This document shows, piece after piece, positions 1 through 64,000 of a stretch of DNA of 64,000 bases (its first letter is position 1; the number at the start of each line of letters is the position of its first letter). The notes beneath the pieces are model-generated. The model saw only the letters and a program-made list of their open reading frames with translations, had not been told where the DNA came from and searched no databases. The DNA lies in NCBI GenBank assembly GCA_026770705.1, contig JANJGN010000001.1, positions 152,892,001 to 152,956,000 of the forward strand. Direction: 5' to 3'. Both the position numbers and the translations under genes were made by a program. Source of the stretch: Isurus oxyrinchus. Taxonomy: Eukaryota.

Positions 1-12
1 ATATTAACTATA

Positions 13-101
13 AAAACAGAAAATGCTGGAAATACTCAACAGTTCTGGCAGCATCTGTGGAGAGGGAAACAGGGTTAAAGTTTCATGTCAATGACCTTTC
101 A
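13..101 (-). mobile_element. Short Penelope-derived element (pLTR 3' part with degenerate hammerhead)
   Basis: Reverse strand reads tgaaaggtcattgacatgaaactttaaccctg...tccacagatgctgccaga...ccagcattttctgttttt, the same tail as the Penelope copies at 39823 and 63190-63285. Confidence 0.7.
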
Positions 102-516
102 ACTGTATTGACTCCCAGGCTACTATCTTCTGTTTTACTTTTTCAGTTTGTACCTTCCTTTGCTATATTTTGTTTAAATTTAAATCTACAAAACTAGTGG
201 AGAAGACATGCAGTAACGTTCCTGGACTAATCACTCAGTTACCTTCAGTTTCCAAGAGTTTAATAAAGTTAATGACTTAGGCTACCAGCCTTATCTGGAA
301 TTCCAGTTGCCATGATTTATCGCACCGTGAAACTACATGGATTTATGAAAATTATCCATCAATTAAGCAAAGAAATTCTATGAAACAGAATATAGTAAAG
401 AATTATGTTTCTAAGGATTAGCTTTGTCAGAGGATGTTAAGTGTATTGTTCACTGTTATTCTGTAAACAACTGATTGCATGAAATAAAACTATTCTCTCT
501 TATATATTACTATCAG

Positions 517-679
517 GCAGCTAAAGTGACAACGTCATCCAACAACTTTCCTAAATACTATCAAACTATACGTACATTGTGCATTGATTCAGTGACAGTC
601 AATGACACCGGAAGTTTTACATGTTTCGCCAGAAATGATTTTGGTATGTCAAATGCCACAGTGTTTCTACAGATTATCG
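517..679 (+). CDS. KIT: KIT-family receptor tyrosine kinase, exon equivalent to KIT exon 5 (end of Ig domain 3)
   Basis: tatcag|GCA...ATC G|gtaaaa, phase 0 to 1. Peptide AAKVTTSSNNFPKYYQTIRTLCIDSVTVNDTGSFTCFARNDFGMSNATVFLQII resembles KIT ...[35 protein letters not shown]. Confidence 0.88.
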
Positions 680-1344
680 GTAAAATACTTTATTACAATT
701 CAGCAAAAGATAAATGGTTATGAAATATTGGCATCTGAGTACTTGGGATATGTTTAGAAAAGGTCCATGTAAAGTGGCTTCTTCTTTCCATCAAAGCAAA
801 TTAAGTAATATAACTTAGATATGAAATTAACCAAAGTCCATTTGAAAAGTTATTCTGTCCAATGTTATCTAAATGAAGTTCTAAGTCACAAACTAAATCT
901 GGATGTCTTTGCAAAAAAAGGCTATATTTTGTAACAGTTAATTGTTATCCTGTGGGTTAATATAGCTTGGATATTACTGTGACTGGTTAGATTGAATCTA
1001 TAGCACAGTAACATGAATTTGGCTCACCTGGTCTATGCCTTCATTTATGCTCCACACGAGCCTCCTTCCATCTCTCTTCATTTAACCATTACTGTTCTCT
1101 TATATTCCTTTCTCCCTTATGTCTTATCTAGCCTCCCGTTAAATCATTTAAGAAGAAGCTAGATAACCACATGTACAACAGCTTCATCCAGCAGTGTTAA
1201 ATTTCTCTTTGATATTTAATAGTCATCAACTCTGTGAGTGTTAATTACTTTTATAAAACAATGGAGAGAAAAAGTTGATACGAGCGCATTAAATGTTTGT
1301 ACAAAGATATCACTTAAAGTGCTTTCTTATGAAATTTAGAAGTG

Positions 1345-1520
1345 ACACACTTCCCCACATTATAAACAATCTGCCATCTCATTGCCCTGTCACTTAACCT
1401 CTTCATATCTCCTTGCAGCCTCTTTGTGTCCTCCTCACAGTTTTCATTCCTGCCTAGCTTTGTATCATCAGCAAACTTGGATACTTTACCCTCGGTCTCT
1501 TCATTTCAGTCATTAATGTG
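1345..1520 (-). mobile_element. CR1-type LINE RT fragment
   Basis: Reverse strand encodes SKFADDTKLG...EEDTKRLQGD...QW-like RT segment. Confidence 0.65.
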
Positions 1521-1980
1521 CTACTGGACTAGTGATCCAGAGGCTTGGACTAATGATCTGGAAACATGAGCTCTAATCCCACCATGGCAACTGGGGAAAT
1601 TTGAATTCAAATAATTAAGAAAAAAAATCTAGAATAAAATGCTAGTCTCATTAATAATGATCGTGAAACTGCTGGATTGTCATAAAACCCATCTGGTTCA
1701 CTAATGTGCTTCAGCAGAGGAAATATACCACCCTTATCCGGTCCGGAAAAAATGTGACTCTAGATTCACAGAAGCGTGATCCTTAACTGTCATTGTCTTC
1801 TGAAATGGCGCAGCAAACCACTCAGTAGTATCAAACGCATACAGAAAACATTGTGAGTGCACCTAGACCACAAGGACTTTTGAGGTTCAAAAGGTGCCTC
1901 ACCACCACCTTTTCAAGGGCAATTGAGGATGGACAATAGACGCCCGCCTTGTCAGTGACTTTCACATCCCAAGAACCAAG
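1520..1980 (+). mobile_element. tRNA-derived SINE with LINE-shared 3' tail
   Basis: Core aaaacccatctggttcactaatg...gtgactc...ctgaaatgg. 3' end ctcaccaccaccttttcaagggcaatt...cacatccc matches the LINE ends at ~2850 and ~29470. Confidence 0.7.
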
Positions 1981-2029
1981 AAAAAACAAATTGATCCTTG
2001 CACAGTTCCATTGGTTACAGCCTGCCAAC

Positions 2030-2575
2030 TTTAAAATATGTTGTTTATCTCAACTCTCTTCTACCTGTCCATTAACCAATCATCCAGAAATGCTAAGATG
2101 TTACCCCAACCCCAAGAGCCCTCATGGATATAGACCTTTGTTTAACACTTTATCAAATGTCTTTTGGCGATCCAAAGTATACTACCTCTACTGGCTCCCC
2201 TTTATCCACGCTGCTAGTTATATCCTCTAATAACTGTAATAAATTTGTGAAACACAATTTTCCTTTTGTAAAATCATGTTGACTCTGTCTGATCATACTA
2301 TGGTTTTCTTAGTGCATTGCTAGGATTTCCTTTATAATAAACTCCAGCATTTTCCCAGAGTGATGTCGTGCTAACTGGCCTGTAGTTCCGTTTTCTCTCT
2401 CCCTCCTTTCTTGAATAACGTTGTCACGTTTGCTAACTTTCAATCCAGTGGGACCATTCTAGAATCAGGAGAATTTTGGAAAATCATAATCAGTGTGTCC
2501 ACTATCTCTGCAGCTACTTCTTTCAGAACCCCAGGATGTAGGCCCTCAGGTGCAGGGAATTGTTGATTTTCAGCC
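2030..2575 (-). mobile_element. Decayed CR1 LINE ORF2 fragment
   Basis: Reverse strand retains ...PEGLHPGVLKEVAAEIVD...WK.ANVT...NYRPVS motifs. Confidence 0.7.
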
Positions 2576-2849
2576 CTTTGTAATAATACTTAATTTACTG
2601 TGACATCAGCATTCTGAACTTCAGATACCAGCAGCTCTATTTTTATATTGTGTTTTATAATTCTACAGAAAATTTTGTGTTGGTGCTAAGTAAATTCAGT
2701 TGTTCACTGGAGCAAGCAGGACAATGTGATTAAGAATCAAATAGTTAAAAATTCTGCTCCAAAAAAATGATGCAGTGGATTGTTTACTGCAAAGCTCCAA
2801 CCTGACTCCGAAATTCCCGATTGTACTGTCCTGAGACCTTTTTTAAAAT

Positions 2850-4003
2850 TAATTTTATAGGATGTGGGCATTGCTGGCTAGGCCAGCATTTATTGCTCAT
2901 CCCTAATTGCCCTTGAGAAAGTGGTGGTGAGCTGCTTCTTGAACTGCTGCAGTCCATGTGGTGTAGGTACACTCCCAGTGCTGTTAGGAAGGGAGTTCCA
3001 GGATTTTGGCCCAGCGACAGCGAAGGAGCAGCGATATATTTCCAAGTCAGGATGCTGTGTGGCTTGGAGGGAAACTTGCAGCTGATGGTGTCCCATGTGT
3101 CTGGCACCCTTGTCCTCCTAGGGGTAGCGGCCGTGGCTTTGGAAGTTGTTGTCTAAGGAGTCTTGGTAAGCTGCTGCAGTGCATCTTATACATTGTACAC
3201 ACTGCTGCCATTGTGCATTGGTAGTAGAGGTGTTGAAAGTTTGTAGATGGAGTGCCAATCAAGCTGGTTGCTTTTCCCTGAATGGTGTCAAGCTTCGAGT
3301 GTTTTTGGAGCTGCACTCATCCAGGCAAGTGAACAGCATTCCATCACGCTCCTGCTTTGTGCCTTGTAGATGGTGGTCAGGCTTTGGGGAGTCGGGAGGT
3401 GAGTTACTCACCACAGGATTGCTAGCCTCTGACCTGCTTTGGTAGCTACAGTATTTATATGGCTAGCCCAGTACAGTTTCTGGTCAATAGTAACCCCCAG
3501 GATGTTGATAGTGGAGGATTCAGTGATGGTAATGCTATTAAATGTCAAGGGGCGATGGTTAGATTCTGTCTTGTTGGTCTTGCTGCATTTGGAAATGGAC
3601 TGTTTCAGTGTCTGAGGAGCCGCAATCATCAGCAAACATCCCCGCTTCTGACCTTATGATGGAAGAATGGTCATTGACGAAGTAGCTGAAGATGGTTGGG
3701 CCTAGGACGCTACCCTGAGGAACTCCTGCAGTGATGCCCTGGAATTGAGATGATAGACTTCCAACAAGCACAACCATTTTTTGTGCCAGTATGACTCCAA
3801 CCAGTGGAGAGTTTTCCCCTTGATTCTTGTTGACTCCAGTTTTACTAGGGCTCCTTGATGCCACACTCAGACAAATGCTGCCTTCATGTCAAGCGGAGTC
3901 ACTCTCACCTCACCTCTGGAGTTCAGCTCTTTTGTCCATGTTGGAACCAAGGCTGTAATGAGGTGAGGAGTTGAGTGACCCTGGCGGAACCCAAACTGAG
4001 CGC
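2850..4003 (-). mobile_element. CR1-clade LINE, 3' part (RT plus 3' UTR)
   Basis: GVPQGSVLGPTIFS...FADDC and LGVTIDQKLYWASHI motifs. 3' tail shared with the SINEs. Confidence 0.85.
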
Positions 4004-4262
4004 CTTGTTCTTGTTCTGGTTGGCACTGGGTGCAGTATAGTTAAATAGAAGTAGAAAGTGATTATATTTCATTGCACCATCATAAGCAAATATTATTAAC
4101 ACAATACCTGTGTGCTTTTTCTTAAATATTTATCATTTAAAATAGCATTTATTTATCTATTATAATTAGTGCAGAAAGATTTTCAAAAGTTGCTTTTATA
4201 AATATTATTAAATGTTTTATGTGATCATTTCTCATGTCTTTCCTTTGTATGGTTTCAACCAG

Positions 4263-4449
4263 CTGAAGGATATATAAAGTTGTTACCTCCAGAGAGCAGT
4301 GTGCATCATGTAAACATTGGAGAAAACCTTGTGCTAAATGTGGAGTTTGATGCCTATCCAGCTCCTGATCAGCAGTACTGGATTCACATGAATGAGACAT
4401 TACTTAACACGTCGGACCATTTTATTAAATCTGCAAAAGTGGGAAACAG
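4263..4449 (+). CDS. KIT: KIT exon 6 equivalent (Ig domain 4, first half)
   Basis: caaccag|CT...AAC AG|gtacct, phase 1 to 2. EGYIKLLPPESSVHHVNIGENLVLNVEFDAYPAPDQQYWIHMNETLLNTSDHFIKSAKVGNR resembles KIT KGFINIFP...[27 protein letters not shown]. Confidence 0.92.
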
Positions 4450-4584
4450 GTACCTAATATCCAAATGTGATTGTACACAAGGGTGCAGTACTTAATAGTT
4501 GAAATGTTTTTATCATGAATCGCAATAGTTCACATTGGTTTTCCAGTTGTTTTGTCTTTATTCTGTTAGATGATACTGACAATG

Positions 4585-5214
4585 AGCTGAATTTTCCCAG
4601 TTGGGTCGTGATCCTGACGTCGGCCTCAATTCTGGGTCGGGAACCTGGATGTGGCCATGGCGGGATGTCACTTCCAGGAGGCGCCAATCAAGGAGCCCAA
4701 TTAATGATGGTAGGCAGCCCAGTGAAATGGGAAGCCCAATAGGAGAGCTCGTAGTGATGCCCGGTCAGCAACCCTGATGCAAGAGGTGGATGCTTCTGAG
4801 ACAGGCAGGAGACCTTAAGGATGCCTCACAATGGAGGGGCACTTTGCAGGTTTGCAAACGTTTAATGGTCACAGCTGTAACCATCATTGAAGAGGCGGTA
4901 CCCATTGACAGGATGGCTTGTGGTTAAAGCTTTGGCCAGCGCATCCCAGAGGCACCATGCTGGGCTGATGGAGAGGAGGCATCTATGGCCCTCTAATCTG
5001 CCATGGTGGGACCACCTCAAGTTAAGTTGATGGGCTCCGGCATCAATGGGGCCCAGGACACTATTGGGAAGATCCTGGTGTCAGTGACATCTCTCTATTA
5101 GCCCAGTAATGGGACTGATTGACTACCTGCCAATTGACTCAATGTGCTTTTTTACAGTTTTGCTCCTGGTCACATCTCATAACCCGCTTCCATAGGAGCG
5201 GGAAAGTTCTTTCC
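4585..5214. mobile_element. MITE-like non-autonomous DNA element
   Basis: Termini gctgaattttccc...gggaaagttc resemble the GGG(C/T)NGAATTTT TIR class seen throughout the window. Confidence 0.45.
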
Positions 5215-5841
5215 AATGAATGAGGGATCACCCCTCTCATATTGCAGTGTGCCGTTAATCTGGTCATTCAAACTGAGTGGGAAGGATTTTGTACTCAGCA
5301 GCAAACAAATAGCACCAGCCATTTGTTACATTTGCACTGGTCCATTGACTTTCTACAGGCTTTTGCAGTCTAAGTTCCTCTTAGCTAAACATCCAAGAAA
5401 TGTAGTATGCTTTATAGATGATGAGAGCCCTGTGTGAACAAGACAAACAACTGTTCACCTCCTTACCCAGTCAGATTGAAGAATCATTATCCAGCAGCAA
5501 AATCTCAGATAAAGAGAGGAAAAAAGATTGGAATAAGAGAGAGATAAAAGAGACAGAAAGAAAAAGTTTAAAAATTGATCTATATTACAAAAAATTGACA
5601 ATCATTCAAATATGAAGGAATGAGACTCCACATTTAGTGTGTGCCAGCAAGGCTGTTTGGCAGTAACCTCATTGTTACTTCTGTTGCAATATCCGATCCA
5701 TTAATTCACAATCATAATTTTGTGTGGACATTATTGAGAGAAATTTATGTGCCAGGCTCGCTACAAATATAAAGTTGTTTCTATCCTTGTGTTTTGATCT
5801 AACAGTCACTGTTCTATTATTACCATATATGTCATTCATAG

Positions 5842-5957
5842 ATACATTAGTGAACTGCATGTGGTTCGAGTAAAGGGAACAGAAGGTGGAATTTATACAT
5901 TTTTTGCTTCAAATTCTGATTCCAATTCATCAGTTTCATTTGATGTGCACATAAACA
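5842..5957 (+). CDS. KIT: KIT exon 7 equivalent (Ig domain 4, second half); absent from the ORF track
   Basis: catag|A TAC...AAC A|gtaagt, 116 bp, phase 2 to 1. [38 protein letters not shown] versus KIT [26 protein letters not shown]. The D4 homotypic-contact motif R-x-K-G-T-E is retained. Confidence 0.95.
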
Positions 5958-6022
5958 GTAAGTTGAAGATTACCTGTAAATTGTCACGTGACAAATGTTA
6001 AGAAGAGATCATTGGTTCATTT

Positions 6023-6835
6023 AGGCCTGAATTTTTGCTCCTGGATTAGGAGCACTGAGTCGGGACAAGTCGGCTTCAGTGTGGGATGGTGGACGGGGCA
6101 GGTTGAGGTTGCAGTGGGCACAGGATGGAGTTTGGCCATTCTGCTGGGCGCAGATTGGAGGTGGCCACAGGGGCTGCCACGTGCTGAGGCAGGCTGTTTA
6201 AAAGGCCTGCCATTGTCTTTTGAGACACAGTCCCACTTCTTTCCTTAAATTTTAGGCCCTCTAGCCCTCATCCTTCACACTCCATCACACCTTCGCCCAC
6301 TCATCATGCCCCATGCCACCCCCATGGCCCCTTATAGTCCCATGTCAACATAATGCCAGCCTATTCCCCCTCCCATCACCCTTTGCCCTTATGCCCTCCA
6401 TGCCAACTCACCCACTATCCATCATGGGCAGACCTCAGGAGCCATGTTTAAATAAAATAAAATGAAGGACTAAATATCTATTACAGAATTTACTAGGGTG
6501 AAAAAACACACCCATTCATGAAAGCCCATTCAAAACTCTGACACTTGTAAAAGCAAATAAGACTTGTATTTATAACTGCACTCAAAGACAGCTAATCTTT
6601 GAATAACCTCTTTGAGCTGTCAATCAAACTATTAAGTTAGAACCTCTGCTTAGGTAATTATAGGTTGTGGAAAGCAGCCAAGCATTAATAATGACATAAT
6701 GATAGCCCTTGGAGAAAATTCAGAAAGCAGCTATTGTATCTAATAGAACATATTTTTATTAAACTCTCACTGACACAGGCAGGCTGATTTGTTTTAAATT
6801 TTTAATGGGCTGGGGATTGAAATAAATTCACACCT
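6023..6835. mobile_element. MITE family A copy (truncated)
   Basis: Starts ggcctgaatttt. Internal blocks (gcagacctcagga, aaagcccattcaaa, gagctgtcaatc) recur at 23700-25628 and 38238-41903. Confidence 0.65.
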
Positions 6836-7379
6836 TAGGGCAGGAATTTGCGTTCGGTGAGTGGGCGCGCGCCCGACCTGCTCGAGAGTTAAATGATGCC
6901 CACAATCAAGGTTAAGGCTCAAAAGTCTGAAATATGAGAGTCCTTCTCTTGTTTCTTTTGTTAAGATAGGAGTCCCATTTGCTATTTACTAACTCATTAG
7001 AAAATTATCTCATTCCTCTTGAGCTTTGAAAAATACAAAGGAGCAAGTTTGAAATTCTTTTATCTAATCCTGCCAGCGTCCTTCAGCTGAAAATTTCAAG
7101 GCTGGAATCTTGTCTACCTTAACTTTTTAAACTTTTTCTATGATACATTCCCTGCGGACACAAAATATTTTGAGTCTATCTTCTTTATACTCTTTCCTCA
7201 ACTCTGATATCCCCTTTCCCTTCCAACGGTTAAAAAAGTTACAAAATAATAAATTAATAATCCAACAACTTTGCTGTCCAAAGGCCCCACTTCCCACTAC
7301 GTGATAAATGATCCAATTATCATATTCACTCTTCCTTCCGCCTGGTAGAGTTAAAAATGCTTCATTTTTATGTCTGAAG

Positions 7380-7485
7380 AAACTCTGTTTCACTCTCCAC
7401 AGGTGCTGTCGGACCTGCTTTGAGTTTTTCCAACATTTTTTGTTTTTATTTCAGATATTCAGCATCTGCAGTATTTTGCTTTTAT
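7380..7485 (+). mobile_element. Short Penelope-derived tail
   Basis: ctctccacaggtgctg...gacctgc...ttttattTcaga...cagcatctgcagtattttgc, homologous to 63190-63285. Confidence 0.65.
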
Positions 7486-7515
7486 CAATTTTATGTCTCA
7501 TGAGATTGCTCTCAT

Positions 7516-8200
7516 GGCTAGGATTTTTAGCTCGGCAAGCGGAGGCGGGCCCTGCTCGCCAAGGTTTAAAATAATGCGGGGTGACGTCGGGTGTGTGTCC
7601 CAACATCACTGTGCATCATTTAGATTTTCAGTTCAGCAGGCACGCAGCCAACTCGGCTGCACACCCGCCAAACTGTCAAAGGCCTATTAAGGCCATTAAA
7701 AAACTAATTAAAGCAATAAACTGAGCTGCCTGCCCAACCTTATTGGCGGACAGGCGAAGAGCCCAGGCGGCCTTCACATTTTTCATGGAACCTCATCCAC
7801 GGGCAGGATTAGGTTTTGTGAAATGTTTATAAATTGAACAAAAATTTTTATACGAATTCATTGACTAGTCCCAGCTCATGTGACACTGTCATATGAGGGG
7901 ACATGTCTTCAAATGTTTTTTTTTTCTTTATTTACCTTTTTAAAACATAAACTAATCTCCTTGAGGCACAGAGGTGCCTCAGGGAGATTTCTGCACTCTT
8001 TCATGCACATGCCCTGACTCAGGGAATTCCACCCCCCCACCCACCCACACAGAGAGCGCTTAGTGCTTCTGGGCACGCATCACGTTGGGTGGGCCTTAAT
8101 TGGCCGGCCCGTGTAAAATGGCAGCGTGGACCCGATCGGGGGCACTGACCGGGTTCGCGCCTGCCCCGCACAACCCCCCCCGACGGGGAAAATTCTCCCC
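7516..8200. mobile_element. Harbinger-derived MITE family B, full length
   Basis: CAT|ggctaggatttt...aaaattctcccc|CAT (3-bp TSD). Three internal hairpins. Ends homologous to the Harbinger at 44726-48542. Confidence 0.8.
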
Positions 8201-8643
8201 CATGTTTCCTCTGCATCTCATCATTTTCTGGTGTTCATCCATCTGATGTTATGATCCCTATTCCACTCCTTCCTTGTACATTTCATCATTTTATGTACAG
8301 TTTCTTTCACCTTAATATCTTCCCTGACTTTCTCACATATGAAGACTGTATATGGTGAATATGATAATAGATATTATTTTATATAATATAAATATATATA
8401 TTTACTGCATCATTCTAATCTTGCTTTGTAATTAACTAGATTGCAAAATGACTTAACTAGAAGCTGATTATGTACAACATATCTGTCTCATGCAACAATA
8501 TTGGTAACAGCTAAAAACACTCTGATTTGATTCTCACCATAAAATTTTACTATTCATTAATATAATACGCAACATTGACTCTCAGATATCTTCAATGTGC
8601 TGTCAAGAACACCAATAATGTTGTTTATTCTACTATATTGCAG

Positions 8644-8758
8644 GCAGCCCGGAGATAATTACTATTGAAGAACCCAAGCCAGGTCACGTTCGATGTGTAG
8701 CAATAGGATTTCCAAAGCCAAAAATAAAGTGGCTTTATTGCCCTGGACCACAGAAACG
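8644..8758 (+). CDS. KIT: KIT exon 8 equivalent (Ig domain 5, first half); absent from the ORF track
   Basis: ttgcag|GC...AAA CG|gtaagg, 115 bp, phase 1 to 2. SPEIITIEEPKPGHVRCVAIGFPKPKIKWLYCPGPQKR versus KIT [38 protein letters not shown]. Confidence 0.95.
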
Positions 8759-9080
8759 GTAAGGAATATGACCTGTAATTCATCTTATTTAAATGATGGA
8801 AATGGAGGTTAAGGATGTCCTTGCATTTCTTTTCAGAACAATAAAATTTATAATAAATTTGTCATTGTAGTGTCCAATGTTTTGGTGATGTTACTGTTAG
8901 AATGTTCTGGGAGGCTCGAGTTGCGCTTGTTAGTGTATCTGTAATTGACTTATATGAAGTACGTTAGCAGAGAGAACGGAATAAAACAAGTAGATTATAT
9001 TATTAGTGCAAAAAAGCATGAAATAAAAGATTAAAGTGTGCAATTTTTATGGCAATATTTTTCTTGAAAATACACATACA

Positions 9081-9203
9081 GGCCGGGATTTTCTGGCCTT
9101 GCTGTGCGGGAACCGCTGTGTGCGGGATGTGGTGGACCAGCCAAAAGACTTCCGGCAGGGCTGGAAAATCCAGGCGGTGGGGGAAGTTGGAAAATCCTGG
9201 CCA
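9081..9203. mobile_element. Small MITE
   Basis: ACA|ggccgggattttc...gaaaatcctggcc|ACA: TIRs with a 3-bp TSD. Confidence 0.7.
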
Positions 9204-10151
9204 CAGATATTAACACCATAATGGTGCACAGTGATCACCATGTTCTATCCCAACTGTCCCATTTAAGTATTTACAAACTAGCTAAACCTGCATTGTCAAT
9301 TTTCCTGATAGTAACAAACTGACTTAGGTTTGTAAATGGATCAGAGAAAGAGTTATTGCAGTCTGAATTAATGGATGTTTTTGTTATGCATTTTGTAATG
9401 ACTTTTCTGCCTTTATTAGCCGAGATCCTTAAGATTGCGCTCATCGGTGTGTAGCCAGCTCCTTACAGCTTTGACAATATCTTCATTTGCCCTGATAGCT
9501 AGATAACCAAGGTAACAAATAGAGAATGTTTTAATACTATTGCATCTATCCTGTGCCTCATCTACAATATCTTACTCATACCTTCAAAAGAGAAAAGCGT
9601 CACAGCATCAAAATTTCAAACTTCAGCTAAGTAAATTTATTGAACAGCAATAAGCTAAGTAATAGTAATACAAGATTAATATATTTAGAGTAAATGTACT
9701 ACACATCCTTCTGAAAAACAAAACAATAAATGTCCCTGATTTCTATTCAAAGGTATTATTTTATAATAACCTTTACATATCCAATTTTTATAGTTTACTA
9801 CCAGTGCAATCTAAGCACCCTATCCCACCTCTTTGAACAGCTCAGACTGACTCAGTGATTTAACAATCCACAGTCACAAACACCCACCAAATCGTTGTGC
9901 ATTTGAGTTGCCTTCACTTAATTTTGAAAGTAGCTGCCAGTCGTACATATAATTAAATATGCGATGCAATAGGTTTTTGTTTGAATTGCCCTGGTTTCCT
10001 TTTCCAGCTGGCAACCTCGAAGACAATTGAACAATTTTCACAATATTTGTATTGTGTTAGGTTGTGGACTTGTTTTTGAATGCAGGCAGTTTTTAAATTG
10101 CCTTGCCTGGCATTTCTGTCACAGTTCTTTGGTAATAGCCCCTGCAGAGAA

Positions 10152-10801
10152 CTTTGGAATGTGCCAGTATGCAACACTCGGTCGGGGACAACTCTTTGCG
10201 CTGGAAGACCAACAAGTTACGGGCAGACCAAAGAGTGTCTTTCGGGCGAGGTGATGATCCTTCAGCTGCAGTTGATGTTTGTCTCGGTGTGTGTCCCTGG
10301 GAACAGCCCGTAGAGCACAGAGTCTTGTGTCACAGAACTGCTCGGGATGAACCTCGACAGAAACCACTGCATCTCTCTCCAGACCTTCTTTGCAAAGACA
10401 CAATCTACAAGGAGGTGAACAATGGGCTCTTCCCCACCACAGCCACCTCGACGGGCAACGTGCCGAGGGGATGAGACTCCTGGCATGTAGGAAGGATCTG
10501 ACAGGGAGGGCTTCTGAGGGATGCACTAAAGCTTGGGGCAGCTGCCGCAAAGGCGCAATGGGGAAGGGTCGCTGCCTAAGATCTTTCTGCCACAGTGCAC
10601 CGAGGGGCTGGGAACTGTGAAGAGCCCCTCGGGATGTACAGCTCAAAATGAATGTGTAATATTCATTGCTTGTACTGATACACCTTGTGATTCATGTTGT
10701 AAAAGTTGAACCTGATTGTATTTTTGTGATGGTGATTTTGAAATGGTTTGAAATGTTGTTGAAGATATTTTATGATTAAAGTATATTTTTGCAAAAAAAA
10801 G
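10152..10801. mobile_element. Tx1/L1-clade LINE 3' end with 5' inversion
   Basis: Minus part encodes a CCHC-like region (CGGEEPIVHLLVDCVFAKKVW). Plus part encodes the ORF2 C-terminus LRDALKLGAAAAKAQWG, then a 3' UTR and A-tail. TSD agcccctgcagagaa at 10137-10151 and 10802-10816. Confidence 0.85.
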
Positions 10802-11037
10802 AGCCCCTGCAGAGAAAAACACAGAAGGGCCAATTTAGCTATTTTCCCAGGTTTTCTACTGACCTTTCACCTAAATTAATGGGTGAGGTTAGGGTTAGGA
10901 GGGGGAGATCATGAGGACCTAATGAAAGTCCTCTCCCTTACGTATTGTCACTCAATTAAAGGAAATGTTATCCAAGCTAAACTAAACAAGAATTCTTCAT
11001 TTTAGCAGATTGTCATTGGCCATATTATTAGAAATAT

Positions 11038-11250
11038 TTGGAATACTCTACCCCAAAGAGCTGTGGATGCTAAGTCATTGAATATATTCGAGACAGAGAT
11101 AGATAGATTTTTGGATACTGAGGAAATTGAGGGAAATAGCGATGGAGCAGGAAGGTGGAGTTGAGATCAACCATCATCTTGAGTGGTGCAGCAGGCTTGA
11201 AGGGCCAAATGGATTTACTGCTGCTCCTATTTCTAATGTTCTTATGTTCT
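11038..11250 (+). mobile_element. CR1 LINE 3' end abutting the KIT exon 9 acceptor
   Basis: agagctgtggatgc...gagatagatagatttttgg...gcaggcttgaagggccaaatgg...ctcctatttctaatgttcttatgttct, homologous to the CR1 ends at 14290-14520, 36150-36340 and 48700-48800. Confidence 0.85.
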
Positions 11251-11256
11251 TTACAG

Positions 11257-11447
11257 GTGCTCAGACACACCCATGGCAACAGCAGAAGAATTACACTGGA
11301 CAAACAGAATAATACACCGGCCCCATTTTGGAAGGATTGAAGTAGAAAGCATTCTTAACACCAAGGAACTGAACAGCAACATTACGGTGGAGTGCCTGTC
11401 ATCCAACAGTGTTGGCGAGAATCGTGCAATCTATCAGATGAAAGGAG
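11257..11447 (+). CDS. KIT: KIT exon 9 equivalent (Ig domain 5, second half)
   Basis: ttacag|G TGC TCA...GGA G|gtaata, phase 2 to 1. CSDTPM...PHFGRIEVESILNTKELNSNITVECLSSNSVGENRAIYQMKG versus KIT CSAS...[32 protein letters not shown]. Confidence 0.92.
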
Positions 11448-11709
11448 GTAATAACATTCTAAATGAAAGTACATATCAAACCCAAGTAAATAATGCTTTT
11501 GCATTAAAATACTGAGAATATGGCGTGCCTTAATGATTTGTGGGTTGAAATTGCACTTTATGATATTACCAACAAGGTGAAGGATGAAATCTCTGTGTTA
11601 TTTTAGCACAATGCAATTTTGTGGTGTCTGGAAAATGCCTGAACAATTTAATACAGTACATTTCCCTGCCATTTAACTCTTCTGCTCTGTGGACCTCCTG
11701 ACTTTTTTC

Positions 11710-12030
11710 AGTCCCCTCCTTTAGGGTGTTGTTGCAGACCCACATCAGCATTTGACCTATGTGACAGTGAGCCGGGACGTGTTTGTGAAGTTTTCAAAAT
11801 TTATTTCATTATTTTATAAAACTTTCAGGAAACCTCATCCCACTCGTGGATGAGGTTTCCTGAGAAACGCGAAGGCCTTTGGGCTCTTCACTGCCCGCCA
11901 GCCTTAAAGTTGGATGGGCAGCATTGTTAATAAGTGAAATTACTTTTTTAATAGGCTGTTGACAGTTCGGCGGGTGCACAGCTGCCTCTGGTGCGTGCCT
12001 GCCAAACAAAATATCAAAATGCCCCATGAA
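11710..12030. mobile_element. MITE family B fragment
   Basis: Contains the family hairpin ggaaacctcatcccactcgtggatgaggtttcc and ccgccagccttaaagttgg. Confidence 0.65.
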
Positions 12031-12044
12031 ATTATTCAAAGAAT

Positions 12045-12267
12045 AGGAGAAGAGTTCCCATCATGGTGCTTAGGCTAATGCTTTACCCCTTACTCAATAT
12101 GACTAAACCAGATTATCTGGTCATGATCACATCATTGCTGCTTGTAGGGAGTTGCTGTGCCCAAATTGGCTTCCACGTTCTCTGCATGACAACAGAAACT
12201 ACACTTCAAATTTACTTATTGGCTGCAAAGAACTTTGTGATGTTCAGAGGTTGTGAAAGCTGCTATG
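12045..12267 (+). mobile_element. Deu-domain SINE (SacSINE1/AmnSINE-like) 3' part
   Basis: cagattatctggtcatgatcacatc...gttgctgtgcccaaattggc...ctacacttcaaa...ttggctgcaaag...tgtgaaag resembles the Deu-SINE core and tail (recalled consensus). Confidence 0.6.
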
Positions 12268-14289
12268 CCACTGCTCGAACCTGGTGCTGCTGGAACTACA
12301 GAGCTGCCTGCCATCCGATTGAATGGCAACTCTCTAAGGCTTCTTTTCCAGATGCATGCCCGATGTCATCACGCATCATTTTATGCGTCAACGTGTTGGG
12401 CCTTCCCATGCATGCCAACCGGAAGATTCAGCCCCAGATGTGGGGGAGGAGGTAATCCTCACCCTAAGTCAGTTAATGCTCCAGCGTATGGTAAATGGCT
12501 GCAGAGCGGGGATTCAGTGACTGCATTGGGCATTGACTTTGGATTTATACAATCAGTATACTGTTAGTTATGAAGCAAGAAATCATATTGCATGACTGTT
12601 ATAAGTAAATGAACCCACAGTCTTAACTGCTAAAGCAGAACCCTAGCTTATTTGCACCATCTAAAACATTTTAACTTGAAGATTTAATAAGAAGATCTAT
12701 AAAGAGACAACTGTGCACAATTATTCCAAAAAAGCCTTGGGTGGGAAAACTTGTTTGCAGCGCTATGCAGACTACGTCAATTCACCAGGGGCAGGTGGCA
12801 GCATGGGCTTTTATCTGCATGGCCGGCATGTTTTCTCCAATGTTATCAGCAAAGGAATGTGCATGTAAACGGAACACTGCTCTTTAGTTGTTAGCGCAGC
12901 AATAACATAGAACATGATGTTCCTAATGATGGCAATGGGTATGAATAGGTATTGCAGTCCCTGGAAAACAGCACCCATTGATGTCTCAAAGGTATTGTTA
13001 CTGCAACCACTGCTTCTCCTTTTTAACTTGAACAAGTCTCTAATGAGCAAACTGTGCTGCCCAAATTTTGGTTTGGCTGGGATCCTAGATTATTTGGTTA
13101 ACATTTGGTGGTTTGCTGATGTCAAATTCAAAACCTTGCAATGGACGTTTTCAGTACATAAGAAACATTAAATCAGTTTGGCATATTAGATATGTTTATT
13201 CTAGTTTTATCTAGTTTTGTGATTACACTTGGGCATCCTTCACTCAGCCACAGTCAATCTGTAACTGGATCAACACTGAAGATCAATAAGGTAAAGATGT
13301 GTGTCTGCTAGAACAAGAGGGAGTGGTGGGAGTGCAACAAATTTTCCAAATGTGACATTGAAATTTTGGGCCATGACTTCCGAGCTTCGGGGCAGTGTAC
13401 CTGGGGGGGTACCGCAAAGATGTGCTGGGGCACCACCTTCCACAACCACACTGGAAGTTCCCAGGTAAGGATTGCACAGCAATTGCCCGGGAAGTTCAAA
13501 CTTCTGATGGCTTCTCAAAGGCTGGACCTTTAAACTTGCCTGCTTTACAGCACTAGTGCCGTAAAAAAGGGACGCTGCATGCCTGGACAAATGGCCGTGG
13601 GAACCCGCTGCACCGCACAGATCTTACTTGGCCTGAGTTGGAAGGTTGGGTGAGAGAGGAGCGGCTGCATTTCCTGGTAACTAACTATAAGCGGAATGGC
13701 AATCCGATTCAATTGTCACTCCACCAGAAGTTACGGTCCATTCCCTATTTCCTAGAAGATGCAGCCTAACACATGATTGTCTAGATAGCCTCTCCTGCTT
13801 GTATTTTTATTACTGTCAGAGCATGGCGCCTACTGTATGTGCCCAAGAGAAAGCGTTTAGATTTGAAGTAGGAGAGTAGCTTTTCTATAGTGGAACATCT
13901 CAAGGAATTCACACATTCTCCCACCATAACTTCAAAAGAAGATTATCACAAATGCCTGGAGAAATAGTATAAATGGCTAAAAATCACCATTTGCTTTGTT
14001 TCTCCAGAATTTTCACCTAACTTATCATGGGAGATTGGGAGAATGTTGTGGAAATTGTCCTTCATTGTGTTAATGCTATATCCTCTCCACAATCAGTTGG
14101 CTTTCTGTATGCGTTTTGATTAATTATTATTGAAGCTTTAAAATTTAACTAAAAGAGAACTATAGTGGTTGGCCAGTGCACGCACTGCGCAGTTAGCCTG
14201 ACTTTCATGAGACTTATGACCTGCCAAGTGAGCTGAAGGGTACATTGATATCTGACCCCAGCACACAGCACACAGACATAGAGATCCAC

Positions 14290-15875
14290 TCGCCACAAGA
14301 CCAGAAAAGGTAGGAGCAGAAGTAGGCCATTCAACCCATCGAGTCTGCTCCACCATTCAATGAGATCATGGCTGATCTGATAATCCTCAACCCCAATTTC
14401 CTGCTTTTTTCCCATAACCCTTGATTCTCTTACTGATTTAAATCTGTTTATCTCAGCCTTGAATATACCTAACAGCCCAGCCTCTACAGCCCTCTGCGGT
14501 AACGAATTCCACAGATTCATTACCCTCCGAGAGAAGAAATTCCTCCTCCCTGTTTTAAATGGGTGACCCCTTACTCTGAGATTATGCCCTCTGGTCGTAG
14601 ATTCTCCCACAAGGGGAAGCAACCTCTCAGCATCTACCCTGCCAAGCCCCCTAAGAATCTTATGGCAGAATATTGCCATTGGTGGGCGGTGGTGGGCCTG
14701 ACACACCAACATGTAAAATGATGCGTGATGACATCAGGCGTGCATCCTGGCGCCATCCTGAGTCATTTCGGTATTTTGTTCAGCGGGCGCGCGCCGGAGG
14801 GGGCATGAACCCGCCAAACTGTCAGTGACCTATTAAGGCCATTAAAAAAGTAATTAAAGTTGTTGACAACACTGCCTGTTCAACCTTAAGGTTGGCGGAC
14901 AGGCGAAGAGCCCAGACGGCCTTCATGTTTTTCAGAAAACTTCATCCACGGGTGGGATGACGTACCTGAAGCTTGTATAAAATAAATAAATAATTTTCTT
15001 GACTTCACAAATATGTCCCAGCTCATGTGACACTGTCACATGAGGGGACATGTTTAAATAATTGTTTACTTTATTATTTAAAATTTTTTATGATCTACAT
15101 AATCTCCTTGCCTCAGGGGAATTGCTGCACTCTTTCGCATGCATGCGCAAAACAGTGCAGGCCCAGAATCTCCCTCCTCCCCCCACCTGCACAGGTAGTG
15201 TCGAGTGCTACGAAATGCTTATTACGCTGGGCAGGCCTTAATTGGCCCGCCCACATAAAATATAGCCGCGCAGCCAACCGATCGGCTCCGCGCTCGCCCC
15301 TGCCTCTTCCACCTAGTCTGCCCGACATAGGTGACATTCAGCCTTATATGTTTTAATAAGGTTGCCCCTCATGCTTCTAAACTCCAGGCCCAACCTACTC
15401 TGCCTCTCCTCATAAGAAAATCCCTCCATACTCAGGATCAACCTAGTTAACCTTCTCTGGACTGCCTCCAGTGCCAGTATATTTTTCCTTAGGTAAGGGG
15501 ACCAAGGCTGTTCACAGTTTTCTAGGTGTGGTCTAATTAGTGCCTTGTATAGTTTTATCAAACTTCCCTTTTTTATGCTCCATTCCCTTTGAAATAAAGG
15601 CCAACATTCCATTTGCCTGAACCTGCTGAACTTGTATGTTAGCTTTTTGTGATTAATGCATGAGGACTCCCAAATCCCTCTGTGCTGTAGCTTTCTGCAG
15701 TCTTTCTCCATTTAAATAATGTTCAGCTCCTCTATTCTTCCTGCCAAAGTGCATAACCTCACATTTTCTGACATTATATTCCATTTGCCAAGTTTTTTGC
15801 CCACTCACTATACCTGTCTATATCCCTCTGCAGACTCCTTATGTCATCATCGCTATTTGCCTTCCCACCTATTTT
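14290..15875 (-). mobile_element. CR1 LINE 3' part, interrupted by a MITE at 14664-15344
   Basis: LYKALIRPHLE...WSPYLRK..LALEAVQRR and VDAERLLPLVGES.TRGH...WNSLPQRAVEA motifs. The sequence joins across the MITE (aagaatcttat/tatatgtttt). Confidence 0.88.
14664..15344. mobile_element. MITE family B copy
   Basis: TAT|ggcagaatattg...acattcagcct|TAT, with the family hairpins. Confidence 0.8.
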
Positions 15876-18800
15876 GGAGATAGTTTGCTGCCAGTTGCTT
15901 ATTTGTACTCAGCAGCCTCATCTCTGTTTGGGGCTTTATTCTTCACTTTTCCAGGCTTCACTTCAGGATTCATTGGTGTCTCCAAGGCATCCAGAGGATT
16001 CAGACCATGTGGACCCTTTCAGAGATCAGACACCCTTCCGTTGCCCTGGTAATGGGGATTGTGGTCTCCACTGGTGGCACCTCCTCTGAGGAGGAAGAGA
16101 GGGGCAGAAAGGGGAGGATGCTAGGTGTCCCAAAGCAGCTTCCAGGGGAGCAACCAGAGGGAGGAGAGGCGCGGGCACAAGGGGTGCAGGACCAGCAGGA
16201 ATTCCTAGAAGGAAGGAGCTGCAGAAGACATCACTATCCTGCTGCCAGGGTTTACAGGCAGTGATGCAGCTACCTCAATATGTCTGAAGTGCAATGCTGA
16301 AGAAGGCGCTGCCTCTCAAGGGAGACCGTGACCTCCATTTGTCAGATGATTGGGCCTGAGATCAGCTCCAACTGTGTGGGTGGACACCCCATGACTGCGG
16401 CTCTGATTGTCACAGAGGCCCTCAACTTCTATGCCTCCTGCTCTTCCAGGGATCAGTGGGGGATCTGTGTGGAGGGTCCCAATCAGATGTCTACAGTTGC
16501 ATCAAGCTGGTGACAGAAGCTCTGTTCAGGCGAGTACTGACCTTTATTCTTTACCGTACGGAGGAGGCCAGCCAGGCTGAGCGAGCCAGAGGCTTTGCCA
16601 CGATTGCTGGGTTCCCCTGTGTCCAGAGTGCAATAAGCTGCATGTATGTGACCATCAAGGCGCCAGTGAGTCAGCCGGGTGCCTTCGTCAACAGGAAGGG
16701 ATTCCACTCCATGAACGTGCAGATAGTGTGTGACCACAGGATGCAGATTCTGCAAGTCTGTGCAAGGTACCCTGGCAGTTCTCATGACGCGTATATCCTG
16801 AGACACCGCCAGGAGCTGAATGGATGGCTGCTGGGTGACAAGGGCTATCCCTTGAAGAGGTGGCTCATCACGCCTCTCTGCCACCCAAGAACAGAGGCAG
16901 AGCAGCGTTACATTAGGAGCCATGTCTCCACACGGGTGGTGGTAGAGAGGACCATGGGTCTTCTCAAGATGCACTTCCGATGCCTGGACCATTCAGGGGT
17001 GCACTACAATACATCCAGAGCGGGCGTCACTGATAGTGGTTGCATGCTGCACTCTCCACAATCTGGCACTGGCAAGCGCGGACCCACTGGAGGAAGAGGA
17101 TCTTGACGCAGGTCCACAGACCACAGAGGATGGATCCAATGGTGAGTCCAAAGACGGGCACGATGAGGAGAACACTGAGGGTGTGGAGGCAGACCTCGGT
17201 AAGCTCTAGGGAGGTAGGGACACCAGAGACGCCTTGATCCAATGTTCCTTCAGCTAGGCTACCAAAGATCTGCTTCCACCTCATGCCAGGGCTGCTGCCT
17301 CCATCCTGGATGTCTGAAATGACACTTTCATTTGCACCCAAATTCCACTCAATGCCTGTATGTCCAGCATTACATACTGGTCTACCCTGCACCAGAAAGA
17401 AAAAAGGTGAAGCATACTCAGACCATCAGAAGCAAAGCAAATTTAATGTTATTGTCACACTGAAAGCAAATGCCATTACCATTATTGGTCCACATCAGCA
17501 GACATATAAACCAAACATAAATGAACAGAAAATCACCTGTGAACTATCCCTTTTGTGCTCATGGTGCCTTTAACTTACATTTCTGAGTGTTAAGTCTTGG
17601 TACATCCCCTCCCCATACCCCTCACACACACACCCCACCCCCCCCCCCCCTCCCCACCCCCCCAATGCTGGCAGCGGCATTGGGAGCAGCTTGCTGACTC
17701 TGGTGTCTTGTTGACCTTGATGACCTTAGCGGTCATCCTCTGGTCATTGAATTTGTGCTGGCCCTGCCTTGGACAGAGTGGCCTGTGCCAGGGCTGGCAT
17801 CTCCCCAGTCATCACAACCTCATCAGATGCCATGGTCACTGGTGGGGGGTTGGGGGGGGTGGTGGTGGGCGGAGGAGCTGCTGCCGTCATCCAGAGCACC
17901 CTGAGAGGAGCCTGCAGAGACAACAAGTGGTTGGTGCACCCACATGAGGTCGCCCTGGACCTCCCTGCTCACCATTGATGGACCGGCACCTAGTTGGGAT
18001 ACTGGTGCCTCATCCATCTCCCAGGAGGGCTTGCAGTTCCATGCACAAACCCGGAAACCCCTCTTTCTATTTCTTGAGCTGCCTCTCCATGAGAGTCACC
18101 ACTCTCTCAACGGAGGAGGCAGTGCGCTTTGTCATGAAGGTCAACACAATGCTCATGCTCCACATGGACCCCTCAAAAACGGAGACCCTGGCACACAGGC
18201 CCTCATGGATCTCCGCCAGATCCTCCCACACATCCTGCCGGACATCCAGCATCTGCCACCTAATGGACAACTCCAGAGGCTCATCATCTACCTTCGACTG
18301 AGCATTGTCTTGGTCTCCAGCTAACCTCCAACTGCCAGTGCCCATGGGCACCCTCTGCCTCAGCCTGCACCTCAATCGAGTGTGAAGTGCCCTCACCAAT
18401 GTGCACCAACATTCTAGCCATCAATCTAATGCCCATCCGGGTGCTGGTATTTGCACTGGTGCCTGCTTCAGAGAGCGGGTGTGACGCGCGCAAATGATGC
18501 CTAGTGGTCCTTCGACGTCAGGGATGGCCCTTCAGGGTCCAGAGAGTGAGTGCGTGCTGGCAAATCTAAAAGGGAGAACAAGGTCATGTCACTAGTTAAA
18601 GCCTTCACACTGTCACTGTGCATGCCAGGCACGCTGGTGAGACAATGGAGATCTGCATCATGGTGCCATCGTCTTTCAATGATCAATGGGGGCTCCAGGT
18701 TTGAGACTCCAATCAATGAAGAGACTACACTAGAATGGTTGCACAATCAGAAACCCTCACCTCTGTGCACTGCACTCTTGCCTTTGTCTGGCACCCCCGC

Positions 18801-19179
18801 CTCTCCATGCCCGGTTGCATGGGAAGCATGCTGGCTCTCTAGCTCTAGGGTGTCCTGCTCGAATCTGGTGAGCGGCAGCAGTTGGGCTGCCCTCTGCCTG
18901 TCCGTGACTTCTCCAATTAGTTATGGCTTGTCTTCTCCTGAATGGACAGAGGAGCATTGATTAGTCCACTCTCTACCTGCAGCGCCATTGCATCCTGGCC
19001 AACCCCAGCTGAGGAACACCTTGCAGGGCACATCTGAATCGTGGCCCTCAAGCTGCAAGGCACTCAGTCCAAGCAGCCAGCCTGAAATCATGTCAGGGGC
19101 CGATAGCAGCGACGAGCCGTTTCCCATCCGCTCCCAGGCCTGCCAACCATACCCGCCCGCCGATCTCAAAATTCTGGCT
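15872..19179 (+). mobile_element. PIF/Harbinger transposon copy 1 (left end deleted)
   Basis: HARBI1-like transposase pseudogene on + and Myb/SANT gene remnants on -. Right TIR aaaattctggc. Inverted homolog of 44726-48542. Confidence 0.9.
16007..17275 (+). pseudogene. Harbinger DDE transposase, disrupted
   Basis: GFATIAGFPCVQSAI, FVNRKGFHSMNVQIVCD, ARYPGSSHDAYIL, LLGDKGYPL, RVVVERTMGLLKMHFRCLD. In-frame stops and frameshifts upstream. The GAID-type first Asp appears altered. Confidence 0.88.
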
Positions 19180-20284
19180 TATGTTTCTTATTGCCCTTTT
19201 CTTCACTTTCTTTACCTTATTCTGGCTTTTTCTCAATTTGACTTTACAATATTTCTCTTTCTATTTCACAGGTCATTTGACCAGGGATACCACGAGTGTT
19301 TTTCATTCTCCAGCTGGAAAGCGAGAAAAGAACAAGAGAACATTAAGAACACAAGGCCCATCTCAAGATTCATTAATGATCCTTTGTTTCCTCTCTCTCT
19401 CTATGGAAAAAAAAAACAACAGAAGTGCTGGGAAACAGGCAAAGTCTAAATGTAGGAATTTGGGATCCTAGGGCACAAGGGTGGCAGGATGTGATCTCCT
19501 ATGTGAGGTTGCTGCCAAAATAATGGTAAAGCTTGTGGCATTTGGCATGATTTTTGTGTAAAAATGATATAGCAATTTCAAGTGAGGAGCATGTGCAGTT
19601 AAATGCCAATATCCAAAAGTTGCTGTCCAAGTTGTGCCTTTCCACCAATAGCTTTGGAAAAACAGAATTCTTCTGTCTGCCTCACCATTGACATGCATTG
19701 AAAGGTATGGGGTGCTGTAATTGTATGATGAATATGAACTAAACTCACCACAATTTAAGATTTGTCATTACAAACATAAGTTCCCTTTTAACAATTTGAT
19801 AATAGTTACTATCTGCCAATCAGCCTCTCTGGCTCTGAAAATGAATTATTTCAAGTGTGGAGCCTCATTCCTTCTGCTATTAAATGTTGTTGGAGATACT
19901 AAAAATGTTATTTCTTTTACCTTTCTTTACCTCTCTTTTCTGAATCTCTCTCAATCTAATCTTTTCGTTTCTTTTTCTATACTATAATTTGATATTGAAT
20001 TTATCCCTGTAATTTACATATCCTTCTCAATTCTTCTGCTGTTAATTTCATAGTCCTTTAATCTGATTGGGTAAGAAATTACACAGTTTCATGCTCTTTT
20101 CACTCAGGTCTCTGGTACCGGGCATCCCTCACTTCAACATTATCAGCTTACACTTTCAGTAACTTGCCACACAAAAATACTAAAAACCTAAAATATGCAC
20201 AAAGAAGTCTAACTAGTGACAGATGCCTTGCTACAGAAAAGCCATTATATATAGAATTGATATTTTATGTTGAGCACAAAAAGA

Positions 20285-21257
20285 AGGAATTTTCAATCCG
20301 AGGTTGGGAATCCAACACCTGAATCATTTCCAGGCCCTGACCCTGCTCCCTGTCTGCATCCCTAATGTGACACTATTTTAAAATTGGATCCCCTAATTAG
20401 GCCAGAGGGAAACTCGGCATCCAATTAATGGTGTCAGGCACTGCCAAGAGGCAGAAGCTGACTCAAAAGTGCAATGCTCAAAGGCAGATGGGAGCTATGT
20501 CTCGGCTTGCTGTTGACTTACAGAATGGAGGAGACAGGAGATCAGAGGGCCAGCAACCTCATGACACAGACAAGTGGCCAAACAGTCAATGAACAGGTAC
20601 TTGACCTGCTCTGTGTAAATATTTCCAACAATTTTACTTCAGCAGAAACATCACCTAATGGTTCCCCTCATTGCAAGCAACAATTATGCACTAATGAGCA
20701 CCAGATTGCTTGCTTTTTTTGATCTGTGATTTGAAAATCACCTTCTGGCCCTCCCCAGCCAGCTAACATACATTACAAGGAGCTTAATTAGCAATTAATT
20801 GGAGGCGAGTGGGTTGCTGGCTCCCCCTCCCACCATGCCACTGGGTGCTGTGGCGCGCACCTGTAATCCTGCTACTGGGAGGCTGTGGTTGGCGGATTGC
20901 TTGAAGTCGGGAGTTCTGTTCTGCTGTCGTCTGTGCCGATTGGGTGTCCACACTAAGATCGGTGTCCACATGGTGCTCTTCGGGGAACTGACGATCATCA
21001 GGTGTGTTAAAGAGGGGTGAACAGTCCCAGGTCGGGAACGGAGCAGGTCAAAGCCCCCATACTGATCAGTAGTGGGATGGCACCTGAGAATCGATGCAGC
21101 TGTACATGCCTGACCAATATATAAAGACCCCTCCCACCATACCTTTGCTTTGAAAATTGCAGCGCCTTGCAGAGGCGTCAGAAGACTGACCAGGTTCGCT
21201 ATTTTCAAAGCACTCCCACTATAGACCTTGCCCCCTTAGGCTATTGAAAATCAAACC
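20285..21257. mobile_element. MITE-like element hosting the 7SL retrocopy
   Basis: Inverted termini attttcaat...attgaaaat, with internal taatta motifs typical of the local MITEs. Confidence 0.5.
20840..21131 (+). ncRNA. RN7SL: 7SL / SRP RNA full-length retrocopy (probable pseudogene)
   Basis: Colinear with vertebrate 7SL: ctgggtgctgtggcgcgcacctgtaatcc..gctactgggaggctg (Alu domain), gggtgtccacactaag, gaggggtgaac..cccaggtcgggaacggagcaggtcaaa (helix 8, SRP54 site), ctgatcagtagtgggat, ending agacccc. Flanked by a 16-bp duplication. Confidence 0.93.
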
Positions 21258-21259
21258 AT

Positions 21260-21345
21260 TGCATTTATAACACCTTTCACAACTTCAGGACTTCCCAAAG
21301 CACTTTACAATCAATGAAGTTTAGTGGCTGTTGTAACAGTTGTAA
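21260..21345 (-). mobile_element. Deu-SINE/L2-like tail fragment
   Basis: Reverse complement of the 12200-12267 tail (gcatttataacacctttcacaac...cccaaagcactttaca). Confidence 0.55.
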
Positions 21346-21519
21346 AGTGTATCAAGTTCCGGTTTGCTCCATAGGATGGATTTACTTCTTATTGCACTTG
21401 GCCATGAAAGATCTGCTGAGTCCAGCACACACAGAACAGTCAACCTGGCAGGACCACATGATGGAGTTTACTTGATTTATTTTCACTTAAATTCACTTAA
21501 GATCTGACATATAAAGCTC

Positions 21520-21752
21520 ATGGCCATGAAACTATAATTGATTGTCTTAAAAACCCATCTGGTTCACTAATGTCCTTTAGGGAAGGAAATCTGCCATCCT
21601 TACCTGGTCTGGCCTACATGTGACTCCAGATCCACAGCAGTGTGGTTGACTCTTAAGTGCCCTCTGAAATGGACCAGTAAGACACTCAGTTAAAGCCCAG
21701 TTAGGGATGAGCAACAAATGCTGGCTTTGCCAGTGATGCCCATGTCCCATGA
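21520..21752 (+). mobile_element. SINE 3' half (same family as 1520-1980)
   Basis: aaaacccatctggttcactaatgtcctttagggaaggaaatctgcc...gtgactccag...aaatgctggc. Confidence 0.8.
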
Positions 21753-21815
21753 AATAATAAAAACAACAATTAATGCATTCCAAAACTACTAAGATCTCAT
21801 CAAAACAGAATCAAA

Positions 21816-22488
21816 GGGCTGGTTTTTACAGCAACCTGCTAGGTGTGTTTTTGGTGTCAGGTGGGGGACATACAATGTGATGGATGACTAGCCCATAAAA
21901 TGGTAGGCAGGCATGCATTGAAACCGGCAGCCCACTTGCCACGGAAAAAATAAATAAACAGACAATTGAGGTTGTTCACAATCTCAATTGACATAAATAT
22001 TGTACAACATGGTACTGTCAAACCTGTGTTGCAGTTGTTGGGGGCAGGCCGGCAGGAGTGGCCAGTCTGTTTTCTTAATCCAACTGGTTAAAAGACGGAA
22101 GAAAAGGTTTGGGGTGGGGTGGGGGGTGAGATACATCCTTCATGGGGTGACCTGTGCATATCTGCCTTAAGTGCCTGGAACTTACCTTAGTCCAGGATCT
22201 ATTGCTCTTTTCATTGAGGATCTGCTTGCAGTCCCAGCAGCGCCCACTACTGAGTTCTGGCATGGCTGGGACTGCTAGAGCTGCCGGCCAGTCAGACTGG
22301 CCAATAGCACTTGAGGGCGAGACTTCCTCCCACTCTCAGTTTGTTTACGCTGCCCCAGTGTGTCATTGCTGCTGGGGTGGCCTCTTCTAAGTCAATTGTT
22401 TTGAAAGTGATTTTTGTAATGGAGTCGGGGGGGGGGATGCAAGCAATGCACCAGCCATGTTCCCCCCTACCCTGTAGAATTCAGCCCA
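21816..22488. mobile_element. MITE
   Basis: gggctggtttttacag...ctgtagaattcagccc inverted termini. Confidence 0.65.
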
Positions 22489-23699
22489 AAGTCTTTTCTG
22501 TAGGATCATGAACAGAGCAGAAACCATTCATACACAAAAGGACATCCTCCTCGTGAAAAATTAATTTTGCAAATCATCTTTTAGTTGCTTACAGACATGT
22601 CAGAAAATGAGGTGAATCAGGCCAAAATGCATCATAGCCTTGCTTACTTTTAACATTTTGACAAAAATAATGCCCAACTCATTTGGCACATCTCTTCCCT
22701 CCCCTCTCCTCCAAGTTTGTCAGACACTGCTTCATTAATACAGAGTTCTTTTGAACTAGATTTCTAAATGTATGCCAGGGACAGAGCTGAAGTAACTTAC
22801 CCTCAGCAGCTCTTATAAATCTAAAGCATTGACTCTTTACACATTAGTTCTTCGTGCCTGTGGAATTCTCTTCCATATGGCACTGATGCTGAGAACTCTG
22901 CGAGAAGCGCAAATGCACAGGGCTGTTCAGGAAAATCTCTGGCAACCAGAGTGCAATTTCTCCAGGACCCCCTTTCTGCTCAAAGAGCACTGGAGCCAAG
23001 TTCAAGAGACAGCTGTCCTTGTTAGCTACCTCCACCTGCACCTGGCTATTATGCCACCTAATAACCAATAAAACTTTATTTTTTACAGAAATATGTTCCC
23101 CTGCTATCAACTGCCAGCTTTTCAACTTTTATGCCATTTTGCAATACTCAACAGGAAAGCAAAGTCTTTCTTCCCAGATGTCCCTCTAAGCAGTTCAACT
23201 CTGAAATCACATATGAAACAACTCAAACTTTCTTATATTGCCTCTTTGTTGCTGCCACGTGACCAAGTGTAGCTTGAAAAGTGTATTTTCACTTCCATTT
23301 GCTTTTATATTTTTCTCTCACTTTGTTTCATCTTTCGGTGTCAGGAAGTGGTTCTGATAATAGAAAACAGATCTGCTTGATCTGTTGTTGTGTTGCCATT
23401 TTAAGGGTGGTGAATTGCCACTTTACAATCACACTGGATACCCCAGCATTTATGGATAACTGGTTCTTTATAGGAGGAATATGATAGATCAAATTGTAAT
23501 GATGTGGCTGTGGTATGGTTCAAGGTTATTATTAAAAGCAGATTTCAATAGAAGGAAACTAATGGGACCTCTGTTGATTCCAAAGTACAGCAGTTGTTTT
23601 TGCATACGGTGTTTAATTTGCTAACACAGGTTTGACAATACCATGTTGTACAATTAATATTTTGATGTTGTAATGGTATATTTTAATTTAAGCAAATGC

Positions 23700-25628
23700 G
23701 TGGATTTTTGATCTCAAGGCGGATGCACAGAGGCTGAAAATTTTCCAGTGCACTGAACCCGCCTCAGAAAAATCTGTCCCACATAGCGGGATCTTTGTTC
23801 CTGTTGGGGGGGGTGAGGGTGCATGCTATTGTGGGTTGGACACTGATTGGGAAGTGGCCACAGGGGCTGATCACTTTCAAGGCAGGCTGGTTAAAAGTCC
23901 CACCTCGGTTTCTGGGACTTCATTTCAATCGTGTTGTTAAACATTAGCCCTCATCCCTCACACTCCCTCAACTCCCCACCCACTCGCCATGCCCCATCCA
24001 TGCCAACCCATGGCCACCACCCACCCCACTGGCCCCATACCCTCCATATGACCCATGCCAAAGCATGCCCCTTTATAATCTTTCTACCAAATTAATGCCA
24101 ATTCATGAACCCCTCGATCATCCCCACGGTACCTTACAGCCCCTATGCCTGCTTATGCCAACCCATGCTCCCACTATCACCCTTTACCCTGACACCCTCC
24201 ATGCCAACTCGCCCAGTATCCATGATGGACAGACCTCAGGAGACATGCTGAGATAGAAGAAAATAAATTTCTAAGTATCTATTACAGCCTTCACTGTATT
24301 AAAAAAAAAATTCTCATTGATAATAGCCCATTCAAAACATTTAAATTCCCTCAAGTACTTAATCCTATATAGAAACAAACATTTGTATTCATAACCTCAC
24401 ATCAAAAGCAGCTAATCCGTTAATCCTCTTGGAGCTGTCAATCCAACTGTGAATTTACAGCCCCTGACTGTGATAATGACAGGTTGTGTAAGCACTCAAG
24501 CAGTAATAATACAATAATGATAGCACTTAAGGTTACGTCAACAAATAGCTTTTGATACTGCAAGCACATATTTTTTTTCAACTCACAGAAACAGGCAGAC
24601 CTTTTTTCAAAACTTAAATAACTTGATATCTTGAGAGTTCTATATACCTTAACTGCCCTTTACAAGCATTTACATCTACTCTAAAAAAAACCTAAGTCAC
24701 ACACTGCGGGATAAGGTCCTTACTGCAGTGAAAATAGGATCTGTTTAAACTCAGCAATGGGCTGAATTTTGCCGTTGGCAAGCAGGCAGTGGGGCCTGCT
24801 TACCACCGTGCAAAATGACATGGAGTGACGTCGGGGGGAGCCCCCGATGTCATCCCGCCCCATTTAAATCTTCAGGAAGGCGGGGGTGCAGCAAAATCAG
24901 CAGCGGGCCCGCCGACCTGTCAATGGCCAATTGAGGCCATTGACAGAATCATTAAAACAATTAAAGGACCTGCCCATCCAACCTTAAGGGCTTCTGATAA
25001 TACATGAAACCCCATCCACCGGCAGGATGGGTGTTCATGTAGGGATTTAAAAAGTTTAATAAAGTTTTAGTGTAAATTATGAACATGTCCCATCTCATGT
25101 GACATTGTCACATGAGGGGGACATGTTAAGGATTTTTTTTTCCTTCTATTTTCAATGTTTTTAAAACTGTCAGCGATCTCCCTGAGGCAGCACTTAGCCT
25201 CAGGGAGATGTGTGCTCTCTCATGAGCATGCGTGAAAGAGTGCACTCTCGCTTTTGGGGAATTCCACGCCCCGCACAGGCTTCTGGTGGTCGTCACACTG
25301 GGTAGGCCTTAATTGGCCCGCCCACGTAAAATGACGGCAGGGCCCGCTTCTCTGGTGGGCATCAGCTCCCCACACGCTGGAGATTGGGTCAAGCCTGCTG
25401 GAGATTGAGTCAGGCCCTCCCGCCCAGAAGGCAGAAAATTCTGCCCTATGAATTCAAATGGCCCTGCTGAGTTTGGCTTTCCCCCATGTGTGAGTCATGT
25501 CCAGTGTCCATTCCCCTACCGCTGAAAATAGGATCTGTCAAAAATGGGAGTGGGACTTTTGGATTCAGGTTCCCAGCATCATGTTGGATAAGCCATGGAG
25601 TCTCCACAATTCCACAAAAATCTAGGCC
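23700..25628. mobile_element. MITE family A copy containing a family B insertion
   Basis: tggatttttg...aaaaatctaggcc. Colinear with 38238-39341. Confidence 0.7.
24759..25446. mobile_element. MITE family B copy
   Basis: AAT|gggctgaatttt...aaaattctgccc|TAT. The empty site is visible in the paralogous family A copy near 39181-39205. Confidence 0.82.
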
Positions 25629-26368
25629 AGATTGTCTGAATTAAGGTTTGTATTTCCTAGTGATATCAATATGTTAACGGACACCTGCATTAGTCAGGTT
25701 AGGAGTATCATGTGTTGTCACGCCAATGCATGATATTCTGTGGGAGATATACCCATTGATTTTCAGTCACTTCACTGGCAGGAATGAGGCAGTAACAGTC
25801 TGAAAATCACTGTGCTGTAATTATTGCTTCAGTGCCACTCCATTCCCACCAGCCGCCATTCTCTTTGGGGTCTCTGTATGGATGGCCCACTTGATAGTTT
25901 GTTTCAACTGAGAACCTTATTCCAATATGCTAATTTAGCATCCTATGATGTGCATAGTTCCCCAATGCAATTTTAAGGTAGTAATGAGCAGACTGTGCAC
26001 TAAGTGCTCTCTGTCTATCAGTATTAGTTGTTGAGTGGTCTAACCAGTGGACCTGAAAGCAAGCATTCTAGGCTGCTTCAAAATCAGGTAAGATCTTTTA
26101 TAAAGTCGTTGTGATAAAAATCTATCATCCCATTATTGGCCCCTGTGCCAAGGAAAAACCTTTCAGTTTGAGTCCAAGGTGGAGCTACTGGAATTCCCAT
26201 TGTACTCACAACTATCTGGGTTTATGGAAAAGAGTCTCACTCTTAGGTTGCCTTGGGCCTCCTCCTAGAAACATCATAAGTGTGAGTGCTGATTCTGCTG
26301 TCCACCTAATGTCCACCCATTAATAAAATCTACCCATAACTTTGATTCCCCCTCTCTAATAAACTTCT

Positions 26369-27111
26369 TGGGCTGAATTTTACACTCCCCCACTGGTGAA
26401 TCTGTAGGTGGGGGTCAACGTAAAATTCCTCGGATGGGCTTCCCGCTGGGTTCCCGCCCACCCCGACCACTCTGCAATTTTACGCTGGGGTGGGAAAGGC
26501 CCAATTGAGGCCCTTAATTAGCCAGTTATTGACCACTTAAAGGTTGTTTCGCCCAGCCTCAATTTTTAGGCTGGTTGGAGGATTTCCTGGTTAGGGGGCG
26601 AGACTGAAAGGAATTGCGTTCAGGTCTCAGGCGTGAAGGGCAGGGTCATCTCCATCAGCAGTCCCTTTTAACATTGGGCAACCCCCCCCCCCAACACCGC
26701 TTAAAGTCCAGTAACCACAGGACCTTGACTCCCTCACCCCCAGCACCACCAGCCTCTAAGCTGACATCCCAATTCCCTACTGTCCACACAGCCCTAGGCC
26801 TCCCCTACCCTCCCTGCCCTCAGACCCCCAAAACTTACCTGATCCTGGAATCTCGGGTTTTAGGCTCCGGGGGCACTGCATGCATTACCAGTTCTGTCCA
26901 CTGCAGTTTCTGGCACTGCCAATCAGATTGTCCAGCAGCTCTGTGAAGGTGAACTTCTTTCCAAGTGAAGGGTGGAAGGCCCGCCTGCAGCCAATTAACA
27001 CTTGTTGGAGTGTGAAATTGCTGCAGGGCAGGCAGTGCTGGAGGGGATGTGTTCCCCACCGACTCTTCAGATGGCAAGACAGGAATCCCCTTAAACCTAA
27101 AAATCCTGGCT
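26369..27111. mobile_element. MITE
   Basis: gggctgaattttac...taaaaatcctggc termini. Confidence 0.6.
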
Positions 27112-28459
27112 CTTATATCAGCTGAACTATGCTACATAGCTGCTTTGCAGAGGCCAGGAAAGTGGATGAAATCGGAAAAGATTCAGATTAGGCCAAAGCA
27201 AAAGATAAAACACCCCTCTCTGATATCAACTGATTCTTTGGAATTTATTGTCATTTGCCTACTGCATTGTGGATTCCAATATTTTTCATATGTCTGGAAC
27301 TAGTGAAGAGTGAACGCTGACCTGACTGGATAGTATTTAAACTTGGACTAGGAACCCATTGTGATTCACCTCTCCAGTCCCAGGATTTGCATTATTTGTG
27401 GTGACTAACACTTAGCTATGTGTCATTCTGCCCTCCCACTTCCCGCCCCTCATCCCACGACTTCTAACCCCTAAGTCCTTGACCCTGGGGGAAGGCCAGT
27501 CGCAGGCCTGTTAAGTCCCTGAGTGACAGAAAGTGCAGCCGGCCTTTCTGGAAAGAGGCGACACGGGGCTCTCATCGGTTTTGCAGATGGCAGCCAAGAC
27601 CCCTGTCACCTCCGTAAGATTCCAGCCTACGTAACCGTGTAAAGATGCATTCAAAGAGCAAAACAAAAACAACACATCAGAATGACACTTCTCCCAGGTC
27701 TGCACATTGTTTAAAATGTCTAAAAATGTCATTTTAATGACATATAATTATAATGATATGTATAAATATACTTGATCCTCTATTTCAGTTTGTTTGTCAA
27801 AACTGAACTAAAAATAGACAGCATAAAATCCTTATTACTAGAAAGAACAAAAAAGCCAAAAGACCACAGTCTCTATGAAGCCTGTAATAACTCTCAGAAT
27901 AACTGTTGGAACATTTCCAGGTAAATCCCCATAAACTTTAGACATTATTATATTGTTACATTGGAAACATTCACCTATATTTTTATTAATAGACTGTCAT
28001 GTACAGGGTAACTACTGAGGACCAGGTGATTTTAGTATTCTAGTAATGGTTCTCCTGTTGCGTTGAAAATTGGAAGAATGTTTTATAAAGAACTGGATAT
28101 GGGTGGGGACAGTAACGGGAAGTGACTGAGTTAATTCATTAACTAACAAATCACTAACTATACTGTTATCCTGGTTTTGGAGTTGGCACACTCACTCTGA
28201 AGCCCGACTGCGTGCATTCAGAGCGCACTCATTTAATTAAATCAGTTGGTGTGGTCCTGCTATTGGATGTATTGAAGCAGATTTATTGAATGGAAAGCTG
28301 GATGGATGATGCTGAAACCTGAGTGCATGTGTGCAGAGCAGAAATTTATTTATTTAATGAATTACTGCCAGCCTTCCTCCTCCTCTATCCACATTGCAGT
28401 TATTGAGGCCATTTTTTAACTTAATTACTTGCTCCCAAAGAGCAGTAAAAATGTATTTT

Positions 28460-29475
28460 AACCACACACAAAGGAAGATGGTTGTGGTTGTTGGAGGTCA
28501 ATCATCTCAGCCCCAGGACATCAGTGCAGGAGTTCCTCAGGGTAGTGTCCTTTGCCCAACCATCTTCAGCTGCTTCATCAATGACCTTCCCTCCATCACA
28601 AAGTCAGGAATGGCATTGTTTGCTGATGATTATACAACATTCAGTATCATTTGCAATTCCTCAGAAATTGAAGTAGACTGTGTTCATATGCAGAAAGACC
28701 TGGACAACATTTAGGTTTGGGTTGATAAGTGGCAAGTAATATTTGTGCTATACAAATGCCAAACAATGACCATCTCCAAGAAAAGGGAATTTAACCATCT
28801 CCCCTTGATATCCAATAGCGTTACTATCGTTGAACATCCAACCATCAACCTAGGAGTTACCATTGACCAGAAACTGAGCTGAACCAGCCATATATATACT
28901 GTGGCTACAAGAGCATGTCAGGGTCTGGGAATTCTATGATAAGCAACTCATCAAAAGCCTGTGCACCATCTACAAAGCACGAGTCCGGAGTGTGATAGAA
29001 TACTCTCCACTTGCCTGGATGAGTGCAGCCCCAACAGCTCTCAAGATGCTTGACACCATCTAAAACAAAACAGCCTACTTCATCAGCACCCCACTCCACT
29101 TTGCTCACAATAGCAGCAATGTGTATCATCTACAAGCTACACAATGACAACTCACCAAGGCTCCTTCAACAGCTCCTTCCAAACCCACTCTACCGCCTAG
29201 AAGGACAAGGGCAGCAGACAAGTGGGAACACCTCCTCCTGCAAGTTCCCCTCCAAGCCACACACCATCCTGACCTGGAACTATATCACTATTGCTTCACT
29301 GCAGCTTGATCAACAGCCTGGAGCCTCCTTTTCCAGCAGCACTGAGGGTGTACCTGTACCACATTCGCAACAGTTCAAGAAGGCACAGAAGGCACTTGCC
29401 ACCACATTAATTCTCAAGGGTAACTAGGAATAGGCAATAAATGCTGGTCTTGCCAGCGACACTCACATCCCAAGA
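28460..29475 (+). mobile_element. CR1-clade LINE 3' part (same family as 2850-4003)
   Basis: VVVGGQSSQPQDISAGVPQGSVLCPTIFSCFINDL...FADD. 3' end ctcaaggg...aataaatgctgg...cacatccc. Confidence 0.85.
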
Positions 29476-30256
29476 ACAAATATCCTGTCATGCTCAGCTC
29501 AATATAAAGATGAATGAAAATCTTATTAAGGGCTGCTTTTATTAATATAGGCAGGGCTAGTAGGTCCAGGACAAAATACAAAGGAAGCCATGACAAAGAA
29601 ATGGAAATGGACAGGGGAGCAGCTGAGCCAGAAGATGACACGAAGCAAGCACAGGCTTGTGGGTCCGTCAAAGAAGCAACATTAGGGAGAGGGTCGGCAG
29701 ATTGCAGGGCAGGCTACAATGAGGCAAGAAAGCAGCTTTGGGTAAAGGAGGCAAAATTGGCAGGAATTCTGCTAGGTGCTGTCAGCCCACCTGTCTTACC
29801 TCCTTTCTCATGAGAGCATTGACAACAAGAGAGTGGCAGATCTGAGGAGCAACCACCACTATCCACCTTTAGAATTTCACAAACAACTTAAAGGAGTAGG
29901 GAGCCAAAAGAACAGCATTCTTCCATCTCTGCCCCACATTCTCCTCTGCTGGTCTGGACCATGGCAACCTTATACCAACAGCGGGCAGGAATGCCCTTTA
30001 AAATCTCACCAAGATACCTGGCACATAAAGGTTCTGGGGGAGACTGTTTGAGGCAGGTTTGCTCCTAATTATACAACTCTAGCTAAACTAATATCATTGA
30101 ATATCCATAAGTGAAGTCTATTTGTCTGATGATGGCCAATTGTGGTTGAGATTTCACCCATTCCAAGTGGATCAATACTTACAGAATATCACCCTCTAGG
30201 TTTTAATGAAAAGAATAACTGCTGTCATCCTGCACATAATTCCAGCTGAAGACTTA

Positions 30257-31564
30257 GGCTGGAATTTTCCAGCCCATTGGCGTCGGGTGTCATGGCGGGC
30301 AAGTGGAGGGACAAAATGGCGAGAAGGTCAAAAATTGGTTTCACACCATCGTGAAACCAGTTTGTGATCCTCCCCTCCACCCGTCAATGTCACTGCACAT
30401 TGGGAACCTAATTGCAAAACTTTAGCATCTCATTATAATCAGAATCAGCCCCCGCCAACTCCCCCCGCCCCACCCCACACCAATGCTGAATCACCAGGGC
30501 ACATCGGCGTGATTGCACATTGATGTGTTTCACAACTGTGCATAAGTGACGTGCACCTGGCGAGCTGCACTTCGCTCGGGATTTCGAGGTTTGTTTGTCT
30601 ACCTTGTTTCAGGCAGCACTTGCAGTCATCAGTGCCAGGCTTCCCAGGCAGCACCACATCACCTTTGGGGGCTCACGGGCAGTTATCTACTTACCAGACC
30701 AGCCATAAGGTGGGGGCGGCTTTTCAATGGCTGTAAGGATAGGGCTTGCTTGGGAAGAAGTGGCCTCAGGAAAGGGAAGAGGCTGCAGGACGAGAGCTGT
30801 ACTTGGGAAGGGGGGTATCCCAGGGTGTGTGAGGGGGCACATGTTGATTTGTGCAAGTGGCCTCAAGATGGCGAGGGCTGAGGAGTCATTTTTCCAGAGC
30901 AGATGAGGCCAGATGGAGATGTGAGGGTGTGGGTAAGATAGTGAGTGGTGATGTCGCTTGAGTTGGCAGTGAGTGAGATGCCAATGAATATGTGATGGCC
31001 TTGTGAGTGTGTGAGTAATTTAGAGTGATGAGATGGTTGCCTTACCCTGGCGACACAGATGAGATCATTCATCCATTTTCTGCACTGGATGGCCAACGTC
31101 TTGCATGCAGCATTGGCACTGATCATCACTGCCATCGCTTACCGAGCCGGAGTAGTGAGACTGATGGGCCTCCTTGCAGCCAGAGCAGGGCTAGAGAACA
31201 TCACGATGGCTTCCACAGCATCCAGAAGGCATCCCAGGGATTCATCACTGAACCGGGGTGCTGCACTCTTCTTGGCTTTTGTGGCCATGTCTGCACCGGT
31301 GCCCTCCTGGGCTGCAAGCACTGAGAAGTATACGTGCAGCTACAGTTTAAATATGGCGCCCTGCGTGAGGAAGCGGCAAGGTAATGGCGTGGTGGGCAAA
31401 TCGGAAGCTACCCGCGAGTGAGATGGCGTGTTTCCTGCAGCTGCATAATTAATGAGGCAGGAATGGGATAATACAGCACGAAAACCCGCCACTGCGGCCA
31501 ATGGGCAAAATAACTTTTTGCTGCCTGCTACTGCACTTAGAGCAAATTTGGGACAATCTAGCCC
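30257..31564 (-). mobile_element. Harbinger deletion derivative retaining Myb/SANT exon 1
   Basis: TIRs ggctggaattttcc...gggacaatctagccc. KAKKSAAPRFSDESLGCLLDAVEA...AIQCRKWMNDLICVAR|gtaagg. Confidence 0.75.
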
Positions 31565-32145
31565 ATAGTTTGACACAATTTCACCTTTCACCTGCATAAC
31601 CTTCCAGTACCATTGGACTTTCTTGTCATTGACTGATACAGCCAATAAAAATACTACCGTTGGCTGGAAAAGCTGATGAGCCAATGACTCTGTACATGTG
31701 GGTCGAATATATTTAATCATTCCCAGCCACTTCTGATTTTATCTTTCAAAAGCAGACAAAAGCCCCAAAAACTGACAGCACTCATCACCACTTTTAGTTA
31801 TAAGTCTTCAGTGAGCTGAAATTCAGGATTGTGTTATCATCATCCAAAGCGAAAGAGAAGGTGGGATTAGACTCTGGACTGAAGGTGGGGTAAAGGGGAA
31901 AATAAAGCTTTTGAAGAAGTTGTTTCAATTAATGCATGGCCCAATATTCAACTAATGGGACATAGGTGCATTTTAATGCAACCTCTCTGACTATCACAGA
32001 AATCCCTGACTCCTGCCTGCAAAGCTGCACTGAGATATCTCCCTATTATTACTCAGTATGTTATATCATAGGCATTTATTTAAGTATTTGGAAGAATTTC
32101 CCTCTGTCATTTGAAATGTTGACTTAGGCTCATTCTTTGTTCACA

Positions 32146-32565
32146 GGCAGAATTTTGCACTTGGCATGCGGGATCGCAGCTGTCTCAGGGAGATGAAGAG
32201 ATTTTTTTTTATAAATAATAAAGAGCAGAAAAACATAATAAAACATGTCTCCTCATGTGACTCTGTCACATGAACAGGGACATGTTTTCAATTAAAAATT
32301 AAAGTTTTTATTTCATTTGTATTTGCTTTTGGAAACCTCATCTCACCTGTGGATGAGGTTTCCAAAAAAAGCCTGCCCGCCAACCATTGGGTTGAATGGG
32401 CAGTAAAAAAGTAAGGTTAGTTGATAACTTAATGGCCTTAATAGGCCTTTTAATTGATGGCGGGCATGCTGCTGACTCCGGCGTGCTCGGCCAACGTCAT
32501 TGTGCGTTATTTCACGCTCAGTCAGGCCAGGCGTCCGTCCACCCACCGAGCTAAAACTTCTGGCC
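32146..32565. mobile_element. MITE family B, internally deleted, reversed
   Basis: ggcagaatttt...aaaacttctggcc with the family hairpins. Confidence 0.75.
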
Positions 32566-33289
32566 CATGTTTTTCACATTTATTTTGCTAAAGTAACTAA
32601 CCATTGATCTTGATTTGGAGACCGTGCCTGTTCTGTTTTACTCCCCTGGGGCTCAGCCACATCCCAACTTTGATCTTCATTGGGAGTTGCATGAATGAAT
32701 CCCCCTGTTGGTAGCAGCCGAGCTAGTTTGTTTCATTGAAACTTTGCTGGTAGTGATTGAAGTTCCATATGTTGATTGTGCCTCTTCCTGAAGCTGCACT
32801 GCATATGCTCAAGCATCTCTCGCAAGTCCCACTCCAGTTGCTCAGTGTAGCCCTTCATTAAGAGATGCCCGTGCTGCAGCTCTCGAATTTTTGCAGTTAA
32901 TTCCTGGGACTGTCTGCCGTTACTTCTATTTTTGCTGATGGCACTTAGCATTATTTTTCAGGCTCGATTGTTTTTCTCAAATATGAAAATGGTTCAAATC
33001 AGTCTCCTTTTGATATTTACAGTAAACCTCACAGTACTGAGTCAAACAAATCAGCTGGAAACTGCACCAAAACGATTCTGAAATACTGAAAATTGGATCG
33101 TTTTTGTCTGGATTACATTAACCAATAAAAGTCAAATAGACGGCATGCTAAAACAAAATTATAATATCTGGATAAAAATAGTCAGATGTCAGATGTATTT
33201 TTCTTTCGTAGCTGTTCTTGAGATGTGGGCAGCTTGGCAAAACTGAATTTATTGCCAAGAATTTATTGCAAAGAAGTTGAAGACAGTAT

Positions 33290-36200
33290 CAAACTTAAAG
33301 AAAAAGCATATAGCTACACAAAGATGGGTGGCAGGTCAGAAGATTGGTAAAAATAGAAAGAACAGCAAAGAATGACAAAAAGATTATTGAGGAAAAAATT
33401 GGAGTATGAGAGAAAGCTAGCTAGAAATATAAAGGTGGATGGTAAGAGTTTCTATAGATATTTAAATAAGAAAAGAGTTAACAAAGTGAACGTTGGTCCT
33501 ATAGAGAGGGAGCCTGGGGAATTGATAATGCAAAGTAGGGAGATGGCGGATGAATTAAACAGGTATTTTGCTTCGGTCTTCAATATATAGGACATGAGTA
33601 ACATCCCGGAAATAGCTGTAAATCAGGCAATGGAAGGGAGGGAGGAACTCGGGGAAATTACAATCACCAGGGAAGTGGTATTGAGCAAATTATTGGGGCT
33701 GTGGGCTGACAAATCCCCAGGTCCAGATGGATTTCACCCTAAGTTCTTGAAAGAAACGGCTAGTGAGATAGTTGATGCATTGGTTTTAGTTTTACAAAAT
33801 TCCCTCGATTCAGGGAAGGTTCAATTAGATTGGAAAATAGTGAATATAGCTCCTTTATTCAAAAAGAGAGGGAAACAGAAAGCAGGAAACTATAGGCCAG
33901 TTAGGGAAGATGCTATAGGCTATTATTAAAGATGTTATAGCAGAGCACTTAGAAAAATTCAAGGCAATCAAGCAGAGTCAACATGGGCCAGAAACTTTGG
34001 GTTGGCGTAAAATATTGCACGGTGATGTCAGGCGTGCATCCCGACGTCACCATGCGTCATTTCGATCTTTAGTTTGGCGGGCGCGCACTGAAATCAGCTG
34101 CGCGCCCGCTGAACTGTCAAAGGCCTATTAAAGCCATTTAAAAACTAATTAAAAGGATTAACAGAGCTGCTTGTCCCATCTTAAGGTTGGCGGGCAGGCG
34201 AAGAGCCCAGACGGCCTTTAAATTTATCATAAAACCTCATCTACGGGTGGGATGAGGTTTCATGAAGGATTTATAAATCAAGTAAATTTTTTTGTTAAAA
34301 ATCATTGACATGTCCAGCTTATGTCCCAGTGTCACATGAGGGGACATGTCTGAATTTTTTTTTCTTTATTTGAATTTTTAATAATGAAATTAAACTCCCT
34401 GAGGCAGTTCTGTGCCTCAGGGAGATTTCTGCACTCTTTCAAGTGCAGGCCCCAACTCTCCCTCCTCCCCCAACCTGCACAGGGAGTGCTCAGCGCTTCC
34501 AGGTGCACGTCACGCTGGGCAGGCCTTAATTGGCCCGCCCATGTAAAATGGCGGTGATCGGCTGCACGCCCACCTGCGCCCGCTCAGCACCCCCTCGACA
34601 GGGAGAAAATTCTCCACATGATTTTGTAAAACAGATCAGGTGGATGAAGTTTCCAAAAAAATCCACCTATGGATGAAGTTTCCAAAAAAATGCAAATTTT
34701 CGCCTGCCCGCCAACCGTTAGATTGGATGGGCAGCGAAAAATTCAAGTTAATTGGTTATTTAATGGCCTCAACAGGCCTTTTAATTGTCAGCAGGCACTG
34801 CCGGCTCCAGGACATGCCCGCTGACCGAACTATCACAAGACTGCACGTTGAAATCATTTCACACTCGAGCGGGTAGGGCGTGCGCCTGCCCGCCAAGCGA
34901 AAATTTCTGCCCCATGTTTAACCAGTTTATTGGAGTTCTTTAAAGGAGTCACATGTGCTGTGGATAAAGGGAAACCAGTGAATGTACTGTACTTAGATTT
35001 CCAGAAGGCATTTGAAAAAGTGCCACATAAAAGGGTATTGCAGAAAATAAAAGCTCATGGTCTAGGGGGTAACAAATTGGCATACTGGGATAGATAGGTT
35101 CTTGATTGGTAAGGGGATCAAAGGTTATGGGGAGAAGGTGGGAGAATGGGCTGGAGAAACTTATCAGCCATGATTGAATGGCGGAGCAGACTCGATGGGC
35201 TGAATGGCCTAATTTCTGCTCTTATGTCTTATGGTCTTATGGATAGAAGATTGGCTAGCTAACAGGAAGCAGAGATTTGGCATAAATGGGTCTTTTTCTG
35301 GTTGGCAGGATGTGACGAGTGGTGTGCCACAGGGATTAGTGCTGGGGCCTCAACTTTTTACAATTCATATAAATGACTTGGATGAAGGGATTGGAAGTAT
35401 GGTTGCTAAATTTGCTGACAACACAAAGATAAGTAGGAAAGTAACTTGTGAAGAGGACATAAGGAGGCTACAAAGAGATACAGGTAGGTTAAGTGAGTGG
35501 GCAAAGATCTGGCAAATGGAGTGTAATGTGGGAAAATGTGAAATTGTTCATTTTGACAGGAAGAATAAAAAAGAAGCTTATTATCTAAATGATGAGAGAT
35601 TGTGAAGCTCTGAGATTCAGAGGGATCTGGGTGTCCTAGTGCATGAATCACAAAAGGTTAGTGTGCAGGTACAGCAGATAATTAGGAAAGGTAATAGAAT
35701 GTTATCATTTATTGTGAGAGGAATTGATTACAAAAGTAGGAAGGTTATACTTCAGTTGTACAGGGCATTGATGAGACCACATCTGGAGTATTGTGTACAG
35801 TACTGGTCTCCTTATTTAAAGAAAGATGTAAATGCATTAGAAGCAGTTTCGAGAAGGTTTACTAGACTAATATCAGGAATGGGTGGGTTGTCTTATGAGG
35901 AAAGGCTAGACAGGTTAGGCTTCTATCCACTGGAATTTAGAAGAGCAAGAGGTGACTTAATTGAAAACTTTAACATCCTGAAGGGTCTTCACAGGGTGGA
36001 TGTGGAGAGGATGTTCCCTCTTGTGGGAGAATCTAGAACTAAGGGTCACTGTTTAAAAATTGGGGGTCGCTCATTTAAGACAGATATGAGGAGAATTTTT
36101 TTTCTCTCAGAGGGTCGTGAGTCTTTGGAACTCTCTTTCTCAAAAGGCAGTGGAAGCAGAGTCTTTGAATATTTTTAAGGAATACCTAGATTGGTTCTTG

Positions 36201-36342
36201 GTAGTCAAGGGGGTGAAAGGTTATCGGCGGCAGACAGCAATGTGGGGTTGAGGTTACATACAGATCAATCATGATCTTATTGAACAGCGGAGCAGGCTCA
36301 AGGGTCCGAGTGGCCTGCTCCTAATTCCTTTGTTTGTATGTT
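33290..36342 (+). mobile_element. CR1 LINE ORF2 remnant with nested insertions
   Basis: KSPGPDGFHP, GNYRPV, YLDFQKAF.KVPH, GVPQGLVLGPQLF, KFADNTK, RPHLEYCVQYWSP, then a 3' UTR. Interrupted by MITEs (33985-34616, 34635-34912) and a CR1 tail (35085-35240). Confidence 0.92.
33985..34616. mobile_element. MITE family B copy
   Basis: CAT|gggccagaaac...aaaattctcca|CAT inserted into CR1 gagtcaacatg. Confidence 0.82.
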
Positions 36343-36383
36343 GCCCTGGGAATGTACTGATGGGTCTTCTCCTTATACTGCCA

Positions 36384-36745
36384 GGGGGAGATGGTGGTGT
36401 AGTGGTAATGTTGCTGGGCTAGTAATCTAGAGGCCAAGGCTAAGCTTTGGAGGTATGGGTTCAAATCCCATCACTACTACTGAAATTTAAATTCAGTTAA
36501 TAAACCTAGAATTGTAAACTTGCTTCAGTCATTATGAACAATTGTTACACAAATCCATCTGGTTCATTAATGCTGCTATCCTTGCCTGATTGGACTATGT
36601 GTGACTCCAGACCCACTGCAATGAGGTTGACTCTTAACTGCTCTCTGAATTTGCCTTGCAAGCCACTCAGTTCAAGGGCAACTAGGGACAGGCAAGAAAT
36701 GCTGGCCTTGTCAGTGACACCTACATGCCATGAAAGAATGAATTT
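36384..36745 (+). mobile_element. Full-length tRNA-derived SINE
   Basis: A box TGGTGTAGTGG, B box GGTTCAAATCC, shared core, LINE-like tail caagggcaactaggga...atgctggcc. Confidence 0.85.
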
Positions 36746-36847
36746 TAAAAACTGCTGCAGCCCTTGTGCTGACGGTACTCCCACATGGTGTGAAAAATCC
36801 AGAGTGTTGACTAAATGATATATTTTCATTCAAAAACAACATAGTGG

Positions 36848-36930
36848 AGATGCTGGAAATCTGAAATAAAAACAGAAAATGCTGGAAATACTCAGCAAAT
36901 CAGGCAGCATCTGTGGAGAGAGAAACAGAG
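36848..36930 (-). mobile_element. Short Penelope-derived tail, with an inverted partner at ~37118-37182
   Basis: gatgctggaaatctgaaataaaaacagaaaatgctggaaatactcagc...ggcagcatctgtggagagagaaacagag. Confidence 0.7.
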
Positions 36931-39883
36931 ATAATGAGGCAGAATTTTCAGGTCCCACTGAGGTCAGGAACAAAGGTCGACAGGGCCCGAAAACACCGAT
37001 GTCAGCTGGTGGGCTGGTTTCCCACCCCCTGCCCTTGCTGGCCATTTTAGCTAGGGTCCTAACAGATCTATCCACCCTCGTGAGGCAGGTAGCTAATTAG
37101 GCTCATTAAGAGTTCGGAAGTTTCTCTCTCCACAGATGTTGCCAGAGCTGCTGTGTACTCTCAGGACTTTCTGACTTTATTTTTGGCTCACTAAGAGCTT
37201 TGTCAAGGACACTGAAAAGATGCCGACTGAGATTTTCCAGTCAGCCTCCAGTTCCTGACATGAAGTGGGACAGTTAAGCACCTGGAGCCCTGCACCAAGT
37301 GGCAGGCAGGGGGTGGGATGGGGATGGTGCAGCACTCCAGGCAGGCCTGCAGCCCCTCCCTGCCTGCCTGGGTGTGGGTGCAGCCAAGGATTGTCCTTTG
37401 GAGGTAAGGACCAGGATTTTAGTGCACACTGTACTGGTGATGTTGTGCATGTTGCTCCTGGTGTTGTAGGAGGAGCTGAGCTTGATGTCTTAATGTTGTG
37501 TCACTTGCTGGTGACATTGCTGATGTTGCACTGCTTGTTGATGATGCTAGTGATGTTGTCTTGCTGTTTAATGATGCTGCTGGTGTTGTTGCTGATCTTT
37601 CCTGCTTTTCTAGCTCAGGTGTAAGTCAAATATGGGCTGTGCTCCTTTTCATTTAGTTACCGGTTTCGGTTTCAATGATGTATGGCCTCAAAGTCTCAGC
37701 TTCACCAACAACTTTTGCTGGGTTCCAGGGTCTTATGACTGGATCCTGTAGGTGTACAGTTGGTGCTTTCAACAACTCAGGCATGCTTGTTGAAATGTTG
37801 ACCTCCTTCTAATGTGCATCATTGAGTTGTTGTTTTACTTCCTCCTGATCACTTGGACGGAGTATCTTGCTTGGCAGAATTGTCTTATACTTTGTTCCAT
37901 GAAAAGCTCTGCAGATGATTTCACATTCTTCAGAGGTGTAGCTGAGAGTGACAATAAGGCAAGGTTTGAGTCTTCCTTTGTCCTCGGCATTTCATGAGGG
38001 TTCTCTTGACCATCAGAATGTGTATTTCAGTAAAACTGTGTCCCCCTGAGTTAGGCAGTGATGAGGTGATGATATTGAACCCACAATGTTCAGCAAATTC
38101 CTTAAGCTCTGGAGGTGAATTGGATTTCATTATCACTTTTACACTTTCTGAAATCCTATGCTCAGCAGACAGATCTCATACTGCTGAAGTGACTGTTATA
38201 ACTCTCTAATCTTTCCCCTTCCTGATAAAGGGAACTGAGGCCTGGATTTTCATCCCAAGGCGAGTGCACAGGTTTGGGAAAATTCCTGTCTCAGTGAGCC
38301 CACCTTGGGATAAATAGCCACAAATCTTCGTTCCGGGTGGAGGGTGCGGGCGGGTGCGTCCTGGAAAAGGGCCCGCAGCCCCCAGAAACAGTTTGGAGGC
38401 AGCCACGGGGGCTGCCGTGTGTCAAGGTGGGCTGGTTATAAGACCCACCTCAGTGCTCTGGACCTTAGTCCCATTTATAATAAGAGGAGTTAAGCCCTCT
38501 AGCCCTCACACCTCATACCCCATCACCCCCCCATCCACTACCCATATCCTTTCCATGTCAAGTCATGCCCCCACCCACCCCTCATGGTCCCTCATACTCT
38601 CCAAGCCAAGCTATGCCCCTCTACCCAAAGCTAAGGCCCCTTATAAATCCTATACTTAGTGCCGACTGATGCCAACCCATCCCTACCCATCACCCTTTGC
38701 CCTTACCCCCTCCATGCCATCTCACCTAATATCCAGGCAGACCTCAGGGACCATGCTGAGATAAAATAAAATAGAGTTCTAAGTATCAATTGCAGATTTC
38801 ACTATATATATAAAAACTCTCTCATTAATAAAAGCCCATTCAAATGTGTGAACTTGCAGCTCTCACCGCCCCACGCCCCCGCCACTGTGATAGTGACAGG
38901 TTGTGGGAGCAGCCAAGCAGTAATATTAATATAATGGTAATCCTCAGGCTTATGGTAACAAACAGCTATTGAAATTGCAAGCAACTGATTTTTTTCAACT
39001 CAGAGACAGCAGACTGTTTTTTTTCAAAACTTAAAGATCAGGGTATTTAAATAACTTGACAGCCTGACAGTTCCACACATCTTATCCATTTTTAAGCACA
39101 TTCATGTCTATTCTTAAAAATCATAAGTCACGCATTGTGGAAAACAGATCTCGCTCCAGCAAAACTGGGATCTGTTTGAACTCAACACTGAGTTTAAATG
39201 GCCCTGCTGGGTTCGGATTTCCTCCATGTGTGAATCACATGTGAGCACCTTTTCCCTCCCAGCAAATATTGGATTTGTTTCAAATGGGGGCTAAACTTCT
39301 GGATCTAGGGTGCAATTTTGGATAAGGCCCAAAATCTCCATGGGTCGAATTTAGCCCTTGGCAGGTGGGCTCAGTGGGGGCGGTCGGGAAGCCGGCCACC
39401 GCCCACAATCAAGGCCAGCAGGTGATTTCACGCAGGCGAGCCTGCTCAGCGTGTAACGCTAGTGGCAGCACTGTGAGGGGGTGGGGAGGAGGGCAAGCGG
39501 GATGAATGCAAACTTCACGCATGTGTGCGAGTGCACACTTGAGAATCTCCCTGAGGCACAGAGCTGTCTCAGGGAGATGAGTTTTCAAAAAATATAATAA
39601 AGAATTGAAAAATGTTATAAAACATGTTCCCTCATGTGACTCTGTTACTAATTAAGATTTAAAATGTTTATTTTTATTTGCTTTTGGAAACCTCATCCTG
39701 CCTGTGGATGAGGTTTCCTAAAAAGTGCAGAGGCCGCTTGGCTTTTTCACCTGCCCGTCAATCGTAAAGTTGGATGAGCAGCGAAAAATTTAAGTTAATT
39801 GAGACTCTAACAGTCTTAGCAGAACAAAAACAGAATAACCTGGAAAAACTCAGCAGGTCTGGCAGCATTGGCGGAGAAGAAAA

Positions 39884-39923
39884 GAGTTGACGTTTCGAGT
39901 CCTCATGACCCTTCGACAGAACT
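39884..39923 (-). ncRNA. Minimal type I hammerhead ribozyme motif
   Basis: agtt-CUGUCGA-a-gggucAUGAGgacuc-GAAA-CG-UC^aacu. Identical core to 63151-63190. Confidence 0.65.
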
Positions 39924-40308
39924 TGAGTTCGAGTCCAAGAAAGAGTTGAAATATAAGCTGGTTTAAGGTGTGTGTGTGGGGGGCGGAGAGATAGAGAGAG
40001 AGAGAGAGAGGTGGGGGGGGTGTGGTTGTATGGACAAACAAGCAGTGATAGAAGCAGATCATCAAAAGATGTCAACGACAATAGTACAATAGAACACATA
40101 GGTGTTAAAGTTAAAGTTGGTGATATTATCTAAATGAATGTACTAATTAAAAATGGATGGTAGGGCACCCAAGGTATAGCTCTAGTGGGGGTGTTTTTTT
40201 TAATTTTTTTTTATAATGGAAATAGGTGGGAAAAGGAAAATCTTTATAATTTATTGGAAAAAAAAAGGAAGGGGGAAACAGAAAGGGGATGGGGATGGAG
40301 GAGGGAGC

Positions 40309-41673
40309 TCACGACCTAAAGTTGTTGAATTCAATATTCAGTCCGGAAGGCTGTAAGGTGCCTAGTCGGAAGATGAGGTGTTGTTCCTCCAGTTTGCGTT
40401 GGGCTTCACTGGAACAATGCAGCAAGCCAAGGACAGACATGTGGGCAAGAGAGCAGGGTGGAGTGTTAAAATGGCAAGCGACAGGGAGGTTTGGGTCTTT
40501 TTTGCGGACAGACCGCAGGTGTTCTGCAAAGCGGTCGCCCAGTTTACGTTTGGTCTCTCCAATGTAGAGGAGACCACATTGGGAGCAACGAATGCAGTAG
40601 ACTAAGTTGGGGGAAATGCAAGTGAAATGCTGCTTCACTTGAAAGGAGTGTTTGGGCCCTTGGACGGTGAGGAGAGAGGAAGTGAAGGGGCAGGTGTTAC
40701 ATCTTTTGCGTGGGCATGGGGTGGTGCCATAGGAGCCGGTTGAGGAGTAGGGGGTGATGGAGGAGTGGACCAGGGTGTCCCAGAGGGAGCGATCGCCACA
40801 GAATGCCGATAAGGGGGGTGAAGGGAAGATTTGTTTGGTGGTGGCATCATGCTGGAGTTGGCGGAAATGGCGGAGGATGATCCTTTGAATGCAGTGGCTG
40901 GTGGGGTGATAAGTGAGGACAAGGGGGACCCTATCATGTTTCTGGGAGGGAGGAGAAGGCGTGAGGGCGGATGCGCGGGAGATGGGCCGGACACGGTTGA
41001 GGGCCCTGTCAACGACCGTGGATGGAAAACCTCGGTTAAGGAAGAAGGAGGACATGTCAGAGGAACTGTTTTTGAAGGTAGCATCATCGGAACAGATGCG
41101 ACGAAGGCGAAGGAACTGGGAGAATGGGATGGAGTCCTTACAGGAAGCGGGGTGTGAGGAGCTGTAGTCGAGGTAGCTGTGGGAGTCAGTGGGTTTGTAA
41201 TGGATATTGGTGGACAGTCTATCACCAGAGATTGAGACAGAGAGGTCAAGGAAGGGAAGGGAAGTGTCAGAGATGGATGAGGTGAAAAAGATGGAGGGGT
41301 GGAGATTGGAAGCAAAATTAATAAATTTTTCCAGGTCCCGATGAGAGCATGAAGCGGCACCGAAGTAATCATCGATGTACCGGAGAAAAAGTTGTGGAAG
41401 GGGGCCGGAGTAGGACTGGAACAAGGAATGTTCCACATACCCCATAAAGAGACAGGCATAGCTGGGGCCCATGCGGGTACCCATAGCCACACCTTTTATT
41501 TGGAGGAAGTGAGAGGAGTTGAAGGAGAAATTGTTCAGCGTGAGAACAAGTTCAGCCAGATGGAGGAGAGTAGTAGTGGATGGGGATTGTTTGGGCCTCT
41601 GTTCGAGGAAGAAGCTAAGGGCCCTCAGACCATCCTGGTGGGGGATGGAGGTGTAGAGGGATTGGACGTCCAT
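40309..41673 (-). CDS. Penelope-like RT plus GIY-YIG endonuclease (partial, Neptune-type)
   Basis: DVQSLYTSIP, GVAMGTRMGPSYA, RYIDD, FLDL, linker CPRKRCNTC, NLVYCIRCSQCGLLYIGETKR...RFAEH. Confidence 0.92.
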   Translation of the reverse strand: MDVQSLYTSIPHQDGLRALSFFLEQRPKQSPSTTTLLHLAELVLTLNNFSFNSSHFLQIKGVAMGTRMGPSYACLFMGYVEHSLFQSYSGPLPQLFLRYIDDYFGAASCSHRDLEKFINFASNLHPSIFFTSSISDTSLPFLDLSVSISGDRLSTNIHYKPTDSHSYLDYSSSHPASCKDSIPFSQFLRLRRICSDDATFKNSSSDMSSFFLNRGFPSTVVDRALNRVRPISRASALTPSPPSQKHDRVPLVLTYHPTSHCIQRIILRHFRQLQHDATTKQIFPSPPLSAFCGDRSLWDTLVHSSITPYSSTGSYGTTPCPRKRCNTCPFTSSLLTVQGPKHSFQVKQHFTCISPNLVYCIRCSQCGLLYIGETKRKLGDRFAEHLRSVRKKDPNLPVACHFNTPPCSLAHMSVLGLLHCSSEAQRKLEEQHLIFRLGTLQPSGLNIEFNNFRS

Positions 41674-44600
41674 GGTGAAGAGGAAGCGGTTGGGGCCAGG
41701 GAACAGTCTTAGCAGGCCTTTTAATTGTTAGCGGGCACGCTGCCAATTCCAGTGCATGCCTGGCGACTGAAATATCGCGTGGCTGCGCACTGACGTCAGG
41801 AAACTCGCCCAATGTCAACACATCATTTTATGCTCAAGCAGGTCGGGTGCATGCCCACCCGCCGAGGTGAATATTTTGCCCCATGGCTCTGAAAACCTGG
41901 GCCTTAATGCCTGGCACTATGAGGTGCCAGTCTTCATTGCAGGTGAGTAAATCGTCTACCATACTATGCCATGGTCTGGCTACATTTCAGTACTTCTGGC
42001 ATATATTGTATGTAGACACAATTCTTTCCATGTCTTTGTAGGTGTCTATCCAATACACAGCTAATCTGGCTCTGTGCTTACACTTCTCCATTCCTATGTG
42101 GTCTTCATGTACCTCCTGAAGAAGTTCTGTGTGCATCATTTTGGGTATGATTATTCTGGATCTAGCCAGCAGTATAGCATCTTCTAGTGAGATATCATCT
42201 CTGTTTGGCCTGTACTGGTGTATTGCTATATCTTATCAGGCCATTCCTGGATCACTTGTTGAGTGAACATCTGTAACTCTTCCTCTTTACTGGTCTCATC
42301 TCTAATTTGACTTAGTTTCAGCAGTATTATGTTCACTAGGTGATGGATCTTTACACCTACATTTTTTATCTCATTTTTCTCATACAGATGAGATTGGGCA
42401 TTTCTCTTCCTGGCATGTATTTCAAAAGGGAATTGTAACTGCGAAGCCTCAAGAGTAACCTCTGTGGTCTTGCTGGTATTTTACATCATTTTTCTTGTGG
42501 ATCTGCTCCAGTGAATGATGATCACTCTCCACTATGAACTTTCTCCCGTAGAGATTTGTATGGCATTTCTCACATCCATACATGACTGCCAAACATTCTC
42601 TTTCTACGTTGGTATATCTGGTCTCAGCTGATGTTAGAGCTTTGACTGAAATGCTATTGGTTTTCCCTCTTGTACCAGGGCCGCATCCAGTCCTTTTGTA
42701 TAAGCATCTGCTTGTAGATTGACAGGTTTCTCTCTGTTGCATTATGACCAACTTGTCTCCTTGCATACTACTTCTTTGATGCTGAAACTCCCCTCGTGTG
42801 ACTCTGACCACTATACTCAACATCCCCTCTCTTGTAGCTTTGAGCTGTGTTCTGGCATGAGAGGTATGAAAGAACTTATGTGCTGCATCAAATAAAGGTA
42901 ACTTCTCTATTCTTTCTTGTCTCTTGGAACTTCCATCCTAGAGATGGCTGTGACGTTTTCAGGACTTGCTTGGCTGCAGCAGGTGTGTACATCATATCGA
43001 AGAGTCAGCATTCCGTCACCTTCAAAATGCATTTGTCTCCATTTAGCTTGATTCCAGCTTTCCTGGTTCTCTCTATAGCTAAGTGTAGATGGTGGTCATA
43101 ATCCTATTCATCCACACCACTGATCTGGATATCATCGGCGATGCCACTGCTCCATTGCATCCTTTATATGTCTCCTCTACTTTCTGCTGGAACTTATCAT
43201 GGTTCACTTTAAGGCCAAAAGGCAGACACAGGAATTTGTTATATCCAAAGGGTGTATTGAATGTTGTCAATAATGAGCATCTGGTGGTTGTTGGCTGCGT
43301 GCTCTAAAACCTGCACCAATATGGCACCCATGCAAATTGTCCCACATATGTGTGCATTTGCCACAGAGGCCATTTTGACCACTAAAAGTATTTGAAACAG
43401 CCAAAAAACAGCCACAAATGATCCCAATTTCTCACCCTAGGTTTTTCTACACTTGGTTGGATTTTTGAAGAGGACATTTATTATCTTTTTCAGCACTATA
43501 GACCTAAAAAAGATAATAAACTAAATTGCTTTCATGTATCAGATTTCTGAAATAAGGAAGAGGCAATACACTGCAATTAATGAGGATATTCTCTTGTACG
43601 TTATCTTGCAAATTACAACCCACATCATATTCTACAGTCTGCTGGTTTCTTTAATACTGAGTTTGACTTTTAACAAAGAGGCAAAGAGGGAAAGACTTCT
43701 ATTGCTTGCCAGGCATCCATGTGTTTCCCAGATGCTATATGATCTGCGTGTATAAAGCCATGAAGCAGGAAATGGGAGGATGGGATGGGGAAGGTTTAGC
43801 CATTTCGGGAGAGCTGAAGGGAACTGAAAGTTTAAGTGAATGAAAGCACAAGAGCAGAAGTGGCATTTTATATTAATAGTCACATTTGAAGGGGAAATAA
43901 GCAGTGGGCAAAATCTTCCACTCTGAAGCCTAAGTTCAGTGGCAGGTGCAAAAGTAGGAGGGATCTCCACTCGGGAGCAGGACAATTTTGCGCTGGTCAG
44001 CTTATTAAATATGTATTCGCGAGGAGCTCGCCAGTTCTTGCAGTGGGGGCAGTCAGGAAGTCGCCATCCTTATCGTTACATCATGGGTTCCAAGGTCCGG
44101 ACGCCATATTTAAAGGACACACAGACAGCTTGCACTATCCCTTCCGCCTTTGCCCAGCCACTGCTCCACTCTTCTCCTCTAACCCTTCCTTCCTTGGTCA
44201 TCCTCCATGCAATTTGTACTGTCACCACCCAGTCTCAAGCATGGGCTTCCATTTACATATGCTCCGCAAAGTGGTCAATGCAGCGGCAACTCGCCGTTAA
44301 TCATAGTAAGAGTCTACCTTGCCAGGTGCACGCCATTTATGTACAGCTGTAAAAATTAACATTCTAAGTTCCCCGGTAGTCAGAAATTAATTTGGTGGGG
44401 GGAATCTTTATTCGGGCAAGGTAGCATTTTAATGAGCATGCATGACATGTTAATGCATGCTAAAGGGTTTCCCGACATTGTTCGTCAGGAGGCTTGACCT
44501 GCCTATAATATCCCGAGAACAGAATTCCAAAAATTCATCCTGATGATGGGAAACTGATTTTTGGTCTTACGCCAAATTTTTGTCTTCCCGCGGCTAACGG

Positions 44601-44977
44601 AACCAGAAGACTCCACCCAGCGATTCTATAAACAAGGCTCACTCCTGGTCGACTGCCCCTTAATACAAATCTGCTACTAAATTGGAGATACTTATGAAGT
44701 ATAAAAAACAAACACTTTGAAACATGGGGCAGAGTTTTCAGATCAGCGGGCAGGCGCGATTACATGCCCAGGATCAGCCGGGAAATGGGCCGCTGCCCTC
44801 AATCAGCCCAATTAAGGCCCATCCAGCATGAAATGCAACTCCCCAATGATCAGCAAGGGGCAGGTGGGATTGGAGGGAGGCCTGTCAGCCGTCGGCTCCA
44901 ATGGCAACCCGGCGGCCAGTTTAAAAAAGGCACAGGCAGCCCCTTGAAGACTCTTCTACATTTTCAGTAATCAAGTT

Positions 44978-46849
44978 ATGGAATCAAGTGCGGCTGGACA
45001 CGACGGGGGGAGGGAAAGTCAGGCGGGCACTCGGCCTCCCGCTTCTCTGAGTGCCTCGCCGTACTCCTGGAGGAGGTGGCTGCCAGGAGGGACACCCTTG
45101 TCTCCAGAGATGGGGGGAGGAGGCCACCACATCTCACAAGGAGGGCATGGGAGGAGGTTGCAGCACTGGTTAGCAGCCATGACGTGGTGCAGCGCACATG
45201 GTTGCAGTGCCGGGAGAAGTTCAATGACCTGCTGCGCTCAGGAACGGTGAGTACCGTATTGGCATGGATCAGTGTGCAGAAGTTTTAAGATCTGGCTGTC
45301 CCTCCTGTGGACCTCAGGGGCGCTAGAGTCTGAATGTCAACTGTCAGTGACGCCGGAGCTGGCCAAGGGGGTGAGCCCTAGCTGCTTGAACTGAGTGCCC
45401 TCCAGCTCCAGGGCTACAACTCAGATGTGCCCTGCGAGGTGTTCCTCAGCTGGGGTTGGCCAGGCTGCAATAGGGCTGCAGGTAGAGAGTGGACTAATCA
45501 ATGGTCCTCTGTTGTTTCAGGAGAAGACGAGCCATAACCATTCAGAGGGGGCACAGACAGGTGGAGGGCAGCCCAACCTGCTGCTGCTCACCAGATTCAA
45601 GCAGACACCCTAGAGCTAGAGAGCCGGCACACTCCACATGCAACGTGGCGTGGAGAGGCAGGGGTGCCAGACGGAGGTAAGAGTGCAGTGCACAGAAGTG
45701 AGGCTTTTGGATTGTGCAACCATTCTAGTGTAGTCTCTTCATTGATGGGAGCCTCGAACCTGGATTCCCCACTGATCATTGAAAGACAGTGGCACCATGA
45801 TGCAGATCTCCATTGTCTCACCAGGGTGCCTGGCACGGACAGTGATAGTGTGATGACTTTAAATAATGACATATTGTTGCTCCCCCTTAGATTCGCCAGC
45901 ACACATTCCCTCTCTGGACCCTGAAGAGCCACCCCTGACACTGGAGGACCAATGGGCTTCATTTGCACCTGCGTCACACTCGCTCCCTGAACCAGGCACC
46001 AGCACAGATACCAGCACCTTGGTGGGCATTAGATTGGCGACTAGAATGTTGGTGCACATTGGCCAGGGCACTTCACACTCGCTTGAGGTTCAGGCGGAGG
46101 CAGAGAGTGCCCAGGGTACCAGCAGTTAGAGGACTGCTGGGGACCAGGACAATGCTCATTCGAAGGTTGATGATGAGCTTTGAGTCATCCATTTGGCAGC
46201 AGATGTTGGATGTCCAGCGAGATCTGCAGGAGGATCTGGCGAAAATCCATGAGAGCATGTGCACCATGGTCTCTATTGAGAAGGAGTCCATGTGGAGCAT
46301 CAGCATTGTGTTGACCTTCATGGCCAAGCGCACTGCCTCCTCCATTGAGAGGGTGGCAACTCCCATGGAGAGGCAGCTCCAGGGACAGAATCAGGAGTTC
46401 CTGGGGTAGCGCTCGAATCTGCAAGCCCCCACACAGGCACTAAGCTCAGGTGGCCAGTGCCAGTGTGGGAAATGATTGAAGCACCCAGTATCCCAGTGAG
46501 GTGCCCATCCGTCAATAGTGAGCAGGGAGGTCCGAAGCGACCACACGTTGGCGCACGAGCTGCCTGTCGTCTCTGTGGGTTCCTCTCAGTGTGCTGTAGA
46601 TGATGGCAGCCAGCTCCTCCGCCAGTAACCGCCGCATCTGATGAGGCTGTGATGAAAGCGGAGATGCCAGCCCTGGCACTGGCCGCTCCCTCCCAGGCGG
46701 GGCCAGCACAGGCTCCATGGGCTAGAGGACAACTGCCAAAGCCATCTAGGCCAACAGGACAGTGGAGTCAGCAGGCTGTTTCCGATGTCTGTGGCAGTGA
46801 TGGAGGGGGAGGGGCACCAAGACGTAGCGCTCGGAAACATAAGTTATAA
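44978..46849 (+). pseudogene. Harbinger Myb/SANT (trihelix) DNA-binding gene, 3 exons (44978-45246, 45521-45676, 45891-46849), disrupted
   Basis: RRAWEEVAALVS...RTWLQCREKFNDL|gtgagt; tttcag|EKTSHN...QTGGGQP...|gtaaga; cttag|... Frameshifts and stops are present. Confidence 0.8.
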
Positions 46850-47179
46850 AAGCACCATGAGCACCAGAGGGACAGTTCATGGGTGATTTTCTGTTCATTT
46901 ATGTTTGCTTTATATGTCTGCTGGTGTGGACATCAACACTAGTAATGGTCATGCATTCAATGTGACAATAACAGTAAATTTGCTTTGGTTTTGATGGGCT
47001 GAGTATGCTTCACCTTTACTTTAGGTGCAGGGTGCACCAGTATGTATTGCTGGATGTGAGTGGCTCGGTACTTTATTGCACAAATACTGAGTGGACTTTG
47101 GGTGCAAATGAAAGGGTCATTTCAGACATCCGGGATGGAAGCGGCAGACCTGGCATGTGGTGGAAGCAGATTTTTGGCA

Positions 47180-48079
47180 GCCTAGCTGAAGGAGCATTGG
47201 ATCAAGGTGTGCCTGGTGTCCCTGCCTCCCTGAAGGATACAGAGGTCTGCCTCCATGCCCGCAGTGTTCTCCTCACCCTGTTCCTCTTCTGACTCACTAC
47301 TGGATCACTACTACTACCATCTCTGTGGCCTGTGGAGCAGCGTCAAGATCCTTTTCCTCCAGTGGGTCCAATTGTGGAAAGCGCAGCATGCAACCACTAT
47401 CAATGACACCCACTCTGGGGGTATTGTAGTGCACCCCTGAACAGTCCAGGCATCGGAAGTGCATCTTGAGAAAACCTATGGTTCTCTCTATCACCGCCCT
47501 TGTGGAGCCATGGCTGGCCTCCTCCATACTGTAAAGAATAAAGGTTAGTAAACGCCTGAACAGAGCTTCTGTCACCAGCTTGACGCAACTGTAGACATCT
47601 GATTGGGAGACTACACACAGATCCCCCACTGACCCCTGGAAAGAGCAGAAGGCATAGAAACTGAGGGTCACTGTGACCTTCAGCGCCTCTGGCATGAGGT
47701 GTCCACCCACACAGTTGGAGCTGATCTCAGGGCCAATCGTCTGACAAATGGAGGTCACTGTCTCCCTTGAGAGGCGGAGCCTCCTTCGGCACTGCACCTC
47801 AGGCATATTGAGGTAGCTGCATCGCTGCCGGTTAACCCTAGCAGCAGGATAGTGGCATCTTCTGTGGCCCCTTCCATCTTGGACTTCCTGCTGGCCCTGC
47901 GCCCCTTGTGCCCGTGTCTCTCCTCGCTCTGGTCGCTCGCCTGGAAGCTGCATTGGGACACCTGGCATCCTCCCCCTTCTGCCCCTCTCTTCCTCCTCAG
48001 AGGAGGTGCCACCAGTGGACACCACAATCCCCATTACCAGGGCAACGGAAGGGTGTCTGATCCCTGAAAGGGTCCACAT
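47180..48079 (-). pseudogene. Harbinger transposase with central deletion
   Basis: N-terminus CRRRLRLSRETV...LKVTVTLSFYA joined directly to STRAVIERTIGFLKMHFRCLD. The catalytic middle is missing relative to copy 1. Confidence 0.85.
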
Positions 48080-48679
48080 GGTCTGAATCCTCTGGATGCC
48101 TTGCAGACACCAATGAATCCTGAAGTGAAGTCTGGAAAAGTGAAGAATGAAGCCCCAAACAGAGATGAGGCTGCTGAGTACAAATAAGCAACTGGCAGCA
48201 AACTATCTCCAAAACTCCTCTCTCCTCACACTGGCAATGCTGCTGACCCTTTTTATCCTGACCTTGGGTGAGGTTTGTGAAATTGTCGGCTGCCTGCCTG
48301 CCCGTTTGCCTGTGCGACAAGTGCAAAATCTCATGGGCAACGTAAAATCTAATTGCCTTTTTAATGGCCTTAATTGGCCTCATAATTGATGGCGGGTGCG
48401 GCTGTGAATCCCGCACGCGTCCAGCGACCGAAATATCGCTCAGGTGCGCAATGACTTCAGGACGCTTGCCCGACATCAACACGAGCTATTTTACTCTCGA
48501 GTGGGTCAGCACACACCTACCCGTTCAGCAAAAAATTCTGTCCACGGCCCTCCTACCCACCAGGTCTCCTCCCTGCTCAATTGATAATCTACATGCATGA
48601 TGATTGCATAAGTACAATTTAATATAAACCAATAGTTCTTCCTATCTGATCCCTATGATTGTAACTGCATGGGTACATA

Positions 48680-48800
48680 TGGGGAGAAAATGGGAGCTAG
48701 CTGTTGAGTTGGATGATCAGCCATGATCATAATGAATGGCAGAGCAGGCTCGAAGGGCTGAATGGCCTATTCCTGCTCCTAGTTTCTATGTTTCTATATG
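48680..48800 (+). mobile_element. CR1 3' end
   Basis: gatcagccatgatcataatgaatggcagagcaggctcgaagggctgaatggcc...ctcctagtttctatgtttctat. Confidence 0.8.
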
Positions 48801-49319
48801 GTATAATTGAATTGATATCAGTATGGCTCACAGGGGGATCTTCCACTGCTACCCACAACAGCCTTGAATTGAGCAGAACAGCCGTGTTACCTGCCTGATG
48901 CCTGAATCCAACATCAGGATGCCCGGGGACCAGAGCTCATTTATACCTCCCGAACTATGTGCTCAAAATAGGTTTAGTGGGTGGGTGTTGTAGGGTGGGG
49001 TGGCATGGGTGATGCAGGGATCAACTTCAGTTTGCAGTACTTTTGTGGGACCAGGCTCTTATCCCTGCCAAGTTATTTTTAGACTCCACAGAATTAATAG
49101 GTGCTAATTTGATGGTGCGACAGTTATTAGATTATGCGGCTGTGACCATAGCAGCAAGGTCAATATTGGTGCTATGTTGCTGATGACATTTGACGGGCCC
49201 TGGAAGCCTGAAGTGCTAATAAGAAGAATTACCAAAAATAATTTAAGGCTATGTTAGGCAGCATAGCATTGTGTACTATTGTGGTCATTTTTGGATGGAT
49301 AATTAAAGAGAATAACAAT

Positions 49320-50008
49320 GGGCAGTATTCTTCCAGCTCAAAGCTGGCAGGAGTGGGGGTGGGGAGGGTCAGGAGAATAGCATTCTCACCGCTGGGGTTA
49401 TTTCCCTGAGGCGAGCTGGAATGTGGATTAAATGTCGGCTGCATTGCATCAGGCAGCAAATCTGCATATTTATGGTCCAAGTAGGAGACATTTAGAACGC
49501 TCGCCGGCATTTTGCCAGTGGCTGGAGTGCCCATCCACTGCAAGCGTTGGTCGTCAGCTTAATTTAGGCAGACTCCCTGCAGCAGGCCAGAGGGCCCTCG
49601 GAGCCAGAATCTATTCCACCTATAGAGGCCCAAATATTGCCGCCAAGGGGATTCCCCCCCACTGTCAGAGGGGCCTGCCAGCTTGGCCCGTCTAAAAAAT
49701 TGAATTATTTTCACCCTTTCGAGGGCTCCTCTATTTTGGGGTGCCTTCACATCCCCCTATCTGCCTCAGCATCACTCACCTCTCTCAGTGGAGCTGCCGA
49801 GGATCTCCTGCTGTCAGCCCTGTGATTGGGTTAGCAGTATCGGGAGCCCGCCTGCCACCCTTAATAGGACACCAAGCTTGGAGGCGACTAATAGGAAGCT
49901 CCTCTGGGAAAACCAACTCCCCAGGTCTGGATCCCAGAAAGTGCGGACTCAGGACCCATATTTGGTTTCGGTGTCGATGACACAAAGCTCATGGGACAAT
50001 CCTGCCCA
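49320..50008. mobile_element. MITE
   Basis: AAT|gggcagtattcttcc...gggacaatcctgccc|AAT termini with a 3-bp TSD. Confidence 0.65.
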
Positions 50009-50581
50009 ATAAGATTAGACCTGTGTTTCCATATGTTAATTTGTTAAACCTTTGTTATTTTAAGATGAAGTTTTACTGGGTTGGATGATGATACAGCTTT
50101 TCTCTCAGTATCAAATACTTACAGGTTTATTGGGGTACAATTAAGTGCTTCCCTTACACTGCCCAGAATAATGTTGCTGGCTTATGTTTCGAACCCGATG
50201 CAGTGCCACCCGAAAAGGGGTGAAAATTGCAAAATAAAACTTTCCTCAATCTCCTTGCCATCATTGTATCCAGTGTAATTTTGGAGAGAGCCTTGAAATA
50301 GATGGCTCGCATTCTCCTGACAACAGCTAAAAGGGGAAGATATAAAAGGATTTCCCTGAGTTTTTATAAACCATAAGATTCTGAAATGCATGAATTTTAT
50401 AAACCAATCAGGTGACACAACTGCCTCCTGAGGCTATTCAGAAATGGCTTTCTTCCTGCAAATGTTATCCATCCCTTGCTTCTGTTAATATTTATCTTGG
50501 TTATAATGCTCCTCAAAGAAGATAAAATTGAAAAGATACAGGTTTCATTATTTACTTTATTTACTTTTTAAATATTAAGCC

Positions 50582-50975
50582 ACTGGATTGTGGTCTTTAG
50601 ATCAGAGAAGGTTAAAGGGAGAATTAACGGAGTCATTAATGAAGAATTTTGATGGAGTAAACAAGGAGAAACTGCTTCCAGTGACAGAAGAGCTGATAAC
50701 CAGAGGACACAGGCTTAAGGTAATCAGCAAAAGAGCCAGAGATGAGCAGAACATTTTTTACGCAGTGAGTTATTACGATCAGAAATGCACTACCTAAACA
50801 GTAGAGGAAGCAGATTCAATAGTAACTTTCAAAAGGGAATCGGATAAATACTTGAAGGGAGGAAAGTTGCAGGCCCATGGGGAAAGAGCCTGAGATTAGG
50901 ACGAAGTAGATAGCTCTTTCAAAGGGCCAACACAGAATGGCCTCCCTCTGTGTTGTAAGTTTCTAAGATTCTATG
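50582..50975 (+). mobile_element. CR1 3' fragment
   Basis: SLDQRRLKGEL...VNKEKLLPV...TRGHRLKV, then a 3' UTR. Confidence 0.75.
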
Positions 50976-51817
50976 GTGTAACTCTGTCTTTTAACTGGGA
51001 TTATAATCGTGGCATGAAAAAATACATTTTTTGTATCACATTTTGACTAGACTCCATGTCTCTAACTCTCAGACTCAAGAATTTCATCTGTAATATTCAC
51101 ATGGAGTCTTCCGAGTAAAAATAAGATCATGGGAAATACGTGTTTCTTTACATTGTGCCTGTATATATTTAGCAGAGGATCATGCATGTGCTAGGCATCA
51201 TAAATCACAGAGACATTCACAGGAAGTATAGGTTAGTTCAGAGTGAAATACAAAATAACATTCCTTCGGGCAATGAAGCTCACTGGAATATTTTCCCCAC
51301 ACAATGTCTATTATAGTTATCTCTTGGCCTGGGTTGCTCAGGACATGGTCATGGTCAGCCTGGAAGTATGGTCTGCTCAGAGCAAAGTCACACAATAAAG
51401 AAGTATTTGATGTCTACATTGATCAGAATGCATTGCCAGGCACATATTGCCAAGTAATTATAAACAAATTGCTTGAATTCCCTACAGATTAAAAAGACCA
51501 AACTTAAATGACTTAAAAATGTTTTAAAGAAATGCTAAAAGAATAACTGGGTGACAGCATTTCAATGGAGTCTACCACAAAGTCAATAGCCGGGTCTTCT
51601 CTGCCCCTTTGAGGATGGCATTGGAGGTGGGGTCTGGGGGAGGGGAAATCATGTGATGCCAGCACTGACCTCCAAAGTCATCACGTTAGGTTCAGGTTGG
51701 AAGCTACATATATTAACACACAGGACCCTGTTCTTTGCAGACAGAAAGAACATGTTCACACAGTGCGCCTGTTTCAGCTAAACAATAAGTGATAGCCATT
51801 CACTGACTCATTCCTCA

Positions 51818-51980
51818 GGCCAATGTCTTGACCAATCAGAGTCAAACTACTAGGTTTAAATTTCAAACAATGCTTGGCATTGGTCAGTCACCATCAAATA
51901 GTGCATACTCCATGGCAACGCCACTACCAATCAGAATCCACTTGCCAACCAATCAGCACTCTCTTCTCATACAGTATAAA
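51818..51980 (+). promoter_or_regulatory. CCAAT-box cluster plus TATA box in the pLTR
   Basis: CCAATCAG three times (~51832, ~51927, ~51949) and gTATAAA at ~51974-51980. Confidence 0.55.
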
Positions 51981-52017
51981 GTTGCTGTTTCCCCCAACAT
52001 TGTTATTTTCTTGTGAA

Positions 52018-52053
52018 TTGTCCTGATGAGTGCAAGATGAAAAGCTTCAACAG
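52018..52053 (+). ncRNA. Minimal type I hammerhead ribozyme motif (CpG-decayed)
   Basis: uuguc-CUGAUGA-gu gcaag au-GAAA-AGCU-UC^aacag. Canonical core with a palindromic AAGCUU helix III. Confidence 0.7.
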
Positions 52054-52564
52054 AAAAAGTATTTTTCAGCAATACTTAAGTCCAGGGCCTTGGACTGGGA
52101 GGGATTGGGCAGGTTAGGGAGGGGGATTGGGGTGGTGGGTTTAAGGCTGCAGGCGGGTAGGAAGAAAGGGCGGGTTCTATCATCAGGGTATATCCATCCA
52201 TCGACAAAGGGCAGCTCCCGAAGATAGAACAGCACCCACCCCTTCCCGTCCTTTGAAGAGATTATATAAAAAATCAGGCTGCCCACTCCCGCCCAACTAC
52301 ACACGCCAAACATTTCATGGCGTGGGCTATGTATTATCAGGGCCAATTAGCCTGGTAACAAACATAACTGACCCTTAATTATCTGTTTAAATATGGCAGG
52401 CAGGCTGTCAAATTTCAGCGCCCACCTACCCCTCATATTATGGGTGTGAGCTCGGGGGTGGGTGGGGAGGTGGTGGGTGGGCTCCCGCCCTATGTGGGCT
52501 CCCGCCCTATTTTACCTGTCCCCCCCTAAAAACGCACCCAGCGAAGGCAGGTAAAATGCAGCCC

Positions 52565-55535
52565 ACTTACTCACTCTTACACACACTCAGTCACTCACAC
52601 TCAGTCATTATTACACACTCACTCACACTCACACACACACACATTCACTCACACACACTCATTTGCTCTCAAACACACATACACATGCACTCACTCAAGC
52701 TTACACTCACTCACTCAGTTACTCACACTCACGCTCAATCTAACACTCACTCACTCTCATACCCACTCTGTCTCACACACACACTCGCCTGCACACACTC
52801 ACGCTCACACACACTCATTCAAACACTCACTCACTCTCACATTCCCCCTCTCACACACTCACTCACCCTCACACATACTCACTCACACACTCATTCACAT
52901 GCTCACTCACTCTCACACTCACTCTCATACACACACTCTCACGCACTCTTACACTCAGTCACTTTCACACTCACTCACTCTCTCACACATTCATTCTCAC
53001 TATGATTCACTTACTTTCATACACATTCACTGACTCACACACACTCATCCACACACTCAATCTCACACTCACTACCCCTTACACACACTTAGTCACTCTC
53101 ACATACAGTCACTCACTCTCACACATTCACCCAATCACACACTCACTTTCACACTCACTCTCACACATACTCATTAACCCTCACAATCACTCACTCTGAC
53201 ACACTCTTTCACTCTCACGCACTTACTCTCACACAAACTCACTCTCATACTCACTCTGATACTCATTCACTTACTCTCTCACACATTCACCCAATCACAC
53301 ATTCACTCTGACACACACTCACTCACTCTCACACAATATCATTAACCCTCACACTCACTCACTCTCACACACACTCACTCACTCTCACACTCACTCACTC
53401 TCACACATTTACTCTCACACTCATTCGCACACACACACTCATTTTCACACAAACTCACTTACTCTCGCACACACTCACTCACAATCACCCTCACACTCAG
53501 TCTCACACACACCCACTGTCTCACACACACCCACTGTCTCACACACACCCACTGTCTCACACACACTCACTGTCTCACACTCACTCACTGTCTCACACAT
53601 TCACTCATACTTTCACACACACTCTCTCACACACTAACTCATTCACATACATACACACTCACACATACACTCACTTTCACCCTCACTCTCTTGCACACTC
53701 GCTCACTCTCACACAAACACTCTCACATTCATTCACACACTCTAACAAACACTGACTCTCACATTCGCTCACAATCACACTCACTCACTCTCACACACAA
53801 TGACTAATGCACTCTCTCACACACTCACTCACCCTCATGCTCACTCACCCTCACTCACTCACCCTGTCTCACACACACTGTCTCACACACACTGTCTCAC
53901 ACACACTCACGCTCATTTTCACACACTCTCACAAACTCACTCGCATACTTAGTCTCACACTCGCACACTCTTTCACACAATCACCCTTTCATGCACTTAC
54001 TCTTACACACACATTTACTCTCACACAGTCACTCTCACACTAACTCACACATATATACATTCACTCTCGTTCACAAAGACTCACTTAGTTGCACACCGAC
54101 TCTCATGCAAACATTCTCACACTCACTCACTCACACAAAATGACACACACACTCACTCGCCCACTCTCTCTCACCCTCACACTCCCTTACTCCAACACAC
54201 ACTGTCACACTCACTCACTCGCTCTCACACTGTCACTGACACACTCATTCACTCACACTCACTTACTTTCAAACACACTCACTCACATGTTCACTTTCTC
54301 ACATACACACTCACTCATTCTAACACACACTCCCTCTCACACACATTCACTCACTCTCACACTCACATTCTCAAACTCACTGACAGGCAGACTCACTCAC
54401 TCTCACATTCACTCACAGGCAGACTCACTTGCTCTCATGCTCACTCACTCAATCTCTCTCACACATACTCTCGCACTCATTCACTCTCACGCTCATTCAC
54501 ATACTCACTCACTCCCTTATTCTCACACACATTCACTCACTCACTCGTTCACATACACTCATTCTCACATACACTCACTCTCACACACTCACTCTCTCAC
54601 ACACATTCTCACACACTCACTCACTCTCACACATCACTCATTCACACATTCACTCATTCGCACATACTCATTCACACACTTTCACATTCACTCTCCCTCA
54701 CAAGCACTCACACTCACACAATCTCACTCACTCACTCTCATATACACTCACACACACTCACACTTTCACATTCACTCTCCCTCGCATGCACTCACTGTCA
54801 CACAAACTCACTCTGACACTCTCGCACACTAACTCTCACACTCACACTCTCACAATTACACATTCTCACACACACTGACTCTCACATACACTCACTCAGT
54901 CACTCTCACACACTCACTCAGCCTCACACACTCACTCTTGCACTCACTCACACTCACTTACACATCTCACTCACTCAAACACTTATTCTAATTTTTCACT
55001 CTCACTCACTCACACTGACTTATCCTCAGACATCACTGACTCACTCACACTCACTCATTCTCACATGCTCTTACACACTCTCTCTCACACGCACTCACTG
55101 TTACTCACACGCACACAATCTTAGTCACTCACTCTCACATGCATGCACACACTCACATTCACTCACACACTCACTCCTACAGTCACACTCTCAAACACAG
55201 TCACTCACACTCACTCACTCTTGCACATTCACACTCTCTCACATGCTCTCACTCTCACACACTCACTTAATTCACTCACTCTGACACTCATTCACTCTCA
55301 CACTCACACTCTCACACACATACTCCCAATTACTCATACTCACACTCACTCTCTCTCATACTCACACTCACTATCACTCACACTCTCACACTCACTCACT
55401 TGCTCTCACACACTCACTCACACTCTGTCTCACACTCACTCAACTCACTCACTCTCATGCTCTCACACACCTTCACGCTCACACACACTCTCACACTTAT
55501 TCTCACACACATACACTCACACTTACTCTCACATC
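52565..55535. repeat. ~3 kb degenerate (ACTC)n/(AC)n simple-sequence tract
   Basis: Nearly G-free top strand built from cact/caca/ctca units. Confidence 0.97.
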
Positions 55536-55549
55536 TATTGGAAGAAAAC

Positions 55550-57300
55550 TTAATGGACTGCTGTTAGACCCCTGCTTTGAACACTGATATCTGTAACAAT
55601 GATGACAGTAGTCTGAGCCTGCATGGCAACAAGCATAGATCTCACGACCTCAGTCAGAGCTTCCACTGCAGCACTGAGACATTGAACAGCGTCTGCCTGT
55701 GCTTCATTAGAGGTCGAGACACAGGCTACCAGAAGCTGTGTAATGGCTGAGCCCACAAGTGTTCTCATGAAGTTGGTTGCCACTTCCATGGTGGATAGGA
55801 TGGGCACTGTGCCAAGTTTGAGATGGACTCCTCCATGCTCCTTGACAGCGACAAGGTCTGCCAATGCATCAAGCCTCTCAGTCTGCATGTCCGTCAATGT
55901 TCTCCTGCACACAGCCCCATTGAAGTCCTCATCTCAGTCTCCTGTAGCAGAACTTGTATGCTACCTTGTCTCTGAACTTTCATTCCCCCAGCCTAGCTGC
56001 AGCCCACTCATGTCCAATAAAACAAAACACATAATTTACACAGTGCCTGAGCTGGTGGCTGTATATCAGATCAAGTGATGGTACTTCTTCACGACAACTC
56101 AGCTACAACTCTTGCCCTTCCTCAGACATCTGAAAGTAAGTGCACGCTCTGAACATGTGGTGACGTGTCAATGCTCTTCAGCGATGAAGACAGCACTGGT
56201 CGAATTCCTCCTGGTGCCCCTTCCCATTGGCTGGTCCTGGCTCTGGCCATGTAGGATGTGAGATGCCATGTAGCCCATGATGTGCGACCAAGGCCCTCCT
56301 CTGGCAAATCCTCTACTCCACCACCTGAGGTTGCAAGAAGATTGGATGTATGAGATCCACAAAGTGAACTGCATGAAGAAGGCAGGCAATGACCTGAGCA
56401 TCTCTGTTGGCATAGTCTTCATTCTTCAAGCAGCTGCAGTTGACCAATGGGAGTGCATGACCCTCCCATGGACTACACCCAGAACACCTCCCATCCTACA
56501 TCAACCTCCTCCCATAACAATCTGACCTCCTGCTGAGTAAAGGATTCCCAGCAGCACCTGATCTCCAGCAAGGTAGCAGTTTTTTAGCAACCAAATTGAT
56601 GGACACAAACACTCTGACCCTGCCACTGGACCTGCCCTGATTCAAGATTGACACCCCTTCCATGACTGTACACCCAGTATGTATGGTGCAGCTGCCTCTC
56701 TTGAACACATAGACCAGACGACTGCAATGAAAGACCCTGCCCTATGGGCTGGAACCTTGCCTCCTTCACTCACCTAAAGGTGCCAATGCCTTGCTGTGCT
56801 GCCTCTTAAGGATCCGAGCATAAGCGCCAACTTCTTGCCAGCCCAGCTGTTGGGCCATTTGAGGGCCCGAGCACCACACACTCCCACTCTCCACCCCCGC
56901 CTGGCCTTTTCTGGTACCTTCCCCTGCTAACGTGCCCTGTGCTGCCAAGTTGGACAAAGACAAAACCACCTCAAATCCAAATATTGAACAACCTCATCTG
57001 GTGCATGCCACCTTTGAGCTGTCGGAAAACAGGAGGAACAGCTTTCCTGTGCGCCTCTGACTTAATCTTGAAGGTAGGACTGAATTTGGTGTGCTTCCCA
57101 ATTAATGACATGGTATTAAGTGTATTATTGGCGGAAACCTGCCACAGGACAACGTGAGGCCCACACACCACGAACACGCTGCCGACTTCACTGCTGCATC
57201 TCAATCGCCAGCAGGAAATTGAGATTTCAGCTCCTGCCCAATTCAGTCACCCCACACGCCATGTTTCCCGCCCTTGCAGTCTCCATAAAATTCATCCTCC
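55550..57300. mobile_element. Old Harbinger-like remnant
   Basis: Ends in a TIR-like ataaaattcatcc. The minus ORF at 55550-55912 loosely resembles the coiled-coil part of the Myb/SANT exon 3. Confidence 0.35.
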
Positions 57301-57339
57301 ATGAGTCACAGAACAAACAAACTAATAGATAGTTTCACC

Positions 57340-58193
57340 ATTGCCGCAGGCACGGTCCACGTCCTCGCCAGTCAATTCAATGGCACGCTCCTCAAAGCAA
57401 GTGAGGAGCCTAATGTGGGCCACTCCACCCCCAGTCTGGGACCTCTCCCTGCTGATGTGAGCAGGCTTGTCATGCATGAAAACAGATGGAGAATGTGTGA
57501 GCAGGACTCATGGCACTGTGCGGAATGTTTGTGCGGTGATCGGAGCCATGGGCCAGATGAGGACATGAGTTCCAGAGGATATGAGTCTGATGGAGATGTG
57601 AGGGTGTGTGTGTGAGTTAGTGGTGTTGTCCCTTGAGGTGTGAGATCCTTGTGGGTTTGTGAGTGTGTGGGTTGAGAATAATGAGAAGAGTGACTTACCC
57701 TGGTGGAACAGAGGAGCTCATTCATCATCATTTGGCACTGGGTGGCTGTCCTCTTTTGCAGGACATTGGCACTGACCACTGCTGCTACTGCCTCCCTTCC
57801 TGGATTAGTGATGTTGCTGCCCCTCCTGCAGCCAGAGCGAGGGTAGAGGACATCATGGCGAGCCTCCACGGCATCCAAAAGGCGCTCAAGGGACACATCA
57901 CTAAACTGGGGGAGTCTGCAGTCTTCTTGCCTTTCAGGGCCGTGTCTCTTTGCAGCAGTCCTGGGCTGGAAACACTGAGAGGTGCACGTAAGACTGCACT
58001 TTAAACATGGCAACCAGCATGATGAAGCAGCCAAATGTGTGCAGGCAAATTGGAAGCTGCCCGCCATTGAAATGGCATGTTTCCTGGGAGTGCATGATTA
58101 ATAAGGCAGGACTGGGACAATATGGCGTGAAAAGCCGTCATTGTGGCCGCAGGTAAAACATTCTTTTTCCCAAATCTGGGACGATTCTGCCCC
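57340..58193 (-). mobile_element. Harbinger derivative with Myb/SANT exon 1 (related to 30257-31564)
   Basis: LPQFSDVSLERLLDAVEARHDVLYP...RTATQCQMMMNELLCSTR|gtaagt. End gggacgattctgccc. Confidence 0.75.
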
Positions 58194-59681
58194 TAGTCTC
58201 ATTGAGTCAAGAAAAGGTACTTGACAATCAATTCCAAACACAAAAGGAGAGAAGAGTGAGGAAAACTCACTGCAAGTTACTCTTGCGCACCTCCTCAGAA
58301 GGGGTCCCAGAACACAAAGAAAAGTACTGAAGCTCTCAGTCAGTGTCGGGGAATTCAAACAGCATATAAAATTGCATGAAAATAATTATTTAATTCATAA
58401 TTCCATTGCTACTGCAAAATATTCCTTTTGTTAGATACTCGATCGTCTTCTGCAAAAGCACCTAATGATTATTTTTCACAGCTACAGCTGTAAAAATGTT
58501 TAGAAACAGATTTAGCTTGGATTGTTCAGAACTAAACCCATGAAGATTTTCTTAGGCAATTTCTTGACACAGTAAAAGTCTTTTGTAAATGTTGCAGAGG
58601 TTATAAATTTTCTCATTAATTACAACTGAAAATTTTCAGGCAAGGCTGAGTAAAGCTAATAGGCATGTTTGATTTGGGTAGATTTGGTCTGCAGAGACAT
58701 AGCAGACTGAGATACTCTGTAACTCCTTCATCCTGAACTAGATATCCACTACATCATATATATTTAATATTTTTTGGCAGTGCCTGGCCCTTGAGAATAG
58801 TAAGTTTTGCTTGTGCAGGTGCTCTCCTGTTAAGTGCCTGCCTGTGGATGAAGTAGCATTAGTGTGTGGTAACATTGACCCAGCTGGCAAATCCCATGGA
58901 GTACATGGTGGGTTTGCAACCAATGCCAAGAGTCACTTTCACTGGAATAGCTGCAGGTTCACAACTTGATGGTGAATCCTACTGTTATTTCTGCAGGACT
59001 GCAAGATGGCACTCAACCATCGCTAACATATTGACCCCAAATTACCATGGTGACTCAGATTGAGACAACCCCTGCAGAACTTAAAGGGTTCTATTGGCAA
59101 TCAGAGATGCTGCTACACCTATGGCCTTTGTAACTGAAGTTGCCATGGCAAATACCATGTAGCGTCACTGGCAGACAACTGCTCATTCAACATAACTAGA
59201 TCATCATTCAGTGTCTAGTGGATATAGATTCCTAAATATGGAACTGATGTTGTCCCAATTTCCTGTGAAAGCAGGACCAGTAAAATTCCATATGATTCAA
59301 GAAGAATAGTCAGCTTAGGGGACGTTCACCTATCAACCCACGTTCATAGTTCTTTGTTGGCATAACGTATCAGTGCCAAACTCTGTACCTCCTTTTCACC
59401 ATCACTGTGATCTTCACTCATGTATCTGTGCCACTGGTGCAAAATTGGAGCTTAGATGAATGTTATTCTTTAGGCATCACAATTGTATAAAGAAGCCTAA
59501 TAATTTGTGTCAACTATTATTATTTACACTATCATGCACAGTCAATCTGTATGGTCACAATAATGTGCCAAACTATCAAAAACAAGGGGTTGTTTTTATA
59601 TGCCATCTTAATGGTGTAAAACAGTCCAGAGCCCTTTAGTGTAACAGAACAAATTTTGACACCAAGCCACATAAGGAAATA

Positions 59682-59833
59682 AAAGCAAAATACTGCAGAT
59701 GCTGGAAATCTGACAGCATCTGTGGAGAGAGAAACAGAGTTAACATTTCAAGTCCGTATGACTCTGCTCTGAAGTAGAGCCATAAGGACTTGAAATGTTA
59801 ACTCTGCTTTTCTCTCCACAGATGCTGTCAGAT
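59682..59833. mobile_element. Fold-back Penelope-derived mini-element with a 15-bp TSD, inserted in an L2-like fragment (~59600-60040)
   Basis: Arms 59708-59765 and 59776-59833 are inverted repeats. TSD ccac(a/t)taaggaaata at 59667-59681 and 59834-59848. Confidence 0.8.
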
Positions 59834-60785
59834 CCACTTAAGGAAATATTAGGTCAGATGACCAAAAGCTTGGTCAAAGGCGTAGATTTTAAAAAGTATC
59901 TTAAAGGAAGAGAGAGGAGTAGAGAGGCGGAGAGGTTTAGGGATGGAATTCCAGAACACTGATCCTTGGCAGCTGAAGACATGGCTGCCAATAGTGGAGT
60001 GATTAAAATAGAGGATATACAAGTGGTGAGAATTTGAGGAGAAAACATAGAATACATGGTTAGGGCAGCATGTAACTTTCCCTCCAGAATAACTCAAAAC
60101 ATGTTTTGCTCAATTGGAAAAATTGCACCTCATTATGACCCCTTTCCAAGTGGAAAACAGGGACAAAAATGAATAACTTTACAAGACCATATCCTGCATC
60201 TCCAAGGACATGTGCAAGAGCCGTAAAAATGTCTGGGATGTACAGCCACCCACAACAGGCATTAGGGTCCCTTACCTATGCTAATGAGGAGCCTAATGCA
60301 TGTTTTTGGACGCCTCAGGAAAATTGAACTGCCCTGAACACTGGACTTTCTCTGCTGAGGTTTTGGGGCATGCATGGATAGTGATGTTAGCAGATTTGAA
60401 AGGGGGAGGCACATTACCAGAGGAGAGGGATTCATTAACAAGAGCAGCTAGCCCCAGGACCAGTAAGGGAAGTTGGATGGCTGTCAGCTTAATGGGAAAA
60501 GGACCAAGGGAGCAGGAATAGACAAGGTGAGCTCAGAAAGGACATGAGGGGGCATAGGGGAGAAACAAGAGAAAGATGTGAGTTCACAGTCAGGATGGGG
60601 GGAAGCTTGAGGAAGTTTGGCTTGACCTAAACTGTTTCCTGTCCATTTCTTTTTTGCTCCTTATTAGTCAATTTTGTTTCTTACCTTCAGGCAGATATGA
60701 TTAAATCTCCAGCAACTCCGCTGTCGTTCAGTCCTGGAAAATTGATGTGCTCTCAAACAAGAACTGTGCCGTAAAGAGATTTTTT

Positions 60786-61030
60786 TGTAATATCACTTTC
60801 ATGTTTGTAGTAATTGAAGGTATAGTCTTCCCTATTGTCTATCAGGGAGTCACATGACTGTTCTTGGAGACTCCAACTAATGAGCCCTAAGCACGGATAA
60901 TCCAGGGCAGGGGGACAGCGCATGGCTTTCTAGTCGAGGACCTTGATCAAGCATGTAGCTTCTGAAAAACTCTCTGTAATAAAGTCCTCTATTTCAAGTA
61001 GAAACCTGTCCAGTATATCAAATTATTACG
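60786..61030 (+). mobile_element. Probable solo LTR
   Basis: TGTAATA...TATTACG inverted termini, internal agtcacatgact palindrome and AATAAA (~60978). Confidence 0.5.
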
Positions 61031-61139
61031 ATGTTATAGCCCCTAATGCACTAGTACTTGTGTATCATTACTAGTACTTGTTTATTCGGTTTTACTTGCA
61101 AATTAAGGGGACTTATTTCACCAGTCCTTTCAGCCACAG

Positions 61140-62762
61140 CCCACAGCTTCCAACCTGATAGTCGCCCAACCTCGGACAGCCCGCTTCTATCTCCTACCCA
61201 AAATCCACAAACAGAACTGCCCCGGTAGACCGATCGTCTCAGCTTGCTCCTGCCCCACAGAACTCATTTCTCGTTATCTTGACTCCCTTCTCTCTCCCCT
61301 TGTCCAGTCCCTTCCCACCTACATCCGTGATTCCTCTGACACCTTACGTCACATCAACAATTTCCAGTTCCCTGGCTCCAACCGCTTCCTCTTCATCATG
61401 GACGTCCAATCCCTCTACACCTCCATCCCCCACCAGGATGGTCTGAGAGCCCTTAGCTTCTTCCTCGAACAGAGGCCCGAACAATCACCATCCACCACTA
61501 CTCTCCTCCGTCTGGCTGAACTTGTTCTCACGTTGAACAATTTCTCCTTCAACTCCTCTCACTTTCTCCAAATAAAAGGTGAGGCTATGGGTACCCGCAT
61601 GGGCCCCAGCTATGCCTGTCTCTTTATGGGGTATGTGGAACATTCCTTGTTCCAGTCCTACTCCGGCCCCCTTCCACAACTTTTTCTCCGGTACATCGAT
61701 GATTACTTCGGTGCCGCTTCATGCTCTCGTCGGGACTTGGAAAAATTTATTAATTTTGCTTCCAATCTCCACCCCTCCATCATTTTCACGTGGTCCATCT
61801 CTGACACTTCCCTTCCCTTCCTTGACCTCTCTGTCTCAATCTCTGGTGATAGACTGTCCACCAATATCCATTACAAACCCACCGACTCCCACAGCTACCT
61901 CGACTACAGCTCCTCACACCCCACTTCCTGTAAGGACTCCATCCCATTCTCCCAGTTCCTTCGCCTTCGTCGCATCTGTTCCGATGATGCTACCTTCAAA
62001 AACGGTTCCTCTGACATGTCCTCCTTCTTCCTTAACCGAGATTTTCCACCCACCGTCGTTGACAGGGCCCTCAACCGTGTCCGGCCCATCTCCCGCGCAT
62101 CCGCCCTCACGCCTTCTCCTCCCTCCCAGAAACATGATAGGGTCCCCTTTGTCCTCACTTATCACCCCACCAGCCTCCGCATTCAAAGGATCATCCTCCG
62201 CCATTTCCGCCAACTCCAGCATGATGCCACCACCAAACACATCTTCCCTTCACCCCCCTTATCGGCATTCTGTAGGGATCGCTCCCTCCGGGACACCCTG
62301 GTCCACTCCTCCATCACCCCCTACTCCTCAACCCCCACCTATGGCACCACCCCATGCCCACGCAAAAGATGTAACACCTGCCCCTTCACTTCCTCTCTCC
62401 TCACCGTCCAAGGGCCCAAACACTCCTTTCAAGTGAAGCAGCATTTCACTTGCATTTCCCCCAACTTAGTCTACTGCATTCGTTGCTCCCAATGTGGTCT
62501 CCTCTACATTGGAGAGACCAAACGTAAACTGGGCGACCGCTTTGCAGAACACCTGCGGTCTGTCCGCAAGAATGACCCAAACCTCCCTGTCGCTTGCCAT
62601 TTTAACACTCCACCCTGCTCTCTTGCCCACATGTCTGTCCTTGGCTTACTGCATTGTTCCAGTGAAGCCCAACGCAAACTGGAGGAACAACACCTCATCT
62701 TCCGACTAGGCACCTTAAAGCCTTCCGGTCTGAATATTGAATTCAACAACTTTAGGTCGTGA
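61140..62762 (+). CDS. Penelope-like RT plus GIY-YIG (partial; frame open upstream of the Met at 61398)
   Basis: PRTARFYLLPKIHKQNCPGRPIVS...YIRDS...DVQSLYTSIP...RYIDD...VYCIRCSQCGLLYIGETKR. Confidence 0.92.
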   Translation, partial: PTASNLIVAQPRTARFYLLPKIHKQNCPGRPIVSACSCPTELISRYLDSLLSPLVQSLPTYIRDSSDTLRHINNFQFPGSNRFLFIMDVQSLYTSIPHQDGLRALSFFLEQRPEQSPSTTTLLRLAELVLTLNNFSFNSSHFLQIKGEAMGTRMGPSYACLFMGYVEHSLFQSYSGPLPQLFLRYIDDYFGAASCSRRDLEKFINFASNLHPSIIFTWSISDTSLPFLDLSVSISGDRLSTNIHYKPTDSHSYLDYSSSHPTSCKDSIPFSQFLRLRRICSDDATFKNGSSDMSSFFLNRDFPPTVVDRALNRVRPISRASALTPSPPSQKHDRVPFVLTYHPTSLRIQRIILRHFRQLQHDATTKHIFPSPPLSAFCRDRSLRDTLVHSSITPYSSTPTYGTTPCPRKRCNTCPFTSSLLTVQGPKHSFQVKQHFTCISPNLVYCIRCSQCGLLYIGETKRKLGDRFAEHLRSVRKNDPNLPVACHFNTPPCSLAHMSVLGLLHCSSEAQRKLEEQHLIFRLGTLKPSGLNIEFNNFRS

Positions 62763-63150
62763 GCTCCCTCCCCCATCCCCACCCCCTTTCTGTTTCCCCC
62801 TTTTTCCTTTTCTTTCCCTATAAATTATATAGATTTTTCTTTTCCCACCTATTTCCATTATTTTTAAATATTTTAAAATCTTTTATGCTCCCCCCACCCC
62901 CACTAGAGCTGTACCTTGAGTGCCCTACCATCCATTCTTAATTAGCACATTCGTTTAGATAATATCACCAACTTTAACTTTAACACCTATGTGTTCTTTT
63001 GTACCATTGTCGCTGACATCTTTTGATGATCTGCTTCTATCACTGCTTGTTTGTCTACACAACCACCTCTCTCTCTCTCTATCTCTCCACCCCCCCATAC
63101 ACACACCTTAAACCAGCTTATATTTCAACTCTTTCTTGGACTCGAAATCA

Positions 63151-63190
63151 AGTTCTGTCGAAGGGTCATGAGGACTCGAAACGTCAACTC
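63151..63190 (+). ncRNA. Minimal type I hammerhead ribozyme motif
   Basis: aguu-CUGUCGA-a-ggguc augag gacuc-GAAA-CG-UC^aacu. Predicted GUC cleavage site after 63185. Confidence 0.65.
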
Positions 63191-64000
63191 TTTTCTTCTC
63201 CGCCGATGCTGCCAGACCTGCTGAGTTTTTCCAGGTAATTCTGTTTTTGTTTTGGATTTCCAGCATCCGCAGTTTTCTTTGTTTTTATATATATATATGA
63301 ATGGAAGGAGTCTTCCCTACTGAACATGATTTCTAAAACCATTCTTGAGTTTTCCCAGTTACATCTATCATAGTTTTTGTTCCAGTACAAAGGCTGTCAG
63401 AGTATGGCAGTCACTTTTTAGCAATAATGTAAAGCCAAAGCAATAACATTTTATTTGAAGTAAAACAAAACAGGACAGGAAAATAAGTTTGAAATGTGAA
63501 GCAGGCAGTTTGTTAAGGTCACTGAAGCTTCACTACTTTTCAATGCTAATTAGCGCCAATTATAAGGCCAGTTTTGTGCAGCTGTGGACACGTGCCTACA
63601 GGGAATATGACTGAGGACAGCCAAATTCATTTCACTCAGGGCCCTTAATAGTCATTTGAGAGAGAAATAGAAAGATGTTCATATTCATTTGGGCTTGATT
63701 CAAACTCACAACCCTGAGGTGAAAAGAATTTTTTTTCTCGATTTTCCCACTTCTCATATTATCTTCGCATTCCCTCCCCCAAATTATCCTCCCACATGTT
63801 GCTGTCATGAGGAAATGAAATAGGACATAGGCATAACCATGCATGTTACTGAGGCAAGACCTTGATGACTGCACAGGAAATGCACTGTGTAATGGGAAAA
63901 GTTAATGCTTCCTCTTTCCAGCTAATAATCCTGTTAACTGATGACACTACCACAAGGCTAAAAGCTCATTGTTCAGGCTGAACTTTGGGGTTTAGTGTTT

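Follow-up and report, generated by a model that had tools for sequence, protein, structure and literature searches.

Several described systems come close to the one analysed here. An AluY supplies the branch point, the pyrimidine tract and the acceptor of a CEP290 pseudoexon, and an L1 supplies part of the GPR143 branch point (PMC7951965); in mammals, transposable elements within 20 nt of acceptors are reported to be rare and often harmful (PMC3088655). In sharks, CR1-like LINEs are reported from the introns of more than 88% of whale shark genes (10.1101/443036), and a pair consisting of the HE1 SINE and the HER1 LINE has been described (PMC3747384). As for receptors, a soluble VEGFR2 form (PMC7356254) and the goldfish soluble receptor sCSF-1R (PMC4929537) are described as negative regulators, soluble KIT is named in PMC3980740, and NOTCH2NL is a lineage-specific partial duplicate that joins a receptor's first exons to a last exon derived from non-coding DNA (PMC6092419). 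A shark review names kit as a pigment-disorder gene and, in its accessible part, mentions no shark duplicate (PMC12204725).

The locus studied in this work touches both groups of systems. It lies in a stretch of 64,000 nt from Isurus oxyrinchus (GCA_026770705.1, JANJGN010000001.1:152,892,001-152,956,000, forward strand; hereafter the window), where a CR1-type LINE fragment ends directly before an exon of KIT type. Our reading, drawn from sequence, combines an acceptor built from a LINE tail with a partial KIT duplicate that is predicted to encode a secreted trap for stem cell factor, and as a whole we consider it fairly probable. Literature searches, mostly at the level of listings and abstract openings and mainly among subscription-free papers, found no paper on a LINE-derived acceptor of this kind and none on the KIT duplicate, which is already in the databases under automatic 'Kit-like' names only.

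Sequencing contigs from four of 24 runs, which span two species (organisms A and B), were compared with window positions 8550-11700, and only stretches covered by contigs count as evidence in what follows. Runs X1 and X15 belong to organism A, the species of the window, and X5 and X17 come from a single organism B sample; X1 and X5 are DNA runs, whereas X15 and X17 are presumed to be RNA. The proteins referred to below are P0001 (white shark full-length KIT), P0012 (basking shark KIT), P0013 (a white shark 'Kit-like' protein of 501 residues, XP_041039006.1) and P0040 (basking shark 'kita-like', XP_078404077.1). Exons are numbered 5 to 9 after the human KIT gene structure, and exons 1-4 of this copy fall outside the window. 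Exons 5-9 have canonical GT-AG ends and a single open frame throughout, and they are matched by shark KIT proteins, which marks their Ig domains as KIT-type. Exon 6 is 98% identical to the white and basking shark KIT proteins, and KIT is the best PDB match for exons 6 and 9, weakly so for exon 9 alone (E 0.03).

Table 1. Positions of the features discussed, in window coordinates
Feature	Position	Strand	Basis
KIT-type exon 5	517..679	+	tblastn, AG/GT ends
KIT-type exon 6	4263..4449	+	KIT matches, AG/GT ends
KIT-type exon 7	5842..5957	+	encodes V364, otherwise only in P0013 (one of eight proteins compared)
KIT-type exon 8	8644..8758	+	tblastn, spliced contigs, AG/GT ends
Unrelated high-copy retroelement fragment in intron 8, A-rich end, 15-nt target-site duplication	10137..10816		X1 contig joint
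5'-truncated CR1-type LINE fragment (end of reverse-transcriptase ORF, 3' UTR, 8-nt tail repeats)	~11033..11251	+	shuffles, homology, contig exits
CTAAT, best branch-point candidate, A at 11236 (-21)	11233..11237	+	motif scan
Five host bases TACAG, including acceptor AG (11255-11256)	11252..11256	+	loose ends at 11251, spliced contigs
KIT-type exon 9, last KIT-homologous exon of the window	11257..11447	+	tblastn, spliced contigs
Last exon T1, coding part, 66 residues, basic, no membrane helix	19272..19471	+	P0040 tail match
Last exon T2, coding part, completes the P0013 C-terminus	60691..60704	+	back-translated P0013 end
Solo-LTR-like segment, 5-nt flanking repeat, AATAAA at 60978	60806..61030		post hoc, no chance control

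The LINE tail and the exon 9 acceptor

Homology of the fragment to both longer LINE copies of the window starts at about 11033, as the stretch 11033-11100 beats 500 of 500 shuffles against each of them; an extension further to the left was rejected, the score of 10960-11032 being reached by 124-262 of 500 shuffles. The fragment encodes the end of a reverse-transcriptase ORF (18/31 residues identical to the copy at 14.1-14.7 kb, E 3e-12), is also linked to the copy at 36.1 kb, whose upstream ORF contains RVT_1, and closes with 2.6 copies of an 8-nt unit at 11231-11251. A short tandem-repeat 3' end instead of poly(A), together with 5' truncation, is characteristic of CR1 elements; the fragment has both, along with the homology to the end of the reverse-transcriptase ORF, and we presume from this resemblance that CR1 is the appropriate family name. 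The end of the tail is set by contigs from other loci (52 in X1 and 55 in X5), which exit it at 11251 into unrelated flanks, so that five host bases are left before exon 9. A search for a target-site duplication of the LINE returned only 3-nt matches. The initial annotation had thus correctly recognised a sense LINE whose tail ends beside exon 9, but both its borders move: the homology begins at about 11033 and not at 11038, and the tail runs to 11251 and not 11250, which shortens the gap from TTACAG to TACAG.

In organism B, two overlapping X5 contigs (records 29 and 30) span the LINE, its tail and exon 9. The LINE therefore sits at the same site in organisms A and B and its insertion is older than their divergence; the runs examined, which represent these two species, showed no empty site. 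With two differences in 199 positions against 22 in 863 for the remaining intron (P 0.29), the LINE shows no significant excess of conservation over its surroundings. A search for the tail motif gave zero matches in metagenome contigs and zero in viral contigs. The other retroelement of intron 8 behaves differently, since an X1 contig joins 10136 directly to 10802, with 15 letters fitting both sides, i.e., the site is empty in organism A; as this contig comes from the species of the window, the element is either polymorphic or confined to one KIT copy.

The acceptor beside the LINE is used in two species. Record 9 of X15 matches 8644-8757 and then 11256-11449 at consecutive record positions with no other letters, and record 16 of X17 shows the same join of exons 8 and 9, with 2 and 3 other letters. 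Skipping of exon 9 or use of another acceptor, the outcomes on which the initial annotation had made its claim depend, do not occur in the 15 of the 103 joint rows listed, and the spliced contigs of both runs use this very AG. Since the LINE fills everything from -6 to about -224, including the positions of the tract and of the branch point, any pyrimidine tract or nearby branch point must be LINE-derived, as had been proposed for both. By its position, the LINE tail is very likely the working tract of the exon 9 acceptor. There is no AG dinucleotide from -56 to the acceptor, and the 16/22 pyrimidines of the tail are no better than those of the gene's other six acceptors (14-17/22).

The position of the AG is old, because the residues at the exon 8/9 junction are identical in 10 of 10 cartilaginous fish proteins, and the left flank of the LINE still looks like a weak acceptor region, with 13/22 pyrimidines at 11008-11029 and a yUnAy motif at 10999. 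The simplest account is that the LINE would have landed 5 nt from this AG, replacing a weak native tract, and that its T-rich, pre-adapted tail would have served as a ready-made tract, so that the insertion was tolerated. As the tail is no richer in pyrimidines than other acceptors, toleration of a pre-adapted tail fits as well as the exaptation that had been suggested. CR1-like LINEs are frequent enough in shark introns for occasional acceptor-adjacent cases to be expected, and sense CR1 tails, which in sharks resemble acceptor signals, may be tolerated where mammalian elements are removed.

Whether CTAAT is the main branch point is, in our judgement, an even bet, with alternative yUnAy motifs at 11217 (-40) and 11244 (-13). 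The initial annotation had gone further and suggested that a change from CTTAT to CTAAT created the branch point; in the strong form of this idea, the acceptor was impaired when the LINE inserted and was then rescued by a selected change. CTAAT is indeed absent from the other tails of the window, of which there are four (at 14.3 kb on the minus strand, and at 35.2, 36.3 and 48.8 kb) and not the two counted before, and one of the four has CTTAT twice; in a family with thousands of members, however, zero out of four carries little weight. The position of the motif, -21, is a typical distance for a branch point. The rarity of transposable elements within 20 nt of mammalian acceptors (PMC3088655) also speaks for a damaging insertion. 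The proposal is nevertheless weak, because CTTAT itself already fits the yUnAy branch motif; in addition, chance rates in random 27-nt intron stretches are high (10.6% for CTRAY and 44.8% for yUnAy), CTRAY is found in just two of five other acceptors tested and missing from three, and contigs that break at 11222 (X1) and at 11219-11248 (X5) hint at further occurrences of the 30-mer in another context in these genomes. The organism B base at this motif is unreadable, as one difference in record 29 and three in record 30 are unlisted. We regard the rescue as unlikely, and selection for the T-to-A change as improbable to the same degree. In yet another explanation the LINE is a bystander, exon 9 being recognised through a branch point far upstream, in the old flank, or through exon-definition signals, with no need for the tail. 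The weak-acceptor-like left flank would agree with this, but some 20 AG dinucleotides separate that flank from the AG in use, and a distant branch point is expected to select the first AG downstream of it; this explanation we find very unlikely. One of the window's LINE tails, at 35213-35241, is nested within the reverse-transcriptase frame of another LINE.

The KIT copy and its last exons

The initial annotation called the exon behind the LINE KIT exon 9. It is a KIT-type exon, but the gene that carries it is probably not the canonical KIT gene, a point missed at the time. A membrane helix and the exons of a split kinase, which would follow in canonical KIT, are not found within the window, where exons 10-21 have no match in 11448-64000 (~52 kb, both strands; best E 1.4). 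Window exons 5-9 are identical to P0013 at 255/261 residues, compared with 248/261 for P0001 and 249/261 for P0012, and among eight proteins V364 is common to the window and P0013 only. P0013 differs from P0001 at 20 positions, 17 of them before the new tail, and is therefore no isoform of it; a Pfam search finds in P0013 Ig domains only. P0040 is built of exons 1-3 and 8-13, without exons 4-7, followed by a foreign tail of 66 residues, and it keeps the membrane helix and 72/258 kinase profile positions, i.e., it is kinase-truncated. As G497 is the state in all five outgroup proteins, with E in P0040, only V364 and the tails are diagnostic of the duplicate. Taken together, the window copy is very likely a truncated KIT duplicate and not full-length KIT. 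In white and basking shark alike, the short and the full-length protein are encoded on contigs of equal size within each species, which suggests that both genes lie on one chromosome.

Two last exons downstream of exon 9 were recognised through the database proteins. T1 matches the P0040 tail at 63/66 residues (E 4e-35), has a strong acceptor upstream, and finds in that tail its sole strong match among 1.8 billion representative sequences; a second match, P0041, was dismissed as repetitive sequence. For T2, the back-translated end of P0013 has an exact match once in the window, at 60691 (300 shuffles gave one match), preceded by a pyrimidine-rich acceptor in the correct phase, and the AATAAA at 60978 in the LTR-like segment may end this exon.

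The window copy is transcribed and spliced through exons 8-9, as contigs bearing its residues show. Over both exons the X15 contig shows no difference from the window, and its match continues for two bases past exon 9 (to 11449), for which a join to T1 is the sole fit among the known next exons. The X17 contig has three differences in exon 9, all of them listed, after which its residues are those of P0013, unlike P0001, and it matches one base beyond the exon, as a P0013-type join to T2 predicts. From these end points and the database models we infer joins of exon 9 to T1, in organism A, and of exon 9 to T2. Spliced in this way into foreign last exons, exon 9 would lead to a product with neither membrane anchor nor kinase; the hydropathy maxima of P0013 (1.03) and T1 (0.65), set against 2.92 for the KIT helix, indicate no membrane helix in either. 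Short protein fragments were also looked for, with no result.

Reading through the exon 9 donor (11448-11515) would append 21 residues before a stop codon and could give the protein a third kind of soluble end, with no support in the contigs listed. Elsewhere in the gene family, P0002 (basking shark) and P0008 (ray) are KIT isoforms without a stretch from exons 4-5, and the X15 contig, judged by its extent, would begin exactly at exon 6, fitting skipping of that type.

The LINE itself may be present in both KIT copies, for which there is a weak hint in contig depth and in one X1 contig that stops at 11444, just before the codon position of the G/E difference. Depth of the KIT intron contigs, which is no copy number, amounts to 1.26-1.86 times the joint-row median in X1 (eight rows, without the single-contig rows of 63.1 and 130.7, the KIT row and the multi-contig rows) and 0.78-1.65 times in X5 (10 rows, without two multi-contig rows). 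If the hint is right, what was claimed for the LINE tail would extend to full-length KIT.

Further elements lie elsewhere in the window. Penelope-like elements at 40260-41727 (minus) and 61107-62811 (plus), with reverse-transcriptase and GIY-YIG matches below curated cut-offs, are inverted relative to each other, 97% alike over 1445 nt and have long open frames; likeness and open frames point to a young family. The stretches 15872-19080 and 45378-48214 are inverted, degraded copies, 80-92% alike, of a transposon-like element that we presume to be Harbinger-type by resemblance; T1 lies just downstream of the first, and the inverted pair could mediate rearrangement. A degenerate CA/CACT-rich tandem repeat of ~3 kb occupies 52564-55533.

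History and predicted function of the probable duplicate

Between the window and P0013 there are six residue changes where 13.6 would be expected under neutrality (P 0.018, a rough figure, the expectation being taken from an intron divergence of 24/1062 on contigs that may mix copies, and gene conversion being able to mimic selection). The T1 tail, with 3/66 residues different, is at about neutral drift. Within each species the two KIT copies have species-specific residues in common, and conversion by intact KIT could account for the open frame without any selection.

The duplicate could accordingly be read as a transcribed pseudogene with cryptic last exons downstream, intact through youth or gene conversion. 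Its structure varies between species, in that the lamnid-type copy would join exon 9 to T1 or T2 whereas P0040 joins exon 13 to T1; its T1 tail looks neutral, the copies share the species-specific residues just mentioned, and the RNA-like contigs have low depths (6-8), which are no measure of expression. Against this stand five exons with an open frame and canonical splice sites, the deficit of residue changes, the retention of the copy-specific V364 in two species, and a stop codon in the last exon, where nonsense decay is not expected; on balance we consider a pseudogene the less likely, though a serious, alternative. Far less credible is that the window holds the sole KIT gene and that its intron 9 is very long and includes alternative last exons, which give rise to soluble isoforms as in sFLT1. 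The downstream search covered only 52 kb, and there is no full-length-type contig among the pieces listed, both of which would suit a single gene. In white and basking shark, however, a full-length protein exists beside a short one of different sequence, and it is the short one that the window groups with. Moreover, T1 comes after exon 13 in P0040, although the window has no exons 10-13 between 11448 and 19272. A sole KIT gene is for these reasons extremely unlikely.

Returning to a separate, functional duplicate, its structure was not conserved, as P0040, which lacks exons 4-7 and keeps the membrane helix, differs in this respect. Two scenarios could account for its history: either a single duplication preceded the basking/lamnid split, after which gene conversion acted and lamnids lost exons 10-13, or tandem duplication happened twice, each time setting a truncated copy in front of the same T1 sequence. 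Because T1 is shared, we lean towards the single duplication.

P0013 has all five Ig domains, lacks anchor and kinase, and aligns with full-length KIT at its N-terminus (exons 1-4 of the window copy being outside the window). For an unanchored ectodomain of this sort we predict secretion, and with it binding of stem cell factor or pairing with KIT. From its sequence, the duplicate probably yields a stable secreted protein; that this product dampens KIT signalling, by binding the ligand or pairing with KIT, is a tentative prediction by analogy, to which we give somewhat less than even weight. KIT is a regulator of pigment, mast and germ cells and of blood stem cells, and an antagonist, if real, would modulate pigment cells, germ cells or the formation of blood. 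The widest reading would have a dedicated KIT antagonist gene in mackerel sharks and, at the same time, CR1 tails acting across shark genomes as a supply of ready-made acceptor signals; as a joint proposal it is doubtful. Under it, duplication in the basking/lamnid ancestor would first have produced a kinase-dead receptor, and lamnids would then have lost the membrane exons, turning it into a secreted trap with new last exons, one of them ended by the LTR-like segment. A separate gene for the outer part of KIT would, if true, be a natural heritable regulator in the white/mako lineage. KIT reads and variants in white and mako sharks would then divide between two near-identical copies.

Comparison with known systems

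The shark acceptor resembles the CEP290 and GPR143 cases in that a retroelement provides core acceptor elements. Those are new or disease pseudoexons, whereas here the exon and the position of the AG are old and the AG belongs to the host; the element, moreover, is a sense LINE with a T-rich tail, unlike either of them. Next to the CR1-like LINEs described from sharks (10.1101/443036, PMC3747384), the fragment is of the same make, i.e., 5'-truncated, intronic, and consisting of the end of a reverse-transcriptase ORF with short tail repeats. What is unusual, relative to these and to HER1, is its place 5 nt from an acceptor in use.

Among the receptors, sVEGFR1, sVEGFR2, shed soluble KIT and goldfish sCSF-1R share with the predicted product an Ig ectodomain without anchor or kinase and the logic of a ligand trap. 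These decoys, sCSF-1R of goldfish included, arise as isoforms or by shedding from the gene of the receptor itself, whereas the shark trap is predicted and likely comes from a separate copy. The nearest relatives of that copy are P0013, its likely ortholog by identity over exons 5-9 and by the same T2 end, and P0040, which shares T1 with it and, unlike the window, keeps exons 8-13. The closest parallel in origin is NOTCH2NL, likewise predicted to be secreted; it differs in receptor class and lineage, and its function has been tested and activates the pathway, so that the effect of the shark product could go either way.

Follow-up and report, generated by a model that had tools for sequence, protein, structure and literature searches.

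Retrocopies of small RNAs that end without an A-tail, the tailless retropseudogenes, were reportedly described by Schmitz in 2004. As characterized by Noll (2015; PMC5322556), they are 5'-complete small-RNA copies lacking an A-tail, flanked by target-site duplications (TSDs) of 8-35 nt that are at least 70% identical, with 2-18 nt of complementarity at the 3' junction and, as a filter applied in that study, a 3' truncation of at least 10 nt; the human target TT/WAAAAWW given there is a tendency of mammalian L1 and not a definition of the class. The same source places them in therian mammals, the anole and maize, and not in platypus or chicken, while its main text mentions no fish, zebrafish or shark, and the names searched for were likewise absent from six of its seven supplements. 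Among U snRNA pseudogenes, 25 3'-truncated U6 copies are reported for the anole (Doucet 2015; PMC4476161, Table 2), and in the template-choice model presented there the RNA anneals to the nicked target and priming takes place internally, in purine-rich single-stranded RNA and at TTTT/A cuts. The original prediction for the locus described below regarded tailless retropseudogenes as an L1-associated phenomenon described in mammals, a view that is too narrow given the anole cases (PMC5322556; PMC4476161). 7SL (SRP) RNA itself has yielded a tailless retrocopy in a primate, the chimpanzee, through mammalian L1 (Kojima 2010; PMC2912911), with one chimpanzee 7SL copy listed in the counts table of supplement 1 of that paper.

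7SL RNA has also founded repeated families. P7SL_MD of marsupials and P7SL_Cpo of the guinea pig are retroposed full-length 7SL copies that keep the S domain, carry poly-A tails and are highly repeated (PMC7245038), whereas the 7SL-derived SINE1 families, namely Alu/B1, hagfish SINE1-1_EBu (PMC7245038) and shrew-mole Urop (PMC13023118), keep the box A/B positions, have lost the central S domain by deletion and end in a poly-A or LINE-derived tail. Such SINEs had been attributed mainly to Euarchontoglires in the original prediction, and the hagfish and shrew-mole families widen that range. In addition, crocodilian SINEU and Tx1-Mar (Kojima 2015; PMC4494074) provide a system in which a Tx1-clade enzyme is proposed to mobilize small-RNA-derived sequence in trans, in repeated families with a common target, TSDs of ~16 nt and insertion into a DNA transposon.

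Here we report a decayed 7SL copy in a shark, located at 20840-21131 (+) of the window, by which we mean the whole 64-kb stretch of Isurus oxyrinchus DNA analyzed. The copy is very probably an RNA-mediated insertion made by target-primed reverse transcription. Our more specific reading, to which we assign a probability of roughly 60%, is that it is a tailless 7SL retropseudogene, a single dead cDNA of the shark's own SRP RNA made by an L1-clade (Tx1-like) enzyme. A literature search on 7SL or tailless retrocopies in sharks returned no title; subscription journals and Repbase Reports are poorly covered by such a search, and the result is weak evidence of absence.

The 7SL copy and its junctions

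A scan of the 64-kb window with the Metazoa_SRP model (Rfam RF00017) resulted in a single match at 20840-21139 (+; 203.1 bits, E 4.2e-54), which remained the only SRP match even with all Rfam matches to E 1 listed. The score is far above the gathering cut-off and the match spans model positions 1-299 of 299, interrupted only by a gap of 1 nt and two inserts of 1 nt each. No further small-RNA retrocopies were found in the window by Rfam to E 1, where the other matches comprised the tRNA-like head of a SINE (36393-36479) and two at chance level. The copy retains both the Alu and the S domain and is 5'-complete, with model position 1 at 20840. At the other end, the CCCC at 21128-21131, with which the right flanking repeat begins, aligned by eye to the Rfam consensus cccc at model positions 289-292; the copy therefore stops ~7 model positions early, if the overlap consists of the CCCC only, at a junction common to RNA and target. 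Hence the overlap of the 7SL 3' end with the target CCCC was as predicted, while the prediction of a complete 7SL homolog at 20840-21131 held for the 5' end and not for the 3' end.

The copy is decayed and dead. Its fold is no better than those of shuffled sequences (z +1.38; 185 of 200 shuffles equally stable, in a comparison for which no functional 7SL was folded as control), which indicates decay, and 29 of the 120 pairs of the model are non-canonical; some of these also occur naturally in SRP RNA, and the non-canonical pairs are especially dense in the terminal portion of helix 5. At 21122-21124 (+) three neighboring bases differ from the Rfam consensus; they break the 3' strand of helix 5 only 3 nt before the inferred priming site and may reflect decay, slippage or error-prone initiation; this cluster lies within an AT-rich stretch of the copy. 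Four of the 67 highly conserved model positions are altered as judged by eye (20987, 21036, 21059 and 21060), and the +1 base is A where the Rfam consensus has g. The copy contains 12 CpG (observed/expected 0.56, with TpG at 1.5), and CpG decay was discarded as a measure of its age, being unusable without the source gene. The positions of the internal Pol III boxes, box A at 20844-20853 (+; GGTGCTGTGG) and box B at 20912-20922 (+; AGTTCTGTTCT), each show two changes relative to the human boxes printed in PMC7245038, so that by sequence both promoter boxes appear recognizable though altered.

As originally predicted, neither a poly-A tail nor an oligo-T terminator is present: no run of at least five A occurs within 21100-21300, and there is no T4 within 70 nt of the 3' end of the copy, the first TTTT being located at 21202, 70 nt beyond it. 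Additionally, none of the CRE- and TATA-like motifs TGACG, CGTCA, TATA and TTATA was found in the 200 nt upstream (20641-20839). The absence of these four motifs and the distance to the first T4 together indicate that no genomic 7SL flank came along with the copy. These observations also bear on the alternative that the locus is a functional 7SL gene beside a chance flanking repeat, which we consider extremely improbable even though 63 of the 67 highly conserved positions are intact and the model score is so high; the missing terminator and upstream motifs, a fold no better than shuffles, the A at +1 and a flanking repeat that is not due to chance all run counter to it.

That repeat is a 16-nt direct duplication, CCCCTCCCACCAT(G/A)CC, with its left copy at 20824-20839 (+; 75% G+C) and its right copy at 21128-21143 (+), 15 of 16 positions being identical (one G/A difference) and the match extendable on neither side. 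The last base of the left copy adjoins 7SL +1, the 7SL copy is joined to it directly, and the repeat thus brackets the mature RNA exactly. When the same search geometry was applied to 2393 other positions in the window, with the simple repeat at 52300-55700 and the 7SL locus left out, the longest repeat with at most one mismatch was 12 nt and none of the 2393 positions gave 13 nt or more; the flanking repeat is therefore not a chance occurrence, and the 16-bp TSD proposed originally is confirmed. Judged from sequence, the single mismatch in 16 nt agrees with a divergence of a few percent or more. The target, which reads GCTC/CCCCTCCC, has two further sites in the window at three or fewer mismatches, neither of which is an empty host. 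The 5' junction may also be parsed as a perfect 13-nt TSD plus three extra bases, leaving the class of event unchanged.

The CCCC at 21128-21131 (+) is a firm microhomology when judged against the Rfam consensus, from which the shark's own 7SL may differ in the length of the match; CCCC occurs at 0.47% of window positions. When the sequence is placed on the model structure, the CCAC of the right repeat (21134-21137, +) is joined to GUGG at 20885-20888 by four Watson-Crick pairs, one of which is U-A in place of the consensus G-C. Should the shark RNA terminate as the complement of that strand, pairing between RNA and target would extend to ~8 of 10 nt; we regard this longer pairing as suggestive only, because it requires a 1-nt bulge (the cmscan insert at 21130), was noticed post hoc, and has a background of 20 of the 545 CCCC sites in the window that share the same continuation.

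We propose the following steps for the origin of these junctions. The ORF2 protein of a non-LTR retrotransposon would cut the bottom strand where the C-rich target begins on its left side, freeing a G-rich 3' end. Annealing of this end to the CCCC that lies a few bases before the 3' terminus of 7SL RNA (the overlap is seen in the sequence), perhaps with help from CCAC, would make a poly-A tail unnecessary and leave the last bases and oligo-U uncopied. Reverse transcription would then run to the first base of the RNA, and a second nick 16 nt downstream followed by direct 5' joining would duplicate the target, in keeping with the product seen; decay, which is evident in the copy, followed the insertion.

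A related product could in principle arise if 7SL cDNA were inserted while a staggered break was being repaired, the cDNA having come either from the particle of a retrovirus or LTR element or from a LINE acting independently of its endonuclease. The window does contain, at ~41990-42937 (-), a decayed piece of an LTR retrotransposon in which Pfam recognizes RNase H and an integrase zinc finger, and the target is without the L1 TT/AAAA consensus. Integrase duplications measure 4-6 nt, as opposed to 16 nt here, which speaks against retroviral or LTR integration. Tailless copies and endonuclease-independent L1 insertions have similar 3' microhomology (PMC2912911), but the clean 16-nt duplication, with neither deletion nor filler, is characteristic of an endonuclease that makes staggered cuts, and we consider break repair very unlikely.

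Compared with the tailless retropseudogenes of PMC5322556, the shark copy shares the 5'-complete small RNA and the missing A-tail, its repeat (16 nt, 15/16) lies within the TSD range quoted for them, and its CCCC, judged against the Rfam consensus and not a shark gene, lies within the range of 3' complementarity. It misses the 10-nt truncation filter, with ~7 positions lost and fewer if the pairing extends, and its C-rich target is unlike TT/WAAAAWW; the copy therefore behaves like a member of the class, though not a typical one. The chimpanzee copy is identical in source RNA and product class, but was made by mammalian L1. The U snRNA pseudogenes share pairing of the RNA with a nicked target and internal priming, and differ in where the RNA is primed, the shark 7SL offering a C-run in the terminal Alu-domain helix instead of a purine-rich single strand. 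SINEU offers a precedent for a Tx1-clade enzyme acting in trans on small-RNA-derived sequence, while neither repetition nor a common target is shown for the shark copy.

Likeness to the repeated 7SL families is more limited. The shark copy shares 7SL origin and box positions with SINE1, yet it runs straight into its TSD; it is not a SINE1, because the S domain is kept and a tail is absent. It resembles P7SL_MD and P7SL_Cpo in being full-length and retroposed, but it is tailless and single in 64 kb. It would nevertheless be possible to regard it as one member of a multi-copy retroposon family, P7SL_MD-like, P7SL_Cpo-like or an incipient SINE1-like one, spread from a master: marsupial full-length 7SL expansions exceed 12,000 copies (PMC7245038), both internal promoter boxes are recognizable, and some of its differences from the Rfam consensus might be the mark of a master copy instead of decay. 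We find this improbable, since the window holds one copy as compared with several each of MITE-, SINE- and LINE-type repeats, and the copy has neither a poly-A nor a LINE tail, keeps the S domain and has lost its fold. The suggestion of an incipient 7SL-derived family, made in the original prediction, consequently found no backing in a single copy per 64 kb that has no tail for re-transposition, two altered boxes and a decayed structure.

Genomic setting of the insertion

Five Kit-like exons were located at 517-11449 (+), 89-97% identical (tblastn) to a named white shark protein; an exon also matches Kit-like proteins from white shark and from basking shark at 98% identity. The five exons encode a receptor tyrosine kinase with Ig-like domains. 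The last Kit-like exon found in the window (11255-11449, +) ends 9.4 kb upstream of the 7SL copy on the same strand, and the copy therefore lies most likely in a long Kit-like intron, in the sense direction; the intron would exceed 52 kb. No later Kit exons were detected in the remaining 52 kb of the window, where the best candidate reached 8 of 14 identities, and the gene may instead be truncated.

The original prediction had placed the 7SL copy inside a MITE-like element. The candidate for such an old host is an unconfirmed element at 20281-21260 (no strand assigned) whose TIR-like ends have ATTTTCAAT in common; once the insert has been taken out in silico it measures 676 nt, and its ends near 20286 and 21257 share this 9-mer. 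The self-complementarity of the 676-nt host's arms was not significant, 181 of 500 shuffles scoring as high, and hand-picked arms were equaled in 51 of 1000. After removal of the insert, the flanks of the locus were matched by none of four nhmmer profiles derived from MITE-like repeats elsewhere in the window, and a self-BLAST of the window over 20200-21500 at E 1e-4 gave none either. The best of 23 pairwise comparisons of the host with other elements reached z 4.0 under a lenient null (two strands against one-strand shuffles), and four of the best-scoring pairs contained no convincing alignment. Taken together, these results do not sustain the placement inside a MITE-like element; the locus may still lie in an old host element of a family otherwise absent from the window.

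The same data address the possibility that 7SL and both direct repeats were captured once and then spread as DNA inside a MITE or a segmental duplication. The TIR-like ends with their common 9-mer are symmetric around the locus once the insert is removed, as this explanation would have it, but the host is not significant as a palindrome, belongs to no family in the window, and a second copy is absent from the window; spread at the DNA level is thus highly improbable. The in-silico empty site matched only 12189-12266 in the window, through a piece at ~21270-21345 beyond the downstream end of the candidate host, the two sharing 70% identity over 79 nt. We take both pieces to derive from an old SINE body similar to the Deu domain.

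Candidate enzymes in the window

In order to make a retropseudogene from 7SL RNA an enzyme has to act in trans, which is unsurprising in a shark because 14,081 mRNA retrocopies have been counted in cartilaginous fishes (preprint 10.64898/2026.06.26.734816); according to the same preprint, LINE/CR1 or LINE/Tx1 probably sustain retroduplication outside mammals. Quoted TSD lengths are 7-18 bp for L1 with a peak at 13-15, 7-15 for RTE with a peak at 10-12, 10-15 for Nimb, and a peak at 3-5 for L2/CR1 (PMC6007223; PMC4245944), and the 16-nt TSD fits the L1 clade better than RTE or L2/CR1. The original attribution to a LINE or a Penelope reverse transcriptase stands as regards RNA-mediated insertion with TSD and microhomology, and of the two named sources the L1 clade is now the leading candidate and Penelope the weaker one.

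An L1-clade insertion is present in the window at 10137-10816 (+), TSDs included. As had been proposed for the local Tx1/L1 element, it is flanked by a perfect 15-bp TSD (10137-10151 and 10802-10816, 15/15), the insert itself spanning 10152-10801 and ending in an A8 tail. Its relatives carry the Pfam domain zf-RVT; the Pfam scan covered 244 of 247 ORFs, and LINE clades are not resolved by Pfam. The Tx1 label is our own assignment, taken from a C-terminal motif. A LINE fragment in the window shares 94% identity with a protein from basking shark. The 5' segment of the insertion (10152-10513) is inverted: residues 297-417 of the shark protein P0121 are encoded on the minus strand at 10514-10150, whereas residues 422-441 and the 3' UTR follow on the plus strand from 10514, with the inversion junction at 10513/10514 and four codons lost. 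Such 5' inversions are ascribed to twin priming, in which the 3' end of the target pairs inside the RNA, and were seen in that study almost only with human L1 in human cells (PMC4245944). Most descriptions of such inversions concern mammalian L1. The local twin-primed inversion therefore indicates that an enzyme in this genome could begin cDNA synthesis with a target end annealed to an internal stretch of RNA, as the 7SL copy requires.

Furthermore, the L1-clade and 7SL target sites both have CCCCT near their start, and the G+C content of the TSDs is 75% for 7SL, 60% for the L1-clade insertion and 21-43% for three Penelope-type sites, a comparison comprising one L1-clade and three Penelope-type sites. 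The L1-clade target begins AGCCCCT, and the same string occurs within the hairpin of the element's own 3' UTR, at ~10622-10628. This hairpin (~10600-10633) would, by analogy with stringent LINEs, oppose the mobilization of foreign RNA and in that respect weighs against an L1-clade enzyme. A second point against it is that Penelope-type copies in the window likewise give repeats of 14-15 nt, and a third is the departure of the 7SL target from TT/WAAAAWW.

A Penelope-like element (RT + GIY-YIG), a rival source of the enzyme, occupies 39809-41715 (-) and has a perfect 14-bp TSD (14/14); this copy lies within a MITE-like repeat. A second long copy at 61107-63290 (+) is 94.6% identical to it, both have long open frames, and the two are young. 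The best named relatives of the Penelope ORF are from whale shark, stingray and bamboo shark. A TSD was sought at the ends of the 61107-63290 copy and no convincing repeat was found. Both long copies carry a 3' motif without an Rfam match that resembles a minimal hammerhead ribozyme. A palindromic short element at 59667-59848, derived from Penelope-type 3'-end sequence, is flanked by a 15-nt repeat (14/15), and short pieces related to it occur at 10-103, 7381-7485, 36849-36934 and 37120-37182; these are possibly a non-autonomous Penelope-derived family. The Penelope-type flanking repeats of 14/14, 14/15 and 13/14 nt agree with the 14-15 bp predicted for the window.

A Penelope-like element acting in trans on 7SL RNA would accordingly have two young copies, several short derivatives and flanking repeats of suitable length in its favor, and, because the 39809-41715 copy ends ~35-40 nt short of the other at its 3' end, internal priming is possible for it. 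The G+C content of its target repeats is far from that at the 7SL copy, however, the two long Penelope copies seem younger than the 7SL copy, and no title on Penelope-made small-RNA retrocopies appeared among the literature listed for Penelope trans-mobilization; on balance we consider this source unlikely. The same product could also have been made by another APE-type LINE (RTE or Nimb/I) not represented in the window. TSDs of 7-15 and 10-15 bp are of the right order (PMC6007223; PMC4245944) and the hagfish 7SL SINE was mobilized by an RTE (PMC7245038), but 16 bp exceeds these quoted ranges, and such LINEs are described as requiring their own 3' ends, while a LINE-derived tail is absent from the 7SL copy. 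An RTE- or Nimb-type source is quite unlikely, and an L1-clade (Tx1-like) enzyme remains the preferred one.

Significance and other repeats in the window

A single dead 7SL copy has no function to speak of, and its value is that of a footprint. What is seen here is a by-product class known in mammals and lizards, now in a shark, which is a small extension of its range with an unusual C-rich target. Tailless retropseudogenes have served as a marker of 'relaxed' L1 machinery (PMC5322556), and the shark copy together with its twin-primed L1-clade neighbor raises the question of whether Tx1-like enzymes move cellular RNAs in cartilaginous fishes; if they do, such trans-mobilization may explain the mRNA retrocopies reported there. 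We see an even chance that L1/Tx1 elements of sharks regularly give rise to tailless small-RNA copies, while a self-propagating tailless 7SL family is much less likely than such a regular by-product. A bolder version, in which a shark L1-clade (Tx1-like) enzyme primes by base-pairing at G/C-rich cuts and has spread tailless 7SL copies with the S domain as a repeated family, seems to us improbable; if true, it would take mammal-style 'relaxed' trans-mobilization back to a lineage of cartilaginous fishes whose endonuclease differs in specificity, and would open a route to a 7SL retroposon without the need of a tail. In addition, the locus could serve as a presence/absence marker among sharks.

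The window is rich in other repeats. Two related Harbinger-type DNA transposon copies (15872-19080 and 45378-48214) contain DDE_Tnp_4 and are 77-91% identical in opposite orientation, and a Myb/SANT-like frame at 44971-45285 accompanies them. One MITE-like family of ~680 nt with internal palindromes is represented by at least 10 pieces, including 7515-8200, 11745-12435, 14640-15300, 24759-25450 and 33985-34615, and a second by 6024-6835, 23830-24755 and 38239-39190. SINE pieces headed by a tRNA-like sequence occur at 36393-36760, 21540-21761 and 1675-1826, the Rfam tRNA match mentioned above being the head of the first; presumably they are of the shark HE1/V-SINE type, which they resemble. Finally, a degenerate CA/CT-rich simple repeat extends over ~3 kb at 52560-55534.

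Follow-up and report, generated by a model that had tools for sequence, protein, structure and literature searches.

A 152-nt insert in a 64-kb shark sequence is a minimal inverted Penelope-like element end with a dead hammerhead

The window analysed here, a 64,000-nt stretch of Isurus oxyrinchus contig JANJGN010000001.1 read on the forward strand, carries three KIT-like exons on the + strand upstream of the insert that is the subject of this report, at about 5843-5957, 8643-8759 and 11309-11446 (E 4e-12, 1e-8 and 0.014). The gaps preceding the third of these Ig-domain exons are shorter than 3 kb, whereas motif scans of the more than 52 kb that follow it (positions 11446-64000) identified no KIT transmembrane or kinase exons. 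Either the intron is very long or the gene is interrupted at this point, and the insert probably lies within a KIT intron of more than 52 kb. Several other repeats were seen in the window. A full-length match to 7SL (SRP RNA) at 20840-21139 (+ strand, 203 bits), within the presumed KIT intron, lacks the usual U-run at its end and looks like a diverged copy. DDE_Tnp_4 transposon copies that are presumably Harbinger-like, and are 77-91% identical, lie in inverted orientation at 15872-19080 and 45378-48214, while a tRNA-like match at 36393-36479 (+ strand, 32.5 bits, with a long insert) directly follows a LINE RT fragment (35213-36178) and is likely the head of a tRNA-derived SINE. A degenerate CA/CT-rich low-complexity tract of 3 kb occupies 52564-55533.

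The insert comprises 152 nt (59682-59833) between 15-bp direct repeats at 59667-59681 and 59834-59848 on the + strand, the left copy being identical to the right at 14 of 15 positions. This target-site duplication (TSD) scored 12 in a scan in which the maximum for 150 random position pairs was 9. The insert interrupts the 3' region of a minus-strand LINE, the ORF2 C-terminal coding end of which is found at 59852-60001; the peptide read from this right flank matched the C-termini of unnamed LINE-ORF2-like proteins (best E 5e-9). An earlier note on this DNA had described the interrupted fragment as L2-like. The LINE-ORF2-like character of the flank stands and we take the host to be L2-like, but no search named L2: none of ten matches to the flank carried a LINE Pfam family, and the other searches returned nothing or unnamed clusters. 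At least one of these ten matches, the S-layer protein P0124, was dismissed as spurious.

Most of the insert folds back on itself. Its inverted arms (59708-59768 and 59773-59833) are complementary at 56 of 61 positions, the runner-up pair of 61-nt arms with a 4-nt spacer in the whole window reaching 32 of 61, and the predicted minimum free energy of the insert region was -102.4 kcal/mol (z -16.6; 0 of 200 shuffles as low). The arms and loop account for 126 of the 152 nt, with the remaining 26 nt (59682-59707) unpaired. The insert, its 15-bp TSD and its arms were thus as the earlier note had described them, although the two 58-nt arms around a 10-nt loop given there cover only these 126 nt. The loop is 10 nt long only if G59766-T59775 is counted as a break; as this pair forms a wobble in RNA, the loop shortens to 4 nt. 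The insert has no ORF and hence no RT and GIY-YIG frame of its own, and is a fragment rather than an autonomous Penelope-like element (PLE) copy.

BLAST searches and a profile built from the window copies recovered eight PLE 3' ends in seven insertions, with nothing else below E 0.36. Two of the ends belong to coding copies (family A), and the four short fragments and the two arms of the insert form family B. The arms are 75-80% identical to the coding copies and 83-93% identical to the four fragments, contrary to the earlier reading that the right arm carries the same tail as the coding copies. The profile matched the long arm, which was outside its training set, at E 3e-18 and the short arm, which was inside it, at E 6e-18. 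The coding copies lie at 61107-63287 (+ strand, 5'-truncated, tailed, minimal hammerhead at 63155) and at 39823-41701 (- strand, 5'-truncated, tail-less, minimal hammerhead at 39919), and are 94.6% identical over 1.9 kb. The second is flanked by a perfect 14-bp TSD, as previously reported; an LTR-type RT RNase H fragment at 42452-42937 (- strand) lies just outside it. Both ORFs encode RT and GIY-YIG domains, and the named proteins closest to them come from sharks and rays (61-68% identity), which points to a likely chondrichthyan host. The family-A ORF has a Cys-rich stretch before the endonuclease, seen as a linker in the copy at 61107-63287; such a stretch is a criterion for Neptune elements (PMC3846280). 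Family B has no ORF in the window, and its clade is putative. In several copies the pLTR end contains an ATG-started open frame. No matching N-terminus was present among 120 fetched relatives, of which those with a complete N-terminus are unnamed proteins of only ~50% identity, so the idea that an ORF starts there (5' pLTR run-off) gains no protein support here.

The four short family-B fragments differ from one another in structure. The copy at 7376-7484 (+ strand) is tailed, is flanked by a 14-bp TSD (7362-7375 and 7485-7498, 13 of 14 identical), begins in the hammerhead core and skips helix II-III. The tail-less copy at 10-101 (- strand) begins at hammerhead position 7, and the window edge truncates its TSD (7 matches among the 8 positions still in view, which alone is not significant). 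A third copy (36833-36936, - strand) is tailed and has its 5' end near the hammerhead cleavage site; no TSD was found for it within 5 kb, a neighbouring repeat having possibly disrupted it. The fourth (37115-37184, + strand) is tail-less, with its own 13-16-bp TSD at 37100-37114 and 37185-37199 (score 10); its first 6 nt resemble the hammerhead core with one mismatch, after which the sequence skips. We rejected 36833-37182 as a second fold-back pair, as 37115-37184 has its own TSD and none surrounds the pair. The related tails listed in the earlier note therefore exist as fragments, but the one placed at 36848-37182 consists of two independent insertions. TSDs of 13-16 bp accompany four of the seven PLE insertions (the insert, 7376-7484, 37115-37184 and the coding copy at 39823-41701), whereas the coding copy at 61107-63287 and the 36833 copy gave no TSD above the null in the scan. 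A long TSD is thus a general trait of PLE integration in this window and does not mark a special family.

The five family-B insertions range in length from 70 nt through about 92, at least 104 and 109 nt to 152 nt, and just one of them folds back. There is no full-length family-B element in the window that could have supplied the template or the mobilising enzyme, nor a second copy with the internal deletion of the insert described below, and none of the 16 tandem-repeat (TRF) rows for the window coincides with a PLE-end copy. An exact 24-mer search of GTDB genomes and searches of plasmids and phages gave no match; these sets contain no shark DNA and are uninformative on copy number.

The unpaired 26 nt establish the polarity of the insert. 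They are the reverse complement of a terminal extension found on the copies at 7376, 36833 and 63287 and absent from those at 10, 37115 and 39823 (the tail is present on four of the eight PLE 3' ends in the window and absent from four), matching the ends of 7376-7484 and 36833-36936 and, more weakly, that of the coding copy ending at 63287. The overhang is therefore the PLE 3' terminal tail, present on one arm only and on the minus strand, so that the insert's own sense is minus: its main copy is read from the minus strand, with the + arm forming an inverted copy without a tail at the 5' end of this main copy. The overhang is shorter than the usual 30-40-nt tail because the short arm takes in the first 6 tail bases. 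The long arm (59708-59768, - strand) is a 5'-truncated PLE end that begins at hammerhead position 7 or no more than 3 nt beyond it, and has an internal deletion at about 59714/59713 that removes 40 nt when the 36833 copy is taken as reference and 42 nt with the 7376 copy. The 4-nt loop (59769-59772, + strand) corresponds to hammerhead core positions 3-6 of the short arm and contains the inversion point, and 59766-59768 may belong to the short arm too. The inversion thus falls at the 5' core of the hammerhead, in agreement with the earlier proposal that it lies at the ribozyme. The inverted, tail-less short arm (59773-59833, + strand) ends with the long arm's deletion-junction letters, halting 26 nt before the tail end and ~7 nt away from the tail-less end of the sister copies. 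Both arms carry the same junction letters, and both have TpG at the two CpG positions of the motif in the family-A coding copies. This shared junction and CpG decay suggest a degenerate template mobilised in trans, and the same features lend some weight to the earlier description of the element as non-coding, in that they suggest a non-coding template. They can be explained by one degenerate template or by one arm having been copied from the other.

No Rfam hammerhead was detected at the gathering threshold in the window, and none at E<=10 in 59600-63400. A relaxed descriptor, the core of which follows the standard hammerhead numbering, found five sites in the window; the best two were the family-A ends, and neither arm of the insert passed. 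The architecture of the descriptor was that given in PMC4209133. These searches bear out the earlier description of the motif as degenerate. The short arm and loop together read as a degenerate minimal type I hammerhead, with U in place of A9, a single mismatch in helix II and a disrupted helix I, while the long arm lacks hammerhead positions 3-6; the two motifs lie on opposite strands. For RNA of the + strand, the predicted helix II pair probabilities were <1e-11, as compared with a mean of 0.93 for arm-arm pairing. The hammerhead of the insert has decayed and is predicted to be unable to fold. Minimal PLE hammerheads are reported to be inactive as monomers and to have low activity as tandem dimers (PMC4209133). 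The coding copies (63155-63161 on the + strand, 39919-39913 on the - strand) share a core variant with U instead of A at position 6, their helices being otherwise intact, which by sequence looks like a family-wide change at a conserved core position. The long hairpin that the earlier note envisaged in KIT pre-mRNA is likewise predicted, but it would be a by-product showing no evidence of a function, and its placement in an intron is presumptive.

The 5' ends of the short insertions were placed relative to C3 of the hammerhead core. The short arm begins at -3 to 0 and the long arm at +4 (or +7), the 7376 copy at -1 to +2 and the 10-101 copy at +4; the 37115 copy probably begins at 0 (5 of 6 nt match), and the 36833 copy, which has no TSD, near the cleavage site at +31. 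With the insert counted once, three of the five short insertions clearly start within the core and a fourth probably does. For a 10-nt window in an 80-nt range this gives P 0.016 for three of five and P 0.001 for four of five under a crude null with n=5, values that shrink as wider ranges are taken; two of the five insertions are placed by 6-nt matches, for which the chance is about 0.004 and 0.02 per site. Self-cleavage would produce 5' ends at +31 and is thus not the cause of the clustering at the core, which may instead mark the 5' end of the PLE transcript, a splice acceptor, or a point at which the RT stops or stalls. In D. virilis, an intron is described as ending at helix I (PMC4209133). 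A further observation concerns the TSD-flanked copies at 7376-7484 and 37115-37184 (both + strand), each of which shows the core letters first and then skips helix II-III, and the target ends of which have 3-5 nt in common with the bases immediately preceding the core. This overlap and skip suggest microhomology joining and an RT jumping the folded motif; the skip in two copies would fit a jump of the RT over a folded hammerhead.

The arrangement of the insert is one already described for PLEs. EN+ PLEs (Penelope/Poseidon, Neptune and Naiad; PMC8557442, PMC3846280, PMC2377424) are reported to form inverted pLTR insertions, which resemble the insert in having a direct copy with an adjacent inverted copy, both 5'-truncated, a tail at one end, one TSD around the whole and a minimal hammerhead in the repeat. 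The insert differs in having no ORF between the repeats, in being cut down to the pLTR end (152 nt), in its 40-nt internal deletion and, compared with the 8-10-bp TSDs of Adineta PLEs (PMC3846280), in its 15-bp TSD. It shares with the paired hammerheads of truncated PLEs (Cervera and De la Pena 2014, PMC4209133) a bulged base before helix II, a palindromic 4-nt helix III, a short helix I and placement on opposite strands. However, the hammerhead pairs in Schistosoma lie 100-700 bp apart, while the motifs of the insert abut with a 4-nt spacer and are both damaged. We conclude that the insert is a minimal inverted PLE-end insertion with a dead hammerhead. Its layout is the published PLE layout, which counts in favour of an ordinary PLE insertion in miniature.

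From the observed anatomy, TSD, shared junction and TpG, degenerate cores and sister 5' ends, we infer twin priming on a single degenerate template supplied in trans, with a fixed boundary at the core. The insert would then comprise two head-to-head PLE 3' ends, one of them tailed, set within a 15-bp TSD by one twin-primed event on a deleted and decayed RNA, and we regard this as the probable origin of the locus. A GIY-YIG/RT protein would prime cDNA from both cut target strands, using as template an RNA that was already deleted and decayed and was provided in trans; both cDNAs would stop at the 5' edge of the hammerhead and then be joined head to head, the fixed boundary arising as the transcript starts or is spliced there or as the RT stalls. 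Related features have been published. PLEs are described as making staggered cuts and TSDs. Their insertions often bear an inverted copy, itself 5'-truncated, at the 5' end, while a tail of 30-40 bp is confined to one of the two ends (PMC8557442), a layout also seen in PMC8969392; PMC3846280 describes inverted pLTRs flanked by TSDs of 8-10 bp, as well as palindromic pLTR 5' ends; and minimal hammerheads that are paired on opposite strands at distances of 100-700 bp are ascribed to truncated PLEs (PMC4209133). For the Anolis PLE protein (PMC11167929), both target strands are reported to be cut and extended, hammerhead cleavage is not required and the RT begins at two sites flanking the tail. 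Mobilisation by a GIY-YIG/RT enzyme, as the earlier note proposed, is likely given the PLE-derived end and the 14-15-bp TSDs, but a partnership with the coding copies, which are of a different family, is unsupported.

An alternative is that a short PLE cDNA folded back at the core, or that a template switch occurred later, with the first arm serving as DNA template for the second. This would account together for the shared junction, the shared TpG positions and a short arm that ends at the deletion junction, ~7 nt off the usual tail-less end; a short palindrome that immediately precedes the core of the coding copy at 39823-41701 and the palindromic pLTR 5' ends reported in PMC3846280 fit it as well. 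Yet 4-7 nt of sense core are present on the short arm and missing from the long one. The loop, too, reads as core in the sense direction of the short arm, a polarity that does not fit a tail-primed cDNA snapping back; had the opposite strand snapped back, a further cDNA would have been needed to provide the 26-nt tail. The polarity of the loop and these additional core bases favour twin priming, with the short arm as a separate cDNA from the other target strand. The features shared by the arms could also have come from later arm-to-arm conversion. Snap-back seems rather unlikely to us, and even then the insert would be an ordinary, one-off PLE insertion. The idea of a non-autonomous family of dedicated fold-back elements, their hairpin master being transcribed and retrotransposed whole by a PLE protein, draws on a template that looks non-coding (the 40-nt deletion and CpG decay in both arms), on the size of the family-B insertions (all five are no longer than 152 nt, and three or four begin at the same motif) and on the existence of other non-autonomous PLE derivatives, MRC1 among them (PMC8557442). 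Against this, only one of the five copies folds back, lengths and deletions differ from copy to copy, the deletion has no second occurrence in the window, and a 61-bp duplex would be a poor RT template. We hold this to be unlikely.

The earlier note had gone further in proposing a family of fold-back, ribozyme-bearing, retrozyme-like elements, a claim that is not supported, there being a single fold-back among five copies of 70-152 nt and neither tandem arrangement nor intact hammerhead. The insert does share with non-LTR retrozymes (PMC7229834; bioRxiv 10.64898/2026.07.22.740005) that it is non-coding, related to PLE pLTRs, hammerhead-derived and probably moved in trans by PLE proteins, and vertebrate retrozymes in particular are reported to be related to PLE pLTRs (bioRxiv 10.64898/2026.07.22.740005). 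However, retrozymes are described as head-to-tail tandem units with a hammerhead in each, released as circles, whereas the insert is head-to-head with dead motifs. A ribozyme-processed circular RNA reverse-transcribed by a PLE RT is hard to reconcile with the lack of tandem arrangement, with motifs on opposite strands that leave no transcript with the two sense copies of the dimer required by minimal hammerheads (PMC4209133), with cores that are mutated or cut, and with 5' ends that fall at the core and precede the cleavage site by 31 nt. For this locus the retrozyme reading is largely refuted, and we consider it very improbable. MRC1 of Chlamys (PMC8557442) resembles the insert in being similar to autonomous elements only at its 3' end and in its likely mobilisation in trans, but elements of this type form multi-copy families with a defined body and head-to-tail arrays, and the insert is one copy in 64 kb. 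A MITE, or a microRNA or siRNA hairpin unconnected with PLE retrotransposition, is scarcely credible: the long inverted repeat is of the kind expected, but the 26-nt left overhang means that the repeat is not terminal at the left and the 15-bp TSD, which is like those of the other PLEs, is not the short, superfamily-specific TSD of a MITE; the sequence itself is a PLE end. Rfam matches to the hairpin were confined to miRNA and snoRNA models, all sub-threshold, the miRNA matches reaching 21-25 bits against gathering scores of 53-95.

As a single locus the insert is of little weight, being a transposon fossil in a long intron-like stretch, and its hairpin serves as a warning that annotation may mistake such structures for MITEs or microRNAs. 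What it offers is a minimal read-out of PLE integration, the inverted repeats and tails of which are called mechanistically unexplained in the literature. Among openly available papers, the titles and abstract openings searched gave no description of fold-back PLE ends in sharks or of 5' ends clustering at the core. Extending twin priming to a wider pattern, we suggest only tentatively that sharks contain abundant short PLE retrocopies, the 5' boundary of which is fixed at the hammerhead core and not at the cleavage site, their cDNAs being twin-primed head-to-head there. If this is true, either a hammerhead that stays uncleaved or else a start site or splice acceptor of the transcript located at helix I would set both the end of reverse transcription and the point of inversion in inverted pLTRs, and a genome-wide map of such ends would test how PLE inversions form. 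Should the clustering of 5' ends and inversion points at the core hold genome-wide, counting them would be an inexpensive way to test twin priming against snap-back and to probe the role of the weakly active PLE hammerhead.
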